From an uncultured Spirochaetota bacterium (GTDB taxonomy: Bacteria > Spirochaetota > Spirochaetia > SZUA-6 > Fen-1364): a stretch of DNA of 57,717 nt. The position numbers and the translations under genes were made by a program. Positions 1-57,717 of the stretch are shown here, one piece after another. Location of the stretch: contig CAVUXE010000008.1 in assembly GCA_963745235.1 (NCBI GenBank), forward strand, positions 1-57,717, read 5' to 3'. Under the pieces are notes generated by a model. It worked only from the letters and a program-made list of their open reading frames with translations. It had not been told where the DNA came from and searched no databases. Each line of letters opens with the position of its first letter. The first letter of the stretch is position 1.

Positions 1-880
1 TGTTGAAGAACCGCAGCGCCTCGTCGGCGGTCTGCCGGTGGAGCCAGCGCGCGATTGGCACGAGAAGCAGCGCGACGCCTGCGGCGGTCGCCCCGGCAAA
101 GTAGAACAGGGCTCGCGGCATGGGAACCACAGTGGGAAAGAGCAGGCTGAGGACGACCACGGCCGAAACGAAAGCAAAGGAAATCCACGAGGCCGCCTTC
201 TGGCCATGCCGTACCGGGACAGTCTTGATGCCGAGGTGACGGTCCTCCTCGAGATCGCTCCAGTCGTTGGGAATGTTCCTGCCGCCGATTTCCCAGGTGA
301 AGGCCCAGGCAAAGAACACGAGCACCATGGCGATGCTCGGAGCGGCGTTTACCGCCCAGACGCCTGCCAGGCCGCCTACGCCTACCATCAGTCCCGAGAG
401 CAGCCCTTTCCAGTAGCTCACGCGCAGGAGCTTGCAGTAGACCGTTTCGAGGATGAACGCCCCCGCCAGCAGGAACGCGCAGCTTGGCCGCAGAAGGAAC
501 GCAAGGACAAGGGAAAGGAGGCCCCAGAACGCCACCCAGGCGACCCCCGCCCCATAGCTGAGGCTGTCCTGGGCGAGGGGGTGACGCTGCCCCATGGAAT
601 CGAGATCGAAGGTTGCGCGGTCGGATCGATATTTCACCATCTTCTCGCGATCTACCTTCACATCGATGACGTCGTTGAGCGCAAAGACCGAGGTGTAGCC
701 GGCGAAGCCGGCGACCAGCCCGAGGATGATCGTGCGAGTCGACGGCGGGCCTCCGAGGAGCACGGCAGCCAGCGCGCCGCCCACCGCGGGATGAGCCACG
801 TCGAGAACGGAATGTGTCATCCTCGAAAGCCCGAAGAACTGCTTGATTCCTATGACTTGGCGTACCTGCGCGGCGTCCAT
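1..880 (-). CDS. UbiA-family prenyltransferase (3' end runs off window)
   Basis: Manual translation from ATG at 880 (RBS GGAGG): MDAAQVRQVIGIKQFFGLSRMTHSVLD...FALNDVIDVKVD...RHPL...NIPNDWSDLEEDRHLGIKTVPV. Contains both UbiA Asp-rich motifs and multiple TM segments. Absent from the ORF track because it has no stop inside the window. Confidence 0.85.
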   Translation of the reverse strand, partial: MDAAQVRQVIGIKQFFGLSRMTHSVLDVAHPAVGGALAAVLLGGPPSTRTIILGLVAGFAGYTSVFALNDVIDVKVDREKMVKYRSDRATFDLDSMGQRHPLAQDSLSYGAGVAWVAFWGLLSLVLAFLLRPSCAFLLAGAFILETVYCKLLRVSYWKGLLSGLMVGVGGLAGVWAVNAAPSIAMVLVFFAWAFTWEIGGRNIPNDWSDLEEDRHLGIKTVPVRHGQKAASWISFAFVSAVVVLSLLFPTVVPMPRALFYFAGATAAGVALLLVPIARWLHRQTADEALRFFN

Positions 881-965
881 GCAATCCTCCTCTCTTTTGC
901 CCTCGCGCTGATTGCGCGGGCGTCGTTGACAGCGCCCGGCCGCTTGGAGTGGGCACCGCCCACCT

Positions 966-1350
966 GCGTGCGCGGAACGCCCCGTAGCGGCACGGGTCCC
1001 TGCCGAATGTGGGGCGCATCAACAGGAACGTGGGGACTTCCCGCAGGGACTTGATTAAGCCCGGCAGGCCGAAACGCAGCAGCCCCTCGGGTCGAAGGAT
1101 CCCTGGTCCAGTCGGCCGTGCCCACGCCTCCTTCGACCCGCCTCGTGGCATCCAGCAGCTCGGAGAAGCCCTCGACACTGGCGAACGCAGGATGCGACCA
1201 CTGGTCGAGAAGCTGCCGCATCACGGGCTTTTCCCGGAAGTTCAAGGGGACCGCGCGTCCCTCTGGTTCCAATCCGCGAGCATCAGGATCCCCCAGGCTT
1301 GAGCACCCATGTCAGCTCTCCGGCAAAGACTGCCTTGTCGGGCTTGTGGG
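966..1350 (-). pseudogene. C-terminal remnant of cyanobacterial-type MPBQ/MSBQ (prenylquinol) methyltransferase
   Basis: Pieces in different frames: HKPDKAVFAGELTWVLKPGG / ILMLADWNQRDAR / LNFREKPVMRQLLDQWSHPAFASVEGFSELL / GLLRFGLPGLIKSLREVPTFLLMR. These match my recollection of this family's C-terminal half. The N-terminal SAM-binding motif is missing. Confidence 0.65.
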
Positions 1351-1882
1351 GTCCGAACGATTGGTAACTGCATGCGGTTGAGAGATATAGGACGACACCG
1401 ATGGCGAGCAGCACCGCAAGAACGTAGATCACGATGAGACGCGCACTCACGAGGCGGGCACCTCGGTCCTGCCTGGAACGGTTTCATGGCCCGCCGTGGC
1501 CCATCTCGAACAGGCAAGAGGAATGTCTGGTCGCCACTGCATGAGGGCCCCATTCTACTGCCACGGAACATCACGTCAAGGCGACAAGGTTTCCTGTTCC
1601 CGACGTGCCGGGGAAAACGAAAGAGGAGGTCAGCAGAGGATAGCACACAAAGCAGGCACAACGCGATGTACCACTTTGCGGTCCTCTCGTAGAGAGTTTC
1701 GTTTGCCTCATCATACACGGTGAGGCCACGAGGCGCAGCGCTTCCATAGCATCACTACATTTATGATTCTCGGATCTCGCTCTCTCCCAGATGCGGCGCT
1801 CGTTTCGGACGGCACTCATTAACGCATAACATAAATTGCCGCTCATCCCCGCTAGCCATATCATTACGGAAGTGAGGTTACC

Positions 1883-2800
1883 ATGAACAAGCTCGCCTCC
1901 CTCTTGATGTCGGCGCGACCGTGGTCCTTTTTTCTCAGCCTCGCCTCCGTGACCACCGGTTCGGTCGTCGCCTATGCCGCCGGTAGCTTTCACCTCGGCC
2001 GATTCATCGTGGTGGAGATCGGGGGGGTGGTCATGCACGCGGGAATCAATCTGCTCAACGACTACTTCGACTTCAAGCATGGCGTGGACGACGCGAACGT
2101 CGCGACGAGCCAGTATCGCGCTCACCCGCTCGTCGAGGGGACGATGAAGCCGGGCCAGATTCTTGCCGTAGCTGGTGTCTGCTACGCACTGGCGATTGCT
2201 GCCGCTGCATACATGGCGGCTGTGGTCGGCTGGCCGCTTGCGGTCATAATGGCAGCGGGGGTGCTTATCAGTTACTTCTACACCGGCGAACCGGTGAACT
2301 TCAAAAGGCGCGGGCTCGGTGAGCTTTCGATGTTCATCGCAACGGGTCCCCTTATGGTGACCGGAGCCTATTTCGTACAGACCGGTTCGTGGGACAACAT
2401 CGGCAGAGTGGTGCTCATCTCGATTCCGGTGGGGATGTGGTGGTCGCTCATCCTTTCGGCCAACAACCTCAAGGATATCGATACCGACCGCAATACGCTC
2501 GGCAGAACCGTCGCGAGCATGCTCGGTCGCCGGGGGGCGGTTCTTTTCTTTGCCTCTCTCGCGGCAGTTGTCTACGGCGGGACGCTCCTCGATATCCTAC
2601 TCGGGGTGATGCCGGTGTGGGCCGTCGCTGTTTATGTAACCCTTCCGCGCATTATTGCGCTCGTCCGGCTCTTCTGGACCGTCGATCGGATCCCTCCGAA
2701 CGCCGATCCCATGACCGCACGGGTCGAGATCGTCTACAGTCTGCTGCTTGTCGCCTCGTTCGTGCTCAACCGATGGGTGCCGCTCAATCTCTCGCTTTGA
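1883..2800 (+). CDS. menA: 1,4-dihydroxy-2-naphthoate prenyltransferase (MenA-like, UbiA superfamily)
   Basis: ARPWSF N-terminus, NLLNDYFDFKHGVDD, YTGEP..FKRRGLGE, NNLKDIDTD; multi-TM. Confidence 0.8.
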   Translation: MNKLASLLMSARPWSFFLSLASVTTGSVVAYAAGSFHLGRFIVVEIGGVVMHAGINLLNDYFDFKHGVDDANVATSQYRAHPLVEGTMKPGQILAVAGVCYALAIAAAAYMAAVVGWPLAVIMAAGVLISYFYTGEPVNFKRRGLGELSMFIATGPLMVTGAYFVQTGSWDNIGRVVLISIPVGMWWSLILSANNLKDIDTDRNTLGRTVASMLGRRGAVLFFASLAAVVYGGTLLDILLGVMPVWAVAVYVTLPRIIALVRLFWTVDRIPPNADPMTARVEIVYSLLLVASFVLNRWVPLNLSL

Positions 2801-3095
2801 TGCCGGCGTGGACATAGGCGATGCCTTCGGAAAGTCGTACGATCTCGATCCGGCCGAGCCCGACTGACCTCATGAACTTCGCGAGCGCCTCCTGGTCGAG
2901 GAACGCGTTGATCAACGAGTAGAGGTAGGCGTAGGCGAGCTCCCAACCGAAGACGAGCTCGATGCGATCCGAAAGTCCGGCCCGTGCCACCTTTTCGTGC
3001 CCGCGCGCAAGCATCTCGCTTACGAGGTCGACGCCGCTCACCCTGCCGTCCCGGCAGGCCAGCGCAAACGCTATTGCAAGGTCGACGGTGCCGTT
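2784..3095 (-). pseudogene. UbiE/MenG methyltransferase remnant with internal deletion
   Basis: GTVDLAIA...VSGVDLVSEMLARGHEK...RIELV joined directly to the C-terminal AYAYLYSLINAF...LSEGIAYVHAG; the middle and N-terminus are absent. Confidence 0.6.
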
Positions 3096-3252
3096 GCGAT
3101 GTCGGCTACGCGGCTTCCAGGCGCCAGATTCGCCATGCGTACTAAGCGCGTCCTCCATGCCCGATCTATATTGAAACTGAAGAGATGGTTGAGAAGATCG
3201 TAGGCCGCACCACGCGGGAAAACATGTCGTGCACATCGATCGATTGGAGATG

Positions 3253-3909
3253 CTACGTTCCGACGGGGAGCAACACAAAGATCGTGGTCGCCCAGAGCGC
3301 GTGCGATATGACGGTAGGCGCGATGTTGCCCTCACGATAGTAGATCAATCCCCACGTTGAGCCTGCGGCGAAGGCGGCGATGATGAGCGCCGGGTTCAGC
3401 GTCACGACATGCACGAGCGTGTAGAAACCTGCCGTCGCAAAGAAGGCCGGCAAGCGGCCGTAGCGTTCGCCGAGCGTGCGCTGGACGAAGCGGCGCCAGT
3501 AGATCTCTTCTGCCGGACTCGTGACGAAGAGAAGCAGCAGCGCAACGGCCCAGTGAGGCAGAGCGCGTCCGGTCGCGTAAACGGAAGCCACCATGCTGTG
3601 CGATTTCGGCACGAGGAGCGGCAGCAGGATGTTGCCGGCGTAGAAGATGCCGTAAAGGAGGGCAGCCGAGCCTATGCCGATGAGCAGGTGGCGCGGGCGG
3701 AAAGCGCGGAAGTCTTTCCGCCGCGGCACGATCTGCGTGAGGGAAATTGCCGCAAGAATCGGTGTTGCCACTGCCATCTTGACCCAGAAGATGCCCTTGG
3801 GAAAATCAAAGACGATATACCAGAGTACAATCGCCACGACAAGCGATGCTGCGAGCGCCGCCAGGCGCCGGCGGGATTCCTTCTGCGAAACAGCCCTCCG
3901 GTCGGTCAT
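3253..3909 (-). CDS. CPBP/Abi (CAAX protease-like) intramembrane metalloprotease
   Basis: PAEEIYWRRFVQ, FYTLVH, ISHALW motifs; hydrophobic. Confidence 0.85.
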   Translation of the reverse strand: MTDRRAVSQKESRRRLAALAASLVVAIVLWYIVFDFPKGIFWVKMAVATPILAAISLTQIVPRRKDFRAFRPRHLLIGIGSAALLYGIFYAGNILLPLLVPKSHSMVASVYATGRALPHWAVALLLLFVTSPAEEIYWRRFVQRTLGERYGRLPAFFATAGFYTLVHVVTLNPALIIAAFAAGSTWGLIYYREGNIAPTVISHALWATTIFVLLPVGT

Positions 3910-4919
3910 AGCGCCAGAACGATCTTCCCTCTGTGCAGCCCCGCTTCAAGTTTCCTGTGCGCGTCGGCCACCTCCGAGATCGGCATCACGCTGTCAATGA
4001 GCGGAACCACGCGCCGCTCCGCGACCAGCCGGATGACCGCCGCCATGTCGGCTTTCGTTCCGAGAAAGAGGCCCTGGACGCTCCGATGGTGATAGTAGGT
4101 CAGGTGGATGTTGATTTCGGCGCTTCCTCCGCCCAGAATCCCGCACGCGAGCAGCCGCCCGCCGTTGGTGAGCATGGCAAGGCTCCGTTCGAATGTGGCG
4201 CCCCCAACTGGATCTAGCACAAAGTCAACGCCACCGTCTGTCTCGTTCGCCACCCGCGCAAGAACATCGTCCGTCCGTCTGTCGACCACGACATCTGCGC
4301 CTAGGGCGCGAAGCGCGGCGAGCCGATCGTCCGATCCGGCAGCGGCTATTGTGCGCGCTCCCGCGTCCCGGGCGATCTGCAAAGCCATCGATCCGAGGAT
4401 TCCGGCGCCGCCCCAGATAAAAACCGTATCGCCGCGCCTGATAGATCCAACCGTCCGGAGCGCGTGATAAGCCGTGAGCCCGGCGACCGGAAGAGAAACA
4501 GCCTCTTCGAAGGTAACCGAATCGGGAAGCGGAAATATATTCTCCTTCGGCACCGCGACAAACTCCGCGTATCCGCCTTTCACGTGCAGTCCGATGCTTC
4601 GCCAGGTAAGGCAGAGGTTGGTGTGCCCGGCCCTACAGGCGGAGCAGTTGCCGCACGAGAGGAGGGGGTATACAACAACACGTTCGCCGCTTTCTAAAAG
4701 CGTTCCGGCGATATCAGCGCCGCAGATGTGCGGCAACGGTGTTTCGAGGCCCGGATACCCGTTCCTCACCAGAATGTCCATCCGATTGACGCCGGTCGCA
4801 GCGACCCGCACAAGGACTTCCTCCTTGCCGGGCACAGTCGATGGAACGGGATCAGGAAAGTCGCTTGCCAGCTTGAACACCTCCGGCCCGCCGTAGGAGG
4901 CAATGGTCATTGCCCGCAT
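3906..4919 (-). CDS. Zn-binding MDR-family alcohol dehydrogenase / quinone oxidoreductase
   Basis: CGNCSACRAGHTNLC structural Zn site, GGYAEFV, GGAGILG, GKIVL C-terminus; start MRAMTI after GGAGGG. Confidence 0.85.
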   Translation of the reverse strand: MRAMTIASYGGPEVFKLASDFPDPVPSTVPGKEEVLVRVAATGVNRMDILVRNGYPGLETPLPHICGADIAGTLLESGERVVVYPLLSCGNCSACRAGHTNLCLTWRSIGLHVKGGYAEFVAVPKENIFPLPDSVTFEEAVSLPVAGLTAYHALRTVGSIRRGDTVFIWGGAGILGSMALQIARDAGARTIAAAGSDDRLAALRALGADVVVDRRTDDVLARVANETDGGVDFVLDPVGGATFERSLAMLTNGGRLLACGILGGGSAEINIHLTYYHHRSVQGLFLGTKADMAAVIRLVAERRVVPLIDSVMPISEVADAHRKLEAGLHRGKIVLAL

Positions 4920-5060
4920 TATACCCTCCACCTCACTCCTTAGTAGGTCATCCGTCGGAAAAGAACGCATGCCGACTGCCGAAGTACGCAGGTCTGGTCG
5001 GAAAAGTCCAGCTCACCCCTGTGGTAGAGGTAGCACAAGGGGAAGTCAGGTGGACTGAGG

Positions 5061-5913
5061 CTACGGCAGTTTCACTGTCGCGGACATGTCCTTCCGAGCA
5101 GCCATTCCAAGCACGAGGTCCAGGAATGAAAGCATCTTTTCCTTGTACACCGAATCCCCAATACTCGTGAGCGCATTCCGCGCACGCCCTGCAACCTCGG
5201 TCGCGCGTTCGAGGGTAAACCCGTCCACTTCGTCGACCTCATCGTCCACGTAGTCGTCGACGAGTTGATAGGCTACCCCTACATTCATCCCGTATTCCGT
5301 CATCGCGCGGACCGAGTCAGGGTCGCCTCCCGCCACCATCGCTCCAGTCCGCGCCGATGCCGACATCAAGGATGCGGTCTTCAATCGTACCAACGTCAAG
5401 TAGGTGTCGAAATCGACCTTCTCCCCAGAATGCATCAAGTTGATGAGCTCCCCATGACACATCCCTTCGGTTGCAAGGGCTATCGGCTCGATCACCTCCT
5501 TTGGCAGGTAGTGAGCCATGAGGTAAAAGGCTTTCGAAAAAAGCGCGTCTCCGGCAAGCAAAGCGATGTGATTCGTGTAAACGGCGTTGAGCGTCGGGAG
5601 CTGGCGTCTGAGCGCGCTCCCGTCAAGAATATCGTCATGAACCAGGCTGGCGTTGTGGACGAGCTCTATCGCAGTGGCAAGTTGAATGAGAGTTTCGTGA
5701 GTCTCCTCGTCATCGTGATTGCTCACAGCGCCGGCGGAGAGAAGCGCCATTGCCGGACGAAGTAGCTTACCTCTTGCTCTGAAGATGTAGGCGACGATCT
5801 TGTTGACAACGCGATTCGTCGTTTGGATTTCTCTGCGAATATTGCGCTGAACGCGCGACAGGTCACGCAGAATCGGCTCGTAGACCCGTTCGATGCTGCT
5901 ATTCCCTAGGCAT
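5061..5913 (-). CDS. polyprenyl diphosphate synthase (1-nt indel just after start)
   Basis: GKLLRP, LVHDDILD...RR, LKTA, QLVDDYVD. The frame stays open upstream of the track ORF to about 5905; ATG at 5913 needs removal of one G from AGGG. Confidence 0.85.
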
Positions 5914-6044
5914 CTAGTTGCACTCTTTGTCGACTTTTTGTCCGATATTTCCCAGATGACCTCAAGGCCATCCTTACTCCCGAGCTGAACGCTCTTGCAC
6001 TATCCATTCCGCACTCCTCCGCTGGGGTGTCAGTACCTATTCCG

Positions 6045-6264
6045 CGGCGCCCAGCTTCGCAACCTGGCAGTACAGGACATTACCCCGTCAGACCCGCCTC
6101 GTAACAGACCTTCCCCGTGGCTGTCGGTCTCAGCTTACCTACAAACTAGGCACACTCTCCTCACAGTCAGTCGGCGCGCCGGTCTTGATGTTCACGCCGC
6201 GACCATTGCGGTAGCAGGTGCCGTATCGGATGGAGAGGTCCGAACTCCGGGGACGATCCCTAAC
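6045..6264. mobile_element. IS110-family transposase remnants in opposite orientations
   Basis: + strand 6181-6264 GLDVHAATIAVA...GEVRTPGTIPN; - strand 6136-6045 KLRPTATGKVCYEAGLT...VLYCQVAKLG. Confidence 0.6.
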
Positions 6265-6374
6265 CCCGTCATTCGCGATCGGGGCGGTCACAGCGTTGAG
6301 GCTACAAGGAAAGCTGCAACATCAGCCGGCCGATTGGAACGCAGAACGCCGAAATATTCGGACTGACATAGCCA

Positions 6375-7724
6375 CTACCCGTGGCTGAGACTAGGCATTT
6401 CCGAGATGACGTAGTTGCCGTCTGAATCCTTCGACTCAGGCTCATTGAACATCAACATGACCTCTGCAGTCAGCTTGCAAAAACTGTTGAAGGTATAGGT
6501 AACCGATGGGGTAACTTCCAAGATCGGATCTGTGTTAGAGAAAATCTGGGCATACGTCCCAGTCTTCCAAGTACCTTGGAACCCCGAATCGGGGAGAACC
6601 GCCGCCAAGCGTACCGCCCATGTCCAGGTCGGGTCTTGGAGCGAAGCCGTCAGCTCGGCGCCGTAGATATTCAACGCGTACCAGGTTCCCTCTACCACGG
6701 GCACGCCGAAGACTGTACCGGTATCGCCGGCCTGAACGGTGTCGCCGAAGTGTCCCATTGCGACCTGCCCGCTAAGGGCAAAAGTCTTTCCGATCAGAGG
6801 GGCCCGCACCTGGAAGTCAAGGTCCAGCTGATAATACAAACCGCTCACAGCTTGTCCGCTCCCCGCGAGGCCCATGTATGGGTTGAAAACCGACGAAAGA
6901 AGAAGGTTCCCACTATAATCTTGGTTGTAGAGAAAGGTCCCTACTTCGCTTCCCATCTCGCTGAAGAGATCCCCATGGCCGGCGTTGCTGTCGGCAGCGA
7001 CGAAGCCGTTGAGGTGAATAGCGTATTGGAGATTATCCACTTTCGCAAACCCGGTTTGCCTCTGATGGAACGGGTCGTCCGAAATGCCATTCGAGTAGCC
7101 GACCCTCAGTAACATTGGCAGCGGCAGATGCAGCTGTTCGGGAAGAAATCGCTGAGGCAGGTTTGGGGCACCCTGAACGAGACCGAGGACGCCATCAAGA
7201 CCGCCAAAGTGACCAACAAGGGCAAGGCCCATTTCATAGCCTGAGTTGAAGAAGAGGTTGAAATTGGGAGACTTTTCCGCGAAAAGCATGTACGAATCAT
7301 CAGTCGCGCTTTCCAGGTTGGTTGGGTCTTTGAACTGCCCCACTTTAAGGTACATTGCATTTCCTATCAGGGGAATGTCCACGTAAGCGTCCGTCAGATC
7401 CAATACACCATTATTGGCGAAAAAACCCGAGTACGAGGCGTTTGCCTGGGCCGTACCTCCGTAGGTAGTCGATAGCCGCCAGTCGAAACCCTTATAGGCT
7501 CCGCTTATGTACAGTTGATCCGCAGTGTTCCATAAGTAAACCCTAGTTTGATTGCCGACGGTGTCATCGGACACATATTCCGTTTCGCCCATGGCTTGGA
7601 TGAGGCCTCCGACTGACACTTGAAGGTCGTCGGTATTCACTACTGGCACCGCGTGTGCTTGAGCTACGGACACGAGGCCCAAAAAGACCGTAAGCAGACT
7701 CGCCCATTTCATCATGCTTTTCAT
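6375..7724 (-). CDS. outer-membrane porin-like beta-barrel (OprO/P-like), possibly 3'-truncated
   Basis: Signal peptide (AQAHA), LTDAYVD...LKVGQFK motif, alternating beta-strand pattern; no typical terminal aromatic residue. Confidence 0.6.
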   Translation of the reverse strand: MKSMMKWASLLTVFLGLVSVAQAHAVPVVNTDDLQVSVGGLIQAMGETEYVSDDTVGNQTRVYLWNTADQLYISGAYKGFDWRLSTTYGGTAQANASYSGFFANNGVLDLTDAYVDIPLIGNAMYLKVGQFKDPTNLESATDDSYMLFAEKSPNFNLFFNSGYEMGLALVGHFGGLDGVLGLVQGAPNLPQRFLPEQLHLPLPMLLRVGYSNGISDDPFHQRQTGFAKVDNLQYAIHLNGFVAADSNAGHGDLFSEMGSEVGTFLYNQDYSGNLLLSSVFNPYMGLAGSGQAVSGLYYQLDLDFQVRAPLIGKTFALSGQVAMGHFGDTVQAGDTGTVFGVPVVEGTWYALNIYGAELTASLQDPTWTWAVRLAAVLPDSGFQGTWKTGTYAQIFSNTDPILEVTPSVTYTFNSFCKLTAEVMLMFNEPESKDSDGNYVISEMPSLSHG

Positions 7725-8383
7725 TGGTCACCTCCTCCAGACGTATTAGAACTTGGTTTTGCTGACAGCGATAGATCCCATCGAACAGTTACTTTGTTAT
7801 CCGTGTGCACAACGAAAAATATCGTCCGCGGCTTTATGCCGAAATCGGTCATGAGAAGATCTTCTGTCCCTGTAATTCTTAAGGTGTTGTCATTAATATC
7901 GAAAATAGCAGAGACGCTTACTGGATTTTCCTTTCCTGCAACTGTAAGGCTACCTTGAGCAGAGATGTTGTAACGGCCGGCCACCGAAGGATCGGGAGTC
8001 GCCGTGGCGCTGGCCAACGAAAAAACGATGTCCGGATTCTGCTTGTATTTTAGGTCGTCCCAGAGATTGCGGTCAAAATTCGAACCTTCTCCAGGATTTT
8101 TGAGAGATTGAACCGGAACATCGAAGATAAAATTCCCGGAGATCAGAGCAATCAACGTATCGATATCCGGAATAGTGGGCGAGTCCGCAGTGAATGTGCT
8201 GGTTTTCAGGGTGAAGGTGGACGTTACGCTTTCCCACGTATGCAGCGTTGAGTTTCCGTCTAGCCATAGATGGCCGCCACTGTTAATTGATAGGATGTAA
8301 CTTCCGCTGTCTGCGTATACCGGCAGAGAGAAAGAAACAAGACCCACTATCAGTAGTGTGCTGCCCATCAGTTTTCGAAACAT
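7721..8383 (-). CDS. YceI-family (polyisoprenoid/lipid-binding) exported protein
   Basis: Signal peptide, GNSTLHTW, VPVQSL...DRNL...P.I.F, GSLTVAG, MTDFGIKP; overlaps the porin start (ATGA). Confidence 0.8.
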   Translation of the reverse strand: MFRKLMGSTLLIVGLVSFSLPVYADSGSYILSINSGGHLWLDGNSTLHTWESVTSTFTLKTSTFTADSPTIPDIDTLIALISGNFIFDVPVQSLKNPGEGSNFDRNLWDDLKYKQNPDIVFSLASATATPDPSVAGRYNISAQGSLTVAGKENPVSVSAIFDINDNTLRITGTEDLLMTDFGIKPRTIFFVVHTDNKVTVRWDLSLSAKPSSNTSGGGDQ

Positions 8384-8654
8384 TCCCTTTCCCTCCGATC
8401 ATCAATAGTGCGATTTTCAGCTCGCGTGCAGACCTCCGGCGGCCATAAGCACAAGTTTGGCTCGAGTGACCAAGGCATACGGAAGTGATCTTGATTGGGC
8501 GAGGCTACTCAACTGCAGGAGATCCTTTTCGGCAAGTACAAATCAGCTGCTTGGGTCCGCCTTTTGCCATTTGCTCATCTCCATGATGCAAGATGAGTCC
8601 AAAATACAGAAAGCGCTATATTTATTCAAGTTTTCGTTTTGGGGAAACAAACAA

Positions 8655-8785
8655 ACGGTGATTCCGAGCAATACCTATCCCAGAAGGAGTCGATGATAAA
8701 CTCACGAATGATGAAGATTCTCAAGTCCTATGAGCAAGGGGAGTGGACCTCCACGAAGAAGTTGGCCGCGGAACGGAAACTGTTC
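8655..8785 (+). pseudogene. toxin-antitoxin remnant (end of BrnT-like toxin + start of antitoxin)
   Basis: TVIPS-like toxin end followed by AAGGAG and ...ILKSYEQGEWTS, resembling CopG-like antitoxin N-termini. Confidence 0.35.
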
Positions 8786-9012
8786 TCCCTTCGTACTATT
8801 ACGCCCTGTCTTTTTGCTGCTGTTAGCCGCGCAGTCACTTCAACAAGAATGCAAGCAAGCCCACACTTGCTTCGCTTCCAGAAGCTGTTCATGCTCCAAG
8901 GCAGCCCATTCTAATTGGAATTTCGCAGTAGACAAGAAACCACTTATGAGTAGGACTCTTCGGACCGACCGGCTACCCTCCTATGTGGTCACCAGGTGCA
9001 CATCCATTGCCA

Positions 9013-9686
9013 CTACTGGTGCTGCACCTTGATATTGAACATGCCGTCCTGGAGCGCGCCCCACAATCGCGCCCACAGGGCAAAGTACATCTCGGGACCG
9101 CGGGCCGAGGAGATATCTCCCAGGTCCAGGATGTCCGACCAGCCGAAGGATCTCAAGATCTCCCCTACCCTGGCCTTCGCGTCCTTATCGTTTCCCGCCA
9201 CGAAGATTGTATGATCACCCCCTTTGACCGCGCGTGGGTTTACCATGACATTCGCCGTGATGGTGTTGAGGCTCTTGACGACTTTCAAGTTGGGAAAAGC
9301 ATTCTGGATACTTTCAGCGACACAACGCGTCTGGCTCGCCAGCAGGGCGGGAGGTCTCCCCGTGCTGAAATCCAACTCATTTGCCGTGTCGATCAGGACC
9401 TTCGGACCCACGTTGCCGGCCCCCGCAAGGCGGAGAGCTTCTACCGATGCCTGCCGTTGGTGGCGTTAATAAGAAGCTCTCCGTGAGCGGCAGCTTCTTT
9501 GAACGTTCCGACTTTCGCCTTCTGCTTCACCATGGTCAGCCATTCGTTGAGCGTCCCGGCCATATTCTTTTTTTCGTCCAGCTTGCCCGGATCCCTGGTG
9601 CCGAGCACCACGTCATGCCCAAGCTCCACGAGCTTTTCTCCCAGGGTTTGCGCGACGACTCCCGATCCGATAATTCCGATTTTCAT
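9013..9686 (-). CDS. NADPH-dependent F420 reductase-like oxidoreductase (frameshift near 9445)
   Basis: MKIGIIGSGVVA...GHDVVLGTRDP joined to KVLIDTAN...VVKSLNT...AGND..AK...DLGDISSAR. Confidence 0.8.
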
Positions 9687-9929
9687 GACAGCCCTCCTGT
9701 TCTCCCGCAGGCAACGAACACGAGGGAATTTCGATCAAGGACTGCCGGAAGGCAAGCCCGGAGGACCTCCCCTTTCGGACAGGTGTGGTGCACAGATCGT
9801 TTCGGCGCTACAGGCCAATCCGAGTCACGTTGTTCGGCTCCTATGCGCGCGGAGACTACAACGCCGCGAGTGATCTCAACATTTTCATGGTTGTCCCTGA
9901 AGCAGCGGACCGTCCAGCTCTTCGCCATG

Positions 9930-10546
9930 ACCCGTGATAGAAGACAATCCGTTCGCAGATGTTGCCCACCCGATCCGCAGAGCGCTCGAGGTTGTGCGCT
10001 ACCCAGGTGAGTCGGTTGGCCTGGTCAGTGGTCTGTGGGTCGCTGATCATGATTGTGATGAGCTCGCGGTAGGTCTGCTCGTACAGCGAGTCGACCTCCA
10101 TATCTTCCGGCGGGATGCCGCGCGCCTCCTCGACATCCTGGCGCATGAAGGAGTCCAACGCTCGGTGCAGCATGTCGCATTGCCTTGTCGGCCATGCGGG
10201 GAATAGCCTCCAGAGGCTTGATCAGGGGCTTCTCGCCGAGGGCCAGAGTGACGTTGGCGATTCCCTTGGCGTAGTCGGCGATACGCTCCAACTCCGTGGC
10301 GATCTCGAAGATCGCAGCCAACGTGCGCAGGTCCCCGGCCATCGGTTGCTGGGTGGCGATGAGGGTGAGGGTGTCGTCCTCGATGGCGTAGCGCTTCTCG
10401 TTGATGAGGCGGTCATCGACTATGAGGCTGTGCGCCTTGGCCGTGTCCCTCTCCTTGAGCGCCCGCACGCTCTCGGCCATGGCCCTCAGGGCCAAGATCT
10501 CATCCTTCAGCCGCTGTAGCTCGTGTTCGAACTTTTCGCGTGGCAT
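9930..10546 (-). pseudogene. phoU: PhoU phosphate-uptake regulator, degenerate/frameshifted
   Basis: LIATQQPMAGDLR, ELERIADYAKGIA, NLERSADRVGNICERIVF; frameshift near 10180, short deletion in helix 1, ragged C-terminus. Confidence 0.75.
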
Positions 10547-10690
10547 CGTTCACCTTCTCGCTTGTACCTTGTGCCTGCTCGCATCCTAAAACAAAACTTA
10601 CTGTTTTTGCGCGCGTCGCGGTCTAGTTGGATTTTCTGTTCTAAATAATCGCCTCTTATCGAGAGTGCGTGAAACAAGGGGCAGCCATGG

Positions 10691-10897
10691 CTACAGGAGT
10701 TGACCGACCGCGCCCGGGGGAAGTAGAACGGCAATCACGATGGCTGCACCCAAGGCAACCGCTGCTACAACGCTTAACCACAGCGCAGCAAGCCTCGCTG
10801 TCTTCCGCGCCATCACTCGGCCGACAACTAACAGGGCTACAGCGACCAGGACAGGAATTGCTGCAATAAGCATCGAGGCGAAGGGCCGCAAACGCAA
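10691..10897 (-). CDS. small hydrophobic hypothetical protein (2 TM)
   Basis: Two hydrophobic stretches; start uncertain. Confidence 0.3.
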   Translation of the reverse strand: MRLRPFASMLIAAIPVLVAVALLVVGRVMARKTARLAALWLSVVAAVALGAAIVIAVLLPPGAVGQLL

Positions 10898-10980
10898 GGA
10901 ACAAGACGATGGGGTGGAAAGAAGCGGCCATAGGCCGAATACCGTGAAAACAGTGCTTCAAAGGGTATCGAGACCGTGGC

Positions 10981-11372
10981 CAGGTCTTGTTTTCGACCGA
11001 CGATCGCGATAGAGTTTCTAGCTGAACAGCTTTTCCTCTTGGAATTGTCGCCCCCGGTTTCAACTCCTTTCCGGGGGCGATTTCTTAGGTTTCAAAGAAG
11101 TACGGAGGCATGCCTGCTCCCCCATGAAGGTTCTTTCATGCTGACGATCTCCCGCGCTGGTACACATGATTGATCGAACGAAAGGGTAATAAGGGCCGAT
11201 CCCTCCCAGCGCTGACTTACCGCCATCGGACTCCGCGCCTGCGCATAAACGCTGCATGAAATATCAGTCTCGGGCAGAAGGTTAGGCAAGAGAAGCGCCA
11301 GGCTGTTTCACTCAGGAACTACCGCGGAGGATTCCCTGTCGCGCCCTCTCAGCGCGCACCATGGCCTGGCGC
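10981..11372. repeat. structured non-coding element, copy 1 (hairpin H + core C + module M on - strand)
   Basis: Shares blocks CGCCCCCGG..CCGGGGGCGATT, CATGCTGACGATCTCCCGCGCT, GACTTACCGCCAYCGGACTCCG and GCCATGGTGCGCG..CGCGAC..GAAAC with copies 2 and 3. Confidence 0.85.
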
Positions 11373-11405
11373 GGGAGAGTATGCACCCTGCGGGGAGTAC
11401 AGGGG

Positions 11406-11444
11406 AAAGAAAAGAAGGGGCCCCGGAGCGGGGATCCCGGGCCG
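11406..11444 (-). terminator. intrinsic terminator
   Basis: GGCCCCGG/CCGGGGCC stem (11419-11444) followed on the - strand by a U-rich run; near-identical to 12121-12156. Confidence 0.65.
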
Positions 11445-11492
11445 TGTCGTGTGAAGATTTTCGTCTACCTTTTCGGCAGCCGCGGTGCGTAC

Positions 11493-11669
11493 TTAAGGAG
11501 TTGTCGTCCGCTGGAATTCTCGCTCCGCCTTCCTCATCACAACCTTCTGGGATTTACACGCTTCGCAAGAATACTCGACCCACAGATCACCCAAACCTGT
11601 CTCGATCATCTCTGTGTTGCAGAAAGGACACAGAACCTCTGTCACCCCGTGCTCCGTTTTACATCCATG
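11493..11669 (-). CDS. small zinc-ribbon protein (CPFC...CEAC); likely indel near start
   Basis: Two CxxC pairs; GGAGGGG RBS before an ATG overlapping the previous stop. Confidence 0.45.
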   Translation of the reverse strand, partial: HGCKTEHGVTEVLCPFCNTEMIETGLGDLWVEYSCEACKSQKVVMRKAEREFQRTTTP

Positions 11670-11877
11670 CCACCCCTTCTTTCTTCTCGAGCTCTCTCCA
11701 GCGCTGTTCCATCTCCTCAAAGCCATGCTTGGGCATGAATCCGAAATCGTGCGAGCCACGGGGACCGCATCCATAGGGATACACCTTTTTCGGAATACCA
11801 AGGGGGAACGCCTCACAGCTCAGGCGTCCCTCGGTGTCTCCCAACCCTTTGCAGATCGTACAGAATGGTGACGCCAT
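11659..11877 (-). CDS. small Cys-rich phage-like protein (CxxC...CEAFPxGIP)
   Basis: MASPFCTICKG...SCEAFPLGIP; motif recalled from prophage hypothetical proteins. Confidence 0.5.
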   Translation of the reverse strand: MASPFCTICKGLGDTEGRLSCEAFPLGIPKKVYPYGCGPRGSHDFGFMPKHGFEEMEQRWRELEKKEGVAWM

Positions 11878-12120
11878 GTTTACGCGCGCTTCCCAGGCCA
11901 GAGCGAACGCAAAACCCAATAGATAGCGAACAAGGTGAAACCTACCAGCAGCACAACGAGCTTTCCCATAGAAACTCTTTTCAAAGGCCGGAGCGACTTG
12001 CCCCGCCAAACAAGTCGTTCGGGGTCTCAGAGAATTAGCCCAACATTGTGCATGGGGGACATTTTGAGCGGTAAGGCTTCCGAATATAGGGAGTGTATCA
12101 CAGTGAAGGCCCTGTCTGGG

Positions 12121-12156
12121 GAAAAGAGCGGCCCCGGACGCTGAGATCCCGGGGCC
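12121..12156 (-). terminator. intrinsic terminator (paralog of 11406-11444)
   Basis: Same 8-bp stem GGCCCCGG/CCGGGGCC, with CTCTTTTC downstream on the - strand. Confidence 0.6.
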
Positions 12157-12259
12157 CTGCGCCGCGGTGCGATCCGCAGAGGGCTCGCCGTGTCACTCGC
12201 CAGAGGAAAAAGCGCCGTTACCGACAAGTGGCTGTGGTTCGTAAAAGCCCGGGGCTATG

Positions 12260-12463
12260 TCAGTCTTTGAGAACACACTCAACCTGGCCGAGCAGCGAGA
12301 GCAGCTTCGTTGCGAACTCCTCAGAGCCAGGACTCTTTTTCATTAGGTCCGCCAGGGCCTGCAGCTTGAGATAGACGTCTTTGGGGATTTCGTAGTACGC
12401 CGCGAAACCAATATTTGCTGCATCGAAACAAACCTGGTCGGTAGTCATGTTGCAAACTCCCAC
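12260..12463 (-). CDS. small hypothetical protein
   Basis: 67-aa ORF, GGAG upstream of MTTDQ, terminator downstream. Confidence 0.45.
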   Translation of the reverse strand: MGVCNMTTDQVCFDAANIGFAAYYEIPKDVYLKLQALADLMKKSPGSEEFATKLLSLLGQVECVLKD

Positions 12464-12546
12464 TGTCAGTCCTAAAGGTTACACACAGGAAGCCGGCTTC
12501 TCAGGAGGTCTGGAAAAGAAAAAGTGGGATTCGCCCCTGGACTATC

Positions 12547-12856
12547 GCGCCAAGCCATGGTGCGCGCTGACGTTGGCGCGACGGGCATCTTTTCTTCGCT
12601 TAAGAAACGCTTGGCGCTCTCCTTTAACGAAGCCAGGTCCAACTTTGTTTTCGGCCGATGATCGCGGTAAACTTTAACTGAAGCCTTCCTCATGGGGATC
12701 GTCGCCCCCGGGTCACCTCCTTCCCGGGGGCGATTTTTTGGGTTTCAAAGAGGCACGGAGGCATGGCTGCTGCTTTCTCCATGCTGACGATCTCCCGCGC
12801 TTGGCAACATGACGAGAAACCCCAGCGCTGACTTACCGCCACCGGACTCCGTGTCT
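12547..12856. repeat. structured non-coding element, copy 2 (M on + strand, H, core C)
   Basis: M 12547-12617, H 12702-12733, core 12751-12856; same conserved blocks as copies 1 and 3. Confidence 0.85.
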
Positions 12857-13015
12857 CGAAGGAAAACGTGCCCATCAGAAGATCGCTCTTCGGCGGGAAA
12901 GCCGGCAAGACAGTCGAATAAACAGAAAGGCCCGGACGACTTGTCTCACCACAAGCCGACCGGACCACCACAGAGGTGTGACGAAAGATTGCCGAATCTC
13001 GTAGCAGAAGGCGGG

Positions 13016-13222
13016 TTAATGCTTCTGTTCGTCCTCGGGTTTCTCAATGAGATCCTCGACTTCCTCGACGATCACTTCATCGAGCAGACTGCAAAAGCCT
13101 GCTGTTCCATCCCTCACATTGCGCAACACGGCGGAGATCTCCGTCTCGACGTTGGATTCCATTAGATCAACCACTGATGCCAGCATGTTACGAACGATTC
13201 TTAACAGGTCCTGTTCCTTCAT
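13016..13222 (-). CDS. small acidic hypothetical protein
   Basis: MKEQDLLRIVRNMLAS... helical, protein-like composition. Confidence 0.4.
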   Translation of the reverse strand: MKEQDLLRIVRNMLASVVDLMESNVETEISAVLRNVRDGTAGFCSLLDEVIVEEVEDLIEKPEDEQKH

Positions 13223-13516
13223 CGCAACCCCGCTGCATGAAAAGATCGGTCTCGAGCAGAAGTCCTGGCAAGTGAAGCGCCAGACTGTATTCGTCTTGCT
13301 AAGATCGAAGTTTCGAGGAATCCTCAATCGCAAGAGTGAAATCAAGACCGGAGTTGGGTTCAACCCTCCGCCTCAAGACCCATAAAGTGTTGCGACCAAA
13401 GGACGAGTCAAAACAGGACATTCGAAGGATGCAAAACCGAAATCCATGGTCATCAATGGTTCCTGAATCAACAACGGGAGGATTGCAATGGGCACATATG
13501 CATCTATGGTACTCAA

Positions 13517-14203
13517 ATGGAGGTCGCTATGAAGGTAAATGGTAGCGCAATGTCCCAAACGGCTCTTTACCGGATTTCGGCCGTGGCGCTCCTCGTTGGG
13601 GCGGCGCTAGTCACGGCGGGCAACCTGCTGGGTCCGCAGGGCGATGCTAGAGAGGCGGTCGCCAGCGGGACGTACTATCCGGCCGCGGTCGTCGTGCTGT
13701 TGGGCGGCTTGTTGGTCATGGCGAGCTTGCCGGCCATCTACCTGCGCCAGCGGGCGGAGAGCGGCGTCCTCGGCTTTGCGGGTATGGTGGCTGTATTCGT
13801 GGCGGCGATGACACTGCTCGTCGGCTTCCCCCTGATCCAGGTTCTGATTTACCCCTGGATCGCAACCATGAGCGTCTCGAACAAGGTCCTCAACGATGGG
13901 CCGGCTTCTTTCAACGTCTTCTTCGCGGTCGCCAGTGGCATCGTCGATCTGGGTGGAGTCCTCTTCGGTGTCGCCACCATACGGGCCAGGATCTTCTCCC
14001 GCCAACTCGGTATCGGCTTCATCGCACTCACGGCGGCCAGTTTCGTACTCGGCTTCCTGAGTATTCCAGGGGGTGGGGGTATCGCTATGTCTTGGTGGTG
14101 GGCAACGACCGGGACCTTTGGTGTGGTCGCCTATATGGTGGCCCTAGCCTGGTTTGCGATCGAACTGCTACAGACCGTCGGCGTGCGTCGACAAACCCCA
14201 TGA
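13517..14203 (+). CDS. multi-pass membrane protein
   Basis: About 6 hydrophobic segments; GGAGG RBS before ATG 13529. Confidence 0.7.
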   Translation: MEVAMKVNGSAMSQTALYRISAVALLVGAALVTAGNLLGPQGDAREAVASGTYYPAAVVVLLGGLLVMASLPAIYLRQRAESGVLGFAGMVAVFVAAMTLLVGFPLIQVLIYPWIATMSVSNKVLNDGPASFNVFFAVASGIVDLGGVLFGVATIRARIFSRQLGIGFIALTAASFVLGFLSIPGGGGIAMSWWWATTGTFGVVAYMVALAWFAIELLQTVGVRRQTP

Positions 14204-14581
14204 AGCCTTCATTTCAGTTGCCGCGAGCTTCTCGTTGCAGCGTGCTTTTTCGGCCTTATCGAAGGTACAGGGATACAATGTAGCCGGGGGGCCAAAGCCA
14301 TCTTTGCTCTTTTCAAGGGGTCATTACCCACCTATTTCGGCGCCATTCAAATGACAATCGCTAGACTGGAGAAACCAAGGGCGTTCCACTGTGCTCTTGT
14401 CCACAACACCGCGGTCAAAAAGGCGATGGAGCGTCACGGGCAGGTGCCCCCAGTAAGGGGCACCGTACAGACGCTTCGAGGTTCTCCTGAACAGGTCGCC
14501 TCGGCGCTGCTCAGCGCCGGTTGATTTTCTGGGCGCGCCTTCATAAGATGATCCATCCAGGAACCAATCGGAGGCCCTTCC

Positions 14582-15205
14582 ATGAGTGACCATTCCTTTG
14601 AGGTCATGGCGTCTGCCCTGCTCATCATCGACATACAGAACGCGTTCATCCATTCCAACGGCTCTCTCCAGAGAATGGGGCTGGACACCTCTCGGACGCG
14701 AAAGGTCACCGAGCCCATCAAGAAACTGCGTGGCATGTTCCACGAGGCGGGCCTCCCCGTCATCTACCTCCAGCACACGCACGACGCCAACGGCGCGGAC
14801 ATGGGATTGATCGCTGAGGTCTTTCCTCCTATTCGGGCTCTCGGCCACTGCTTTAGTGGCTCTTGGGACGCTGCGGTGATCGACGACCTCACCCCCGCTT
14901 CAGACGATCATGTGGTCGAGAAGCACCGATTCAGCGGGTTCTACCAGACGGATCTCGAGGATCTCCTCCGAAGGCTCCGCATAAAGAGCCTTGTTGTTTC
15001 AGGAATCGCCACCAACATCTGCGTAGAGTCCACGATCCGCGACGCCTTCTTCCGAGACTATCCAGTCGTAGTGCCAAGAGAGACAACCGCCTCATTCACT
15101 GAAGAACAGGAGGCGGGCGCGCTCGGGAACTTCGCGTTCGCCTTCGCAAAGGTGATTCCGCTGGACGACGTCATCCGTTCGATCTCCGCCACGCGGCAAC
15201 CCTGA
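14582..15205 (+). CDS. cysteine hydrolase / isochorismatase family (RutB-like)
   Basis: ALLIIDIQNAF, KHRFSGFYQTDL, GIATNICVESTIRDAF (D-K-C triad). Confidence 0.9.
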   Translation: MSDHSFEVMASALLIIDIQNAFIHSNGSLQRMGLDTSRTRKVTEPIKKLRGMFHEAGLPVIYLQHTHDANGADMGLIAEVFPPIRALGHCFSGSWDAAVIDDLTPASDDHVVEKHRFSGFYQTDLEDLLRRLRIKSLVVSGIATNICVESTIRDAFFRDYPVVVPRETTASFTEEQEAGALGNFAFAFAKVIPLDDVIRSISATRQP

Positions 15206-15314
15206 GGTCCCTCTCGGGCTGCCCACGAGACTCACTTGGCAGGTCCCAAGCCCCACACAGATAACCTCCTTGACGATGTTCTTCTTTGAGAGGTAGACCG
15301 AAGGCTACTTATGG

Positions 15315-15878
15315 CTACTTTCTTGAGCTAGGACCTCTCTCGCCAGGAACGAAGTATACATAGTCACGAAACTCTTCGTCGGGGTTGCCGTCACCGTAGG
15401 GGTGCTTCTCGTTTGCGTTCGCGTGGCAAGTAATGCAAAAGTTTCCCATGAAGACTGCCTCTTTGCCGTTTGGAAGATCACGGGTGATCCAGAGCCAGCC
15501 GCCCTGGGAATGAGGATCCTCGGGAGCCTTGACCATGATAGTGAGCTGGATGGGCTGCTCGCCTGGGGCGGGTTTCGGCGTCTGGTAAACTTCCTTTACG
15601 ATGACGGTACCAACCGGGAAGTCCCACACGCGTTTGCCGTTGTCAAGGGTTGGTTTCACAGTGAAGCCGACATCGTTCATTCTTGGGATACGGAATCGGT
15701 TTTGATGGCCTGGTATTGGATAGTCAAGAACCACATCTGTCGTCCGTTTCCATGAGTGGTAGTCAGGTGTCGCGTACACATGAGGCTTCTCCGCCACGCA
15801 GCTTAAAAGCATTCCACACACGGCGAGCAGCGAAACACCAATAGTCCACAGCGCCGGGAGATTGTTCCGCACAGTCAT
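15315..15878 (-). CDS. cytochrome P460-family lipoprotein
   Basis: Lipobox LLSC, Y..W, FPVGTVIVKE, IMVK, GGWLW, C-terminal CITCH. Confidence 0.8.
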   Translation of the reverse strand: MTVRNNLPALWTIGVSLLAVCGMLLSCVAEKPHVYATPDYHSWKRTTDVVLDYPIPGHQNRFRIPRMNDVGFTVKPTLDNGKRVWDFPVGTVIVKEVYQTPKPAPGEQPIQLTIMVKAPEDPHSQGGWLWITRDLPNGKEAVFMGNFCITCHANANEKHPYGDGNPDEEFRDYVYFVPGERGPSSRK

Positions 15879-17329
15879 GGCGACCTCCCCTGAATAAAGC
15901 CAGTAAGAAGCCAGACTCGTTGAGGTTGATCTTTTCCCTTGAGTTTCGCGGAAAACGGCCCCTTGAACTGAAATCCGGCTTCCGTGGCTGACTTTGTTGC
16001 CTCGCTCACGACGATCTGCATTCCCTTCGCGATGCCGCAGAGTCGACTCGCGACATTCACCGAATCACCGATTACCGTGAAGTCAGCCCGGCGTAGCGAT
16101 CCAATCATGCCGTGGATGACCGAGCCAGTGGCAATCCCAGCTCCGACAGCAAGGTGGTCGAACTCTTCTGAGCTTTCGGCGCAGAGGCGAACGATGCGGA
16201 GTGCTGCTGTGCAGGCGCGGTGTGGGGCGTCGTCTCCTGAGTAGATGGCCACGATTTCGTCGCCCACAAACTTGTCGATGTCCCCGCCGCTTTTCTGGAT
16301 TATCTCTGATTGTTTCTCCAAAAGACGGTTCAGGACTTCCACAACCTGCTCCGGCTTGCGGCGCTCGGTGTAGGAGGTGAAGCCGCGGACGTCTGTAAAA
16401 AGCAAGGTGCGAAGAACACGCTGTGGTTCTTGGCTCGCTTTCAAGGAGTCCAAAGTACTTGCCGAGACGTACTTGGTGAGCTCGAAACGCTCTCGCAGAC
16501 CCCCGACCATAGTGTTGACCGTCCGTGCAAGCGTCCCAATCTCATCGTTGCTTCTGATTTCGACTCGGCCCTGAAAGTTCCCCGAGGTTACCTCTGTGCA
16601 CACCTTACCAATGAATTGCACTGGCTTCAGCACGACGCGTCGAAGAAACGTGCCGATCGCCCATACGAGGATCGTAACCACCACGAGAAAGCCTATTCCC
16701 GAGCCGCCTATTGTGAATGCCTGGGCTTTGACGGCCCCTGTCACGTCGCTCCGTATGTCAATGACTCCCCGCACAGTATGGTCCGCTCCATGGCACACAG
16801 TACATTTGGGGAGGTTTATCAGAGGTCTGTACGCTCGGAAATATGCCGTTCCTCCAGCGAGGGGATGACCGAGGTCGTCTCGAAAGAACAAGTCTTGCGG
16901 CGGTATGCCAGCTGCCTCGGCGAACCGGGGTGTCGGCATGGCCTTGCCTGGAGGCGACGGACGATCCTTGATCTGAAAGCGCTGCTTCCCAAGGTTTCTG
17001 TTCACCGTCTCGATGGTGGAATTGTCCGAAAAGGCTCTTGTTCCATCTCTTCGATACAGAGTGATTGATGTTCTGGCGTCCGTGAGATTGACCTTGGTAA
17101 AGTAGCCAACGGCTTCAGGAGCGTTGCCCGATAGCATCAGGGTCTCTATCGCGATGAAGTGATCGTCACCCTGTCTTTGCAGGCTCTGTATCGAAAGCCG
17201 GTTGCCAAAGGCAATCAGTGACGCGGCAAAGACGACAATGACAGCTCCAATCCCGACGGTCAACGCAACGACGAGGATGGTATCTACCTTGAAAGTTAAA
17301 GAGAAAAACCGTGCCTTTCTGTCTTTCAT
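15875..17329 (-). CDS. class III adenylate/guanylate cyclase with periplasmic CxxCH sensor and HAMP
   Basis: TM-periplasmic domain (PKCTVCH)-TM-HAMP (DEIGTLA)-cyclase (FTDVRGFT, DKFVGD, DFTVIGDSVNVASRL). Confidence 0.9.
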   Translation of the reverse strand: MKDRKARFFSLTFKVDTILVVALTVGIGAVIVVFAASLIAFGNRLSIQSLQRQGDDHFIAIETLMLSGNAPEAVGYFTKVNLTDARTSITLYRRDGTRAFSDNSTIETVNRNLGKQRFQIKDRPSPPGKAMPTPRFAEAAGIPPQDLFFRDDLGHPLAGGTAYFRAYRPLINLPKCTVCHGADHTVRGVIDIRSDVTGAVKAQAFTIGGSGIGFLVVVTILVWAIGTFLRRVVLKPVQFIGKVCTEVTSGNFQGRVEIRSNDEIGTLARTVNTMVGGLRERFELTKYVSASTLDSLKASQEPQRVLRTLLFTDVRGFTSYTERRKPEQVVEVLNRLLEKQSEIIQKSGGDIDKFVGDEIVAIYSGDDAPHRACTAALRIVRLCAESSEEFDHLAVGAGIATGSVIHGMIGSLRRADFTVIGDSVNVASRLCGIAKGMQIVVSEATKSATEAGFQFKGPFSAKLKGKDQPQRVWLLTGFIQGRSP

Positions 17330-17514
17330 CGATCCCGTCAGTATAGGCCGGGGCTATCGCGCCTTCAAGCTTCGCGTGCAAAGCTTCAGACCAGTTTCGC
17401 ACCAACGCTCTGAGGCACCCGGGCAACATCGGAGCTACCAGTAGACAGTCCGCAACGTTATGGGAAGTCAGGAAGGCTTTGCCACCTGCAAAAGACCATC
17501 ATAAAATAAGTGCT

Positions 17515-18555
17515 TCATTCCACGTCGCCCCCAGCGAAGTGTTGGAACAGATTCTCCTTGAGCTCTTCCAGTGCCGGCAGGCGTTTCAATACAGATAGCT
17601 CACATCCAAGGATCGCCGCCACCTTCCTCAGAGCCGCAGCAAGAGCCTGCCGCGGGACGTGGATGGCCAGCGGGATCCGAGAATGCTTTCTTACGAGTTC
17701 GAGCAGCTGCTTGTTCAACGCCCAAGCTTTTAGGTCAGGATCATCCGCCTGATCAAGAAGTTCAATACCCAAGCCGAGCCCGCTATGTTGATCGACCCAG
17801 CACATGGCCATGGGGTAGTAAGGTCGTTCACCTGGTGACTCTCGTGTAGGAGTAGGTACGTAAAAGAGGTCTGCTTCCCAGATCCCTTCCTGCCTCGCCG
17901 TCGAGCCTTTCAGTCTTGCGGCCTCAGTTTCGTCTACTACGGATTCTTGAAGTGGCCCAACAGGGGAGGGAGCTGGTTTTATCCACTGATCGATCCAACC
18001 TCCATCCGCTGCCATTACGCGAACGAAAAGCTCCTTCGCCCGAGGCGGCGCGAGCAATTCCGGCTCCGATCGTAACCGCGAACACGCCACAAAGGCTTGC
18101 TGCAGAACTTCAGTAAAGAAAACGACCTCCGATCCATCAAGACGCCAGGGGTACCATCCGCGTCGGTGACTCCTAAATTGCGGCCAACTGTTGCGCCCCC
18201 GAAAGGTAAGACCGAGCGATTTTATGAGGGCGAAGTCGCTGGCTTCCAGTCCCTGGCGGTTTTCAAACGATACCATGAGGCACGGGAACCCATAACGGAT
18301 TTCATCGTCGTCTGCCCTCAGTTCGCCAGCCTGGATTCTGCAGTGGATGCTAAGCCCGGCGGCGCCAAGGTAGGCAGCCAGCCCGAAAACCTCCCCTCTC
18401 AGGCCCAGGACACTGCACCAAGCGATCTGTCCCTGGTTCGCGTCCACCACTCCGAAAACCATGTTGTCGTCCATCCATACCCAAGGACCAAGGTCGCGGA
18501 AAGCCTCGGCAGCAGCAAAAAGGTCTCTCCATTGCTCGTCCAGTGCTTCTGGCAT
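17515..18555 (-). CDS. conserved hypothetical protein
   Basis: 346-aa ORF with protein-like composition (PWVWMDD, WPQFRS...YPW); no function recognised. Confidence 0.7.
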   Translation of the reverse strand: MPEALDEQWRDLFAAAEAFRDLGPWVWMDDNMVFGVVDANQGQIAWCSVLGLRGEVFGLAAYLGAAGLSIHCRIQAGELRADDDEIRYGFPCLMVSFENRQGLEASDFALIKSLGLTFRGRNSWPQFRSHRRGWYPWRLDGSEVVFFTEVLQQAFVACSRLRSEPELLAPPRAKELFVRVMAADGGWIDQWIKPAPSPVGPLQESVVDETEAARLKGSTARQEGIWEADLFYVPTPTRESPGERPYYPMAMCWVDQHSGLGLGIELLDQADDPDLKAWALNKQLLELVRKHSRIPLAIHVPRQALAAALRKVAAILGCELSVLKRLPALEELKENLFQHFAGGDVE

Positions 18556-18647
18556 GAGGGGAGAATAACGGAGACTATCTTACCCTGTGAACCACCTCGC
18601 GAGCCGACCCGAAGCTAACCCTTAAAATGCCTTCATCTGGCTTTGAT

Positions 18648-19115
18648 CTACTTTCCTAATCTTGGATCCAACTTATACTTGAGAGGGGTGCCTATGACGA
18701 TTTTCGAAAAATCGGGGTGTTCTGGATTTAAGAGGTAGTTGCACTGACCGGGGACCACCCCTGAAGGCACGCGTAAGACAGCGCTTCGATGCGATGTGAT
18801 CCAGTCCCCTCCAATTTGCTGTAGTTTAGCCCATCCTGGGTCTACAAGCCTTTGCCACCCTCGTGGAAGAGTAAGAGGATCCAGTTTTTCAACGAAGCTT
18901 TCATCAAAAGAGCACGGGATAAGAACATAAAGCGTAAGCAGCCGCTCATCCGTGTGAACAAGAAGCTCCAAGGTTGCCAACGACTGAGAATCGGAGGTGT
19001 AAACAACCTTCTGCCCGCTCGTATTCCACCGCCCCGGCGCTCGCGCTGCTCCTGCGCCATCAAAAGCGGTCCGAACATATTTCGGCTTGCAAATGCGCCA
19101 AGCCTCTACTGTCAT
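18648..19115 (-). CDS. RES-domain toxin
   Basis: WRI...GAGA...GRWN..G..VVYTS.S..LA.LE.LVH, LRVPS, NYLLNP.HPDF. Confidence 0.9.
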   Translation of the reverse strand: MTVEAWRICKPKYVRTAFDGAGAARAPGRWNTSGQKVVYTSDSQSLATLELLVHTDERLLTLYVLIPCSFDESFVEKLDPLTLPRGWQRLVDPGWAKLQQIGGDWITSHRSAVLRVPSGVVPGQCNYLLNPEHPDFSKIVIGTPLKYKLDPRLGK

Positions 19116-19609
19116 GAAAAAACGCCATTCTCAATTCGTCCAATCAAGTTTTCAACAAGAGCTGTCCCTGCCTCGGTTGCTATCATCTCTTCAGGCGATA
19201 GTCCTTCAAATGCCGAGTTCCTGCGCTTCAACCATTCCAAGGCGGCTTCCTGATCGCCTTCGTAAAGCTCGCACGCGTGCCAGAAGACGCGGAGAAGCCT
19301 GACAGCCCGGTCCGATTCAATAGAGTCCAGTCTTCCGCTCTTTTTTCGTCTCTCAAGCGTGCGAAAGCTCATCTGAAGAGCTGTCGCGATCTGTGTGCGA
19401 TCTAGCTCCAAGGTATCTTGAAGCAATTTTACCGTTGTATAGGGAAGGCCCTTTTGTATCATCTTGAGGATTGTCTTAGGACTATTTACCTTGACCCCGA
19501 GCACCGACCAATAACCGGCCGGATCGCCACAGCCTACCCGGGGAGCGGTTCGCCTTGTATTCCTGTACTGAGCTCCCGCGGCTATCCCCTTCGACCTAGT
19601 AGTTGCCAT
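19112..19609 (-). CDS. Xre/MbcA/ParS-family antitoxin
   Basis: GLPY...SFRTLERRKK.GRL...ESDR, A.EWL...N.AF.G.SP, LIGRIENGVFS; overlaps the RES start. Confidence 0.9.
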   Translation of the reverse strand: MATTRSKGIAAGAQYRNTRRTAPRVGCGDPAGYWSVLGVKVNSPKTILKMIQKGLPYTTVKLLQDTLELDRTQIATALQMSFRTLERRKKSGRLDSIESDRAVRLLRVFWHACELYEGDQEAALEWLKRRNSAFEGLSPEEMIATEAGTALVENLIGRIENGVFS

Positions 19610-19646
19610 ATGGCGTAATATATGCGTCATTTGGCGAACCTGTCAA
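19604..19646 (-). promoter_or_regulatory. sigma70 promoter with palindromic operators for the Xre-RES operon
   Basis: TTGACA (19646-19641)-18 bp-TATATT (19622-19617); CGCCAAATGACG and CGCCATATGGCA quasi-palindromes. Confidence 0.6.
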
Positions 19647-19818
19647 TACATTCGTTCTCGGAGTCGACCGAAGGCGCAGTTATTGGAAGTAGGTAGCAGA
19701 CCTGCCGGAAGAACCTCTTGCAGTGCGACATCCGGGTCGCCGCAAAACATCCTTACGTGAGGGGAAGAAAACCAAGGCCTCGGTGGGCAGTCTGTTCAAG
19801 AAAGAGTAAATTCGCTCT

Positions 19819-20222
19819 GCGCCGGGCCATGGTGCGCGTCGAGATGACGCGACAGGGCTTCCACTTTGCCCGTATGAAACAGCTTGGCGCCCTTTCAATC
19901 GTCCTTGCATTCTCCCGAATAATCCTGGTAAGCTGCTTTTTTCCCTTGTGCGTGCGCCCCCGGAAAATCCTGTTGGAGGATGCCTCCTGGAATCCCGGGG
20001 GCGATTCTTTAGGCTTTCCCAAAGAGGCACGGAGACATGGCTACTGTAATTGGAAAAGTCCCCCTGCGCCATGCTGACGATCTCCCGCGCTGGTACATGA
20101 TCGTGAAGAAAAATGAAGGCGATCCTTCCCAGGCGCCGACTTACCGCCACCGGACTCCGTGCCCAAAGAAAGATACAGAAAGCGCCAGGCCGTTTCACTC
20201 AGGAACTACCCGTGGCCTGGCG
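19819..20222. repeat. structured non-coding element, copy 3 (M+, H, core C, internally deleted M-)
   Basis: M 19819-19890, H 19955-20003, core 20026-20163, short inverted M 20182-20222. Confidence 0.85.
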
Positions 20223-20448
20223 AAGGCCGACCGGGTTACTTCAAATCGTTGCGGGTCCGAAGGCCCATGACATTTCTCACGGGGCGTGACGGGCCCACGT
20301 CAGCTCCCTTCCGACGGGCTCTTACTGTTGTGCTGGATCAATGCCGTATTCCTTTCTGATCGATTGCGAAAGGAATTGAGCATCGAAAAGATCGTGGTGT
20401 ATTTGGATACGACAAACCCTTCAGAAAACTTCACCACGGCCCTGAGCA

Positions 20449-22272
20449 CTATCTCCCACGGTCGGCTGTCAACTCCAAAGCTGCTACCGCCCCTACCGCG
20501 CTTCCCCGCCCGTTGTTTTCGTTGGCGTAAGCCTCCGTTTCACCTTCCACTTTGAACTGGCCTGCTATCGCCTGAAGGTCTTGCGCCAGCTCTGAAAGCT
20601 GCTCGACAGCACTCGATATCTCCTGCGCCGACGCCGCGGCGGCATGGGTGATCTGGTTCGCCTCTTCTACCGCACCCGAGACGCGCTTCGCCTTCTCAGC
20701 CTGCTGCTCCGTTGCCGTTGAGATGCTCTTGCTCATGGCCCCGATATTTTGAAGGACTTGCGACAGTTCTTTCACAGCAAGGACCTGTTCCGCCATGGAG
20801 GCGGACACAGCAGAGACAGTTTCCCTGACCTGCTGCGACGCGGACCGTATGTGGTCCATGGCCAGCCGCGAGTTCCCCGCGGTTTCCACCCCGCGGGCCA
20901 CATTACCCTTGCTTACCTGCATCAGCCGTTCGATCTCCTTCGTGGATCTCGAGCTGCGCTCCGCAAGTTTTCGCACTTCCTCCGCCACCACCGCGAACCC
21001 GCGGCCATGTTCGCCTGCTCGGGCCGCTTCGATGGACGCATTGAGGGCCAAGAGGTTCGTCTGATCGGCAATGTCGGAAATGACGTCCACAATTCCTCCT
21101 ATCATTTCCGAGCTGTCGGCAATCTGCTGCATCCCTCCTGTCACCAGATGTACGGCCTCGGAGCCTTCCGCTGCCTTCGCCATGGACTGGTCGGTCAACT
21201 CTACAATCTGGTCAACGCTTTTCGAGACATCCTCGATGGCATTCAGCACCCGAGCCATAGTGACAGAACCCTGGCTCACGGCCGCTGCCTGCGAGTGGGC
21301 GGCCTGGGAAACCTCGGCCACGGATGCGGCTAGGTGCTCCGCGGAGGCGCTTGTCACACCGAGTGAGGATGCCTGGCTCTGGGCGCCTTCCGCGATATGG
21401 ACGATGGCTGAATTGATTTCCTCGGTTGACGAGGCAACCAGACCTGCCTCTTCCTGGATCCGCGCTACCATCAGGCGAAGCCGCCCCACCATTCCGTTGA
21501 GCGCGCGAGCGAGCTTCCCCACCTCATCCCCGCGGTTGGCCTTGATCTCCTGCCCGAGATCCCCTGCTGCCACCAGCTCTGCCAGAGCGATTCCCCGCGC
21601 TAGCGGCCTGGTTATCGAAATCGCAAAAGAGATGCCAATTATCATCGCCAAAAGCGGCCCGGCGACGAGTGCGACCTCCGTTGCTTCGCGCACCTCAGCG
21701 ATTACATCCTCACCGTTCTGCGCAGCCTGGAAGGCGTATCCATTTTTCAGCTCGACGCTCGATGAGAGAATGCCAAGAGCGTTTTCGCGCTCCGCGCCCT
21801 CGACTCGGAGAACCTGCTCCACCATCCTCTCGTGAAGGGCCTTGGAAGGCGCGGCGCGGTAGGATTTCTCCATTTGGACAAAAGTTTCGTGTTCTTTCCA
21901 CCAATCGTCCCACGCCGGCTTGAACTCAGCCCACAGCGCTTGCTCCGTGTCCGTCCTTGAAAGAGGCTCATACGCCTTGAGCGCATTCCCGGCGGATTGC
22001 TCAGCGTCGATCAGGTGCGAATAAGCGGTCGTCCGGTCCTGGTCTCCTATCCCCTCGACGAGAAGCAAACACTCCGCGGCTTGCACCTCCTCCATCGCAA
22101 CCTTGAGGCTCAAAACGGAGACCGATCCGGGGAGAAGGCCTTTTACAGCGGAGTCGAGCAGAGATGCAACACGTGTGACGCTCAGCATGCCGAAATACCC
22201 GACCGGCACGATCAGAAGAGACACGAACAGAAACCCTGCGAGTAGCTTGGGGACCAACTTGAAGTTCCTCAC
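20449..22272 (-). CDS. methyl-accepting chemotaxis protein (4HB sensor, HAMP)
   Basis: [40 protein letters not shown]; 2 TM + HAMP. Confidence 0.95.
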
Positions 22273-22478
22273 ACTCTCCCTCCTTGGCAGGCGATGCGCG
22301 GCCGCGTCTACCGCTTATGGAAAATGGACTCGCCGTGAAGATTGTGGGTTTCTATCGTCCCTGTTGACTGTTAGAGATTGATTAAGTCCGTTCAAAAAGG
22401 GGCGTCTCCGTTGTGGGAATATAGCCGTTCCCTTACCGCTCCCCTTCAAATGTCAGATTAAAGGATGGCCCTTCGGGA

Positions 22479-22835
22479 TCACTGGTCGAGAGACTTTAGC
22501 ATGAACAACTCCAAATAGCGGATCAGAGGATTCTTTTTGGTAATCCTCATCAGGCTCTTGCTTGCCGAGAGTTGTTCCGCGAGGGCATGGAGCCTATTCA
22601 TGTCTGGCGGTTTCATCTGGAAGCTGTGCCGCAGAGGCCGCGTGTAGTCGCGCACGAGGGCATTCACATCTTCAACGAGATTCCGCTTCCCCTGCGTGTC
22701 AAACAAGGGGTTCCACTTCTCCGTCAGTTCTTCCAGCATTCCATCGAGAGATTTCCCCGCTGGCACCGTTTGGGCAATGAGTGACTGGATCGTCTTGCGA
22801 TAGCGAAGAAAGTTCTGGTCCTGAATCATCTTCAC
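22479..22835 (-). CDS. hypothetical protein (possibly a C-terminal fragment)
   Basis: 118-aa helical ORF with GAGGGGG RBS before GTG. Confidence 0.5.
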   Translation of the reverse strand: MKMIQDQNFLRYRKTIQSLIAQTVPAGKSLDGMLEELTEKWNPLFDTQGKRNLVEDVNALVRDYTRPLRHSFQMKPPDMNRLHALAEQLSASKSLMRITKKNPLIRYLELFMLKSLDQ

Positions 22836-22991
22836 GCCCCCCTCAGATGGTAAAACGCCACCGCCTGCAAGTCTCAGGGCATCGCTAAGAAAAGTTAAGA
22901 TATCATAAAGCCAGAACTGCGATGGCAGTAGACAGGGCGACCCATTATGGACAGAATACCGGCTCGGTATGAGTTGTTCGTGGGTGTTTGC

Positions 22992-24252
22992 CTACGGAGA
23001 CCCCGATGAGAAGAGCTGTTGATATACCTTCTTCTCACACTCGGGGCAGATTCCGTGACTAAACTCCACCTCCGCGTGGTCACGCATATAGTTTTCCACC
23101 CGATGCCAATACCCCTGGTCGTCACGGATTTTCTTGCACGATGCGCAGATGGGAAGAAGCCCGCTGAGTCTTTTTACGCTTGCCAGTGCATCACGTAGCT
23201 CAGAAACAATCTTCTCCTTCGCCTCCTCGTCACGCTTACGCCTAGTGATGTCGCGCAGTAAAAGAGTCTTCCCGATCTGCATGCCTTTTTTGCTTACGAG
23301 CTCCGTGATCGAGATCTCTATGACCATACTGCCCTCGTCAATTACGCTCGGCAAGACAACTGCTTTTTCAGCGGTTTTAGTTGGAAGATTGATCAGGCTC
23401 GAAACGACATCGTCAAGCTTTCTTCCGATGATCGAAGGATCAATCTTAAGAAATCGGCAAGCCGCCGGATTCATGTCGACAACTCGGTCAAGACGATCAA
23501 GGACAACCACTCCTTCCTGTAAGCCTTCTATCAGTGTCGTTCGCGCTCTGGGAACCAGATCCAGAAAATGCAAACGATTGAATGCAACCACGATTAGGAT
23601 CGCACTAATAGCAAACCCAACCGAGGTTGCGTCCAATCGGTAGAGAGGACTATTCGGTAAAATCGGAAAGAAGAAAGCCAATCCAAGGGATGATTATGCT
23701 GGCCAGATAAACCGTCGCCTGCATGGCATACACTCTGGCAACTTGAAAGGCAAGCCGCAGCAGGTGGTATGAGGCTAGAACGCTGAGAGATACAAACCAG
23801 AACATCAGCACAAAATACCAAGGCCCGTGAAGATAGATTGCTGTCGTGGCTCCAGTGACCGGCCCAAATATGACGCCTCTCCAAACGAGGTGGTGGAACC
23901 CATTCGTGAAGGCAAGGACTATGGTGGTCCCTGGAATTGACCAGACGGCGGCAAGCATCCAAGGCGACAAGGGCCAGCGGGACTCGGAATATTGAATAGC
24001 GAAAACCAGAAGCAACGGCGCGACGTTACAGAGACCGATAAAGCCAAAGGCGGCCCACAGGTACATATGGAACTCGTCGAACGAGGTTGTCTCCATCGCT
24101 GAGAAAAAACACCAAATTGCGATCGAAAAAAACATGAGCGTCAGAGCTGGTCCGCCCACGGCAGTGCCCTTGCTCCATGCGAAACTAGCGGTAACAAAAG
24201 TAATGAAAGACGCTCCGAAAAGAACGAGCGTAAATAGATTGATCCCTACCAT
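22992..24252 (-). CDS. HisKA_7TM-type membrane sensor + PAS + Cys-rich C-terminal domain (frameshift near 23665)
   Basis: 7TM N-terminus (TNGFHHLVW...HGPWY), PAS (GVVVLDRLDRVVDMNPAA), LLPICASCKKIRDDQGYW...FSHGICPEC. Confidence 0.8.
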
Positions 24253-24560
24253 ACCCCACCACCATGGTGCTGATCCGTAAGATCTCCAGAGGATAGCAGG
24301 TTAAACCAAGTATTACATGACTGTTAAGGGCGTATGAATATCCGTCCGCCCTCGGGGACACTGCGCCCCAAAAGCTGAATGGAAAACAGTGTCGCGCTGT
24401 TCCCTTGCGAAAAAAGAAGCGTCCTTCGAGCGAACCAAGCAAACAAGTTATGGGGAGAATGCGCCTTGCCCCCTCGACGCGCAGAGCAGCGGGTCGCGCA
24501 TATCCAGGAGGAGCGATGATAGTTCCCCGGTGCTCCATAACTGCGTAGATTCTCGGCGCC

Positions 24561-25016
24561 TCACCGTGGCCTTGTGAGCCCCTCCTCGCGCGCAAGGTCT
24601 TCGGCCATTCTGATCAGCGCATCGTGGAAAGCAGGCCGAAAATCGCCCATGGCATCGAAAAGCTTGGTTGATGCAGAGATCATCGCGTCGTAGATTCTGG
24701 CCACTTCCTGCTCACCGGCGCCAGTCAGTCCCAGCTTCACCTTGCGGCGATTTCCAGGGTCGCCGTCCTGCCTGAGGAATCCTTTCTTCATAAGGGCTGA
24801 AACCCTCTGACTAACAAGAGATTTGCTCATGTCCACGAAGTCGCTGACCTCCTCCTGCGTCGGAGCGGGCAATTCACGCGTAGACATGAGGACGAGAAAC
24901 TCAGGGTAGGTGATGCCTGACGGAGCGAGGAACCGAAGGCGGGCGATCCTGTCCAGCCGGGTGGTGATTTCATGCAGCAGATAGATCTCCGAGTCCTTGA
25001 ATCCCCCGCCTCGCAT
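24561..25016 (-). CDS. MarR-family transcriptional regulator
   Basis: GITYPEFLVL...TQEEVSD...SKSLVSQRVSALMKKG...NRRKVKLGLT; ATG overlaps the upstream TGA. Confidence 0.85.
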   Translation of the reverse strand: MRGGGFKDSEIYLLHEITTRLDRIARLRFLAPSGITYPEFLVLMSTRELPAPTQEEVSDFVDMSKSLVSQRVSALMKKGFLRQDGDPGNRRKVKLGLTGAGEQEVARIYDAMISASTKLFDAMGDFRPAFHDALIRMAEDLAREEGLTRPR

Positions 25017-27281
25017 CAGTAGACCTCCGTGTGGATGTACAGGGCCCCCGCCTTTTCGAGGAGACCCCTGCAGTCCGAGACCATGGCCGCGGAACCGCAG
25101 ACGTAAAAATCGGTTGTGGCGGGATCGAATGTAAGACCACCAAGGGCCGCCGTCACCCTCCCATGGAAACCGCCGGACGCAGGTGCCTCGCGGCTCAGAC
25201 AGACGAGTGTTGATCGCGGCAGAACCGAAGCAAAGCATGAAAGCGGATTGTCCGTCTGCGTCGCACAGCCGAACAGCAGCTCGGCGTTTCCCACTTCTCC
25301 GCGGTCGCGCAGCTCCTTCAACATGGGCAGAAAGGGTGCGAGCCCCGTTCCCGTGGCAACGAAGACGCGGCGCCGATCGTTCGAAAGCAGCCGGTAGCTC
25401 CCAAGGGGGGAGCTCAATCTCGGATTCTGTGCCCACCGCGGCGCCTTCGGCAAAAAGCGATCCCCTTCCCCCGGTTCTCGTGCTGACAAGCAGCGTGACT
25501 TCCCCGTCAGCCACGGATGCTATCGAATAGTCCCGCCACTCTTCATCCGCCACGCGGAGTCGGGCGAACTGGCCAGGGGCGAAACGAACAGGCTCGTCAA
25601 GTTTCCAGCGAAGCTCCCAGATCGTTGGGGTGATCCGGCGCTTGGACACAAGTACAGCTCTTTTCTTATCCAACGATCGCGTCGCTGCGGTCGGGCTGAC
25701 CTTCCCTCCCTGGACCGCCGCCATGATCCTGAAGAATCCAAAGGGACCGAGGATTTTCGTCGCCGCGCCCACTCCCCCCATCATCGCACCGACGATTCCA
25801 AGGCTGCCGGCGTCGGACCCTGAAAGATAAAGCCCCTTGATCGGCGTCACGGGACCAAGAAGCGTGCTCCGGTACCGTTGGGGCACCGCGGGCAGACCGT
25901 AGAATCTGCCGCGAGGATGCGATGTGTAGTGCTCCACCGTGAGGGGCGTTGAGAGCTCGCGGTACGAAACGAGTGCTTTGAGCCCTGGAATCGCGGTCTC
26001 TGCGAGGTCGACAAGCCCATCGGCGATTCTCTCTTTGAGCGACGAATAGTCAGGCCCGCGATTGCCGTGTGGTCTGTCCTTCCACGCTGCAAACGCAGCA
26101 TCATCCAGAAATGTAATGATCTCCGCTGTGTGGAACTTCCCCTCGCCTGACTTTGCAGATGGAAACGAAACGTAAATATGGCTGGGCCTTCCCTCGAGTG
26201 TGCCCCTTCCCTGCTCCGGGAGCGAATCGTGATCCGTGTCTGTGTTGACCCACACATTCTCGCCTTTGATGCCCAGGCTCGAGACAGGGGCTTTCAGACG
26301 TAGGTAGAGGGTGACCGCGCTGATATCCCCCTCGAGGTTGTCCACGAATGATCGCACCCTAGCGGTTTTTCCGCCGATCACTCCTTTCGTCGGCAGAAGG
26401 CGCCCGTAGGTCGAGCGCGCACCGACGTCCGAGATGATGACGGGCGCGCGGTATTCAACCTCGCGCGGCTCGGCACCTCTCCTGTCGATGGCACGGACCC
26501 CGACCGCTCTCTCTTGCTCGACAATGATCGATGTCACTTCCTGGCAAACATGCAAGGAGCCGCCGTATGCCTCGATGCCTCTCTCGAAGCTGCGGGCGAT
26601 ACGCCCGGACCCGCCTTCTGGGAACCAGGCCCCGTGGAGGTAGTGGCCGACAATTGTCGCATGGATCGCGAAGGCGCTCCGCGACGGGGGCAGGCCGTAG
26701 TCGCCCCACTGGCTGGTCAGAAGGGCTCGCAGTTGCGGCGAGCGGAACCGCTTCTGAAGGTAAGCCCCCGTGAGCTGGGTTGCCACGCGGCTCCCCAGAC
26801 GTCTGCCGAGGCTGATCCAGAACCCGAGGAAGGGCGGCATGAAGTTACGGACAAAGCCTTGGACGTTCCAAGCTTGGACCCGACGAATGTCTTGGAAATA
26901 GCGTCGAATCGCCTTTCCCTCAGCGGGGTAGCTATCGATGAGCCGGTTTTCATATTCGCGCGGGTCGGCTGGCACCTCAAAAGTAAGGCCGGGGTAAACG
27001 AAACGCTCGAAAATCTCCGGCATTTTGTTCCAGTGCAGTCGTCCCCCGGAGAGGAAATCCATGAAGGACCGTGCGAGGGTCTTCTTTTCCATCTCGCCAA
27101 CGTAGTGCAATCCGACATCCCAGGAAGCCCCGTCGCGGCGAAACACATGGGTCAGCCCTCCCGGTTCGGTGTGCTTTTCCAGTATCAGGACCTTTTTGCC
27201 CGCAACCCCAGCCAAAAGGCCTGCAGCGGTCATCCCTCCAATTCCCGATCCGATCACGATCGCATCCCAAGTCTCAGTCAT
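25016..27281 (-). CDS. phytoene desaturase/retinol saturase-like FAD oxidoreductase fused to FNR-like FAD/NAD(P)-binding domain (indel in G-run near 25405)
   Basis: IVIGSGIGG, WDVGLHY, TPIKGLYLSG; then FAPGQF...RDYSIAS, VFVATGTGLAPF, FYVCGS. Confidence 0.85.
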
Positions 27282-27295
27282 GGCAGCCTCCATAT

Positions 27296-27327
27296 GTTTA
27301 ATACACAAACAGTTTAATACTTAAACA
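27296..27327. promoter_or_regulatory. tandem palindromic operator (likely MarR site)
   Basis: GTTTAATACACAAACA + GTTTAATACTTAAACA, 14/16 identical; the second is a perfect GTTTAA-N3-TTAAAC palindrome; lies just upstream of the oxidoreductase RBS. Confidence 0.65.
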
Positions 27328-27464
27328 TAAAGAGGACAAGAGACTTCTGGGGGAGGCCAATCGGAAGGGCCTGACTCGACTTCAAGGTATGTCGCTTAGA
27401 CGGTGGTCGCGCGCACGACGTGGCCACCCTTACCGCGCAGGGGATCTCCGCGGTTTGCAAAATA

Positions 27465-28042
27465 GCAACGTGAGCACCTCCCGGAAGCGTGGCGATGAAA
27501 CCAAGCGTCGAAAAAACGGCTTTTCCCGTCAAATAAGGCACAACGCCCAGCCAGGTGAAAAAGGTCTGTTCTGCTGAATCGAATCCGACCGCGGTCAAAC
27601 CTGCCGCCAAGCTCTCCCGCTCGAAATCTACCGGTGCGAAGGTGGGTGCGTAAGGCACCTGGATCGCAGTGGCAACAAGCCGTTGGCGCTTCCACGCTTG
27701 CGTCGCTGGATGATCGACCTCGAAGATGCGCAGGCTTTCTCCAAAGGTACTTCGGTACGCGCAAGTGTCGAGCCCCGCGCCAAGCACTGCGAGTTGGCGA
27801 ACACCGCGAGCCACAGCGGCCGCTAGAGAATCTTCTGCAAAACGCGTTCTCACCGCAACGAACAGACGCATCATCCTCCTGGATGGGTCGTTCGTCGCTT
27901 CGCGCAAGGCTGCTTCTGCGTCCACCCCCAAGATGCGCACCGCCAGCGGATCTGTGAAGATAATGCCTTGCTCCAGCACTTGATGGGCGGCGCGATGATA
28001 GGCGGCACCCAACGCTGTACGGCTTGGCAGACCCAGTTGCAT
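27465..28042 (-). pseudogene. LCM-family SAM-dependent methyltransferase, 3'-truncated
   Basis: SRTALGAA..RA.H, RTRFAED, QLAVLGAGLDT, FEVDHPATQ.WK, WLGVVPYL; recognisable similarity ends near GGAHV. Confidence 0.75.
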
Positions 28043-28325
28043 GAAAGAAAGCTATTTGTCGAAGTCAGACGCTGTCAATGGGATAGCCATCGTTGAGCCA
28101 CTGCCGCTTACTCTCCGGTCTACGAAACCATGAAAACGAGACCGTAGGCGGCTTAGCGGCAGTGCCCTCATCGACTCGGCCACCGACTGGCTCGCTTCTA
28201 CGAAGGCAAGGTAATCCTACTACCCTCGCGCTTGACCGCAACCATCGCGTTCCTTCCTCCGTTCGCATTGAGAGCCCGATAGAAGCCCGTCAGGGACTCC
28301 ACCGTGACGCCGTTCACCGTTCGGA

Positions 28326-29138
28326 TCACTCCACTGTCAGTGTCCGGCGCAACACTGAAGCAAACTCCTGGGGATCACTCGCAAAACCGACGTGGCCGCC
28401 GGGAAACTCGATTAGCGACGTGCCCAGACGGTCGGAAAGCGCAGCGGCCGTCCGGTGCGGAAATTCACCCTTAGAAGCAGAGCCTGCTGCGATAACAACC
28501 CGCATCGAGGAGTTCCGGAGAGCTTCTACGTCCGCCTGGTACAGCACCACCGGCAGCAAGCTATGCCCGAAAAAGCGTTCACCGGCTGTTACCTCGCGCG
28601 CTTGAGCTGCGGCGTCGGAAGGTCCTCCGCTGCCCTGGGGACGCATCGCCATGCCGGTGAACGCCGCAAATCGCTCCCAGGCAGAACGGATGCCATCCCT
28701 TCGGTAGGTCTCATAGATGTCCCGCATCCCCTTCTCGGCTTCCTGCGCGTCTGGCAGGAACACGGCCACCGGGGGTTCGTGTGCCACGATCGTTCGCACT
28801 GAATCAGGATGCCGTGAGGCCAGGGCAAGAGCAGTGACCGCCCCGCCGCTGCTCCCGAACACTTGCGCTGGTCCATTTCCCACGACGTTGAGCACTTGGT
28901 GGACATCGTCAGCAATGAGGTCAGGGTCTGCGTCTTGATCGGGGTTGTCAATCGCGCTCTGGCCGAAGCCCCGGGGCTCGTAGGTCACAACGGTGTGATC
29001 GGCAGCGAGTAATGAGGCAATGACCGCAAATGGTGCGCTGTCCATCGGATGGCCGATGAGCATGAGGACGGGTCCCGATCCCCGTAACTCGTAGTACAGA
29101 TATGCGCCAGGAATGTGTAGCCTGTAACTTGTCGGCAT
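28326..29138 (-). CDS. alpha/beta hydrolase
   Basis: LYYELRGSGP, TYEPRGFGQS, FGSSGGA nucleophile elbow, FPGGHVGF. Confidence 0.9.
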   Translation of the reverse strand: MPTSYRLHIPGAYLYYELRGSGPVLMLIGHPMDSAPFAVIASLLAADHTVVTYEPRGFGQSAIDNPDQDADPDLIADDVHQVLNVVGNGPAQVFGSSGGAVTALALASRHPDSVRTIVAHEPPVAVFLPDAQEAEKGMRDIYETYRRDGIRSAWERFAAFTGMAMRPQGSGGPSDAAAQAREVTAGERFFGHSLLPVVLYQADVEALRNSSMRVVIAAGSASKGEFPHRTAAALSDRLGTSLIEFPGGHVGFASDPQEFASVLRRTLTVE

Positions 29139-29485
29139 ACACCCTCTCTCCTTGTCTCTCAGTTTACCAGTCGGTCGTGTCCAGCGGCAATTATCCTTCC
29201 CGCTCAAGCAGAGTTTTCCACACTATTACCCCAGCAGGAAGAGATCGAACTTTTTGCCGCCCTGGGAGGTTTGGTCGGCCTACCTCCCGAAAGATCCTTC
29301 TGTCACGAAGTAGACCGATCGCCCTTATAGGCAGTCGGGTCAATGCGACTCAAGAGTTCGCTCTTCTCTCGAAGGAGACGCCACACCTTTCGATGACGTG
29401 ACCGGACGAAAATTGGGGCTTCGAATTTTGGTACGCTACAAAACAGCTTCTCCGTGCGACCCTCCCCCATCCATTCTATCAGTTA

Positions 29486-29522
29486 TTGACAATACATCAT
29501 AGATACAAGATTATACATGTAT
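29486..29522 (+). promoter_or_regulatory. promoter with ATACA repeats upstream of RHH gene
   Basis: TTGACA-17 bp-GATTAT; three ATACA repeats and an ATACATGTAT palindrome. Confidence 0.5.
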
Positions 29523-29536
29523 CGGAGGTACTCCGG

Positions 29537-29701
29537 ATGGCACGTTTGACTATCGAAAAGTTCCCCGATGATCTATTCCGCCAGCTTAAGACATATGCGG
29601 CGAGCGAAGGCAAGACTATGCGAGAAATCGTAATTGAGTCTGTCGAAAAAGCCCTCCCACACACGTTGACGGTCAAGATCCGAGAGGGAGGCAAGTCGTG
29701 A
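29537..29701 (+). CDS. ribbon-helix-helix DNA-binding protein
   Basis: MARLTIEKFPDDLFRQLKTYAASEGKTMREIVIESV; GGAGG RBS. Confidence 0.75.
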   Translation: MARLTIEKFPDDLFRQLKTYAASEGKTMREIVIESVEKALPHTLTVKIREGGKS

Positions 29702-29943
29702 TCAGTGGTCATCTTCATCATCCGCCGCTGAGACGGAAGCGCCGGCAGAGCGGCTCGCTCGAGCACGGACCACTTTGCCCGTTCCCAGATTTCAACAATC
29801 TAAAACATCTTTTGCGAATGCAAAAAGCTCAGGCAATACGGATAGCTCTGGAATAGACCGGGTGCGAGGCCATTTGGTTCCGCTTGAGATCCTTTGTCAG
29901 CGGTCCGCCAAGAGCGGCTTTCTTGAGAGTAGGGAGGGGAGAA

Positions 29944-30672
29944 GTGAAAGTGATCACATTTGGCAGTCTGAAAGGTGGCGTCGGAAAAACTACCTGTGCC
30001 GCCTTTCTCGCACAGGCCCTCGCATCGAAAGGTGCGCGGGTCCTCGCGGCAGATATCGATGCCAATAACAACCTAACTGACTACTTCCTGCGTGACTCGG
30101 CACCCCAAGAGCTTGAGGCACGCAACGTTCGCCATGTACTTGCCGCCGGAATGAAGCCAATTGAGGCTGTACATCGGTCGGCTCTTGGCGTCGACGTGCT
30201 ACCAGCGACGCCGGCACTGCACTCTGTCGGCGTAGAACTAGCAAGCGATCCCGGGGCGCTCCTTCGATTCCCTGCAAACCTGCACCGGCTCGATTATGAC
30301 TTCATTATTATGGACAGCCCACCTGCCCTTGTTCTCGAGTTGCGTGCTGCACTTTATGCCGCGGATCTCGTGCTTGTGCCGATTGCATTCACTCGATGGA
30401 CTATTGCCGGTTTCCAGCTCTTGCGTCATGAGCTGCAGAAAGTTGTCGAGACAACAGGTGCAGAGCCAGTTCTGCGCGTAATCCCATCATGCGTAACGGA
30501 GAAAGAAGCCCAGCAGCTCCTCGGAATGGATGCCTGGTGCTCAACGCGAGCCGCGATACTGCGAAGCGGTGCCGTCAAGGCGGCGAGCACATCGGGACGT
30601 CCCCTGAAAACGGACTCGCGCTCATGGGCTGAGTTTCAAACTTTGGCAGATGAAATCGAGAGTATGAAATGA
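29944..30672 (+). CDS. parA: ParA/Soj-family ATPase
   Basis: KGGVGKTT deviant Walker A, DIDANNN, DFIIMDSPP. Confidence 0.9.
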   Translation: MKVITFGSLKGGVGKTTCAAFLAQALASKGARVLAADIDANNNLTDYFLRDSAPQELEARNVRHVLAAGMKPIEAVHRSALGVDVLPATPALHSVGVELASDPGALLRFPANLHRLDYDFIIMDSPPALVLELRAALYAADLVLVPIAFTRWTIAGFQLLRHELQKVVETTGAEPVLRVIPSCVTEKEAQQLLGMDAWCSTRAAILRSGAVKAASTSGRPLKTDSRSWAEFQTLADEIESMK

Positions 30673-31512
30673 GCAAAACACAACTCGAGGCAATCCGTGA
30701 CATGGCCGGCCGGGACTCGCTTCCGGAGGCGTCAAAGATCGAAAAGAGGAAACTCGAAGGGTTGGAACTGTCAGAGATTCAATACAAACCCCTGTCTTGG
30801 TTCAAACACAATCCGGAGAACGAAATCTTTACCAACCAGAAAAAAGCTGCATATTGGCAAGCCCTCGAACGCGATATCAGGGAGGCAGGAACGGTCCTCT
30901 CTCCGCTCATCGCGATGATGGACGGTCTGCTTATCGAAGGGGAAAGCCGCCTCACTATTGCAGGCAAACTTGAAGGAGAGGGGATCGCCGGCTTCGACCG
31001 CCTGCCCGTCCGCCAGGTCCTTTCAACCCTGACTCTCGAGGAACAAAGGAAACGGCTTTATCTTGGTAACCTTTCGCGATTTGAAATCGACGAGGATACC
31101 CGGGCCGCTCTCTATGCGCAAATCTGGCCCGATCTGACACATGAGGGAAAGCCCGGAAGAGTCTCGACCGGAAATACTGCAACCGTTGCAGTAAAACGCA
31201 CGGAGGCCGTCCGTGAACTCGCCAAGTGGAGCGGGGTTGAAAGAGCGACAGGCTTGGAATGAGGCCGGAGTTATAGCTGATGCTGCCAGAATCGCGAGAG
31301 AAGAAGGCGCGGAAGCGCCGAGGCCAGAGCATATTCGGAAGGCCAGAGAGAAACGGAACGCAGAGCGCAGAGTGAAGGCGAAGTCATCTGGTAATGTGAC
31401 CTTGCGTCTATCCTACACGGACGCAAAGCTGACTTTACGAATCTTGAAAAGGGCGGGGGCACGGCCAACCATTATCGAAGCGCTTGTTAGCGCAATTAAG
31501 ACCAGGCAGTAA
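30669..31512 (+). CDS. ParB-like partition protein (frameshift near 31245)
   Basis: HNPEN..F...LERDIRE.G...PL....GLLIEGESRL...NLSR; continues in ORF 31213-31512. Confidence 0.65.
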
Positions 31513-31699
31513 ACTTGTAGCCACGGTTTTACAGTGAACTGGGTGGAGGTGGATGTTGACCTATTTCTTCGTTGTCTCAGTAAATTTTTTGCTTGCAACA
31601 AATTAGAGCACTGTGGTATTCTCGGCAAAGACTGGGAGGTCAATAAGAGAAATCAATTAACTACTTAACACCGGGTCGTCGTTGAACGGCCATAAAATG

Positions 31700-31800
31700 C
31701 AAAACCCCCGAGACTCTCGGGGGTCATGCTTACAGCTTTATTGGTAGCTATTTTCAGACCTGGTAAATCCGAGAATAGCCGAATCCCCTGAAGCTGTCAA
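31700..31800 (-). ncRNA. candidate countertranscript (ctRNA) 1 with promoter and terminator
   Basis: TTGACA (31800-31795)-17 bp-TATTCT (31777-31772); about 65-nt transcript ending in an ACCCCCGAG/CTCGGGGGT hairpin + UUUU. Confidence 0.65.
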
Positions 31801-31823
31801 GCAAAAAAATTAGACGGTGAGGT

Positions 31824-32249
31824 TTGTCTTTGAACATGTGCATCGGGAGGGGAAGCTTGGACTGTTGCTTTTGTAGTCAAATATGCGCAGGGATAGGCGG
31901 CGACAGCGCTGTGTTCCTCCAAAACCTGATCTACTGGCGCCTCCATAACAAGGCAAACGGGAGAAGCCAGCGAAACTCTCGCACCTTAGATCTCTCTCGA
32001 AAGCTTTTCTCGTTCAGGTCGGTGAAGCAAATCAGAGGCATTATCACTTCCATGATTAAGCGGGGGTCATCATCAAAGGTGGCTTCAACGATCGGGCGGC
32101 TCACAGGCTTTCTGTTTCATAGATTTGGCCTTCCGGGAATTCTGAAAACGAAGGAGGCGTCACCGCAAGACGAAACCTATCAGGAGCGGTCTCCATTGCA
32201 TGAACACCATAAGGAGGTCAAAGCCGATATCAAACCCATAACAGAATAG
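31824..32249 (+). pseudogene. degenerate replication-initiator-like gene
   Basis: IGGDSAVFLQNLIYWRLHNKANG...LFSFRSVKQIR resembles phage/plasmid replisome-organiser N-termini; the remainder is decayed. Confidence 0.45.
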
Positions 32250-32279
32250 AGAAGGCTGCTCGTTGAGCAGCCTTAGCAA

Positions 32280-32382
32280 TGCAAAACCCCCGCTGATTTG
32301 CGGGGGCTGTGCTTGCGCCCTAAGGGGCAGCTGTTGTCGGATGTGGTAATCGGACAATAGCACAAACCCTCAAAAGCGTCAA
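32280..32382 (-). ncRNA. candidate countertranscript (ctRNA) 2 with promoter and terminator
   Basis: TTGACG (32382-32377)-17 bp-TATTGT (32359-32354); CCCCCGC/GCGGGGG hairpin + UUUU; homologous to copy 1. Confidence 0.65.
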
Positions 32383-32420
32383 GCAAAAAAATCAGCGCTT
32401 CTAGGTATGTCCTGAGCGCC

Positions 32421-33320
32421 ATGGCTCTGGAGGGGACCATGCAAAGTGATTCCGTTGGAGTAGAGCGTCGTCGTCTGCCTTTCACGCTCATCGAGAACAT
32501 CATCCTTGAGGACCAGGCACTCGGCCCGGTCGATATCCTGGTGTACTTGGCACTAGCCAAGCATGCGGACAGTGAGGGTACCTGTTGGCCTTCCATGGCA
32601 ACCATCGCCAAAGTGGCGCGTGTGTGCCGCTCAAAGGCCTTCCAGGCCATCAAGCACCTTGAGGCCCTGGGCTACCTCAAGCGCACCGCGCGCTTTCGCC
32701 CTGACGGAGGGGTGACCTCAAACGCCTACCAACTCATTCCAATCGAGGCAAGACGTTACCCCCCCGTCGCCCAGACCGACACCCCCTATCACTCAGACAA
32801 ACTCCCCCCCGTCCACCAGGTGGACACGAACTATATCCAATACGAACAAGACTCAAAGAAGGGGGCGGAGCTCAGTCGTTCCGGAGAGCCTCCCAGACTT
32901 CCCGCATCCCCCCCTTCTGCTGCGCAGCCCGAAGAAGAGGTGATCCGTGAGCTCTCCGATGTCCCAGGTCTCATTCATGACCGGCGATTTCGCGAGGGAG
33001 CTCGTCGACTCCTGGCTGAAGGCAGGTCAGCGGGGGAGATTGCACGGGCTGTGCGGATTGCTGCGGGGGATCCCCGGGAGCGCGGTGGACTGTCATTTAT
33101 AGCCGATCGTTTCCCGCGGTGGATTCGGAAGGCTTTAGAGCGAGACCGGCAGGAAAACCAATTGCGGCACCTTGCGGCTTCGCGGGGGGAACAGCGGGAA
33201 AGAGAGCGTGAGCAGGCTAAAGAGCGCGAGCGCCTTCTGCGGGAGCGAGAAGATCCGTACTGGCAGAGTCAGATTGAGGCAGCCATAGCGCAGCTGCCTT
33301 GGAGGAGGGTGAGGGTATGA
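32421..33320 (+). CDS. HTH_36-type replication initiator
   Basis: FTLIEN...LVYLALAKHAD...CWPSMATIA...AIKHLEALGYL...SNAY winged-HTH; internal repeats after the HTH. Confidence 0.75.
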   Translation: MALEGTMQSDSVGVERRRLPFTLIENIILEDQALGPVDILVYLALAKHADSEGTCWPSMATIAKVARVCRSKAFQAIKHLEALGYLKRTARFRPDGGVTSNAYQLIPIEARRYPPVAQTDTPYHSDKLPPVHQVDTNYIQYEQDSKKGAELSRSGEPPRLPASPPSAAQPEEEVIRELSDVPGLIHDRRFREGARRLLAEGRSAGEIARAVRIAAGDPRERGGLSFIADRFPRWIRKALERDRQENQLRHLAASRGEQREREREQAKERERLLREREDPYWQSQIEAAIAQLPWRRVRV

Positions 33321-33580
33321 GTGAGGAACTAAATACACGAACAATCGAGCTGTCGTGCGAGGAGTACGGCTTAGACGGAGACGGACTCTGTGAAGGGGAA
33401 GTGGCTTGTGAGTCAGAGCTCTCTTGGCGTTTTTCCTGTCTTGGGGTATGTGAAAGGGTCGCGATAGACCTCCGGGAAGCACGACGCCAGCGCGTGAGCG
33501 GTAGTCTTCGTAGCGGATCTCTCTGGGCTCAAAAGCGGTCAGGGACCGCGAGGGGAGGGGAGAGGGCGAAACCGGCATGA
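33317..33580 (+). CDS. hypothetical protein
   Basis: ATGA-coupled to rep. Confidence 0.4.
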   Translation: MSEELNTRTIELSCEEYGLDGDGLCEGEVACESELSWRFSCLGVCERVAIDLREARRQRVSGSLRSGSLWAQKRSGTARGGERAKPA

Positions 33581-33741
33581 ACGACGAGCAGCTGGAGTTT
33601 CCGGTGGTGCCTGGAAAGAGGGCGAAAAAGGCCAAACCAAATGATCTTGACTTTGAGGCCCACCTCCGCGGGCGTCATTTCGTGAATGTCATGTTAGGCA
33701 AGCCAAGGTTATATAACAGGGGAGGGGATCATGGCAGCTGA
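33577..33741 (+). CDS. small hypothetical protein (54 aa)
   Basis: MNDEQLEFPVVPGKRAKK...; ATGA-coupled; below the ORF-track cutoff. Confidence 0.35.
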   Translation: MNDEQLEFPVVPGKRAKKAKPNDLDFEAHLRGRHFVNVMLGKPRLYNRGGDHGS

Positions 33742-34064
33742 TGCGAGCAGGAAGGTCGTGGTGGTCCGAAAGAAGTCGGAAGCGCAGAAGGTGGAGGTGG
33801 TCGCTGGGCCAACGCCTGGCGAGCTCACGACAGCCCCCCATGGGAGTGGGCCCACAGAGAAACAGAGGGCGAGACGGAGGAGGCAGTCAGAGATCTGGCG
33901 GGAGGCGCACCCGGGGCTGCGGTATGTGCAATTTGTTGATCGACATCGAGCTTTGGGATCAATTTGTTGCCAGCTGCTGCGCTACGCACAGGCCAAACGT
34001 CGTTTTCACCCGCATGATCCGTGAGGCGGTGGTGCTATCAGAAAAAACCGAACCCGCGCCCTGA
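33731..34064 (+). CDS. hypothetical protein (probable frameshift near 33935)
   Basis: GGAGGGG RBS; two overlapping frames join plausibly at YVQF/LIDIELWDQF. Confidence 0.4.
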
Positions 34065-34454
34065 AGAAGCATGGATAGTGAGCCAAAGGTCCCCCTGGCA
34101 CGCGCCTTTTGGCTACGATGGTGATCTCGGGGGCGCTGAAAACTGCAAATAATTCGATTTCAGGCAAAGACTCCCTAAATTCGACTGAATAACGGCCCAC
34201 TCAAGAAAAAAGCGCCCCGAAAAGCGCGAAAAACCCGAAAAACAGGGAAAAAACGTTGACGAAGGGAAGGAGAAGATTTTACAGCAAGATAAGGGTATGG
34301 GCACTATGTATTATTTATTTCTTATATTATAAATATTTATATGATGCAAGAAATTAGTTTTTGTGGGTTATTGCACATACATTTATTCCTGTTCCTTGCC
34401 CCGTAAGGAGTTATGAGAAGTTAGATCAACAACAATTCAAAGGGAGGTACCTCT

Positions 34455-35039
34455 ATGTCCGGTAACGAAAATAGCCCAAAATCTCCCAAGCGCGGACGAC
34501 CAAAATCCAAAACCGTCGGGAGAATGGTCCGCTTTTATCTAACCTATGAGCTGGATAACAAAATGTACGAGTATCTCAAGTCTCACAACGATCAACGCTT
34601 CAACATGTCTCGGTCAGTGCTCATCCGGCGGGCACTTGCAAGGTATCTCAAGGAGGAGGAAACCTTCTGGCCGATCCTTTTCGAGCGCATGAACAACTAC
34701 ACTCAAGAGCTTAGGGAAGGAAACGCACACATAGCAATGCTTTGCAACCTTTTCACCCATTTTCTCGCATACCACTTTGTTGATTCCAGCTTGGTCGATC
34801 TTCCTCCTGTCCAGAAGAACGAAAGCCTTGCCAAGGCTTATCGCTTGATTGAAGGGTTTTCGAACTCCGTCAAAGACAGTTTGCAACGGGGCACCATATG
34901 GCATTTCGATCCCGAAAATATCAAGGAGCTCATTCTCGAGAACGCCAAGGAGCTTGGCCTTGAGGAAATGAATCAGCTGGCAGAAGAGAAGCGCGGGGCA
35001 CAAGCAAAACGTGATGCCGATCCGAACAGCAAAGGTTGA
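34455..35039 (+). CDS. RHH-domain protein (plasmid regulator / relaxosome accessory-like)
   Basis: KRGRPK then MVRFYLTYELD...MSRSVLIRRALARYL; GGAGG RBS. Confidence 0.65.
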   Translation: MSGNENSPKSPKRGRPKSKTVGRMVRFYLTYELDNKMYEYLKSHNDQRFNMSRSVLIRRALARYLKEEETFWPILFERMNNYTQELREGNAHIAMLCNLFTHFLAYHFVDSSLVDLPPVQKNESLAKAYRLIEGFSNSVKDSLQRGTIWHFDPENIKELILENAKELGLEEMNQLAEEKRGAQAKRDADPNSKG

Positions 35040-35233
35040 TATGGGCCATGGGGCGCTGGGCGAGCATCGTATAGGGGAGGGACGATGACAGAGATCGAGC
35101 TTTAAGGAGGTGCTTTTGGACTTTCCAAATTCTGAATAATAATCTATTATTACGAAGTGTGCCATAGCCACCCCTATGCAAAGGAGCCCACGATGCATTT
35201 CCCAGTTATAGGGGGCGCGGGGCCTGCGGCCCC

Positions 35234-36211
35234 GTGACAGCAGAGCTCACCGACCGCGTCGAGAAGACAGGAGCGCAGCGCGTAAAGGCAATCGTGCGCC
35301 ACCTCTCCCAGCACGCCCCGCGCCTGGCTGACCTCGACGAGGAGCAGCTGGAGCAGCTTGCGCGTGTGGTAGTGGCTGAAACCCTTAAGGACGAGCTACG
35401 CCAGGCCGCGGACCTGGAGCGGATCCCCTACGCCCAGGAGCGCGAGTGCTACCTGGAACGAGCGGGACGGGCAGGGTCAAAGCACACCAGGCTCGCGTAC
35501 CGCGCGGCCCTGGACCGCCTGGAAGCCTGGTGCGCCCCCAGGGGGCTTTCTCCCTTGGAGCTGATCCCTGCCTTGGCCGATGACTGGATCGAGAGCATGA
35601 AGGCCGAGGGCCTCGCTCCTTCCAGCGTCCACCTCATGGTGGCCGCCTCATCATCCTTTTGGACCTGGCTCGAGCGCCGTCACCGCGAGCTTCATAACCC
35701 CTTCCGCGGTACCAGGAGCCGTCCGCTCAAGAAGCCAGCCCGCAGGCTTCAGGTTCCCAGTGAGGGGGAGGTCAAACTCATCGAGAAGGCCGCCGGCGGA
35801 TGGCTGAGAGCGGCCGTGGTTGTAATGGCCAGGGTGGGCCTTCGCGCAGGGGCCCTGCCGTCGCTTTCGATCACGGGAAGCCACTTCACATGCATGAGCA
35901 AGGGCCGGGAACAGGTTGGCCTGATCCCCGAGGAGGCGAGGAAGGCGGTTGGGCGCGCCGGGCTGCCGCTACGCTCGCCGTTTGAGGGGAAGAAGGTCAA
36001 CAAGATCGAGGACGCGCTGAAGTATCTCACCAAGAAGCTCGAAGGGCAGGGGAGGATCCGAGGAGCGTACTCCGCCCACGACCTGCGTCATGCGTTTGCC
36101 GTTCGGCTTTACCGGCGGACGCACGACGTGTATGCGCTCAAGGGCGCCTTGGGACATGCTAACGTTGCGGTGACGGAGGCCTACCTACGAAGCTTGGGGC
36201 TTGAGCGGTAG
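35234..36211 (+). CDS. tyrosine recombinase (resolvase-like)
   Basis: GLRAG, SKG, SAHDLRHAFA, LGHANVAVTEAYL. Confidence 0.9.
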   Translation: MTAELTDRVEKTGAQRVKAIVRHLSQHAPRLADLDEEQLEQLARVVVAETLKDELRQAADLERIPYAQERECYLERAGRAGSKHTRLAYRAALDRLEAWCAPRGLSPLELIPALADDWIESMKAEGLAPSSVHLMVAASSSFWTWLERRHRELHNPFRGTRSRPLKKPARRLQVPSEGEVKLIEKAAGGWLRAAVVVMARVGLRAGALPSLSITGSHFTCMSKGREQVGLIPEEARKAVGRAGLPLRSPFEGKKVNKIEDALKYLTKKLEGQGRIRGAYSAHDLRHAFAVRLYRRTHDVYALKGALGHANVAVTEAYLRSLGLER

Positions 36212-36532
36212 CGCTGGGAGAGAGGATCCGGAAGGCTTCTGATTGGTATTCAAAACTTGCTATATGGAAACGCTTTCCCGAGCCCGACTTGGGGCGCTCA
36301 TGCGGCGTTTGTCCTCCCGACTGCGGATCTGTTTCTATTTGAACCACCAAATGTGACCTGTGTGTGCCATCGAAACAGACACGTTTGTGCAGTCACCGCG
36401 CCTTTTGGTGGTCGAAGCCGTCGAGAGAGTCTTGATCAGCGCGACGGCTCAGGGCGGCGTTCTTCGCGCCAGGAGCGCTTTTCGACGCCCAGGATTTCCT
36501 GGCGAACTCTCGCCCCCGACTTCTTGTCCTGA

Positions 36533-37162
36533 TCATGGGTCGCGCGGCAGGACCGCCACTCCTGCTTCCTGAGACCCGTTTACAAATGCCTGCCTGAGCT
36601 CTGCCGTTGTCTTCAGTTTCCAATGCCGGTTGTAATTCTCAAGCGAAGAAAAGCTGCGACTCCACATTCGGTCGATGTACAGCGTTCCGCGCAAATGGTC
36701 GATCTCGTGCTGCAGAATGCGCGCATACCAGCCCGTGGCCTCGATGCGCACCGACTGACCAAGATGATCCAAAGCCTCGACCCGCACGCGGCGAGCGCGC
36801 GGCACAATCCCGGTGAAACCGGGCAGGCTAAGACAACCTTCAAAGAAAGCAACTTCCGGCGGGGAGACGAAATGGATTCGAGGATTGATCAGAACATGAA
36901 ACGGAACCGGCCTGCGCTCGCGTTCCTCCAGGTCAGCACCTGAGAGATTGCCATGATATTCAGCCTTGTCCTCAATGATGGCGATCTGCAGCGGCTCACC
37001 GACCTGTGGGGCGGCGAGACCGACACCGGGAGCATCTGACAGCGTCTCGCGCATGTTCTCGATGAGGTCATGGATTCGCTGGCTGCGAATCTCCTCTGGC
37101 GTCAAGGGTCTCGCTTCGCCCCGTAATACCGGCTCTCCGACACTGGCAATCTTGATTCTCAT
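36533..37162 (-). CDS. def: peptide deformylase
   Basis: GVGLAAPQ, EGCLS, QHEIDHL. Confidence 0.95.
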   Translation of the reverse strand: MRIKIASVGEPVLRGEARPLTPEEIRSQRIHDLIENMRETLSDAPGVGLAAPQVGEPLQIAIIEDKAEYHGNLSGADLEERERRPVPFHVLINPRIHFVSPPEVAFFEGCLSLPGFTGIVPRARRVRVEALDHLGQSVRIEATGWYARILQHEIDHLRGTLYIDRMWSRSFSSLENYNRHWKLKTTAELRQAFVNGSQEAGVAVLPRDP

Positions 37163-37205
37163 CAGGTTTCCATGGTACTGGCTCAGCCCTCGACGCGACA
37201 ACTAT

Positions 37206-37288
37206 CCTGACACATGGGGATAGGGGAGAACCACCCGTTCCCATCCCGAACACGCGGAAGTTAAGCCCTGCCGCGCCGATGGTACTGC
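37206..37288 (+). pseudogene. partial 5S rRNA-like sequence (5' two-thirds only)
   Basis: CCACCCGTTCCCATCCCGAACAC(GC)GGAAGTTAAGCCC...CGCCGATGGTACTGC matches conserved 5S loop C to loop E; the 3' GGGAGAGTAGG part is absent. Confidence 0.75.
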
Positions 37289-37332
37289 CGCTCTATGGAC
37301 CGGGGGCAAATAAAAAACACGGCGATCTTCAG

Positions 37333-37621
37333 AAATTCAACTTCTGCATTTAGCCTTTGCCAACTCAGCAACAAACACTGCCAGTTTGTCGAATATCTGG
37401 TTCGAGCCTATATCCTCTCCCATCATCCCAGTGACTGCGTTTAAAAGTTAGCTTCGTCTGGCCACTTCCGATCTCCTCGAATGTCACCACATCGCGCACT
37501 TCAACATCATTGCCAAGCAGGACTTCCTTTCCCTCTACTCGCAGCAATTTCCCGTCGTCCGCAGGTTCAACTTTCCCATTCTTATCTGCGTAGAACAGAA
37601 CTGAGACGATCTTCTCGGGCG
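37333..37621 (-). repeat. degenerate duplicate of the 3' half of the SRPBCC gene (38181-38425) with an insertion
   Basis: Near-identical over about 245 bp; 43 nt (37514-37556) replace 1 nt. Confidence 0.9.
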
Positions 37622-37726
37622 TGAGCAGCCTCACGATGCGTTCGTAGTCGTCCCCACGGGGGCGCTCCCTTGATGCTTGACCATATTTTAAAATCGTGTC
37701 TGTCTAGGAGGCGAGGAGGTCTCAGA

Positions 37727-38161
37727 GTGAAGACCCTATCCAGGGATGCCATGGCGCTTTTGGTGACATTAGTCCTCAGCGTTCTGGTAATCATCCTCTT
37801 GACGCCTATCGGTTTCGAGACTCGCCCGCAGTCGGCTTTGAAGATCTTCGGTTACATCGCGATTGGTACGATTTTTACTGGTCTCGCCCTGTTCTTGTTG
37901 TCTATCGCTTTTCTCTTCTGGAGGGTTCGGTTAGCTTCGAGCCTTGCGATTATCGCTTCGATACTGTTCTTCTTTCCCTTTATCGGCGACCGAGCCGGAG
38001 CCTTCTTTTCGGTGCCGATTCCTAAGGCGATTAACATTCTCGAATACATCCTCGTAGTAGTGCAACTCGCCAATCTCATTCTCGCCTGGAGAGTCTACAG
38101 GAGGAGTACGGCGGCTTCAAAACAGCCGATGGATTCCGGGACGCCAACGCCGCAAAAATGA
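37727..38161 (+). CDS. membrane protein (about 4 TM)
   Basis: AGGAGG RBS before GTG; hydrophobic segments. Confidence 0.65.
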   Translation: MKTLSRDAMALLVTLVLSVLVIILLTPIGFETRPQSALKIFGYIAIGTIFTGLALFLLSIAFLFWRVRLASSLAIIASILFFFPFIGDRAGAFFSVPIPKAINILEYILVVVQLANLILAWRVYRRSTAASKQPMDSGTPTPQK

Positions 38162-38192
38162 GTACCTTCTTAAAGAAGATAAATTCAACTTC

Positions 38193-38669
38193 TCATTTAG
38201 CCTTTGCCAGCTCAGCAACAAACACTGCCAGTTTGTCGAATATCTGGTTCGAGCCTGTATCCTCTCCCTCATCCCAGTGACTGCGTTTGAAAGTTAGCTT
38301 CGTCTGGCCACTTCCGATCTCCTCGAATGTCACCACATCGCGCACTTCAACATCATTGCTGTCCGCAGGTTCAACTTTCCCATTCTTATCTGCGTAGAAC
38401 AGAACTGAGACGATCTTTTCGGGCGCTATGATCTCAGTGTATTCGCCGCCGCTCCAGAACTCCTGACCGTCAGGCGCTCTCATGCAAAAGAGGTACCGCC
38501 CTCCCACGCGAAGATCAATCTCGCAAGATGGCGAGGTAAAACCCTTCGGCCCCCACCATTGCATCACAAATCTTGGGTCAGTCCACGCCTTCCAAACCAA
38601 CTCGCGCGGGGCCTCAAAGATCCTGGTGATCACAAGATTGTGCAAAAGATTTGTTACGCGTTCAGCCAT
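38193..38669 (-). CDS. SRPBCC/AHSA1-family protein
   Basis: LVITRIFEAPRELVWKAWTDP...WWGP..F...IDLRVGG. Confidence 0.9.
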   Translation of the reverse strand: MAERVTNLLHNLVITRIFEAPRELVWKAWTDPRFVMQWWGPKGFTSPSCEIDLRVGGRYLFCMRAPDGQEFWSGGEYTEIIAPEKIVSVLFYADKNGKVEPADSNDVEVRDVVTFEEIGSGQTKLTFKRSHWDEGEDTGSNQIFDKLAVFVAELAKAK

Positions 38670-39003
38670 CTTTCACCTCAGTCTTCTTCATTTCCGTTAG
38701 AACCGCATCCAACTTGTCGAAACTCTCTTCCCAGAAGCGACGGTAATCAAGCGCCCAGTCGCTGACAGCCTTTATGGCTTCTGGCCTCAGCGTACACACG
38801 CTCTCCCGCCCATGCTTCGCTTTCTTCACAATCCGTGCGCGTACCAAATAAGCAATGTGTTTTGAGATCATCTGCTGCGAGAGTGCAAACGGATCAGTCA
38901 ATCCGTGAACGGACGCAGGACTTTGCGAGAGCCTCTTGATCATTGCCCGCCTGGTCGGGTCAGACAATGCCATAAATGTAGTTCCCAACGCATCCACAAC
39001 CAT
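38662..39003 (-). CDS. ArsR/SmtB-family regulator
   Basis: FMALSDPTRRAMI...SQQMISKHI..L..A.IV...GR; ACCATATGGT palindrome over the start. Confidence 0.9.
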   Translation of the reverse strand: MVVDALGTTFMALSDPTRRAMIKRLSQSPASVHGLTDPFALSQQMISKHIAYLVRARIVKKAKHGRESVCTLRPEAIKAVSDWALDYRRFWEESFDKLDAVLTEMKKTEVKDG

Positions 39004-39340
39004 ATGGTAGTGGATATTTCAACCAATGTCAAGTGTAAACTGATAGAGGAACTGTCATCCCGGCGCGGGCTGTGGTTTTCGTCCGACCGGGGCCGATAGT
39101 GCCGCGGCGGCCATGCGGTGTTCAAGCCACTGATCCTGCAAGCCCACAAGACAGTCGCAGCACATACGGTTCTACCCGTATCTGTGGCTTTTTCAGGCCT
39201 GATGGGCGCAGGGAGGAGGACTTTAGAGAGAGAACTGCATAATATAGTTGTTAGGTTTTTCTAGGCTCATCGATCTCCAGTATGTGTCATCGGCAAGGTC
39301 ATCTTTGACATCCCAAAGGACACGATAGAGGAGGGGAGCG

Positions 39341-39952
39341 GTGCGTACCGTCAAAACTTCTTGGACTGAGCGCACAGACAATCCATACTCGGTTGATGAG
39401 CGGGCTTTCATTTCCAAAGTAGCATTGCCTCGTCTGAACGGAATCAAGGATGACAGAATTGCAGAGAAGCTTGCCGAAGACTTTTGGAACCTCTGCAAAT
39501 TGGAAATAGACCGTCTTAAAATACTGGACAGTAAGGCATCTGCCTTGCTGGGACTGTCGAGCATCGCGGCGGCAGTGGTATCAGTTGGCGCGGTTGGTTC
39601 ATCGTCACATCTGCAAACATGGTTGAGATGTGGCTCTATAGCTCTATTTGTGACAACCGTCGTCTTATGCCTGGTTGCTCTTATTGGCCGCATATACGGT
39701 GCACTCATTGATGAAGAAGTATTCTCAAGTATTGATTCAAACAAGGTACGCAAGGGACGAAGGCATCGTTTCACTAGCAAGAAACAATATTTGTGCTTTC
39801 TCAATGAAACAATTTTGCAACGCTGGGTAGTGTATCGAAAGCATTCTGTAAGGAACAAAAGCAAGGCACGTTGGCTATTAGCAGGTCAAATTGCTGCGGT
39901 CCTCTCTGGTTTGAGTCTTTTTGGAGTCATCGTGGTTGCCTTACTAAACTAA
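39341..39952 (+). CDS. AT-rich membrane protein (LDSKA + 3 TM)
   Basis: LDSKASALLG-TM-TM...N..K..W-TM. Confidence 0.6.
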   Translation: MRTVKTSWTERTDNPYSVDERAFISKVALPRLNGIKDDRIAEKLAEDFWNLCKLEIDRLKILDSKASALLGLSSIAAAVVSVGAVGSSSHLQTWLRCGSIALFVTTVVLCLVALIGRIYGALIDEEVFSSIDSNKVRKGRRHRFTSKKQYLCFLNETILQRWVVYRKHSVRNKSKARWLLAGQIAAVLSGLSLFGVIVVALLN

Positions 39953-40219
39953 CCTGACCTGGTTCGCCAGTTCGGCAGGATAGTAAGGGGGCATGCTCTA
40001 GAGGCACAAACTCCGGGCCGTCAATTGGGCAGGCCTTCAAACTCTGAGAGCTTTCCGCTTTTCGTCGATTGGCTTTAGACTTGTCCGGTAGGACTGACTG
40101 GCGGCCTGCTGATCGTGACTGCCTGCGACCCCGCTGTTTACAATATCAGCTCAACAATATAATCTTTCGAAAGCGCGGCCGTGGGCCGCGTAAATGAACT
40201 CAAGCGGGAGAGCAACACA

Positions 40220-40575
40220 GTGGCGAAAGCACAGCAAAAAGAGCGTCGACTAAGGCCCCTGACAAGCTCACGAGCGCATCGATAATCGAATATCTTGCGG
40301 AGAAGAACAGCCTTGTCCGCAAGGAAGTTAAGCAGATTTTGGAAGATCTGTTCGAGATCGTCGGTGACGGCGTCATGCGCGGCGAACGGGTCGCACTCGG
40401 CAAGATGGGCAAGATGTTCATCAGGGTGAGACCGGCGCGGCCTGCACACATGGGGAGGAATCCGCTCACGGGCCAGGAGATCAAGATCCCGGCCAAACCG
40501 GCGACGAAGGTGCCCCGATTCACGTTCAGCAAGACCTTCAAGGAAGCCGCGTTGAAGGCGAAAGCGAACAAGTAG
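40220..40575 (+). CDS. HU-family DNA-binding protein (indel in A-run near 40240)
   Basis: G.RVAL..MGK....RPAR.GRNPLTGQEIKIPAK...PRFTFSKTFK; frame extends upstream of the track ORF towards GTG 40220. Confidence 0.85.
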
Positions 40576-40634
40576 GGTTCCTGTTCGTGTGCGAGCTCGG
40601 CATAAGTACCTGAAACGGATATAGAGGGGCTGCG

Positions 40635-40928
40635 GTGAGCAGTGCTCAGTCGGAGGGAATGAAAAAACCCAGACGATCCGCTGCGGAAGAGTATGAGCGA
40701 GTGGTAGCAGCTGCCTCACGAGAGTACGAACGTTGGAAGGCAAAAGTAGATGACGAATACGAGCGATTGATGGCTCCGATTGAAGAAGAGTACCTGCGGG
40801 TGAAAGCGCAAAATGAAGCCGAACGCAAGCAACTGTTGGCGGCGGCGTTGGCAAAATACAAGCGGAAACGAGCCGAGGCCTGGAAGAAGTATTTTCCAGA
40901 GGCTCCGTCTCGAGAAAAGCCGAAGTGA
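40635..40928 (+). CDS. small coiled-coil protein with EYER repeats
   Basis: 11-residue periodicity EYER...EYER...EYER...EYLR; GGAGGG RBS before MKKPRR. Confidence 0.55.
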   Translation: MSSAQSEGMKKPRRSAAEEYERVVAAASREYERWKAKVDDEYERLMAPIEEEYLRVKAQNEAERKQLLAAALAKYKRKRAEAWKKYFPEAPSREKPK

Positions 40929-41200
40929 AGACAAAATCGCACGCCGAAATGAGTGCAGAGACTTCGGAAATAAACGTCAGCGGCCTGCAAGTACTGGTCG
41001 TCCGGAGATATAGAGGACTTAGGTTCGCTTGTTTCCGTAAAATGTCTTGTACGAAATCGCTTCGCGATGGCTCGTTGAAATGGCCGCCTGCTTCGTGAGC
41101 GGGTCGTCTCACTGATTTCTGGTTATTTCGCGATTCTTCCAAGCTTTCGCTTGAACGGTACAATTCTCCTTGAAATCCAATCTTTCAAGGAGATACCACT

Positions 41201-42047
41201 ATGGGTGCCATCAAAGAGCGAATGAAGCAGGACCTTGCCATCAGGGGCCTGAGTGAGAACACGCAGCAGAGCTATCTGACCTGCGTCAAACAGTTCGTGG
41301 GACACTTCATGATTTCCCCCGAGCGGCTGGGCCTGAACGACATCCGCGCCTACCAGCTGTATTTGATCCGTGAGCGCAACATCGCCGAGAGCAGCTTCAA
41401 CGTCCACGTTGCTGCTCTGAAGTTCCTCTACGGGATCACGTTGCAACGGAGATGGAACCTCGATTTGTTCCCCTATCATCGCACAAGCAAACGGCTGCCG
41501 GTCGTCTTGAGCCGAGAGGAAGTCGTGCAGTTGTATCATGCCGTTTCTTCCTTGAAGCACAGGGCGATTGTCCTCACCCTCTATTCGACTGGCCTCAGGG
41601 TGAGCGAGTTGGTTCATCTGAAAGTCCACGACATCGACAGCTCGCGGATGCTCGTGCGGGTCCAGGAGGGAAAGAATCGAAAGGATCGCTATGTCGGCCT
41701 TTCGCCAAAACTCTTGGAGCTGCTGCGGCAGTACTGGCGCAGCACAAATCCCGCCTCCACGAACATGGCTGTTCCCTGGAGATTCCCCTGGCCATCCGCT
41801 CACCCGATGCGGGGTGGGGAAGATGATCCGCAAGGCCAAAGAGCGGGCGGGGATCGGCAAACCCGTGAGCCCCCATACGCTGCGACACTCCTTCGCAACT
41901 CATTTGCTGGAGTCTGGGGTGGATGTGCGAAGCATACAGCTCATGATGGGCCACGGAAGTCTACGTTCCACCGTCCAGTACCTTCACGTTGCCAGCACTA
42001 CTTTGCATGAGTCACCGAATCTACTGGACCTGCTGGACATTCGCTGA
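41201..42047 (+). CDS. tyrosine recombinase (SAM-like N-terminus), frameshift near 41755
   Basis: GLSENTQQSY, YSTGLRVSE, GKNRKDR, PHTLRHSFATHLLE.G, MGH....T..Y. Confidence 0.9.
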
Positions 42048-42065
42048 ATCGGGCTTTTCCTCCCC

Positions 42066-43278
42066 ATGTCCTCCTGCTCCCCCTCCGAGGGGAACCCTCC
42101 GTCAGCAGAAGTGGCGGACATATTCCGTGATCACCTCCACGAGCTGAGAAGCATCGGCCCCGAGCAGTGGAAGGTCGTCAATGCCCTCATCTCCTGTCGC
42201 ACTGCCCGTCTGGGCGGACACCTCTACGCCTGCGACCAGTGTGGCCAAACCCTTCCTGTGTACAATTCATGCCGCAATCGCCACTGTCCCAAATGCCAGG
42301 CAGCCGCGCGGGCGAAGTGGCTTGAGCAACGCATGGGTGAGCTTCTGCCCGTCGAGTACTTCCATGTCGTTTTCACCATTCCTGATGTGCTGAACCGCCT
42401 TGTCCTGGTCAACAAAGCGGTGCTCTACGAGATCCTGTTCAGAGCGGTAAAAGAGACGCTGCTGCAATCAGCGCTCAATCCAAAGAACCTGGGAGCATCC
42501 GTCGGGTTCCTGGCCATCTTGCACACCTGGGGCCAGAACCTGCTCGATCATCCGCATTTGCACTGTCTGGTGCCCGGCGGCGGACTCTCCCCCGATGGCA
42601 TTCGGTGGATCTCCTGCCGCAAGGGATTCTTCGTCTCGGTGAAAATCTTGAGCGCGTTGTTTCGTGGCAAGTTTCTCGACTTTCTCAAGAGTGCGTATCG
42701 GAACAAGCGACTGAAGTTCCCCGGTCAAACCAGCCAGTTCGAGTCGGGGGAGGCGTTTCAGAAGCTTCTCAATCGAGCGTATGCGAAGAACTGGGTCGTC
42801 TACGCCAAGAAACCCTTCGCCGGCCCCGAGCAAGTTCTACGCTACCTGGGAAGGTATACCCACCGTGTGGCCATCTCCAACCATCGTCTCATCGACGTGC
42901 TTGACGGCATCGTACGATTCCGCTGGAAGGACTACCGGCACGCGAATGCCTGGAAAACCATGTCCGTCTCGACGGCCGAGTTCATGCGAAGATTCTTGTT
43001 GCACGTGCTTCCCACACACTTTATGCGAATCCGCTCCTACGGCTTGCTGAGCAACAGGAATAAGAACGAAAATCTCGCCGTCTGCAGGAGTCTTCTCTGC
43101 GGCTCCTCAAAGACAGAGCAATCGGAGAGCCAAGGACTATCACCGGCACAACCCAACAGCGACCTCGGAGACTGTCACTCTGTGTCCGAATTGTCATCAC
43201 GGTTACTTGGTTTCCGTGATGATCATCGAACCCGAGCGATATTACCCCGGGAAAACCAGAAGCCTGGATTCCTCATGA
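42066..43278 (+). CDS. IS91-family transposase with Zn-binding N-terminus (C-terminal frameshift)
   Basis: CRT..LGG...CDQC...YNSCRNRHCPKCQ, LHTWG....HPHLH (HUH), YLGRYTHR (Y2); CPNC is in another frame near 43182; end approximate. Confidence 0.9.
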
Positions 43279-43526
43279 GCGGCCGCCTTCGTCTGTGTGC
43301 TCAACGATCAATACCTCACAGCCTGCGCCACATTCTCGAGGATCGTCCGAAGACCACCAATTCCAGCTTCCAAGACTACTTGCGCCCAGCAATCTTTCGC
43401 ATCGGCGATTGCCTCAGCCTTCGGATAGGAACTTTTCCGCATTCGCCTTCACGAGGCTTTTTCTTTCAAGACTGATTGGGATTGAAAACCCATAGTACTT
43501 CGACGGGAAGCGATTCCGTACAACAA

Positions 43527-43607
43527 TTTCTATGAGAAGCCGTTCCTTCAGACGTGCCATCATATCGGCCGGGTGAGGGCTATTGCCCCCTCGGCTTCTC
43601 ATAGAAA
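43527..43607. repeat. 81-bp element with perfect 16-bp inverted ends
   Basis: TTTCTATGAGAAGCCG ... CGGCTTCTCATAGAAA. Confidence 0.8.
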
Positions 43608-43613
43608 CCTAAT

Positions 43614-44030
43614 CAGGCTGTCGAAAAAGCCAGTCGCTTCAGAAAAAATCATTGTTTGGCCCGACCGCATGTTGTACGATAAGGAGTCCGAATCCGCCAT
43701 TCGTGAAGCATGGGAGGGACTTTCATCCCGGCATTCCTCGTTCCGAATCGAGCTCAGATGCTTCTGCTACACAGAGGTTGACCTCTCGACAGTCGCTCCT
43801 GAGGGGAGCGCGGTGCATATCATCGACGAGCTGGTAGATTCTTTGGACACGCGCGCAATTGAAGAATCATATGAAGTGAACTCCGAGAATGGACGACCCC
43901 CCTTTCATCCGAAAACACTTTTGAAAGTCGCTCTGTTGGCACTTCACAGCTCCCAGGTTCTCACTACGCAAGATGGAAGAAGACACGATCAACAATCTGG
44001 CCTACAAGTTGGCTCACCGGCGCTATGAGC
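43614..44030 (+). pseudogene. IS1182-like transposase 5' remnant
   Basis: CAGGCTGTCGAAAAA end-like sequence; VHIIDELVDSLD...GRPPFHPKTLLKV...MEED...NLAY. Confidence 0.65.
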
Positions 44031-44039
44031 ATCGATCAT

Positions 44040-44749
44040 TCGACCCTTTCCAGGCCGCACGTGAGGCCCTGGACGGGCTGCTGAATGCACTGTTCGCCGC
44101 CCGCGAGTGGGGCGGTGCCCGCGTGACCGTGGCGAGCACTATAGGCGTATACGGCGGCGCGTTCGCCCAGACGTTGCGCGAGGAAGCGCTTCTCCCCTTG
44201 GCTGCTACGCACGTCATTCCCGCGTTCAAGAAGATCTACGAGATTCTGTGCTCCTACGTGGGTTCGCACGCGGGGCTGGAGGTGGCTTGCTTGCGGCTTT
44301 CGGCGATCTGGGGACCCCTCGGCAGGCCAGACTCGCCATTCTTCCCTCTGCCGCGTTTCGTACACTCCGCCGTACGCGGGGACGGAAGGTCGGCCTCAGT
44401 CTCGACGGGTGCGCGCGTGTTCGCAGAGGACGGGATGGACCTCTGCTACGTGAAGGATTGTGGGTTGGCCATCGCAATGGTGCAGTTGGCCAGGAATCTC
44501 AATCACCAAGTCTACAACGTGGGCTTCGGCCGCGCGGTCACCAACCGAGAGGTGGTAGAAGCAATTCGGCGCGCAGTTCCTGGCGCTTCCATCGATCTCG
44601 CGGAAGGCTTCGACCCTGAGGGCTCCGGGCACACAGTGGGAATGGACACCGGTCGGTTGCGCGAGGATACCCAGTTCTCCCCCCGTTACGGCATCGAACG
44701 CGGTATCGCCGACTACGTGTCATGGCTTCGTGCCGGGCACGAACGCTGA
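44040..44749 (+). pseudogene. NAD-dependent epimerase/dehydratase, 5'-truncated
   Basis: ASTIGVYG, LRLSAIWGP, DLCYVKDCG, VYNVG.G, MDTGRL..D..F.P; the Rossmann N-terminus is missing. Confidence 0.75.
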
Positions 44750-44976
44750 GCCGTGAGCGTCCTGGCATGCCACTCGGAGCCCCATTCCGCCAAGGATTCG
44801 AAGCGGGACACCGGCCAAGGCGGGCTCACCCCAAAGCCAGGCCGCGGAAGCCCTCTCCACAACAATTCAGTCGGCGAGGGTCACACTTCGGACTTCACCT
44901 CGTAATAGGCTACTAAAGATAATGCACACCGGCGTCAAGGGTCGGCTATTTCGGCCACTGTCTGTCGTCAGCGGCC

Positions 44977-45891
44977 TCAGTCCGTGTTGGTTGGGATCTC
45001 CGAACCGCAGATCTTATCGACTACTGCCGCGAGTTGATCGCGGCTAACGAAGCAAATGCTAACCCTTCCGGATTCGTGCGTGCCCTCCAGGGCAAGGTCG
45101 ACTCCAGCTCCGAGCTTGGCGCGTAGTCGATCTATAAGACGGTTGAAATCGATCGGTTTGCTCACAGAAAGTCCCGGATCCGGAGATGGTTCTTGTATAT
45201 CGGGTCCCGGTTCCCCACCATTGAGGCCTGATGCGTCTTTCTCCCTAGCTCGAATCGTGTTGTATCCTTTGTTGATAGAAAGCTCCCCTCTCTTGACCGC
45301 AGCAGCCATTTCCGGATCGGCGATGACCTTGCGAGCTCTTTCAACCTTGCGAGTGGATGTCCCGATTTCTCTGGCAGTGCGTTGGGCGGTACTGGCAAGA
45401 CGCTCTCCATTTCCGCCACGTGGCGGAAATGGAGAGTTACCCTTAAAGCCGGTCACCTTTTTGTCGATTACGCCGAGAACGGAAATAATCTCCGCGTCGC
45501 TCAGATTCCGTCGGTCTCTCTGTGTGTGTATGGCGTAGTCACGCGCTTCCTCAGCATTTGCAAAGTCATGAAGGTACGCCGTCACTGTCAGCCTTCCAAT
45601 TTCCTTGGCTGCCTGTGCTCGTGTAAAACCATCTACAAGGACGTACTCGAATCCGTCCTGGGTTGCCCTTTTCCAGACGTCTATAGGCTTGGACTCATCG
45701 TAGCCATGCTCCTGCATGTGGGACCTTATTGCGCTTCTTACTTGATCACGGATCGGAAAGAGTGACTTGAACGGTTCCTCCAGCAATAGCTCGTCGATGT
45801 TCATGTTGAGAGTTTCGATTCGCCTGACTGATGAGTTGTTCCCGGACTCAGCTTTTGCAGCAAGGGCAGATAGATCGAGTTTTCGTGACAT
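44977..45891 (-). CDS. ParB-like partition protein
   Basis: LFPI...GYD...PI.VW...LVDGFTR..AA...QRDRRNL, HTH TAREIGTSTRKVERAR. Confidence 0.8.
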   Translation of the reverse strand: MSRKLDLSALAAKAESGNNSSVRRIETLNMNIDELLLEEPFKSLFPIRDQVRSAIRSHMQEHGYDESKPIDVWKRATQDGFEYVLVDGFTRAQAAKEIGRLTVTAYLHDFANAEEARDYAIHTQRDRRNLSDAEIISVLGVIDKKVTGFKGNSPFPPRGGNGERLASTAQRTAREIGTSTRKVERARKVIADPEMAAAVKRGELSINKGYNTIRAREKDASGLNGGEPGPDIQEPSPDPGLSVSKPIDFNRLIDRLRAKLGAGVDLALEGTHESGRVSICFVSRDQLAAVVDKICGSEIPTNTD

Positions 45892-46647
45892 CTAGTACCT
45901 CCCAATTGCGCGATCTGCCCCGATGAGGCCGGCCAGATCATGGATAGCGTTGAACAAAGTCATCTTGCTCACGGCATCAGTCATCTTTTCCTTAGTGTCG
46001 ATACTGCGTTGAAGCAGCGTTGTCTCAGGGATTTGGACAGGAAGAATTACACTGTCGAAAGTGTTGCGGAAGAGGGTCTCGTACTGGTTACGGAGGGACT
46101 CGGAATTGCTCGTTCTGGGGGCTCTGTAGAAATTGAAAACGATCCGCCAGGCCGGCAGACGATCTGTATCCTGGGAGATCTGATCGCGGTAGAAAAGTGC
46201 TCCCTTGAAATCGAACTGGGAAAGCCTCACGGGCGTCAGGATGAAATCTGACGCGCAGATTGCGTTCTGGACCAGGTTGTCATAGGTGGGCGCGCAATCA
46301 ATAAGGATAAAATCGTAGTCTGGCTTGGTCTCGGCGATCATTCGCTTAAGGGTGTTCGCCCCGATGGTCCTGAGGTTCGTCAGCGAAAATGACGAGGCCA
46401 GAATATCGATCCCAGAGCAGTTGGAAGGGAGAATGTTGCTGGTCAGATCCTTCGAGTTCAAGGCAAGCGCCAAGTTCTTTCGATTCGTAACCGAAAGCTC
46501 GTCAAGGTAGTAGAACGAGAGCGAGTTTTGAATGTCGAAATCCACGACAAGCACTCGGTAGCCGGCCGCCGCGCAGTAGTTCGCGACATGAATGCAGATG
46601 CTGGTCTTGCCGGTACCACCCTTGATGCTTGAGAACGAGACTACCAT
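45892..46647 (-). CDS. parA: ParA-family ATPase
   Basis: KGGTGKTS, DFDIQNS, DFILIDCAP; GGAGG RBS. Confidence 0.9.
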   Translation of the reverse strand: MVVSFSSIKGGTGKTSICIHVANYCAAAGYRVLVVDFDIQNSLSFYYLDELSVTNRKNLALALNSKDLTSNILPSNCSGIDILASSFSLTNLRTIGANTLKRMIAETKPDYDFILIDCAPTYDNLVQNAICASDFILTPVRLSQFDFKGALFYRDQISQDTDRLPAWRIVFNFYRAPRTSNSESLRNQYETLFRNTFDSVILPVQIPETTLLQRSIDTKEKMTDAVSKMTLFNAIHDLAGLIGADRAIGRY

Positions 46648-46689
46648 GTTGCACCTCCAATTCTGCAATTTGGGGAAAGAGATCACTCT

Positions 46690-48732
46690 TCACCTCTCGC
46701 GGCTCTCAACTTCCCGCTTTTCCGTTTCTCCTGTGCTTGGAATCGTTTCTTTCGTGTATGTACGCGCGTGAAACGATTCTGAAACGATAGGAAGCCGCCA
46801 CTTCGCGGCCCGTCCCTTGCCCTCTATTTCGACTTTGCGGTCCCTGGCGGCTCGCCAGACCGTTGTCTTTGACAGTCCACGCTCGGCGCCTAGGGTATAG
46901 ATTTCATGCGCCAGTACCTCCTCAGAGCTGCCCAGGACCTCGGTAAGGAGTTCCATGGCATCGGATCGCTCTCGTCTTCGGTCAACATCGTCTAGGGCAA
47001 TCAGCGAATCTGCTTCGACCCCCTCCACCTGCTCACCCCAGCGGATTTGGGGAAGTTTGCCCGATTCGGTTGAGACAAGAGAGAACTCAATAGCCTCCCC
47101 AAGGGGGGCATACGAGTTCTTAACTGGTACGAATAGAGATCGTTTAGCGTCATCCGGATGCCTTGCTAGCATGTAGACCGCCCGCGCCAGCGCCACTACG
47201 GCAACGCTGCCCAGCACGCGGAGCATGGCGCCGTTGGTGACTGACTTTGTGAAATGGGCGAGGCAAAGAGTCGTCACATTTCTTCTTTCGCTAAGTTGGG
47301 CGAGATCCGCCAGGACCGGTCCGAATGCGTCCGTTCGGAAGGTGTCGATCCCAGCGGTACAGCTAGTCAGCGAATCGATGATGATTAGGCGCGGGCAATT
47401 CATTTCGTCCAGGGCTGCCTCAATTGGGGATGTGCCATCAGCCAAAGTGAAAAGCTCAGCACGATCTGTGCGTTTGAGTCGGATGTCGGCGATTGAAACC
47501 CTGTTGAGTGCCGCACCGGCGACACGTAGCCGCGGAACAAGCGTTTTCGCTGCCGACTCTTCCGCCGATAGAAAGAGCACATCACCAACAGCCGGCTTTG
47601 TGCCATCGGGGAATGGGATCCCCGCGCTTACGTGAGCCGCAAGGGCCGCCGCAAAGGTTGACTTACCAGAGGAGGGATGGCCAACCAGGACCGAGTACTC
47701 ACCGAGGGGTAGTCTATTTTCCCACAGCCAGTCGACCGGGCGCGTAGCGATATCCGAGGCGCGTTGTATGCTGAGTCTTGGTGAACCGCACCCGGGTTCG
47801 ACCTGAACGATTCTCTCGGTTGGACAATTCCTGATAAATCGTTCCAGATCAATGGATTCAGACATAGCGTCCGCAATATCCCAACCCGGTGGCCTGTCTT
47901 CGATTCGAAGTACCTTTGCATGGGGCAGTTGGGCACTTATGGCAAGAGCAGCTACACGGCCAGGCTCATCGGCGTCTGGCCAGACCACTACTTCCCGATT
48001 GAGGAGCGGAGTCCAGTCAGTCTTTGCAACTGCCAGGGCACCGCCACTCCAAGTTGTGATGAAAAACGGGAAGTCCTCAGGAATACGGACTGTGGCACAC
48101 TTTTCACCTTCGACAATCAAAACAGCGGAGTGGCTATTCAGTAGCTCGGGCAATCGAAATAGCGGTCGCCCCGTCGCCAGGGGCTGACCCGGATGCCACG
48201 AGTCGTCCTCTCCGAAGTACCACGGGATAACGCTCTTCTTGGCGTTCTCGGCTTCGTACCTGCAAACGTGGAAGAGCATTTGGCCGTCCGCCTGACGATA
48301 GGGCCACGTTCCGACAAGGCTGCCGTAGCGCCGTCGCGTCAGGTCGCTGTCGAACGCTGTCTCAAAACAATCGCTTGCCGAAGCCGGAATCGGAAGCACT
48401 CCCCGGTACTTCGCTCGGTCTTGGTGGACCTCCGGAGCTTCCAAAGGCTCACAGCATCCTGCCTCACGGACAATGTGCCTGGCAGCCTCGAGTGGTGGAC
48501 AGTTCTTAGCAAGCCCAACGAGGTCGATGAAATCTCCGCCCTCACCTGTGGCAAAGTCATACCAGCGTCCGTCTTTACTGATTGTGAATGATCCGGTGTG
48601 CGAGTCAGCGCGAAGCGGCGACAGCGTTTTGTATTCGTTGCCCTCCCATCGCGAGCTCTTACATCCGAACATGCGTTCTATCAGTGAGGCCGTGACCACA
48701 TGCCGCGCCAAGCTGAAAGTATCCCGGCTCAT
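46690..48732 (-). CDS. primase (TOPRIM)-helicase (AAA_25/RepA-like) fusion
   Basis: WYDFATGEGGD, VLIVEGEKCA, WPDADEPG, Walker A GHPSSGKST, LIIIDS. Confidence 0.85.
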   Translation of the reverse strand: MSRDTFSLARHVVTASLIERMFGCKSSRWEGNEYKTLSPLRADSHTGSFTISKDGRWYDFATGEGGDFIDLVGLAKNCPPLEAARHIVREAGCCEPLEAPEVHQDRAKYRGVLPIPASASDCFETAFDSDLTRRRYGSLVGTWPYRQADGQMLFHVCRYEAENAKKSVIPWYFGEDDSWHPGQPLATGRPLFRLPELLNSHSAVLIVEGEKCATVRIPEDFPFFITTWSGGALAVAKTDWTPLLNREVVVWPDADEPGRVAALAISAQLPHAKVLRIEDRPPGWDIADAMSESIDLERFIRNCPTERIVQVEPGCGSPRLSIQRASDIATRPVDWLWENRLPLGEYSVLVGHPSSGKSTFAAALAAHVSAGIPFPDGTKPAVGDVLFLSAEESAAKTLVPRLRVAGAALNRVSIADIRLKRTDRAELFTLADGTSPIEAALDEMNCPRLIIIDSLTSCTAGIDTFRTDAFGPVLADLAQLSERRNVTTLCLAHFTKSVTNGAMLRVLGSVAVVALARAVYMLARHPDDAKRSLFVPVKNSYAPLGEAIEFSLVSTESGKLPQIRWGEQVEGVEADSLIALDDVDRRRERSDAMELLTEVLGSSEEVLAHEIYTLGAERGLSKTTVWRAARDRKVEIEGKGRAAKWRLPIVSESFHARTYTKETIPSTGETEKREVESRER

Positions 48733-48959
48733 GGACGCTGGTTTCTCGGCTTTCCAACCGGAACCTTCTGCGAGTTCAGGAACTCCTGCAGGTCCTGGAC
48801 ATCGAATCGGACAAGTCTTCCGACATGAAGGTGCGGCACGCGTCGCTGCGACACCAACCTTCTCAGACTTTGAGGCCTGATATGCAACAGAGCCGCCGCG
48901 GTGTTGTAGTCAATCAGGTTGATGTTAGTGGAGGTGGACATGGTTTCTTCGTTGTTCAT
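48729..48959 (-). CDS. excisionase-like HTH protein
   Basis: AAALLHIRPQSLRRLV...VPHLHVGRLVRF....L.EFL. Confidence 0.8.
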   Translation of the reverse strand: MNNEETMSTSTNINLIDYNTAAALLHIRPQSLRRLVSQRRVPHLHVGRLVRFDVQDLQEFLNSQKVPVGKPRNQRP

Positions 48960-49708
48960 GAGGGCACCGTATCACCTGGTTGAGCTGTGAGTCGAATTTC
49001 GAGGAAGGCAGAAATATGGCTAGTTTTGGCTGTTCTTAGCCCACATTTTTGCTTCCTTTCAAAATCCTTGATTGCTTCCGCGGCGGTCCGACAGATGGAA
49101 CTTTCCTTTCCGGGTAGAAATTTTTTCGAGGCGCGCAACGGGACAAGCGGTTGGAGTTGGTCAATAACCCGAAGGATGAAAAAAATAGGATAGCCTTTGT
49201 AGCGCTTGCGACTTTTGTCCCATGTGACGAAGCCCGAACCACCGCAGGCCAGATATGTGCGATACAACTCAATCACCAAGTGCTTGAAATCCAAAAGCTC
49301 AGGACGTCCTGCCGAGCGAGCTTCCAAAGATCGCCTCTCGGCCGCTTGCTCAATCTTTCTGACGAGGCTTATCGCGCGTTTCAACGAAAACAGGTACCGG
49401 TTGCCTCCCTTCGGTTCAAAGAGGTTCAAACCATGCAAAACAGCGTCGTAGGAATATAAGGAGAGCTCGTTCAAGGCCCTTTCGGCCGCCACCGCTTTCT
49501 TGAAGATTGCTCGCGCCTTGTATCTGGACGCCTCCGCGCCGAAGGGAGGCGCGAAGCAGTACGATTCCGCCTCCGCCAGAAACTCTTCACAGAGGTCGTA
49601 GATTCGATTCTTCGCCGCCGCATTCAGAGACACTTCCCGGCTTTCGATCTTGTCGAAGTCCAGCGACAGTTCGTCAGAAAACCCGAAATAACGGGATTCG
49701 TCCGTCAT
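48956..49708 (-). CDS. hypothetical protein
   Basis: 250-aa ORF coupled between integrase and Xis. Confidence 0.6.
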   Translation of the reverse strand: MTDESRYFGFSDELSLDFDKIESREVSLNAAAKNRIYDLCEEFLAEAESYCFAPPFGAEASRYKARAIFKKAVAAERALNELSLYSYDAVLHGLNLFEPKGGNRYLFSLKRAISLVRKIEQAAERRSLEARSAGRPELLDFKHLVIELYRTYLACGGSGFVTWDKSRKRYKGYPIFFILRVIDQLQPLVPLRASKKFLPGKESSICRTAAEAIKDFERKQKCGLRTAKTSHISAFLEIRLTAQPGDTVPS

Positions 49709-50875
49709 TCAGGAGCTCCCTTCGACGTCGGCAGGCGGAATCAACAGCTGGTTTTGGATAGTCACCACTTCGGAGATGTCCACTGCGGGCCAGCTCGTAT
49801 ACCAGTCTGTCATGGCTGATGAGCGGTGGCCCGTCACTCGGCGGGTCTTGGCGTCGGATACGCCATTGGAACGCATCAAGCTGTTGAGGAAATGTCGCCA
49901 GCCATGAAAGCCTATGCGGCGCTGGCGCTGTTCGGCGAGCGTGATTCCGGTTTTTTGCAAGGCTCGGGCGAGGTTCGTCTCAATCCATGACTTGCTCATG
50001 GGGGTCCCTTTGCTGTCCTTGCCGTAGAAAAGGAGGGTGGTCGGAGCCGTCTCTTGGATGACGCGGGAAAGGATCCCATAAACCCTTGGAGCGATTGGAA
50101 TGTCTCTCATGCTTTCTGCCTTCGGCCGCCGTGGCCCGTATCCCTCCTCCCATGAGCGGCGGATCTCCACGTGGTCTGTCTTGATATTCTCCACGAGCAG
50201 TGCGCGGATCTCACCCATGCGCACGCCCGTCGTGGCGGCCAAAGCGTTGATCGCGTACTGCCTGAAGTCTGCCCATGGATCAGGGCCTGCAAGTAGCCGA
50301 AGCGCCTCGGAAGGTGAAAGGATTGTGCGCTCGGGATGGCGCACACGGACGGACTTCACCTGATCGGCGGGGTTCTCCGTGATCCATCCATCAACGACCG
50401 CGCGTTCTAGAATAGTCCGCAAAGCCTGGACGATCTTGTTGATCGTGGCCGGTGCAAGCTCGCCGCATCGATGTAGATCTACAACCCATGAGTCAAGTCG
50501 CCTGGTAGTGAAATCTTGCAGTCGCCAGGTTCCCCAAGCGGGTAAGACATGGACACGGGTGTAGCTTTCGGCAGCATCCAGATAACCGTTCGAGACTGTG
50601 CGTCCGTGGGCGGCTCGGTCGACCGCGTAGGAGGCCGCAGGCTTCCAGAATCCTTCGGCGTATTCGGACAGGGTGATATTCGCACGGCCGTCGCGGACTT
50701 TCCTAAGCTTGGCCTCGCACCAGCGCACAGCATCATCGTGCCGGGTACATCCGGTAGAAATGGCACTGGTTCGATATGTGCCATTCTCATCACGGAAGAG
50801 CGCGTAAAAGATTCTTCGGTTCTTTCTCTTGGTGGGCCTGGAATGCAGAGAGTATGGGCGCTTCGGGCGTTCCAT
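49709..50875 (-). CDS. phage-type tyrosine integrase
   Basis: TGVRMGEI, PK, FHGWRH, TGH.S..MT..Y; immediately 3' of tRNA-Val. Confidence 0.95.
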   Translation of the reverse strand: MERPKRPYSLHSRPTKRKNRRIFYALFRDENGTYRTSAISTGCTRHDDAVRWCEAKLRKVRDGRANITLSEYAEGFWKPAASYAVDRAAHGRTVSNGYLDAAESYTRVHVLPAWGTWRLQDFTTRRLDSWVVDLHRCGELAPATINKIVQALRTILERAVVDGWITENPADQVKSVRVRHPERTILSPSEALRLLAGPDPWADFRQYAINALAATTGVRMGEIRALLVENIKTDHVEIRRSWEEGYGPRRPKAESMRDIPIAPRVYGILSRVIQETAPTTLLFYGKDSKGTPMSKSWIETNLARALQKTGITLAEQRQRRIGFHGWRHFLNSLMRSNGVSDAKTRRVTGHRSSAMTDWYTSWPAVDISEVVTIQNQLLIPPADVEGSS

Positions 50876-50900
50876 GCTGCCTCCCTCGACTCACTCTCGA

Positions 50901-50921
50901 TGTCAGAGTGAGTGTCAGAGT
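50901..50921. repeat. tandem TGTCAGAGT repeats (possible integrase arm-type sites)
   Basis: TGTCAGAGT at 50901 and 50913, between the tRNA 3' end and int. Confidence 0.4.
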
Positions 50922-50984
50922 AGAGCTACATGGAAGCGCCCGTTTTCGGGTGGCTTCCTATTCCCTACAACGTAGGGACTTAAA

Positions 50985-51056
50985 TGGGCGATACTGGATT
51001 TGAACCAGTGACTTCTACCGTGTGAAGGTAGCACTCTCCCACTGAGTTAATCGCCC
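50985..51056 (-). tRNA. tRNA-Val (anticodon CAC), CCA not encoded
   Basis: GGGCGAT-TA-ACTCAGTGGGAGAGT-G-CTACC TT CAC AC GGTAG-AAGTC-ACTGG TTCAAAT CCAGT-ATCGCCC-A cloverleaf. Confidence 0.95.
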
Positions 51057-51327
51057 TCGATGGGCCCTTGCCAGGACCCCCGAATGTGCGTACTTTATAC
51101 AGTGACCTCCCAGGAGATGTCAATGTGGTTCGCCAGGGGGCGTCGCCGCGAGGGCCGTATATTAAAATCAGATCAATCGGTGCACGAAAGTAGACAAATA
51201 GATCGCTTTTCCCTTCTGCGCGTCCTAATTGCCGATAACTGATTCTCCGACAAACAAATAGAGCGAAAGTCGGCCACTCCGAGTTGGTATCAATCTTGCA
51301 TTGTTAGGCGCAACGAAGACTGACATC

Positions 51328-51969
51328 ATGCAGGATAACCAGGAATTGGTTCGCGAAGTTCGGCGAACAACAACACAGAGTGCATCAGGAATCGCAAGGG
51401 TTCAGGGGGAGCTGGTTCGAAAGTCGCTCCACCTTCTCATAGCTATCGTGCCTGTCCTGGCAGCGGTAAACCTGCCCGCAACGCTGGCCCTGCTGGCAAC
51501 CGGGACTCTTTTCTACGCCTTTGCTGAGAGCTCACGCAGGCTGGGAAATCCAATCCTCGTTGTGAGTGATCTGACGGTCATTGCCTCCCGGGACAAAGAC
51601 AAGGTCGGTTTTGTGCTCGGGCCCGTGACCCTCGGTCTCGGAGCCATGATTTCCCTCCTTTTGTATCCTGAGCCTGCCGCTTCCATCGCCATCTATGCGC
51701 TTGCCTTCGGAGATGGCCTGGCAGCCCTGGTCGGCAGAGCGGTTGGCGGACCGAAGATACCGTTCCTGAGGGGCAAGACCTTCACGGGCAGCCTTGCCTG
51801 TTTTGCCGCCGTTTTTGTCATGGCTTACCACGTGAGCCGCCGGCCCGCGGAGTCCCTCATCATCGCTTCAGTCGCCACGGTCCTGGAAGGGATCCCCACC
51901 GGCAACTTCGACAACATCATCATTCCATTTGGCGTCGGAATGGTGGCAACCAGGCTCCTGGTTCCCTGA
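51328..51969 (+). CDS. polyprenol/diacylglycerol kinase-like (CTP-dependent, SEC59/VTE5) membrane protein
   Basis: ELVRKSLH, LAFGDGLAALVG, KTFTGS, DNIIIP. Confidence 0.85.
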   Translation: MQDNQELVREVRRTTTQSASGIARVQGELVRKSLHLLIAIVPVLAAVNLPATLALLATGTLFYAFAESSRRLGNPILVVSDLTVIASRDKDKVGFVLGPVTLGLGAMISLLLYPEPAASIAIYALAFGDGLAALVGRAVGGPKIPFLRGKTFTGSLACFAAVFVMAYHVSRRPAESLIIASVATVLEGIPTGNFDNIIIPFGVGMVATRLLVP

Positions 51970-52783
51970 GGGACCTGAGGCATACAGTTGCGCCCGCGGC
52001 CAGGGCGAGAACTCCGCATGCAAGCGGGATTGGCTGCACCATGAAGAACAGAAGCTCCCGAGCCGCCAGGAGAAGCGCGAGCCCCACGGCCAGCGCAAGG
52101 AACCTCCTGTCCCGCTTCAGGACCCATGCGCCAACCGCCGTCGCAGGGACCAGGGCAGCAATGACGAGGTTCACGAACCACACGCCCTCTTCATCCGCAA
52201 GCTTCCACGTGAGCTCAGAAAGAAAGGTGGTCCGGTCCAACGGAATACTCGCCGCGATGGCCAGCGCGACCACCAGAAATCCTCCCCCCAGCACGTAGAC
52301 GTGGCGGTATTTCAGCCCGATGCAATAGAGGCTGGAAAAGAGGAGCGCAAACAAACCCACGAACCTGCCCCAGTACACCGCGCGTGTCAACGCGATGGCT
52401 GCCTGGATCGAGTTGTCCGTTGCAAAAAGCACCGCGGTAGCTCCCCGGAGACACTCAATTCCAATCGTGAGAAAGAAGAGGAGGAGGTACGGAAGCACGG
52501 GCGTGCGATTGCTGCGGTACAGCCGGCTGGAGCGAAGGGAGAAAACGAAGCCGACGGCCGTTGCAGCCGCCACGGCCCCAATCAACCACAAGGGCTGGGT
52601 CGCATCCTTCGGGCCGGGATCATGGTAGATGAGCCACCATGGGTTCGACGGGAGCACGGAGAGCGCCCCGGCGAGGGCTGGTCGGCTGAGGAGAAACGCC
52701 AATGAGGCGCAAGCGATGAGGCCAAGGATGAGCGTGACAACGAGAGCGGCTCCGAGGAGCCCGGCTTCCAAAGAGGTGCGCAC
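51920..52783 (-). CDS. multi-pass membrane protein
   Basis: About 8 hydrophobic segments; start uncertain. Confidence 0.6.
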   Translation of the reverse strand: MRTSLEAGLLGAALVVTLILGLIACASLAFLLSRPALAGALSVLPSNPWWLIYHDPGPKDATQPLWLIGAVAAATAVGFVFSLRSSRLYRSNRTPVLPYLLLFFLTIGIECLRGATAVLFATDNSIQAAIALTRAVYWGRFVGLFALLFSSLYCIGLKYRHVYVLGGGFLVVALAIAASIPLDRTTFLSELTWKLADEEGVWFVNLVIAALVPATAVGAWVLKRDRRFLALAVGLALLLAARELLFFMVQPIPLACGVLALAAGATVCLRSLREPGAWLPPFRRQME

Positions 52784-52841
52784 GGAGGTGGATTGTAGGA
52801 CGATATAGGCGAGAAGGTCAAAAGCATTGTAGTCTTTTTCC

Positions 52842-53859
52842 GTGATCCTGATCTTCAAGAAAGACGCTACTGAAGAGGAGATCCAGAGCGCTCTGCGCAA
52901 GATCGAGCATCTGGGCTACACGCCGCACCTCAGCAGGGGAGCAGTCAAGACCATCTGCGGCGTCACCGGGGACGACCGAGCCCTGGATCAGTCCGAGTTC
53001 GACCAGATGCCCGGCGTGGAAAGCGTCCTGCGCGTCCTCAAGCCATACAAGCTCGCTTCTCGCGAGTTTCATCCTGATCCCACCCGCATCAGCGTGGGTG
53101 GAGTCAGCGTGGGCCCGGGAAGCTTTGCCGTCATTGCGGGGCCCTGCTCGGTGGAGACCGAGGGGCAGGTAGAGTCCTCGGCGGAGCTCCTGCACCGCTC
53201 AGGCCTCAGGCTCATGCGCGGCGGCGCTTTCAAGCCCCGTTCATCGCCATACTCCTTCCAGGGGCTGGGCGAACAGGGCCTGCAGATCCTGAGCGCGGCA
53301 GCGAAACGCCACGGCCTCACGGTGGTCACGGAGATCATGTCCGAGCACGACGTGGAGCTGGTGGGCCGTTACGCGGGCGTGTTCCAGGTGGGGGCCCGCA
53401 ACATGCAGAACTTCGCGCTCCTCAAGGCCCTCGGGGAAACCCGCACTCCCGTGCTTCTGAAGAGGAGCATGATGGGCACCATCGAGGAGCTGCTCCTCTC
53501 CGCGGAGTACATCATGAAGGGCGGCAACCCCCACGTCATCCTCTGCGAGCGGGGCATCCGGACCTTCGAGACGCAGACGCGCAACACCCTGGACATCGCC
53601 GCGGTGCCCGTCATCAAGCGGCTCAGCCACCTGCCGATCCTCGTGGATCCCAGCCACGCCATGGGGGACTGGCACTACGTGCCCGCGGCTGTCACTGGCG
53701 GCCCTGGCCGCGGGGGCGGACGGCATCATCATCGAGATCCACCCCAACCCGGCGGTGGCTCGGTCGGACGGAAAGCAGAGCCTGAACTACCCGCATTTCG
53801 AGGACCTGCTCGCCCGGCTGAAGGACCTGGCGCCGCACCTGGGAACGGCGGTCAACTAG
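52842..53859 (+). CDS. aroF: DAHP synthase type I-beta with N-terminal regulatory domain (indel near 53690)
   Basis: IAGPCSVE, RGGAFKPRSSPYSFQG, GARNMQNF, CERGIRTFE, DPSH; C-terminus AGADGIIIEIHPNP...SDG in the shifted frame. Confidence 0.9.
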
Positions 53860-53923
53860 CGGGCTCTTTCAGATTCCTCTATAGAAAAGCGCGGACCGTA
53901 CGATACTATAACCAGGAGCATCT

Positions 53924-54607
53924 ATGGCAAAACGGCTTGCCCTGGTCGGGGTCCTGATCCTCCTGGTGACGTTCGCCGCGTCCGCGGGCGACATCGCCCG
54001 GTTCGTCAACCTCGGGTTCTCTCCGGACTCGCGGTATTTCATGTTCGGGCAGTTCGGGATCCCGGAAAAGACCTCCACTCCCTGGGCGGAGACGTACATC
54101 GTCGACGTGACGGCCAACACCTTCGTGCCCACGGAGTGCACAAGGTTTCCTCCTCCCAGCAGGTGGATCCGGGCAGCGATGGCATTGGCGCGCTGCTCAA
54201 CGCCCTTGCCGACTCCCGCGCCCAGAAGTGCAGTACAGGATTCATCACATGGTGACGGGAAGGCTGCTCTACATCCTCGTGGACGGCGCCACGGCCCCCG
54301 ACACGGTCGAGTTCCGTGACTTTCAGACCGGCCGAAACTACGAGATCACGATGTCGCAGACCCCCCCGTCGGGTGAAGCCGGTGCCTCCTTCGGTCTTGC
54401 CATCACCGTGACGGAAAAGGATGGAAAGGTGCACACCAGCAAGGCGGGGATCCCGCCCTGCAGCGGGCCGGGGTGAAGGCATACCACATCAAGCAAATCA
54501 TTCTTGCCCCGGACAACGCGTCGCTCGTCTTCCTGATCCAGAAAGAGCAGCAGGACACCCGCGGGGACAACATCCGCTACATGATGGAGACTGCCGGGAT
54601 CAACTGA
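53924..54607 (+). CDS. DUF2259-like exported protein (several indels)
   Basis: Signal peptide, AGDIARFVNLGFSPDSRYFMFGQFG, ending IRYMMET. Confidence 0.6.
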
Positions 54608-54643
54608 GTCCCGGAGAGCGCAGGAGAGCGCCTTCATCCTTGA

Positions 54644-56136
<1,493 letters not shown>

Positions 56137-57193
56137 CGCCCTTGTCCTCGGTGCCGGCCTCTTTGCGGCCCTCGACTCCTGCGCGCCCCGGCAGGCACCC
56201 GCCAGGGTGCCGCCGGCTCCTGGTACCAGCTGGCATCACGGTCTTTCAGTCAGTCGGCGCCGCGGACGCCGCCCCCGCGGTTCCCGCTCTTCCCTGGACC
56301 GTGCAGTCCAGGATCGCGGACATGGCGTTCCTGGGAGACACCCTGTACTGCGCCGTCAACGGCTCGGGTGTGGTGGCGGTGGATCAGCGGCGGCCGGGAC
56401 ACTGTCGTTCAGCTACCACTACGACTCGCTCATCTTTGCTCACCGCACCATCACCACGCTGATCCCCCGTCACGGGGACCTCATGATCCACCTCTACTAC
56501 AACGCTCTCCTGAACGATGCGAAGCCCGAGGAGCTTCTGCTGCGGGGAATCAGCCTTGTCACATTCCTGCCCGGGCAGAAGGACTTCTCCTTCCTCATCC
56601 CGCCCTATCAGAAGAAAAACCCCGAGTGGGAAGCCGTTGGGTTTGCGCCGATCTCGGAGAACGAGTTCGATTTCGAGTGGAAGTTCACTGACGCAACGGA
56701 AACGCGATTTGCCTACACGCGCTATCGCGCGGATCTGCAGCTGGAGGCCGGCAGCAACAGGGACGCCTATGTTGCCGCGCTTGGCACGCAGTCCCTGACT
56801 GGCCCGGATGTCCCGGCTTCGTACAGCGCATTCTTCCAGGAGTGCCGCTCCCGGATCCAGGGGCTCAGCGCCGCCACGGCTCTCCATTTCAAGGTGCGCT
56901 CGCCCCTGGTGCCCGTGCAGAGGTACTTCCGCACCGGCGTGGAGCAGGACTCGATCCTGCTAGTGCACGTTTTCGATGACGACGGCACTCTCTACGCGCT
57001 GCTCCCGGACGGCCAGGTGCTGACAAAACGGCCGGGAGCTGCCGTGCAAACGTCCTTCCTCCCGTCACTCCCTGACGGATTCCGCTACACGGACCTCGTG
57101 AAGAAAGACGACATGTTCGTTTCCTCATGGGAGGAGACTCAGTTCACGCAGGTGGGGAGAGCGGGGATCCTCGCTCTCAAGCTGCCTCAGTAA
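56137..57193 (+). CDS. probable lipoprotein (indels in 5' part)
   Basis: ALVLGAGLFAALDSC lipobox-like segment; long beta-rich C-terminal frame; start uncertain. Confidence 0.5.
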
Positions 57194-57218
57194 GCGCAGA
57201 CCGCTCGGCGGCGCAGTC

Positions 57219-57717
57219 CTATTCTGTTCCCTTGACAGCCGCGGGGACGCCGCCCGGCTGGCTTGATGTCCGCAGGAAGCTTGCCAGGTCGAAGATCACG
57301 GGCTCCTCGATGAAAAAGCCTTCCGCATGGGAAACTCCCAGCAGGTTCCCGTAGGACTCCCTGAACCGACGCAGCCCGTCCAGCACTTTCCCGTCCCGCA
57401 GGCTCATCTGCGACTCGTGGCAGCGCGCAATTGCTTCCCATTCAGTCATGAAGGCGGAAACATCGTTCAGGAGATTCGGCATGCGCGAACGCGGAACCAT
57501 GTAATAGATGAGATGGTCAGCGTTCCAGGGCTCGCCTTTCGCATCCTTGAGACCTGAGAACCGTGCGTAGCGCACCGCGGAGCGCACAATGGTCCCCGTT
57601 GCCGTGTGGTCGGGATGGGCACCCCCATCCTTGTGGTAGCTGGGATTGGTATGGTATGGCGCAAAGACGATCTTTGGCCTGAACTTGCGAACCACCTCCC
57701 GCAAGGCGCAGGCGCGT
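57219..57717 (-). CDS. PIG-L/BshB1-like deacetylase (5' end outside window)
   Basis: VVRKFRPKIVFAP, HPDH, AIARCHESQ, AEGF. Confidence 0.85.
   Translation of the reverse strand, partial: RACALREVVRKFRPKIVFAPYHTNPSYHKDGGAHPDHTATGTIVRSAVRYARFSGLKDAKGEPWNADHLIYYMVPRSRMPNLLNDVSAFMTEWEAIARCHESQMSLRDGKVLDGLRRFRESYGNLLGVSHAEGFFIEEPVIFDLASFLRTSSQPGGVPAAVKGTE

Follow-up and report, generated by a model that had tools for sequence, protein, structure and literature searches.

What are the structured stretches that recur between the small genes of this spirochaete contig? The window, the whole stretch of 57,717 nucleotides that we analysed, carries three copies of a structured non-coding unit of about 300 bases, and the genome to which it belongs, that of a peat spirochaete (Fen-1364), has the unit at nine places, these three included. 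A sequence-only reading had described the copies as modular, folded, non-coding, located on mobile DNA and without a known family, and our findings support that description. A repeat search and BLAST recovered the shared blocks in all three regions and in the plus-strand order that had been given (Table 1); the E-values between copies, 1e-14 to 1e-30, exclude chance as the source of their likeness. The proposed series of a left module M, a hairpin H, a core C and a right M was correct in its order but incomplete, having passed over a block P to the left of H and, in copies 1 and 2, a block D to the right of C. As had been seen, copy 1 has no left M and copy 2 no right M; copy 3, credited with all four parts, does have both Ms, but its right one is reduced by an internal deletion. 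The neighbouring small ORFs had been called phage-like, a view that found little favour: none of ten matched Pfam and seven window ORFs yielded one weak PHROG match.

Table 1. Parts of the unit in the window and associated repeats and genes (positions in the window).
Feature	Position	Strand	Remarks
Copy 1, block P	10987-11015	+	Promoter-like; hexamer 1 10987-10992, 17-nt spacer with short palindrome, hexamer 2 11010-11015
Copy 1, hairpin H and T-run	11047-11093		Arms 11047-11057/11071-11081, loop 11058-11070; plus-strand T-rich run 11082-11093; terminator-like call on plus strand; loop shares 7 bases with own 16S 3' tail
Copy 1, core C	11097-11239	-	143 nt; Y-shaped fold (closed by P1; arms P4-P3 and P2); covariance-model score 110-115 bits
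Copy 1, block D	11260-11290	-	Promoter-like; first hexamer region 11290-11285, second hexamer 11265-11260
Copy 1, right module M	11295-11372		78-nt three-way hairpin; closing stem 9 bp, GC-rich
Copy 2, left module M	12547-12617		About 81 nt extra relative to paralogous locus on contig C30
Copy 2, block P	12645-12673	+	Hexamers 12645-12650, 12668-12673
Copy 2, hairpin H and T-run	12701-12745		H 12701-12734; loop 12713-12722, with 10 bases in common with 16S 3' tail
Copy 2, core C	12750-12855	-	106 nt, shortest form in window
Copy 2, block D	12879-12909	-	Second hexamer 12884-12879, first hexamer region 12909-12904
Solitary D block and remnant of M end	13242-13288	-	Repeat family; no C core; directly precedes gene for 68-aa acidic protein (start 13222)
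Copy 3, left module M	19819-19890		From sequence and repeats
Copy 3, diverged block P	19905-19934	+	Putative, from position and likeness only; hexamers 19905-19910, 19929-19934, 18-nt spacer
Copy 3, long H variant and T-rich run	19955-20015		Hairpin 19955-20003
Copy 3, core C	20024-20163	-	140 nt; no D block after core
Copy 3, right module M	20182-20222		Shortened by internal deletion
C junction strand, three-copy repeat	11137-11169, 12780-12812, 20070-20102		Repeat search
C junction strand, three-copy repeat	11205-11240, 12821-12856, 20129-20164		Repeat search
H 3' arm and C start			Likewise three-copy repeat families (repeat search)
M inverted repeat	11329-11372, 19819-19862		84%
M inverted repeat	11349-11373, 12546-12570		96%
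Gene downstream of copy 1	10897-10691	-
Gene downstream of copy 2	12463-12260	-
RES-Xre pair downstream of copy 3		-

The family has a patchy distribution. Of 92 genomes of the order searched with a covariance model, 4 carry it; these belong to a single genus, in which it occurs in 4 of 21 species. It is also on 16 peat metagenome contigs. A scan of both strands of 10800-20400 with Rfam release 15 (4227 models) gave nothing reaching even E = 1 in the copies, the models for riboswitches, ribozymes, introns, OMEGA/HEARO, tmRNA, 6S and Y RNA included. A single chance lncRNA match in that scan lies outside the copies. Searches of PLSDB, INPHARED and IMG/VR with the family returned nothing. The unit seems to be an RNA family absent from the catalogues, that is, a new one.

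Core C, 103-148 nt long over 24 members, has a Y-shaped fold of four helices, closed by a helix and forking into two arms, P4-P3 (the longer) and P2 (the shorter), each of which ends in a variable tip; the junction and internal-loop nucleotides are strongly conserved. In the 24-sequence alignment 95.7% of 672 pair cells are standard, as against 35-44% when the partners are slid, and RNAalifold, given no structure, recovered the same four helices. Covariation is in keeping with the fold: double changes occur at five pairs, a number matched in 1 of 500 shuffles, and the score of 0.110 (versus 0.096) is reached in 2 of 500, although the signal is thin because the copies are closely related (effective sequence number 1.9), and the changes counted are non-independent events. 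Whole stems have been swapped at the tip of P3 and at hairpin A of M; pairing in P3 is just 90%, and the folding of whole predicted transcripts is no better than that of shuffles (z -1.3). The differences in core length are not multiples of three and reading frames, traced by eye, disagree between copies; with loops that vary in length a common reading frame is absent, just as the sequence-only reading held.

That reading took the plus strand as its reference, and here our results differ, for the minus strand is more likely the folded one. The case is made by pair counts, by a further helix whose consensus includes G·U pairs and by folding energies. Helices P1-P3 contain 25 G·U cells on the minus strand and 9 A·C cells, which are G·U on the opposite strand; a first count over 30 rows (30 and 12) pointed in the same direction. 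In P4 two pairs are G·U in the consensus (41 G·U cells), and their changes are to A-U. All 24 cores are more stable when folded as the minus strand (mean -51.7 versus -42.8 kcal/mol, mean z -2.2 versus -1.4), and the informative pair in H, judged by eye, favours the minus strand in five cells and the plus strand in two. G·T pairs are tolerated in DNA hairpins as well, so this bias is neutral between RNA and single-stranded DNA.

The copies cease to resemble one another at the outer hexamers of the D and P blocks, and the conserved unit is bounded by two convergent promoter-like sites: D, on the minus strand, faces C and then H, while P, on the plus strand, faces H and then a plus-strand T-run. 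In the second hexamer of P, positions 2, 4 and 6 are invariant in 14 of 14 rows and positions 3 and 5 vary, a promoter-like pattern of the kind expected of a -10 hexamer. A generic promoter scan of 10600-13500 called none, the P block of copy 1 being missed because it has fewer than 9 of 12 matches. D fits the usual consensus poorly in its second hexamer, can be made out by eye in just 16-17 of 29 rows and stands also 18-34 nt before a protein gene, the small acidic gene at 13222. Each of the 15 H loops compared has 6-11 bases (median 8) in common with the 16S rRNA 3' tail of the genome; in the long H of copy 3, a variant that recurs on contig C12 and on metagenome contig L072, the tail-like stretch is paired with its own complement inside the hairpin. 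H and P are both missing from about one third of cores, so an antisense partner is not essential to C. By our reading, G015_b, a copy without H, has on the same strand a hairpin and T-run that lie about 100-145 nt past C. Three peat RNA runs each contain one short contig identical to the core region of copy 1 (zero mismatches, wholly inside, jointly covering 11058-11254) and a further RNA-library contig resembles G015_b; these are assembled contigs from a single study that carry no strand, ends or level, and their weight is limited by the fact that RNA libraries can contain DNA.

Three hypotheses accompanied the sequence-only reading. The first, a novel multi-copy non-coding RNA system, is the best fit, given the promoter- and terminator-like signals at the edges, the G·U asymmetry and the identical contigs in three RNA libraries. 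Put more specifically, and with confidence that is evenly balanced, the unit would be a cassette of two convergent small RNAs, sense and antisense, of a new kind and carried on mobile DNA.

It is possible, if unlikely, that C works instead at the level of DNA, as folded single-stranded minus-strand DNA or as duplex, and is a site at which one of the genome's many tyrosine recombinases recombines DNA or delimits cassettes. Like the attC sites of integrons, the units would in that case stand as dividers between small gene cassettes, and any RNA would be a by-product. The units do stand between small same-strand genes with their own terminators, C recurs in many differing surroundings and is sharply bounded at the foot of P1, and the strand bias is neutral here. 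The genome is rich in mobile DNA and has 50 tyrosine-recombinase matches, some of them 1.5-5 kb from copies on contigs C103, C11 and C31, but no single recombinase gene accompanies the unit within 3 kb. In one core an IS110-family element (Pfam DEDD_Tnp_IS110 and Transposase_20) is inserted site-specifically, at a defined point, C being the target of its insertion. REP elements and integron attC sites are repeated structured intergenic targets of IS110/IS1111 elements, and the unit resembles them in being multicopy, structure-conserved and intergenic between small genes. It is far larger, however, and has a Y shape where they are simple imperfect palindromes; no integron-type core motifs were seen in it, and it has no REP-associated transposase nearby. 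Against a DNA-level role we also set the absence, by reading, of a conserved crossover-type core motif at the ends of C or M, the unit's own promoter- and terminator-like edges with their -10-like variation, and the core-identical contigs in the RNA libraries.

A cis-acting leader, riboswitch-like or protein-binding, is an improbable explanation. Every window copy is upstream of a minus-strand gene, in whose 5' UTR C would be the sensor and H, with its ribosome-binding-like stretch on display, the expression platform; conserved junctions with variable tips suit such a role, and minus-strand transcripts could run on since H has no T-run after it on that strand. The downstream genes, however, are unlike from copy to copy, and by reading no start codon follows H at a constant interval (an ATG in three copies only, in differing frames). 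Below copy 3, the toxin-antitoxin operon is served by a strong promoter of its own (19646-19617), 170 nt past the unit, and occurrence in so few species of the genus is unlike that of a metabolite sensor.

We consider still more doubtful a locus of the type I toxin-antitoxin kind, in which a toxic peptide would be encoded by the long RNA and countered by the short convergent one as antisense antitoxin, an arrangement that chromosomes also have in repeated loci of this sort. The par/fst RNA I-RNA II pair and the 3'-overlapping type I loci, which are among the closest known parallels to the proposed small-RNA cassette as well, are convergent sense/antisense pairs of plasmids and prophages that overlap at a shared hairpin. 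The unit shares with them facing promoter-like sites about 250 bp apart, a predicted long structured RNA and a predicted short one, an overlap at a GC-rich hairpin that would be a terminator for at least one of the RNAs, a location on mobile DNA and several copies per genome; there are toxin-antitoxin genes in the neighbourhood, and a 68-aa protein with two hydrophobic stretches follows copy 1. It departs from them in that its long RNA has no conserved small ORF, the candidates from the leader ATG, the P2 ATG and the region after H varying in frame and length between copies (by reading). The T-run is on one side of the hairpin only, the cores without H and P have no antisense partner, and there is no sequence or Rfam similarity.

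The sequence-only reading had also offered a mobile unit with M as its inverted termini, and a non-autonomous, MITE-like element with its transposase encoded elsewhere is very improbable. The genome is full of mobile DNA, copy 3 has inverted Ms on both flanks, and M is present or absent as an approximately 81-nt block between paralogous loci (copy 2 and contig C30), relative to which it does behave, at the sequence level, as a separate insertion or deletion. Yet most copies lack one or both Ms, no target-site duplication was seen by reading at the ends of copy 3 and no transposase accompanies the unit, so this view is unsupported; TnpB gave no matches, Y1 and IS110 transposase genes are not found near the copies in the genome, and a search for an empty site lacking the unit found none. 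M occurs solely beside these units, at about seven places in the genome, 4-27 nt upstream of D or P and in constant orientation relative to that promoter; it is an accessory structured block that could act as an insulator, a terminator or a protein-binding site.

The remaining hypothesis, a single-stranded-DNA promoter or priming signal (Frpo-, ssi- or sso-like) active when an element enters the cell single-stranded, is unsupported and the least probable of all: PMC11541004 describes such promoters upstream of small leading-region genes, and the unit is similar in forming several structured stretches of about 300 nt before small same-strand accessory genes on transferable DNA, with a MobA/MobL relaxase on one contig (C103), but in an Frpo, as described there, the -35 and -10 arise within a paired stem that imitates double-stranded DNA, whereas both promoter-like blocks of the unit lie outside every conserved helix with no inverted repeat to pair with them, its promoter-like site precedes the folded part, the order of an RNA gene, it shows no sequence similarity to these signals or to any PLSDB plasmid, and in other genomes it is found also on large, probably chromosomal contigs.

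We return to the convergent small-RNA cassette, in which each full unit would be a small transcription unit of this kind in the accessory regions of mobile DNA. What the data show is that the unit is repeated and non-coding, keeps its helices with some compensatory change, differs between its strands, has its signals at the positions given and is present in RNA libraries; the existence of the two RNAs, where they end, how they pair and what they do are inferred. D would start a minus-strand RNA of about 200 nt that runs from a short leader through core C and an A-rich linker to the GC-rich H, which no T-run follows on this strand and whose loop would read in this RNA as a strong ribosome-binding-site-like purine stretch. 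P would give rise on the plus strand to an RNA of about 65 nt with its end at H, which on this strand resembles, with its T-run, an intrinsic terminator and has a loop that would read like the organism's own 16S rRNA 3' tail. In FinP/traJ and CopA/CopT an antisense RNA controls a ribosome-binding site displayed in a hairpin loop; the unit likewise has a ribosome-binding-like stretch in the loop of a stable hairpin and a predicted short RNA from the opposite strand whose loop is its exact complement, a geometry that favours loop-loop 'kissing', but it has no start codon or gene at a fixed distance and is not tied to one gene such as rep or tra: an HTH_36 Rep-like gene lies about 870 nt downstream of it on only two metagenome contigs. 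Plasmid antisense pairs control each other by such pairing, and the two RNAs of the cassette, being fully complementary over H, may pair loop to loop and control each other in the same manner, while the conserved Y-shaped domain of the long RNA would bind a protein or another nucleic acid.

The three intergenic regions of the window that a sequence-only reading had described as built from the same blocks do share those blocks (BLAST between the regions gave E values of 1e-14 to 1e-30), and the unit that they contain belongs to a larger family. Its plus-strand order is (M)-P-H-C-D-(M), where C is a Y-shaped core made of helices P1 to P4, H is a hairpin and M is an accessory three-way hairpin. 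P, to the left of H, and D, to the right of C, are promoter-like blocks of the plus and the minus strand, respectively; that reading had named neither, and both are conserved. The source genome comprises 5.85 Mb in 104 contigs and is 85.7% complete, the window being the whole of its 57.7-kb contig C8. The core occupies nine places in this genome: three on C8, two on C103, one each on C11, C30 and C31, and a degenerate one on C12. The Rfam scan of the whole window at the gathering threshold returned only a tRNA-Val; when 10800-20400 was compared with Rfam 15 at E values up to 1, the sole match was PVT1_3, which reached 21 bits against a cut-off of 45 and lies outside the copies. A literature search on peat, spirochaetes and non-coding RNA found nothing relevant, and it is on this search, a search on Frpo and Rfam that we base the statement that the family is not in print.

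The distribution is narrow. The core was found in 4 of 61 relatives searched by DNA, in 4 of the 25 genomes of the family and in 4 of the 92 genomes of the order, all in one genus, in which three of the 20 other species carry it; named records place the core-bearing genomes in Spirochaetota. The pattern scan of metagenome contigs gave 16 contigs, each with a model match of at least 89 bits, and no match to the unit was found in PLSDB or INPHARED (distant blastn) or in IMG/VR (pattern). An exact 20-mer scan of 185,579 species genomes returned 22 stretches, only three of which are real (91-121 bits); the other 19 are coding matches of at most 20.5 bits, which we read as codons for a PAS-domain peptide. 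The family itself is real: an uncatalogued, narrow family of structured non-coding elements, belonging to one genus of uncultured peat spirochaetes and to their mobile DNA.

The most conserved 16-mer of the core has a tenth exact match in the genome, in a coding region of contig C10, that we read as chance. Core 16-20-mers occur in coding DNA at this site and likewise in 19 unrelated genomes (L050-L070) of high-GC bacteria, where they appear to spell a common PAS-domain peptide and can mislead pattern scans. An RNA from the minus strand of the core would complement such messages over 16 bases.

The DNA around the copies is mosaic and rich in repeats. The genes of contig C103 include ParA-like, Mrr, HTH_36 (Rep-like), MobA/MobL and integrase genes, and no other contig has a relaxase gene; on two metagenome contigs an HTH_36 gene lies about 870 nt downstream of the core. 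Of the 21 genomes of the genus, 6 have the HTH_36 Rep-like backbone, and none of the three further genomes that carry the core does; the core is therefore not restricted to that replicon. Tyrosine recombinases (Phage_integrase) account for 50 matches in the genome, with three regions on the window, one of them beside tRNA-Val; most copies have no such match within 3 kb. When the ORFs lying within 3 kb of 34 copies were clustered, no large ORF, transposase, integrase or reverse transcriptase was common to them; the only clusters were of ankyrin-repeat proteins, of a small acidic protein and of spurious frames that overlie the element. Matches to RVT_1 lie on other contigs than the copies, and the small ORFs beside the copies have no Pfam match and almost no PHROG match. 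Four stretches of the window are nearly identical to other contigs of the genome (see the table), and the window is a patchwork made of repeated mobile DNA whose ends are probably assembly breaks at repeats. Two overlapping minus-strand ORFs that together resemble one gene have 77% DNA identity to a stretch on C44 and may be a frameshifted copy; their translation may be PhoU-like. Copy 3 stands upstream of a RES-Xre pair, a toxin-antitoxin operon with a strong promoter of its own, and beside this pair lies a gene for a DUF7309 and DUF6930 protein that is 89% identical on C17 and C26.

Positions of the features discussed (window coordinates unless a contig is named; C, contigs of the source genome; L, metagenome contigs)
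Feature	Location	Strand	Size or other detail
Core of copy 1	11097-11239		
Core of copy 2	12750-12855		
Core of copy 3	20024-20163		
RNA-library contigs of copy 1, one per run	11067-11254; 11070-11229; 11058-11231		188 nt; 160 nt; 174 nt
Sigma-54-like pattern	11285-11300; 13267-13282	minus	
Small, very acidic protein	13016-13222	minus	about 68 aa; no Pfam or PHROG match
Small acidic protein on C103	C103 10183-10422		
Overlapping ORFs	9856-10546	minus	105 and 173 aa
DUF7309 and DUF6930 protein	17515-18555	minus	346 aa
Match to PVT1_3	14195-14292		
tRNA-Val	50985-51056		
Stretches repeated on C81, C11, C31, C23 and C43	1-1613; 33693-36269; 41047-43613; 50934-57717		90-99% identical
Core 16-20-mer in coding DNA	C10 near 83327	minus	
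IS110-family element	L073:1464-2935 (same locus on L074 and L082)		about 1.3 kb; near-inverted ends of about 13 bp

The constant part of the unit is the core, which is closed by the 9-bp helix P1 and bears two hairpins whose tips are free in sequence and length. Cores range from 103 to 148 nt, and no reading frame is conserved among the copies, as the sequence-only reading had held. A covariance model built from 13 copies aligned 34 matches, 30 of them distinct. On the plus strand the pair cells of these 30 rows include 30 A·C and 12 G·U; an A·C cell of one strand corresponds to G·U in the opposite strand, so that the minus strand is the one that folds better. For a second alignment, in the minus-strand sense, six rows were left out (near-duplicates from overlapping metagenome contigs, two cores split by an insertion sequence, the degenerate C12 core and one truncated copy); in the remaining 24 sequences the cells of P1, P2 and P3 together include 25 G·U against 9 A·C. 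The fourth helix, P4, is formed by the two long 'junction strands'; it contains two consensus G·U pairs (41 G·U cells) where the changes, in 2 and 5 rows, give A-U. RNAalifold, run with no structure supplied, recovered P1, P4, P3 and P2 and lengthened P4 to 7 bp. Standard pairs make up 95.7% of the 672 cells of the four helices and 35-44% when the partners are slid. The minus-strand fold is the more stable in all 24 cores (mean -51.7 versus -42.8 kcal/mol), with a mean z against dinucleotide shuffles of -2.2 for the minus strand and -1.4 for the plus strand; the whole predicted transcripts fold no better than shuffles (z of -1.3, -0.04 and -1.3).

Selection on a folded molecule, which the sequence-only reading had put forward, was to be sought as covariation in a broader alignment. 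Double-sided change occurs in five pairs, a number reached by 1 of 500 shuffles, and the covariation score is 0.110 versus 0.096 (2 of 500), in tests that overstate significance for related sequences, here with an effective number of only 1.9. The signal exceeds shuffles and comes from close relatives, and given that effective number we call the covariation in C real but thin; an earlier count on 13 sequences was not significant. Hammerhead ribozymes are three-way junctions with two conserved core strands. The plus strand of C fits the first of these after P2, the second is absent after P3 by our reading, there is no Rfam match, and the class was rejected; neither k-turn nor hammerhead motifs were seen by eye.

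When 29 distinct flanks were aligned, the likeness between copies ended at the outer edges of P and D. In block P two hexamers flank a 17-nt spacer that includes a short palindrome. Bases 2, 4 and 6 of the second hexamer are kept in 14 of 14 aligned rows while 3 and 5 vary, which is the variation expected of a sigma-70 -10 element. P was not called by a generic promoter scan, in which it matched fewer than 9 of 12 positions of a consensus made of the scan's own hexamers. Block D has a first hexamer region that 17-18 nt separate from a weak second hexamer; inspection by eye finds the block in 16-17 of the 29 rows, and copy 3 is without it. We read D as a promoter mainly because a D block stands directly before the gene for a 68-aa acidic protein (start at 13222), with no core between them. 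This small acidic protein recurs beside units on C103 and on metagenome contigs L076 and L084, with the same D-type promoter block; its gene may serve these elements in an accessory or anti-defence-type role. In places where M adjoins D, the first hexamer of D and the end of M form a pattern resembling the -24/-12 form of sigma-54 promoters. There are two matches in the window against 0.17 expected, at homologous sites that are therefore not counted twice. Sigma-54 as the general promoter was rejected; the pattern fits only copies with M abutting D and is absent from those that have no M.

Hairpin H has a GC-rich stem of 11-12 bp and a loop of 10-15 nt, and is followed by a T-rich run on the plus strand. 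At its one informative pair five cells fit the minus strand, two fit the plus strand and two rows are fully compensated (by eye). We located the 3' end of 16S rRNA on two contigs of the genome and found that the plus-strand loop of H has 6-11 consecutive bases (median 8) in common with the 16S tail in 15 of 15 hairpins; it follows that a minus-strand RNA would display a long stretch like a ribosome-binding site and that a plus-strand RNA would carry a copy of the 16S tail. A long variant of H (copy 3, C12 and metagenome contig L072) contains the two stretches base-paired to each other.

Module M is a fold of 71-81 nt with a 9-bp GC-rich closing stem that shows a double GG/CC to AA/TT exchange. 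Its first inner hairpin has a different stem sequence in 8 copies, its second a C-G to T-A exchange, and its wobble counts favour neither strand. M occurs only beside these units, at about seven places in the genome, and always lies 4-27 nt upstream of D or P in an orientation that is constant relative to that promoter; in copy 2 it is an extra block of about 81 nt in comparison with the paralogous locus on C30. On L076 and L084 the variable inner hairpin of M resembles the T-arm of a tRNA, with a 4-5-bp stem and a 7-nt loop of the usual T-loop sequence.

Three peat metatranscriptome runs from one study cover 10900-13000 to a small extent. In each of them a single short contig falls wholly inside copy 1 with zero differences, and together the three span the copy-1 core, a short leader and part of H. 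One run also has a 239-nt contig resembling the core of G015_b, a copy in another genome, and another has a 262-nt contig spanning the M module of a C30-like locus. These contigs record presence in an RNA library, where DNA may also occur, and carry no strand, ends or level; they amount to no more than a hint of transcription. We did not take their ends as RNA ends or use the contig-free parts of 10900-13000 as evidence. One contig end, at 11254, falls 6 nt below the second hexamer of D, which we treat as a coincidence.

Among the possibilities raised by the sequence-only reading, these data favour a novel non-coding RNA system and lend no support to a single-stranded DNA signal or a mobile unit with M ends. 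We give roughly even credence to a convergent small-RNA cassette, in which an RNA of about 200 nt from the minus strand, made up of leader, Y-shaped core, linker and H, would be faced by a plus-strand RNA of about 65 nt. It is favoured by the signals at both edges, the asymmetry between the strands, the D block that recurs before a protein gene and the contigs from RNA libraries, taken together. A small-RNA gene in general should have its own promoter, a defined end and a discrete transcript; what was observed is the promoter-like D and presence in three RNA libraries, in contigs that carry no strand, ends or level. P and H with its T-run predict the short antisense RNA, which would extend from P to the T-run and be complementary to the minus-strand RNA over H. 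The two RNAs may pair through the H loops, and the Y-domain might have a protein or a nucleic acid as its partner. Sense/antisense pairs of plasmids and prophages have a similar architecture; unlike them, the cassette has no conserved ORF or regulated gene, and it has a Y-shaped domain, a multicopy modular spread, and a display of 16S-tail and ribosome-binding-site sequences. It is a speculative step, and one that we think improbable, to see in the cassette a ribosome-directed device of the mobile element. The H loop of the Y-shaped RNA, in which as many as 10-11 bases can complement the 3' tail of 16S rRNA, would then serve as a decoy or docking site for 30S subunits, and the facing RNA of about 65 nt, as a mimic of the 16S tail, could cover the ribosome-binding sites of other messages, so tuning or hijacking translation initiation in the host or competing with rival elements.

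Of the other explanations, a site of recombination or a cassette boundary acting at the DNA level comes first, and we consider it unlikely. Integron attC sites are imperfect palindromes of 57-141 bp with conserved outer core sites; on reading, the foot of P1 and the closing stem of M show no such motif, the core is three-armed and not a simple palindrome, and attC was rejected. Three overlapping metagenome contigs (L073, L074 and L082) contain an IS110-family element, whose 350-aa protein has DEDD_Tnp_IS110 and Transposase_20 domains, inside a core. The element has entered at a single point, within the strand that links P3 to the 3' strand of P1, and three bases recur on each side of it. Because the element splits the core from within, the core is its target and not an IS end. 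An IS110 bridge RNA or IS1111 seekRNA is encoded beside the DEDD recombinase gene, in the non-coding end of its element. That C is itself such an RNA was rejected for this reason, and also because the nearest IS110-type gene in genome G000 is about 20 kb from a copy. The non-coding tail of the element, about 200 nt after the transposase gene, contains stretches that look like the split target, a feature to be expected if the tail encodes a guide (seekRNA-type) RNA.

The unit might instead be a riboswitch or other cis leader of the genes downstream, an idea with little probability. Such a leader would have an expression platform and always accompany functionally related genes; here the downstream genes differ, the toxin-antitoxin operon has its own promoter, and in the aligned copies H is not followed by a start codon at any constant distance, and reading frames vary. 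Still less probable is a locus of the type I toxin-antitoxin kind, which would have a conserved small ORF, usually a hydrophobic one, in the long RNA and a short antisense RNA overlapping that RNA, given that the candidate frames change between copies, the cores differ in length by non-multiples of three and no small ORF is conserved. The mobile unit bounded by M modules is very improbable. An insertion-sequence end or MITE would show terminal inverted repeats on either side and a duplicated target site. Only copy 3 has M on both sides, one of them truncated, and the flanks differ by our reading. No matching transposase was found (TnpB, searched as Cas12f1-like_TNB, has 0 matches, and the 5 Transposase_20 and 4 Y1_Tnp matches in the genome are not beside copies), and the flanks of G015_b gave no colinear locus without the core that could serve as an empty site. 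A single-strand promoter of the Frpo or ssi type is hardly credible. In Frpo the -35 and -10 hexamers are described as part of a long stem, formed within one strand, that imitates duplex DNA (PMC11541004), and here D and P lie outside P1-P4, H and M and have no partner among 38 inverted pairs. Such a promoter would also stand beside oriT in the leading region, on the transferred strand, and no oriT or nick site was located.

If the convergent cassette is the correct reading, these spirochaetes possess a new structured RNA family of about 30 distinct members, found in environmental RNA libraries and unusual in its build: a Y-domain is joined to a hairpin with a near-perfect ribosome-binding-site sequence, and an antisense RNA resembling the 16S tail faces them. 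The family would also offer an IS110-family (RNA-guided) recombinase a defined target that occurs naturally, and even if the unit were only a recombination or repeat element it would still be a clean example of a structure-conserved repeat targeted by such an IS. The cassette, if real, would represent RNA-based control on mobile elements in Spirochaetota, a phylum in which, to our knowledge, few small RNAs have been described.

What the first reader, a model, noticed from the sequence alone, without database searches (positions are those of the whole stretch)
11295..20222. Module M: a 71-78 nt three-way junction with clear covariation, used in both orientations
Copies: 11295-11372 (-), 12547-12617 (+), 19819-19890 (+), plus a deleted form 20182-20222 (-) that still closes the outer stem. 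In the common orientation: P1 GCGCCAGGC/GCCTGGCGC, GCGCCAAGC/GCTTGGCGC, GCGCCGGGC/GCTTGGCGC; invariant junction CATGGTG; P2 CGCGC/GCGCG, CGCGCT/GGCGCG, CGCGTC/GACGCG; junction AC(A); P3 GGGA/TTCC, GGGC/GCTT, GGGC/GCCC; junction ..GAAAC(A). Changes are compensatory or G-T/U wobbles in this polarity, so the fold is strand-specific. Invariant junction bases suggest a ligand, protein or catalytic pocket. Pairs on opposite strands recall ambisense ribozymes or paired primase-recognition (ssiA/ssiB-like) sites.
Basis: partly seen in the sequence, partly recalled or inferred. Interest (0 to 1): 0.8.

Follow-up and report, generated by a model that had tools for sequence, protein, structure and literature searches.

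The report
Border repeat of a promoter/RNA cassette
Module M is a real, self-folding 65-78-base repeat found almost only in this one genome, where it marks the edges of a larger repeated non-coding cassette; nothing supports a ribozyme, riboswitch or primase site.

Summary
The four copies exist at the stated coordinates. The genome holds three more full copies, on contigs C11, C12 and C30. The outer stem P1 and the GC hairpin P2 are solid, and P3 is a different hairpin in each copy.

"Clear covariation" is overstated. 11 of 17 P1+P2 pairs never vary, and 67 of 500 shuffles reach the 3 double changes counted over all 20 pairs with P3. The fold is not strand-specific: wobble cells number 6 on the named strand against 4 on the other, and 2 of 6 copies fold better as the complement.

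No Rfam family matches. M was found in no other genome except two remnants in one congener.

The main new result is context. M always lies beside "R", a larger conserved three-helix element. All 9 M copies and remnants point toward the nearest R. That explains the "both orientations".

M is present or absent between close paralogues as a clean 82-nt block.

My best reading is that M is an insertable border module of a mosaic, mobile-element-associated promoter/small-RNA cassette. It probably acts in cis on transcripts that enter or start at the border. Function is unproven because no RNA data exist.

The parts
11295..11372 (-). M copy A, 78 nt, full. It lies 55 nt 5' of R_A in the same polarity.
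   Evidence: (88.8 bits)
12547..12617 (+). M copy B, 71 nt, full. It lies 3' of R_B on the opposite strand and points back toward R_B. With 11 more bases it is an 82-nt block missing from the C30 paralogue.
   Evidence: (72.7 bits)
19819..19890 (+). M copy C, 72 nt, full. It lies 3' of R_CD on the opposite strand and points toward it. It starts 7 nt after a weak -10-like hexamer.
   Evidence: (83.1 bits)
20182..20222 (-). M copy D. P2 and half of P3 are deleted (37 nt lost) and the ends still pair. It lies 18 nt 5' of R_CD in the same polarity. With copy C it forms an inverted pair around R_CD.
   Evidence: 32.9 bits, E 0.0015
11097..11239 (-). R_A: conserved element of three helices around a junction, with variable hairpin tips. 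Its RNA-like sense is on the minus strand.
   Evidence: (115.2 bits)
12750..12855 (-). R_B
   Evidence: 113.2 bits
20024..20163 (-). R_CD
   Evidence: 114.2 bits
11241..11294 (-). Conserved linker between M_A and R_A. It holds TTGCCK, 17 nt, then GATCTT-like at fixed spacing in most R copies. This is a possible weak promoter of R. The reading is my own; the scanner did not call it.
   Evidence: not called
11047..11086 (+). Terminator-like hairpin plus T run, on the strand opposite R_A. Its loop is C/U-rich and resembles an anti-Shine-Dalgarno sequence.
12701..12739 (+). The same terminator-like hairpin, opposite R_B
19953..20010 (+). The same terminator-like hairpin with an extra inner hairpin, opposite R_CD
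12645..12673 (+). Promoter-like TTGTTT, 17 nt, TAAACT between M copy B and the terminator-like hairpin. This is my own reading and falls below the scanner's threshold. Counterparts lie at 10987-11015 and 19905-19934.
   Evidence: not called

Best explanation
M is a lineage-specific, self-complementary module of 65-78 nt that can be inserted or lost. It belongs to a mosaic repeat family. Its only habitat is the outer border of the 'R cassette', a repeat of about 300-400 nt. That cassette consists of the structured element R on one strand, faced by a short promoter-plus-terminator unit on the other strand.

M always has the polarity of transcription running into the cassette from that border. 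I infer that M acts in cis at the RNA level, as a stable three-stem plug. On this view it stops or buffers transcription coming from outside, or it protects the 5' end of the transcript that starts at the border. That would bias which of the two convergent transcripts of the cassette prevails.

Shown: the copies, their fold potential, the linkage to R, the polarity rule, the presence/absence between paralogues, and the narrow distribution.

Inferred: that M is transcribed, and that its effect is termination, insulation or stabilisation.
For: - Linkage and polarity. All 7 copies in the genome and both remnants in congener G017 (9 of 9) lie beside an R and point toward it. Copies A, D, C11, C12 and C30 and remnant L021 are 5' of R in the same sense. 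Copies B and C and remnant L030 are 3' of R on the other strand.
- Dispensable module. At least 6 R copies have no M nearby: C31, C103a and C103b in G000, and G015 x3. B and the C30 paralogue are 79-86% identical on both sides of a clean 82-nt indel that is M plus 11 nt.
- A and C30 are 89-93% identical from the upstream terminator through M and diverge right after M, so M sits at mosaic breakpoints.
- Transcription context. In the M-less C30 paralogue the scanner calls a promoter, TTCTCA-17-TAAAAT (9 of 12), immediately upstream of the site where B carries M, aimed at the terminator-like hairpin. That hairpin is called terminator-like on the strand opposite R at all 6 R loci scanned: A, B and CD in the window, plus L024, L030 and L034.
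- Strand asymmetry outside the stems. The 10 nt after P1 hold 4-6 T in 7 of 7 copies, and the complement's tail holds 0-2 T. Genome T fraction is 0.19.
- The core is about 90% conserved between copies whose P3 and flanks are unalignable.
Against: - There are no expression data of any kind.
- The stems show no strand preference. That fits a DNA-level palindrome at least as well as an RNA.
- A plug or terminator does not need conserved junction bases, so CATGGTG, AC and GAAAC remain unexplained.
- Both flanks of M are pyrimidine-rich on the named strand, not only the 3' tail, and the T tract is interrupted. The scanner does not call M a terminator; it was not built for branched stems.
- In A, C11 and C12 an ordinary terminator-like hairpin already lies about 25-45 nt upstream of M, so M would be redundant as a terminator there.
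- Only 6 full copies exist, two of them near-identical, so every count rests on about 5 independent sequences.
Confidence: 0.35

Rival explanations
1. DNA-level mobile element. M is the terminal inverted repeat, or recombinase or single-strand nuclease recognition site, of a small non-autonomous element of MITE or foldback type whose cargo is R. Single-M units are decayed copies.
For: - C and D are inverted copies bracketing R_CD, 404 bp end to end.
- Wobbles occur on both strands, as expected for a DNA palindrome.
- Junction bases are conserved, as a protein-binding sequence would be.
- There is clean presence/absence between paralogues.
- R/M contigs share mobile-element genes with the window within 5-20 kb: an IS91-family transposase, a tyrosine recombinase and an HTH_36 protein.
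- In C103b the two arms around R are inverted repeats of each other (score 25 against 14.4 +/- 2.2, 0 of 200 shuffles).
Against: - No target-site duplication is seen at B against C30 or around the C...D unit.
- Only one unit of nine has M at both ends.
- No M-ended transposase gene is present: the model finds nothing beyond the 7 copies in this 86%-complete genome, nor in 91 other genomes of the order or 150 of the class.
- The arms are not inverted repeats in A, B, C11, C30 or C31.
- The four Y1 transposase genes lie on other contigs.
Confidence: 0.25
2. Upstream DNA control site. M is bound, as duplex or cruciform, by a regulator that controls the promoter lying just downstream of it on either side of the cassette.
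For: - M lies in fixed polarity 5-30 nt upstream of promoter-like hexamer pairs in A, C11, B and C.
- The sequence is conserved regardless of strand.
- The junction contains the palindrome CCATGG.
Against: - Those promoters are my own sub-threshold readings and were not called by the scanner.
- In D and C12 the linker with the supposed promoter is missing.
- The P1 arms are 55-60 bp apart, which by my recall is unusual for an operator.
- No candidate regulator is linked to M.
Confidence: 0.12
3. M is a ligand- or protein-binding RNA domain (riboswitch-like), or a small self-cleaving ribozyme.
For: - The fold is a three-way junction with conserved unpaired bases and a variable third stem.
- In B and C the order promoter-like site, then M, then terminator-like hairpin resembles an aptamer with an expression platform.
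Against: - No Rfam family matches at E up to 10.
- No gene follows the terminator on that strand.
- Stem mismatches that are tolerable only on the other strand occur in C11 and C12.
- M is confined to one genome plus remnants in one congener. Such a narrow range is unlike the metabolite sensors I know of.
- The paralogous cassette works without it, or at least exists intact without it.
Confidence: 0.06
4. M has no function. It is a selfish or hitch-hiking palindromic insert that spread with recombining cassettes. Its 'conserved' core reflects recent common origin or gene conversion.
For: - The range is very narrow and the copy number low.
- Decayed forms exist: D, C12 and the G017 remnants.
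- Covariation is not significant.
Against: - The core is about 90% identical while P3 and the flanks are saturated. This needs either selection or a mechanism that homogenises only the core.
- Two true compensatory changes keep P1 and P2 paired.
- The polarity rule holds in 9 of 9 cases.
Confidence: 0.2

Closest known systems
Mosaic intergenic repeats built from interchangeable modules (E. coli BIME/REP, pneumococcal BOX elements; recalled, not read here)
   Same: These are short self-complementary modules combined in different orders and orientations. They are intergenic, can be transcribed, and differ in presence between paralogous or orthologous sites.
   Different: M has only 7 copies and is never found away from R. 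It is a branched fold with conserved junction bases, not a simple hairpin. No linked RAYT-type gene was found.
MITEs with regulatory content, such as Neisseria Correia elements (recalled)
   Same: They have inverted ends, are small, can carry promoters or terminators, and can form RNA stems in transcripts.
   Different: No target-site duplication is seen, and M is at both ends in only one unit (C...D). No autonomous partner was found.
Reused or 'mobile' promoters: highly similar upstream regions in front of unrelated genes (PMC3575422; I saw the search listing and the start of the abstract only)
   Same: The R cassette with its promoter-like parts recurs in front of unrelated small genes. These include a 67-aa protein, a Cys-rich small protein and a RES/Xre toxin-antitoxin pair.
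   Different: That concept concerns promoters. Here the repeat also carries a structured element, an antisense unit and the M border module.
Integron attC sites
   Same: Both are structured repeats between small, same-direction genes of unknown function in a mobile-element-rich region. attC sites are recognised by structure more than by sequence.
   Different: I could not find the core-site motifs that I recall for attC in M or R. No integron-integrase model matched the nearby tyrosine recombinases. M occurs in both orientations relative to the genes.
Single-strand initiation sites and single-strand promoters of plasmids
   Same: Both are folded single-strand structures with sequence-specific unpaired bases near mobile-element genes.
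   Different: M is not near the only primase/helicase-like gene. It occurs on four contigs and always beside R. Single-strand function was not testable here.

Membership tests
Any Rfam 15 family (including hammerhead, twister, pistol, hatchet, HDV-like ribozymes and all riboswitches) | Match to the family covariance model | tested here: not met
   The only hit in the window at gathering score is a tRNA at 50985-51056. At E up to 10 on 10900-13100 and 19650-20450, no listed match covers a whole M copy. One match (PhotoRC-I, 19850-19901, 10.7 bits against a cutoff of 45, E 8.1) overlaps the 3' half of copy C and is far below threshold.
Structured RNA with proven covariation | Compensatory changes above what shuffles give | tested here: inconclusive
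   3 of 20 pairs have double changes, and 67 of 500 shuffles reach that. 93.2% of cells pair, against 29-46% when partners are slid. There are too few, too similar sequences.
   6 G-T against 4 A-C cells. The named strand is more stable in 4 copies and the complement in 2.
MITE | Terminal inverted repeats | tested here: met
   This holds only for the C...D unit, 19819-20222. Other units have M at one end only.
MITE | Target-site duplication; empty sites | tested here: not met
   No duplication is seen at the B against C30 indel or outside C and D. No orthologous empty site was found in 20 congeners.
MITE | Related autonomous element with the same ends | tested here: not met
   The model finds only the 7 copies in G000, 2 remnants in G017, and nothing in the other genomes searched. 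Only 31-52 first-look candidates per genome were scored, and G000 is 86% complete.
REP/BIME | Many copies genome-wide and a linked Y1 (RAYT) transposase | tested here: not met
   There are 7 copies, all beside R. The four Y1 genes lie on C28, C57 and C75, none on an M contig.
Integron attC | Integron integrase nearby; cassette array in one orientation | tested here: not met
   The tyrosine recombinases at 35234-36211 and 49709-50875 and on C11 match only generic Xer-type models, far below cut-off, and no integron-integrase model is listed. M occurs in both orientations.
Intrinsic terminator | GC-rich stem directly followed by a U tract on the transcribed strand | tested here: inconclusive
   P1 is 9 bp and GC-rich. 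The tail has 4-6 T in 10 nt in 7 of 7 copies, against 0-2 on the complement. The tract is interrupted, the stem is branched, and the scanner does not call it.
Primase recognition / ssi site | Functional link to a primase; priming on single-stranded DNA | not testable with these tools
   Only location could be checked. The 46690-48732 gene (AAA_25 domain) is single-copy, and M lies on four contigs.

The most novel reading that the evidence does not exclude
M may be a structure-plus-sequence-specific recognition element read by a so-far unidentified factor. One option is a folded single strand used as the crossover or nicking site that lets R-type promoter/RNA cassettes be swapped between mobile elements. 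That would be an attC-like system without an integron integrase. The other option is a 5' RNA domain that senses a protein or ligand and sets read-through of the adjacent terminator, gating antisense transcription across R. Either way, the conserved junction bases would form the binding pocket and the variable P3 would be a spacer.
Probability: 0.1. Interest if true: 0.75.

Novelty: new variant of a known kind. Interest (0 to 1): 0.33.

Why it matters
M on its own is a minor, lineage-restricted repeat. Its value is as a pointer to the R cassette, which has several unusual properties:
- It is multi-copy and sits in mobile-element-rich regions.
- It has no Rfam match.
- It carries a well-conserved three-helix element, faced by a short antisense unit whose terminator loop looks like the ribosome's anti-Shine-Dalgarno sequence.
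- It recurs in front of unrelated small genes, including a toxin-antitoxin pair.

If M biases which of the two convergent transcripts wins, the cassette family would be a natural example of modular, portable gene-expression switches. If M is a recombination site, it would show how such cassettes move.

Tried and rejected
- Ribozyme or riboswitch. There is no Rfam match. I rejected this as the leading reading but did not exclude it.
- Primase or ssi link. I rejected it on location.
- Integron. No integron-integrase match was found, and I found none of the attC core motifs I recall.
- REP/RAYT. Y1 transposase genes exist but lie on other contigs.
- Pairing between the variable P3 of M and the variable tips of its own R. 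No cognate preference appeared in a 6 x 9 duplex-energy table on either strand.
- The whole cassette as one long inverted repeat. This held only in C103b, and in CD through M itself. It did not hold in A, B, C11, C30 or C31.
- More M copies from public collections.
  - The gapped pattern was too loose.
  - None of the 239 pattern matches I screened paired 9 of 9 in P1 or looked like M.
  - These scans therefore say nothing about absence, and their caps are spent.
- Viral contigs. There were 0 matches for the M pattern. The R 17-mer gave 16 matches, and the R model confirmed 0 of 16.
- A looser P2 pattern in 25 family genomes gave mostly noise. The two look-alikes I checked (G005, G016) are not M.
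- The G027 hit (25.2 bits, E 0.05) was not studied further. I take it for chance.
- Expression. No RNA holder was listed. Laying contigs of four DNA runs showed only fragments and paralogue-like joins. One loose end continues copy C with a different P3 region and the same 3' end.
- Orthologous empty site for the C/R/D unit. None was found in 20 congeners.
- Pfam on the small neighbouring ORFs returned nothing.
- Supplements of papers were not consulted.
- Structure prediction, complex prediction, the protein homology searches and the atlas were not used, because no protein question arose.

Full report
**1. The observation**

The four stretches are in the sequence as described. Aligned in one polarity, they share the outer inverted repeat P1, the junction with CCATGG, a GC hairpin P2, the bases AC, a variable region, GAAAC and the 3' arm of P1. 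The fourth copy lacks 37 nt, namely P2 and part of P3, but still pairs its ends.

This is not chance.
- The 13-mer spanning the first junction is exact in three places. With up to two mismatches it gives 9 window matches, against a mean of 2.61 in shuffles, and 0 of 100 shuffles reach 9.
- In the whole 5.85-Mb assembly (104 contigs, 85.7% complete) the exact 13-mer occurs 7 times. Two of these, on C27 and C53, lack everything else of M.
- A covariance model built from six copies recovers six full copies: window A, B and C, C11:15448-15520, C30:28055-28130 and C12:25821-25885. It also recovers the deleted form and nothing else.

**2. How good the fold is**

Each copy folds with P1 closing a branched structure. 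P2 forms as proposed in 5 of 6 copies. P3 is a different hairpin in every lineage: 6 bp in A, 7 bp in C11, 4 bp in C, an alternative that uses GAAA in B, and none in C12. Z-scores against shuffles are modest, -1.4 to -3.6 on the named strand.

On the alignment, 93.2% of cells pair, against 29-46% when partners are slid. Only 3 of 20 pairs change on both sides, and 67 of 500 column shuffles do as well. 11 of the 17 P1+P2 pairs never vary. So the helices are real as inverted repeats, but covariation is not statistically shown.

Strand specificity fails.
- Of 102 P1+P2 cells, 6 are G-T on the named strand and 4 are A-C, which means G-T on the complement.
- The complement folds better in C11 (-42.7 against -36.5 kcal/mol) and in C12.

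**3. Known families and distribution**

Rfam 15 gives only a tRNA in the window at gathering score. At E up to 10 around the copies it gives only sub-threshold noise, the nearest being a 10.7-bit PhotoRC-I match over the 3' half of copy C.

With the M model:
- 92 genomes of the order give full-strength matches only in G000, plus two weak hits.
- 150 further sampled genomes of the class give none.
- Only 31-52 first-look candidates per genome were scored, so weak relatives may be missed.

The weak hit in congener G017 is a true remnant: the 5' half of M fused to the 3' part of an R element. A second G017 remnant, the 3' part of M, lies just downstream of an intact R.

Viral contigs gave nothing.

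**4. What M sits in**

Aligning the surroundings shows that M is the small part of a larger repeat. Its core, which I call R, has these properties:
- It is 103-143 nt long.
- It has a 10-bp closing helix, a long arm with an internal loop, and a second hairpin.
- The junction and stem sequences are nearly invariant, while the two hairpin tips differ completely between copies.

G000 has nine R copies. Three are in the window, at 11097-11239, 12750-12855 and 20024-20163. An R model finds R in 3 of 20 other genomes of the genus and in 0 of 71 other genomes of the order.

R has a preferred strand.
- The window's minus strand folds better in 9 of 9 copies.
- Two helix positions are G-U in 11 of 15 sequences, which would be C-A on the other strand.
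- Covariation proper is again not significant, at 155 of 500 shuffles.

On the strand opposite R, each unit has a hairpin followed by a T run. The scanner calls it terminator-like at all 6 R loci scanned: A, B and CD in the window, plus L024, L030 and L034. Its loop is C/U-rich, and weak, non-significant Rfam hits to CCUCC-loop sRNAs reflect this.

Between M and R lies a conserved linker with TTGCCK, 17 nt, then GATCTT-like at fixed spacing. I read it as a possible weak promoter of R, but the scanner does not call it.

**5. The rule that explains 'both orientations'**

Every M points toward its R.
- A, D, C11, C12, C30 and the G017 fusion remnant lie 5' of R in R's sense.
- B, C and the other G017 remnant lie on the far side of R on the other strand.

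That is 9 of 9 cases, though they are not independent. C and D bracket one R as an inverted pair.

M is dispensable. R units on C31 and C103 (two) and the three in G015 have no M. B and its C30 paralogue are 79-86% identical on both sides of a clean 82-nt block that is M plus 11 nt. The block is present only in B and has no target duplication.

A and C30 are 89-93% identical through M and unrelated right after it. In the M-less C30 site the scanner calls a promoter (9 of 12) immediately upstream of the point where B carries M, aimed at the terminator-like hairpin. In C, M begins 7 nt after a weaker -10-like hexamer. So at least the B and C type of M is probably transcribed at the head of a short antisense RNA.

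Outside the stems there is a strand asymmetry: 4-6 T in the 10 nt after P1 in 7 of 7 copies, against 0-2 on the complement. However, the 5' flank is pyrimidine-rich too.

**6. Surroundings**

The genes downstream of R units are unrelated small ORFs without Pfam matches. In the window they also include a RES/Xre toxin-antitoxin pair.

Contigs that carry R or M share mobile-element genes with the window:
- window 33.7-36.3 kb, with a tyrosine recombinase, is 98.7% identical to C11 2.6-5.2 kb;
- window 41.0-43.6 kb, with an IS91-family transposase, is 90% identical to C31 10.1-12.7 kb;
- an HTH_36 gene region recurs on C11 and C103.

No integron integrase was found, and the Y1 transposase genes are elsewhere.

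**7. Interpretation**

The descriptive part is well supported. M is an insertable border module of a mosaic, mobile-element-associated cassette, confined to this lineage.

The mechanism is inferred. Three facts point to M being transcribed as a stable three-stem plug: M always has the polarity of transcription entering the cassette, it sits just downstream of a called promoter in the B-type site, and it carries a T-rich tail on that strand only. Such a plug would stop incoming transcription or protect the 5' end of the border transcript, and so shift the balance between R and its antisense partner. I put this at about 0.35.

Several points count against it. Stem evolution is strand-neutral, the conserved junction bases are left unexplained, and ordinary terminators already lie upstream of A, C11 and C12.

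The main rival, at about 0.25, is a DNA-level role as inverted end or recognition site of a small mobile unit.

**8. Novelty and score**

In kind, M resembles the modular palindromic repeats and regulatory MITEs already known. It is new in sequence, in its branched fold with conserved junctions, and in its strict border-and-polarity relation to R.

With one genome, about five independent copies and no expression data, it is of modest interest by itself. The R cassette is the better target for follow-up.

Noticed in passing
window 11097-11239, 12750-12855, 20024-20163 (all minus strand); also G000 contigs C11, C12, C30, C31, C103 (two): R is a 103-143-nt element with three helices around a junction, near-invariant junction and stem sequences, and two hypervariable hairpin tips. 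G000 has 9 copies. It occurs in 3 of 20 other genomes of the genus and in none of 71 others of the order. It has no Rfam match. G-U pairs and folding energy favour the minus strand. It is probably a new structured RNA.
   Followed up: partly
window 11047-11086, 12701-12739, 19953-20010 (plus strand), with promoter-like sites at 10987-11015, 12645-12673, 19905-19934: Opposite each R lies a short unit: promoter-like hexamers, then a GC hairpin with a T run, whose loop reads like the anti-Shine-Dalgarno end of 16S rRNA (recalled). This is a candidate antisense small RNA of about 55-60 nt. On R's strand the same hairpin shows a Shine-Dalgarno-like loop.
   Followed up: partly
window 32.2-36.3 kb and 41.0-43.6 kb; G000 C11 2.6-7.2 kb, C31 10.1-12.7 kb, C103 3.3-3.9 kb: Recent duplicates of mobile-element genes (tyrosine recombinase at 98.7% identity over 2.6 kb, IS91-family transposase at 90%, HTH_36 protein) lie on the same contigs as R/M units, 5-20 kb from them.
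   Followed up: partly
window 18648-19630 (minus strand): A RES-domain toxin and an Xre/MbcA/ParS-type antitoxin form a pair directly downstream of the C/R/D unit. A 51%-identical second pair lies on C11 near 98.2-99.2 kb.
   Followed up: partly
window 12929-12966 and its C30 counterpart: In units B and C30, the place upstream of the R linker that M holds in unit A is taken by an unrelated GC hairpin with a T-rich tail. This is probably the terminator of the upstream small gene.
   Followed up: no
window 44977-51056: This is an integrative-element end: a tRNA gene (50985-51056, minus strand), a tyrosine integrase (49709-50875), an AAA_25 helicase/primase-like protein (46690-48732), and ParA- and ParB-like genes. 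No direct repeat of the tRNA end was found in the window.
   Followed up: partly
run X6 contig end at window 19858: A metagenome contig follows copy C up to the end of P2 and then continues with a different P3 region and the usual GAAAC plus P1 3' arm. Further M variants therefore exist in related populations.
   Followed up: no

Follow-up and report, generated by a model that had tools for sequence, protein, structure and literature searches.

Three intergenic stretches of the 57,717-nt piece of DNA analyzed here (the window), which derives from an uncultured Spirochaetota bacterium, carry copies of a conserved unit, Core C, and raise the question of whether this unit works as DNA or as RNA and, if as RNA, from which strand it is read. 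The copies lie at 11098-11239, 12751-12855 (the one with the shortest loops) and 20025-20163, all on the plus strand, and the original prediction had placed them correctly; the RNA sense proposed below is the minus strand in every case. A covariance model built from the copies of the source genome scored them at 115.4, 112.6 and 117.9 bits, respectively, and a scan of the window with the same model returned these three plus-strand copies only. Nine copies were found in the whole genome (5.8 Mb), and no two of them are near-identical (68-82% identity over the aligned parts). Beyond the source genome, Core C was detected in three of 20 further genomes from its genus and in 17 metagenome contigs, with no occurrence elsewhere in anything searched. 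Its length ranges from 102 to 147 nt, and its copy number from 2 to 9 per genome. When the whole window was compared with Rfam 15 at gathering thresholds, only a tRNA was reported, and a search of positions 10500-13600 against 4227 families, on both strands and with E values up to 10, gave no match on Core C. The unit is a new, narrowly distributed repeat family that probably acts at the RNA level.

In the window copies, read on the plus strand, P1 (GGCACGGAG/CTCCGTGCC), a GC-rich stem of 9 bp, encloses P2 (GCATGG/CCATGC) and P3 (GCGCTGG/CCAGCGC). This nested junction, with drifting loops and near-invariant linkers, had been proposed from the window and is upheld by a much larger set of 29 distinct copies. 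Standard pairing was found in 91.8% of 643 pair cells, in an alignment fitted to the model, compared with 27-44% in slid controls; compensatory changes, with both partners altered, were seen in P1, P2 and P3 and affect six pairs (9 cells), a level attained by 0-2 of 500 shuffles. An additional inner GATCG/CGATC stem was indeed found in copies 1 and 3, without being a general feature of the family. Inside the P2 and P3 loops, no extra stability was seen relative to dinucleotide shuffles (mean z from -0.35 to +0.34; 26 copies each, both strands), and the folding energy of the window copies is ordinary against shuffles (minus-strand z of +0.90, -0.93 and -2.28). In two diverged copies, L051 and G020b, P1 and P2 are gone while the linkers and P3 are retained.

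Conservation is stronger in the linkers than in the stems. Linker 1 (TGACGATCTCCC) has exactly three matches in the window, at 11142-11153, 12785-12796 and 20075-20086; 0.41 occurrences are expected by chance at one mismatch or less, and one of 100 shuffles reaches three. Linker 2 (GACTTACCGCCAYCGGA) also occurs three times, at 11214-11230, 12830-12846 and 20138-20154, with a chance expectation of 0.01 and none of 100 shuffles reaching three. Read on the minus strand, the two linkers are complementary and may form a 7-bp helix, P4, in which UGGCGGU from linker 2 would be the 5' strand and AUCGUCA from linker 1 the 3' strand. GGGAG, also from linker 1, would form one side of an internal loop, and AAGUC of linker 2 plus the next base the opposite side. 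P4 includes two G-U pairs, both of which become A-C mismatches on the plus strand. Both linkers are present in 26 of the 29 copies; in these, P4 cells are Watson-Crick or G-U in 179 of 182 cases on the minus strand vs 135 of 182 on the plus strand. The longest linker-linker helix in the plus sense is 3 bp.

When 19 minus-strand copies were aligned by MAFFT and folded with RNAalifold, P4 was chosen unprompted (consensus of -30.6 kcal/mol); the plus-strand fold gave -20.2 kcal/mol for nine copies, a set that differs from the 19. The full minus-strand structure is paired in 96.9% of 551 cells (37-44% in slid controls), and the single-sequence minimum-energy fold of copy 1 holds P1, P4, P3 and P2. 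Over the 26 copies, P4 appears in 14 such folds, with a mean pair probability of 0.50. Seven contiguous pairs arise in 1164 of 20,000 trials with shuffled linkers (5.8%), and no both-sided changes were seen in P4 across the copies. The G-to-A changes in P4 are explained equally well by a 3-bp plus-strand hairpin, CCG/CGG, inside linker 2 (helix 4; six one-sided changes and three unpaired cells), in which U-G keeps the pairing.

The original prediction had described the linkers as invariant and single-stranded and had offered tertiary structure or target recognition as reasons. Their near-invariance stands, whereas "long single-stranded linkers" is probably a misreading, as seven bases of each are predicted to pair on the minus strand. 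P4 pairing would explain why part of the linkers is invariant, with no need for tertiary contacts. Target recognition through the linkers found no backing either: additional genomic matches to linker 1 were located only in coding sequences that spell LREIVS or LTISR.

Linker-linker pairing suggests that the minus strand is the functional one, and other observations lean in the same direction. The minus strand is the more stable in 27 of 29 cores, by 8.2 kcal/mol on average, and the minus-strand fold of P3 alone is more stable in 23 of 26. G-richness of the minus strand lowers folding energies by itself. A CUUU-like stretch follows P1 on the minus strand: over 24 copies, those lacking the flanking module B among them, 8 nt contain 3.4 T on average vs 1.6 on the plus side; the tract is short, and weaker than the T-runs of the adjacent plus-strand hairpins. 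Of the 25 loci with a callable gene, 19 have a minus-strand gene to the right (in core-plus orientation), which means that Core C is usually downstream of a co-directional gene. Fold stability, the U-rich tract, neighbor orientation and the promoter-like module described below all lean toward a minus-strand RNA; the most likely product of Core C is a small folded RNA of this sense, opposite to the first description.

The promoter-like sequence, module D, precedes P1 on the minus strand. It occupies 11240-11292 at copy 1 (TTGCCT-18 nt-GATATT, ending 20 nt before P1) and 12856-12910 at copy 2 (TTGCCG-18 nt-GATCTT, ending 23 nt before P1). It is also found without Core C at 13231-13288, directly upstream of the start codon of S2, a small minus-strand gene that runs from 13222 to 13016. 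The most conserved block is CTTGCC (frequency 0.8-1.0 per position), followed at a fixed distance by GATCTT, GATATT, CATAAT, GACCTT, GAGCTT or CATCTT, with A at the second and T at the sixth position kept. A TTGCCN-17/18 nt-NAnnnT pattern, which by design required NAnnnT, was found on the minus strand in 17 of 29 copies and ends 16-25 nt before P1 in 14 of these 17. A scan with consensus promoters did not pick up module D, which is weak beside the canonical promoters of this genome (TTGACA-18 nt-TATAAA and TTGACA-18 nt-TATATT). Copies that lack module D lie 47-286 nt past the stop codon of a minus-strand gene, such as hsp20-like genes (G020a and L040), a GYD-domain gene (L049) and, in the window, an MCP gene.

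Our preferred reading, held tentatively, is that Core C is the DNA of a family of small structured RNAs read from the minus strand. Transcription would start at module D or reach the unit by read-through from the upstream gene on the same strand, and would end after P1 at the short U-rich tract, as in a small RNA of the 3'-UTR type. The RNA is predicted to fold as a compact three-way junction closed by P1 (GGCACGGAG/CUCCGUGCC). One long arm would consist of P4, the conserved internal loop (AAGUCA/GGGAG), P3 and a freely evolving tip, and P2, with a tip that evolves likewise, would form the second arm. The long arm persists in the most diverged copies, and for this reason it is probably the site of contact with a protein or another RNA. 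Whereas sequence conservation, pairing potential and genomic context are observed, we infer transcription, the RNA ends and any regulatory role.

Core C is also one module of a mosaic repeat whose flanking repeated modules vary in combination. Module E is found at 11293-11323 and 20180-20210, and module X at 11330-11373, with inverted copies at 12546-12589 and 19819-19857. Loop types are reassorted as well: the P2 loop of copy 3 is identical to that of a metagenome copy (L036:3133-3268) while the P3 loops differ, L042 and L037 have a common P2 loop and different P3 loops, and the same is seen in C8c and L036a. Two PhoU-linked copies, C8a and L043, have flanks that are 88% identical and unrelated loops. 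Such mosaicism suits another reading, possible though on the unlikely side, in which Core C would act at the DNA level, either as the most conserved module of a recombining intergenic repeat of the BIME or BOX kind, kept uniform by gene conversion, or as a single-stranded DNA signal, for instance a priming site or single-strand origin on mobilizable elements; no RNA product would then be needed. Decayed or truncated copies (for example, C12 and G003b) and the presence of Core C in so few genomes of the genus are in keeping with it, and so is the uniform orientation inside every cluster (three copies in C8 and two each in C103, G003 and L036). The mixed wobble pattern noted originally is real (27 A-C vs 19 G-T cells in P1-P3 on the plus strand), and the coexistence of both types also suits DNA. 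Genes of mobile elements are found near some copies: a MobA/MobL relaxase, an HTH_36 protein and a multi-copy tyrosine recombinase in C103, HTH_36 and integrases in L042, and, in the window itself at 29.9-36.2 kb, ParA, HTH_36 and an integrase. G4-type priming signals are strand-specific hairpins with an adjacent start for primase or RNA polymerase, active on single-stranded DNA; features of this sort seen here are that, on the plus strand, CTG follows both P2 and P3, and that contigs of mobilizable elements carry some of the copies.

A further observation in favor of a DNA role is that an RNA-guided insertion sequence uses Core C as double-stranded target DNA. In metagenome contig L046, an IS1111-type element sits inside linker 2, the single insertion seen. 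It has terminal inverted repeats and a non-coding region downstream of its transposase gene, where one 8-mer matches the top strand and another the bottom strand of the targeted Core C site, a pair of guide-like matches found in 2 of 2000 shuffles. In the only case of target recognition that we found, Core C is thus on the receiving side, as the target of an element.

Several observations are difficult to reconcile with a DNA-level role. Near-invariant blocks amid unalignable loops would require selection or very targeted conversion. No consistent target-site duplication was found in the flanks of the 29 copies (CAAAG is present on both sides at copy 3 only), and the genome holds no near-identical copies. 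Genus-wide, Core C does not track Y1 transposase or IS110 genes: Y1_Tnp genes occur in 12 of 21 genomes without relation to it, G003 and G020, both incomplete genomes, have Core C and no Y1 match, and G003 (77% completeness) has neither kind of gene. Core C is absent from the majority of relaxase/recombinase element copies (C17, C82, C26 and C74), and a tyrosine recombinase is close (1.2-3.1 kb) at three loci only. Lastly, the orientation bias of neighboring genes and a helix that depends on G-U pairs would not be expected of a strand-neutral repeat. Patchy spread, decayed copies and reshuffled loops, on the other hand, would also be in keeping with a selfish or neutral repeat.

A third reading accepts transcription from the minus strand and denies regulation: Core C would be a complex terminator, or a 3'-end stabilizer of the upstream mRNA, and the plus-strand hairpin next to it would end transcription in the opposite direction, so that the pair insulates neighboring genes. 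The location of module-D-less copies shortly after minus-strand genes and the succession of the GC-rich P1 and CUUU argue for it, and so does the tail-to-tail arrangement with the plus-strand hairpin. This hairpin is GC-rich, is followed by a T-run as in intrinsic terminators (11047-11086, 12701-12739 and 19954-20010) and bears a CACCUCCUU-like sequence in its loop. It is preceded at the first two copies by module B (10979-11046 and 12632-12700), also on the plus strand, which has a promoter-like TTGTTT-17 nt-TAnnnT and holds the CU-rich start of a predicted transcript of about 60 nt that would end at the hairpin. With a promoter and a terminator of its own, this convergent unit looks like an sRNA gene; its Rfam matches are weak (16.6 bits for ar14, threshold 58.8; 13.6 bits for CcsR1, threshold 65.3). 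We nevertheless consider the terminator reading unlikely, as P1 would enclose 90-130 nt, an unusual span for an intrinsic terminator, and the U-tract is short. Moreover, about 17 of 29 copies have a promoter-like module of their own just upstream, and the invariance of P4 and the internal loop would be left unexplained.

The model originally put forward, a plus-strand three-way junction RNA with about 30 unpaired linker nucleotides for tertiary contacts or target pairing, now seems very unlikely. P1-P3 pair equally well on either strand, the small hairpin of linker 2 survives through U-G, and linker 1 and the 3' side of P3 share their CU-richness with the anti-Shine-Dalgarno-type loops of the neighboring unit. 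However, Core C begins 5-15 nt past a strong-looking plus-strand terminator with no promoter between, and the sequences upstream of copies without module B are unrelated. Nearly all cores fold less stably in this sense, the linkers cannot pair with each other beyond 3 bp, and neighboring genes mostly run the opposite way. Least probable of all is that the conserved blocks are double-stranded operators of a DNA-binding protein and the stems incidental: linker conservation above that of the stems, an 8-bp palindrome (CAGCGCTG) within P3 and its flank and the double occurrence of GCTGAC would agree with this, but the blocks lie 30-60 nt apart, a spacing that varies by at least 30 nt, both-sided stem changes exceed the shuffle controls, and the copies adjoin unrelated genes.

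The minus-strand RNA reading can be set beside known systems. In hammerhead ribozymes, a CUGANGA box separates stems I and II, GAAA separates stems II and III, and cleavage takes place at a UH site; linker 1 opens with CUGACGA on the plus strand, but UCUCCC stands between it and the following stem, CUGACUUACC rather than GAAA occupies the second junction, and there is no Rfam match. Integron attC sites are single imperfect hairpins with R''/R' core sites (RYYYAAC ... GTTRRRY), arrayed beside intI; no such core sites are present at the ends of Core C, its fold is branched, and most recombinase copies lack it. Like MITEs, Core C has terminal inverted repeats, formed by the 9 bp of P1, but it has neither consistent target-site duplications nor near-identical dispersed copies (68-82% identity).

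REP/BIME sequences are imperfect palindromes of about 20-40 nt, present in tens to hundreds of copies and linked to a RAYT (Y1) transposase. Core C resembles those REP/BIMEs that are targets of the IS110 family (IS621, ISPpu9 and ISPpu10) in being multi-copy, intergenic, stem-forming and mostly downstream of genes, in its mosaic build, and in serving as a specific insertion site for an element with an RNA-guided DEDD transposase. It differs in having three or four helices instead of one palindrome, in conserved blocks split by hypervariable inserts, and in size (102-147 nt) and number (2-9 per genome, nine in 5.8 Mb here) with no tie to Y1_Tnp/RAYT, so that it was not assigned to this class. 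Pneumococcal BOX and neisserial Correia elements are modular repeats too, the latter with terminal inverted repeats and target duplications. Core C shares with them short modules in variable combinations, predicted secondary structure and promoter-like and terminator-like signals on the repeat itself; it is present in far fewer copies, has no sequence similarity to them and lacks the Correia combination of terminal inverted repeats and target duplications.

ISPpu9 is described as inserted into REP sequences (PMC12288879), all insertions of an IS110 element are reported to map to copies of one conserved intergenic sequence with a GC-rich stem-loop (bioRxiv 10.64898/2026.03.19.712850), and IS1111-type elements with a seekRNA have a downstream non-coding region, terminal inverted repeats and target-matching features (PMC11187229). 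The element in L046 shows the features that the last source describes, a likeness that concerns what exploits Core C and not the role of Core C. Multi-copy and 3'-UTR-derived sRNAs are a further parallel: in the proposed RNA, too, a promoter-like element or an upstream gene precedes a conserved structured body that would end in a closing stem and a U-tract. The proposed terminator of Core C differs from that of 3'-UTR-derived sRNAs in being the closing stem of a multi-branch structure; as in multi-copy sRNAs, its paralogues are clustered and combine a conserved core with variable tips.

Core C, a conserved intergenic repeat of 105-145 bases, was detected three times in the window (11098-11239, 12751-12855 and 20025-20163), in agreement with the original prediction, and each linker string occurs exactly three times and nowhere else in the window. 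At the mismatch levels allowed, chance would provide 0.41 matches to linker 1 and 0.01 to linker 2. When the genome (5.85 Mb in 104 contigs, 85.7% complete) was searched by BLAST with the copies and then with R1, a covariance model trained on their alignment, nine copies were found: three on the contig of the window (C8), two on contig C103, one each on C11, C30 and C31, and one, decayed, on C12. Under strict filters, and with many of the genomes incomplete, R1 matched three of the 20 other genomes examined from this genus (G003, G015 and G020) and none of 40 genomes that represent other genera within the family or order; a second model, R2, gave no match in another 150 genomes drawn from across the phylum, many also incomplete. 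In a collection of genomes from 185,579 species, the exact two-linker pattern retrieved only four stretches in two assemblies, both titled ‘uncultured Spirochaetota bacterium’. The same kind of pattern matched 17 metagenome contigs (named below by L-numbers) and no IMG/VR viral contig, and BLAST with one copy and its flanks (10979-11330) found no match among PLSDB plasmids or GenBank phages. No Rfam family matched Core C, and a search of the accessible literature for the linker strings returned unrelated primers only. Core C is in kind an ordinary lineage-specific structured repeat or small-RNA family that lacks an existing Rfam family, and its narrow distribution keeps its interest moderate.

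Removal of identical sequences left 29 distinct copies. In a model-fitted alignment of these, 91.8% of the pair cells of the structure as first drawn, with its stems P1, P2 and P3, hold standard pairs, a figure that drops to 27-44% if the partners are slid. Changes on both sides were observed at six pairs (9 cells), a level reached by 0-2 of 500 shuffles. Compensatory changes are found, for example, in P3 of the C30 copy (GCGTTGG/CCAACGC), in P1 of copies G020a and L040 (G-C to A-U in each) and in P2 of L040 (G-C to A-U); furthermore, P1 of G020a is longer by AACAAC/GTTGTT. Therefore, the nested arrangement of the three stems is real. In the most diverged copies, L051 and G020b, P1 and P2 are gone while the linkers and P3 are kept. 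The possibility that the loop interiors are structured was rejected, with mean z values between -0.35 and +0.34 on either strand (26 copies each).

The original prediction drew Core C as a three-way junction, written on the plus strand, with conserved, unpaired linkers. Their constancy holds, but the unpaired reading is probably wrong: on the minus strand, the linkers can pair with each other. This was found by RNAalifold analysis of a MAFFT alignment of the minus strands of 19 of the 29 copies. Left out were four near-duplicates (L048, L034 and L050, each very close to a retained copy, and L036:3133-3268, whose P2 loop is common to copy C8c), the short copy L036:3396-3497, and five copies that are truncated, decayed or split by an insertion sequence (L037:1465, L047, C12, L033:1434 and L051). 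The predicted structure contains P1, P2, P3 and a new 7-bp linker helix, UGGCGGU/AUCGUCA, here named P4. Among the 26 copies with both linkers, the minus-strand cells of P4 comprise 133 Watson-Crick pairs, 46 G-U pairs and 3 mismatches. For the full minus-strand structure, 96.9% of 551 cells are paired, compared with 37-44% upon sliding. The 3′ strand of P4 adjoins P2 directly, with zero spacer, and an invariant internal loop, AAGUCA/GGGAG, lies between P4 and P3. A caution on one-strand readings can be drawn here: two ‘invariant unpaired linkers’ become a helix once the G-U pairs of the other strand are allowed.

The most coherent account of these observations, which we favor tentatively and at somewhat less than even chances, is that Core C encodes a putative structured RNA on the minus strand. 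Such an RNA would start either at a weak promoter of its own or by read-through from the upstream gene, and would end at P1 plus a U-tract. A rather unlikely alternative, although the one that fares best, is that conservation acts on DNA, either as a repeat or as a single-strand signal. Several observations speak against the favored RNA: no both-side change was seen in P4; of 20000 trials with shuffled linkers, 1164 gave 7 contiguous pairs; and on each strand, two of the three copies from the window had folds no better than those of shuffled sequences. In its favor, P4 was recovered in 14 of the 26 copies when each sequence was folded alone to its minimum energy, and P1-P3 show compensatory changes.

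Another alternative, considerably less probable, is that the minus-strand part of a transcript serves only as terminator or 3′-end stabilizer. The sequence 3′ of P1 on the minus strand is CUUU-like, also in copies without the flanking module B, and the 8 nt beyond P1 contain on average 3.4 T on the minus side versus 1.6 on the other side (24 copies, with five split or decayed ones dropped). The U-rich tract would suit the favored RNA as well, and the terminator role does not account for the constancy of P4 and of the internal loop.

A functional plus-strand RNA with the shape originally drawn seems very improbable. The wobble pattern of P1-P3 together with a small hairpin in linker 2 is indeed mixed, as first described (19 G-T versus 27 A-C cells on the plus strand), and six G-to-A changes in P4 can alternatively be viewed as C-G to U-G changes in a 3-bp plus-strand hairpin. 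However, the 46 wobble cells of P4 become A-C mismatches on the plus strand, and the minus-strand fold is the more stable one in 27 of 29 cores, with a mean difference of 8.2 kcal/mol, a figure that the G-richness of the minus strand tends to favor. Finally, double-stranded protein operators, which might explain the constancy of the linkers, are hard to credit given the both-side changes in the stems. A remainder of the probability is assigned to none of these readings.

Within a mosaic repeat, Core C forms one of several modules, and those that flank it harbor promoter-like signals on both strands. To the left in plus orientation, module B followed by a GC-rich hairpin and a T-run is present in over half of the 29 copies. 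In the 11 copies matched by the search pattern, module B reads TTGTTT-17 nt-TAAACT, TAAAAT, TAGAAT, TAAGCT, TAGAGT or CAAAAT; the middle of its -10 hexamer varies among copies, and T1, A2 and T6 are kept. The loop of the plus-strand hairpin, a putative terminator, is CACCUCCUU-like and resembles the 3′ end of 16S rRNA. Judged by its sequence, the unit looks like a convergent plus-strand small-RNA gene whose CU-rich transcript would span about 60 nt. It stops 5-15 nt before Core C, and in this genome it is found only beside Core C; in the window it lies at 10979-11086 and 12632-12739 on the plus strand, and the hairpin alone at 19954-20010. Rfam comparison of the unit gave only ar14 and CcsR1, both far below threshold. 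Wobble pairs were uninformative about the strand of this hairpin, as only 7 hairpins matched the pattern.

On the right side, most copies carry module D, which on the minus strand reads TTGCCN-17/18 nt-GATCTT (or GATATT, CATAAT, GACCTT, GAGCTT, CATCTT), the search pattern having demanded NAnnnT. The end of the motif lies 16-25 nt before P1 in 14 of 17 matched copies; the exceptions are two copies with a short module D (10 nt) and a truncated one (30 nt). Module D is also found directly upstream of the start codon of S2, a small minus-strand gene (13222). It is weak compared with the canonical promoters of the genome upstream of tRNA-Val and xre, and a consensus scan did not report it. The junction between modules E and D reads CTGGCGCTTC(T/A)CTTGCC, with sigma-54 -24/-12 spacing (TGGCNC-N5-TTGC), at 11285-11301 and 13267-13283 on the minus strand and also beside the C11 copy. 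Sigma-54 as a general promoter was nevertheless rejected, as a well-spaced TGGCGC-N5-TTGC is present in only 2 of 29 cores and upstream of S2. A single-stranded DNA promoter of the plasmid leading-region type was also rejected: no long inverted partner of module D was detected, and the stems lack promoter hexamers.

Neighboring genes were examined with crude gene calls, based on a codon-usage score trained on the long reading frames of the genome. At 19 of 25 loci the right-hand gene is encoded on the minus strand, as is the left-hand one at 8 of 17; these counts are not independent, as several loci are orthologous. Coding by Core C itself was rejected, as overlapping frames differ among copies. 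Translation from a conserved minus-strand AUG (absent in 2 of 28 copies) would yield peptides that range over 6-69 aa and use three different frames; all-frame similarity among copies is typical of non-coding DNA, and the observed substitutions do not maintain a Walker-A-like translation of block 3. The suggestion that the linkers recognize genomic targets was not supported either: outside the cores, there are two exact 15-mer matches (on contigs C10 and C45), both in coding sequence and plausibly codon-usage coincidences, and linker 2 has no other genomic match at ≤2 mismatches.

Four small minus-strand genes without a Pfam family lie between the Core C copies (12260-12463, 13016-13222, 11493-11816 and 11659-12009). 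A paralogue of S1 (67 aa) lies beside the C30 copy, and paralogues of S2 (68 aa, with an acidic tail) lie on C103 and C30; the remaining two frames are rich in cysteine and resemble zinc ribbons, and one of them shows a weak Lar-like match (E 0.02). Just downstream of the third copy, in the minus direction, there is a RES-domain toxin and Xre-type antitoxin pair (18648-19630, minus strand) with a canonical promoter, TTGACA-18 nt-TATATT (19646-19617). Several genes at 9441-10546 and 5061-5750 look broken: a PhoU-domain gene is in two frames (10025-10546 and 9856-10173), an F420-type oxidoreductase frame has just 81 aa, and a polyprenyl synthetase frame lacks its N-terminal part. Elsewhere, direct repeats of 65-94 nt with 97-98% identity, some 805-850 bp apart (37347-38425), point to a recent tandem duplication (roughly 850 bp), whose second copy is overlapped by an AHSA1-family gene (38193-38669).

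Loop types are reassorted among Core C copies. The PhoU-linked copy on L043 and its counterpart in the window have flanks that are 88% identical and loops that are unrelated; there must therefore have been exchange between copies. A clean empty site was not found in relatives, as synteny breaks at the flanking gene in both cases tried, and the MCP flank used as query retrieved paralogues only. Mobile-element genes are found in the surroundings: on C103, an HTH_36 gene and a MobA/MobL relaxase accompany a tyrosine recombinase of which the genome has six or more close copies; L042 carries HTH_36 and integrases; and the window, at 29.9-36.2 kb, has ParA, HTH_36, an RHH protein and an integrase. 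Most copies of the mobilizable element are without Core C. This multi-copy family is represented on C103, C17, C82, C26, C74, C87, C38 and C81 and at 29884-36211 of the window, and its recombinase (279 aa, at least six copies) shows 79-100% identity, with two copies frameshifted. In the 660 bp upstream of the window HTH_36 gene (32421-33320), two 48-nt direct repeats with 75% identity (31766-31813 and 32348-32395), which may be iteron-like or operator repeats, enclose a 141-aa reading frame (31824-32249). A partner transposase for Core C was rejected, as the presence of Y1 and IS110 genes does not track it. A second ClpP copy, on C30, shows 91-95% identity among many genomes of this genus, compared with 77-82% for the other ClpP copy, a difference that suggests horizontal spread.

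On L046, a Core C copy is split inside linker 2, between GCGCTGA and CTTACCGCC, by a 1331-bp IS1111-type element (about 6310-7640, minus strand), identical in sequence in L037 and L038. The element has a gene with DEDD_Tnp_IS110 and Transposase_20 domains and imperfect terminal inverted repeats. Downstream of the gene, its 197-nt non-coding region holds CGCTGACT, which equals the target top strand, and GTAAGTCA, which equals the bottom strand, with a small hairpin between both 8-mers; the two matches occurred together in 2 of 2000 shuffles. The arrangement appears guide-like, as would be expected of a seekRNA or bridge RNA, and offers a natural example of an RNA-guided transposon landing in a structured multi-copy repeat.

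To our knowledge, few regulatory RNAs have been characterized in Spirochaetota. Should the minus-strand RNA exist, the phylum would gain a new structured RNA family, from an uncultured lineage, with a clear fold made up of four helices and a single invariant internal loop. A broader speculation, to which we give little probability, is that Core C, on its minus strand, specifies a mobile-element-linked class of structured RNA not described before. The AAGUCA/GGGAG loop of this RNA, flanked by P4 and P3, might be a specific protein-binding or catalytic site, the RNA might act with the convergent CU-rich small RNA, for instance as a sense/sponge pair, and the multiple copies of Core C might offer a safe harbor for the RNA-guided IS1111-type transposon.

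As for known systems, the L046 element is consistent with what PMC11187229 describes for IS1111-type elements and their seekRNA. A preprint (bioRxiv 10.64898/2026.03.19.712850) describes, for another IS110 element, a GC-rich stem-loop that is encoded by the target and lies beside the pairing site.
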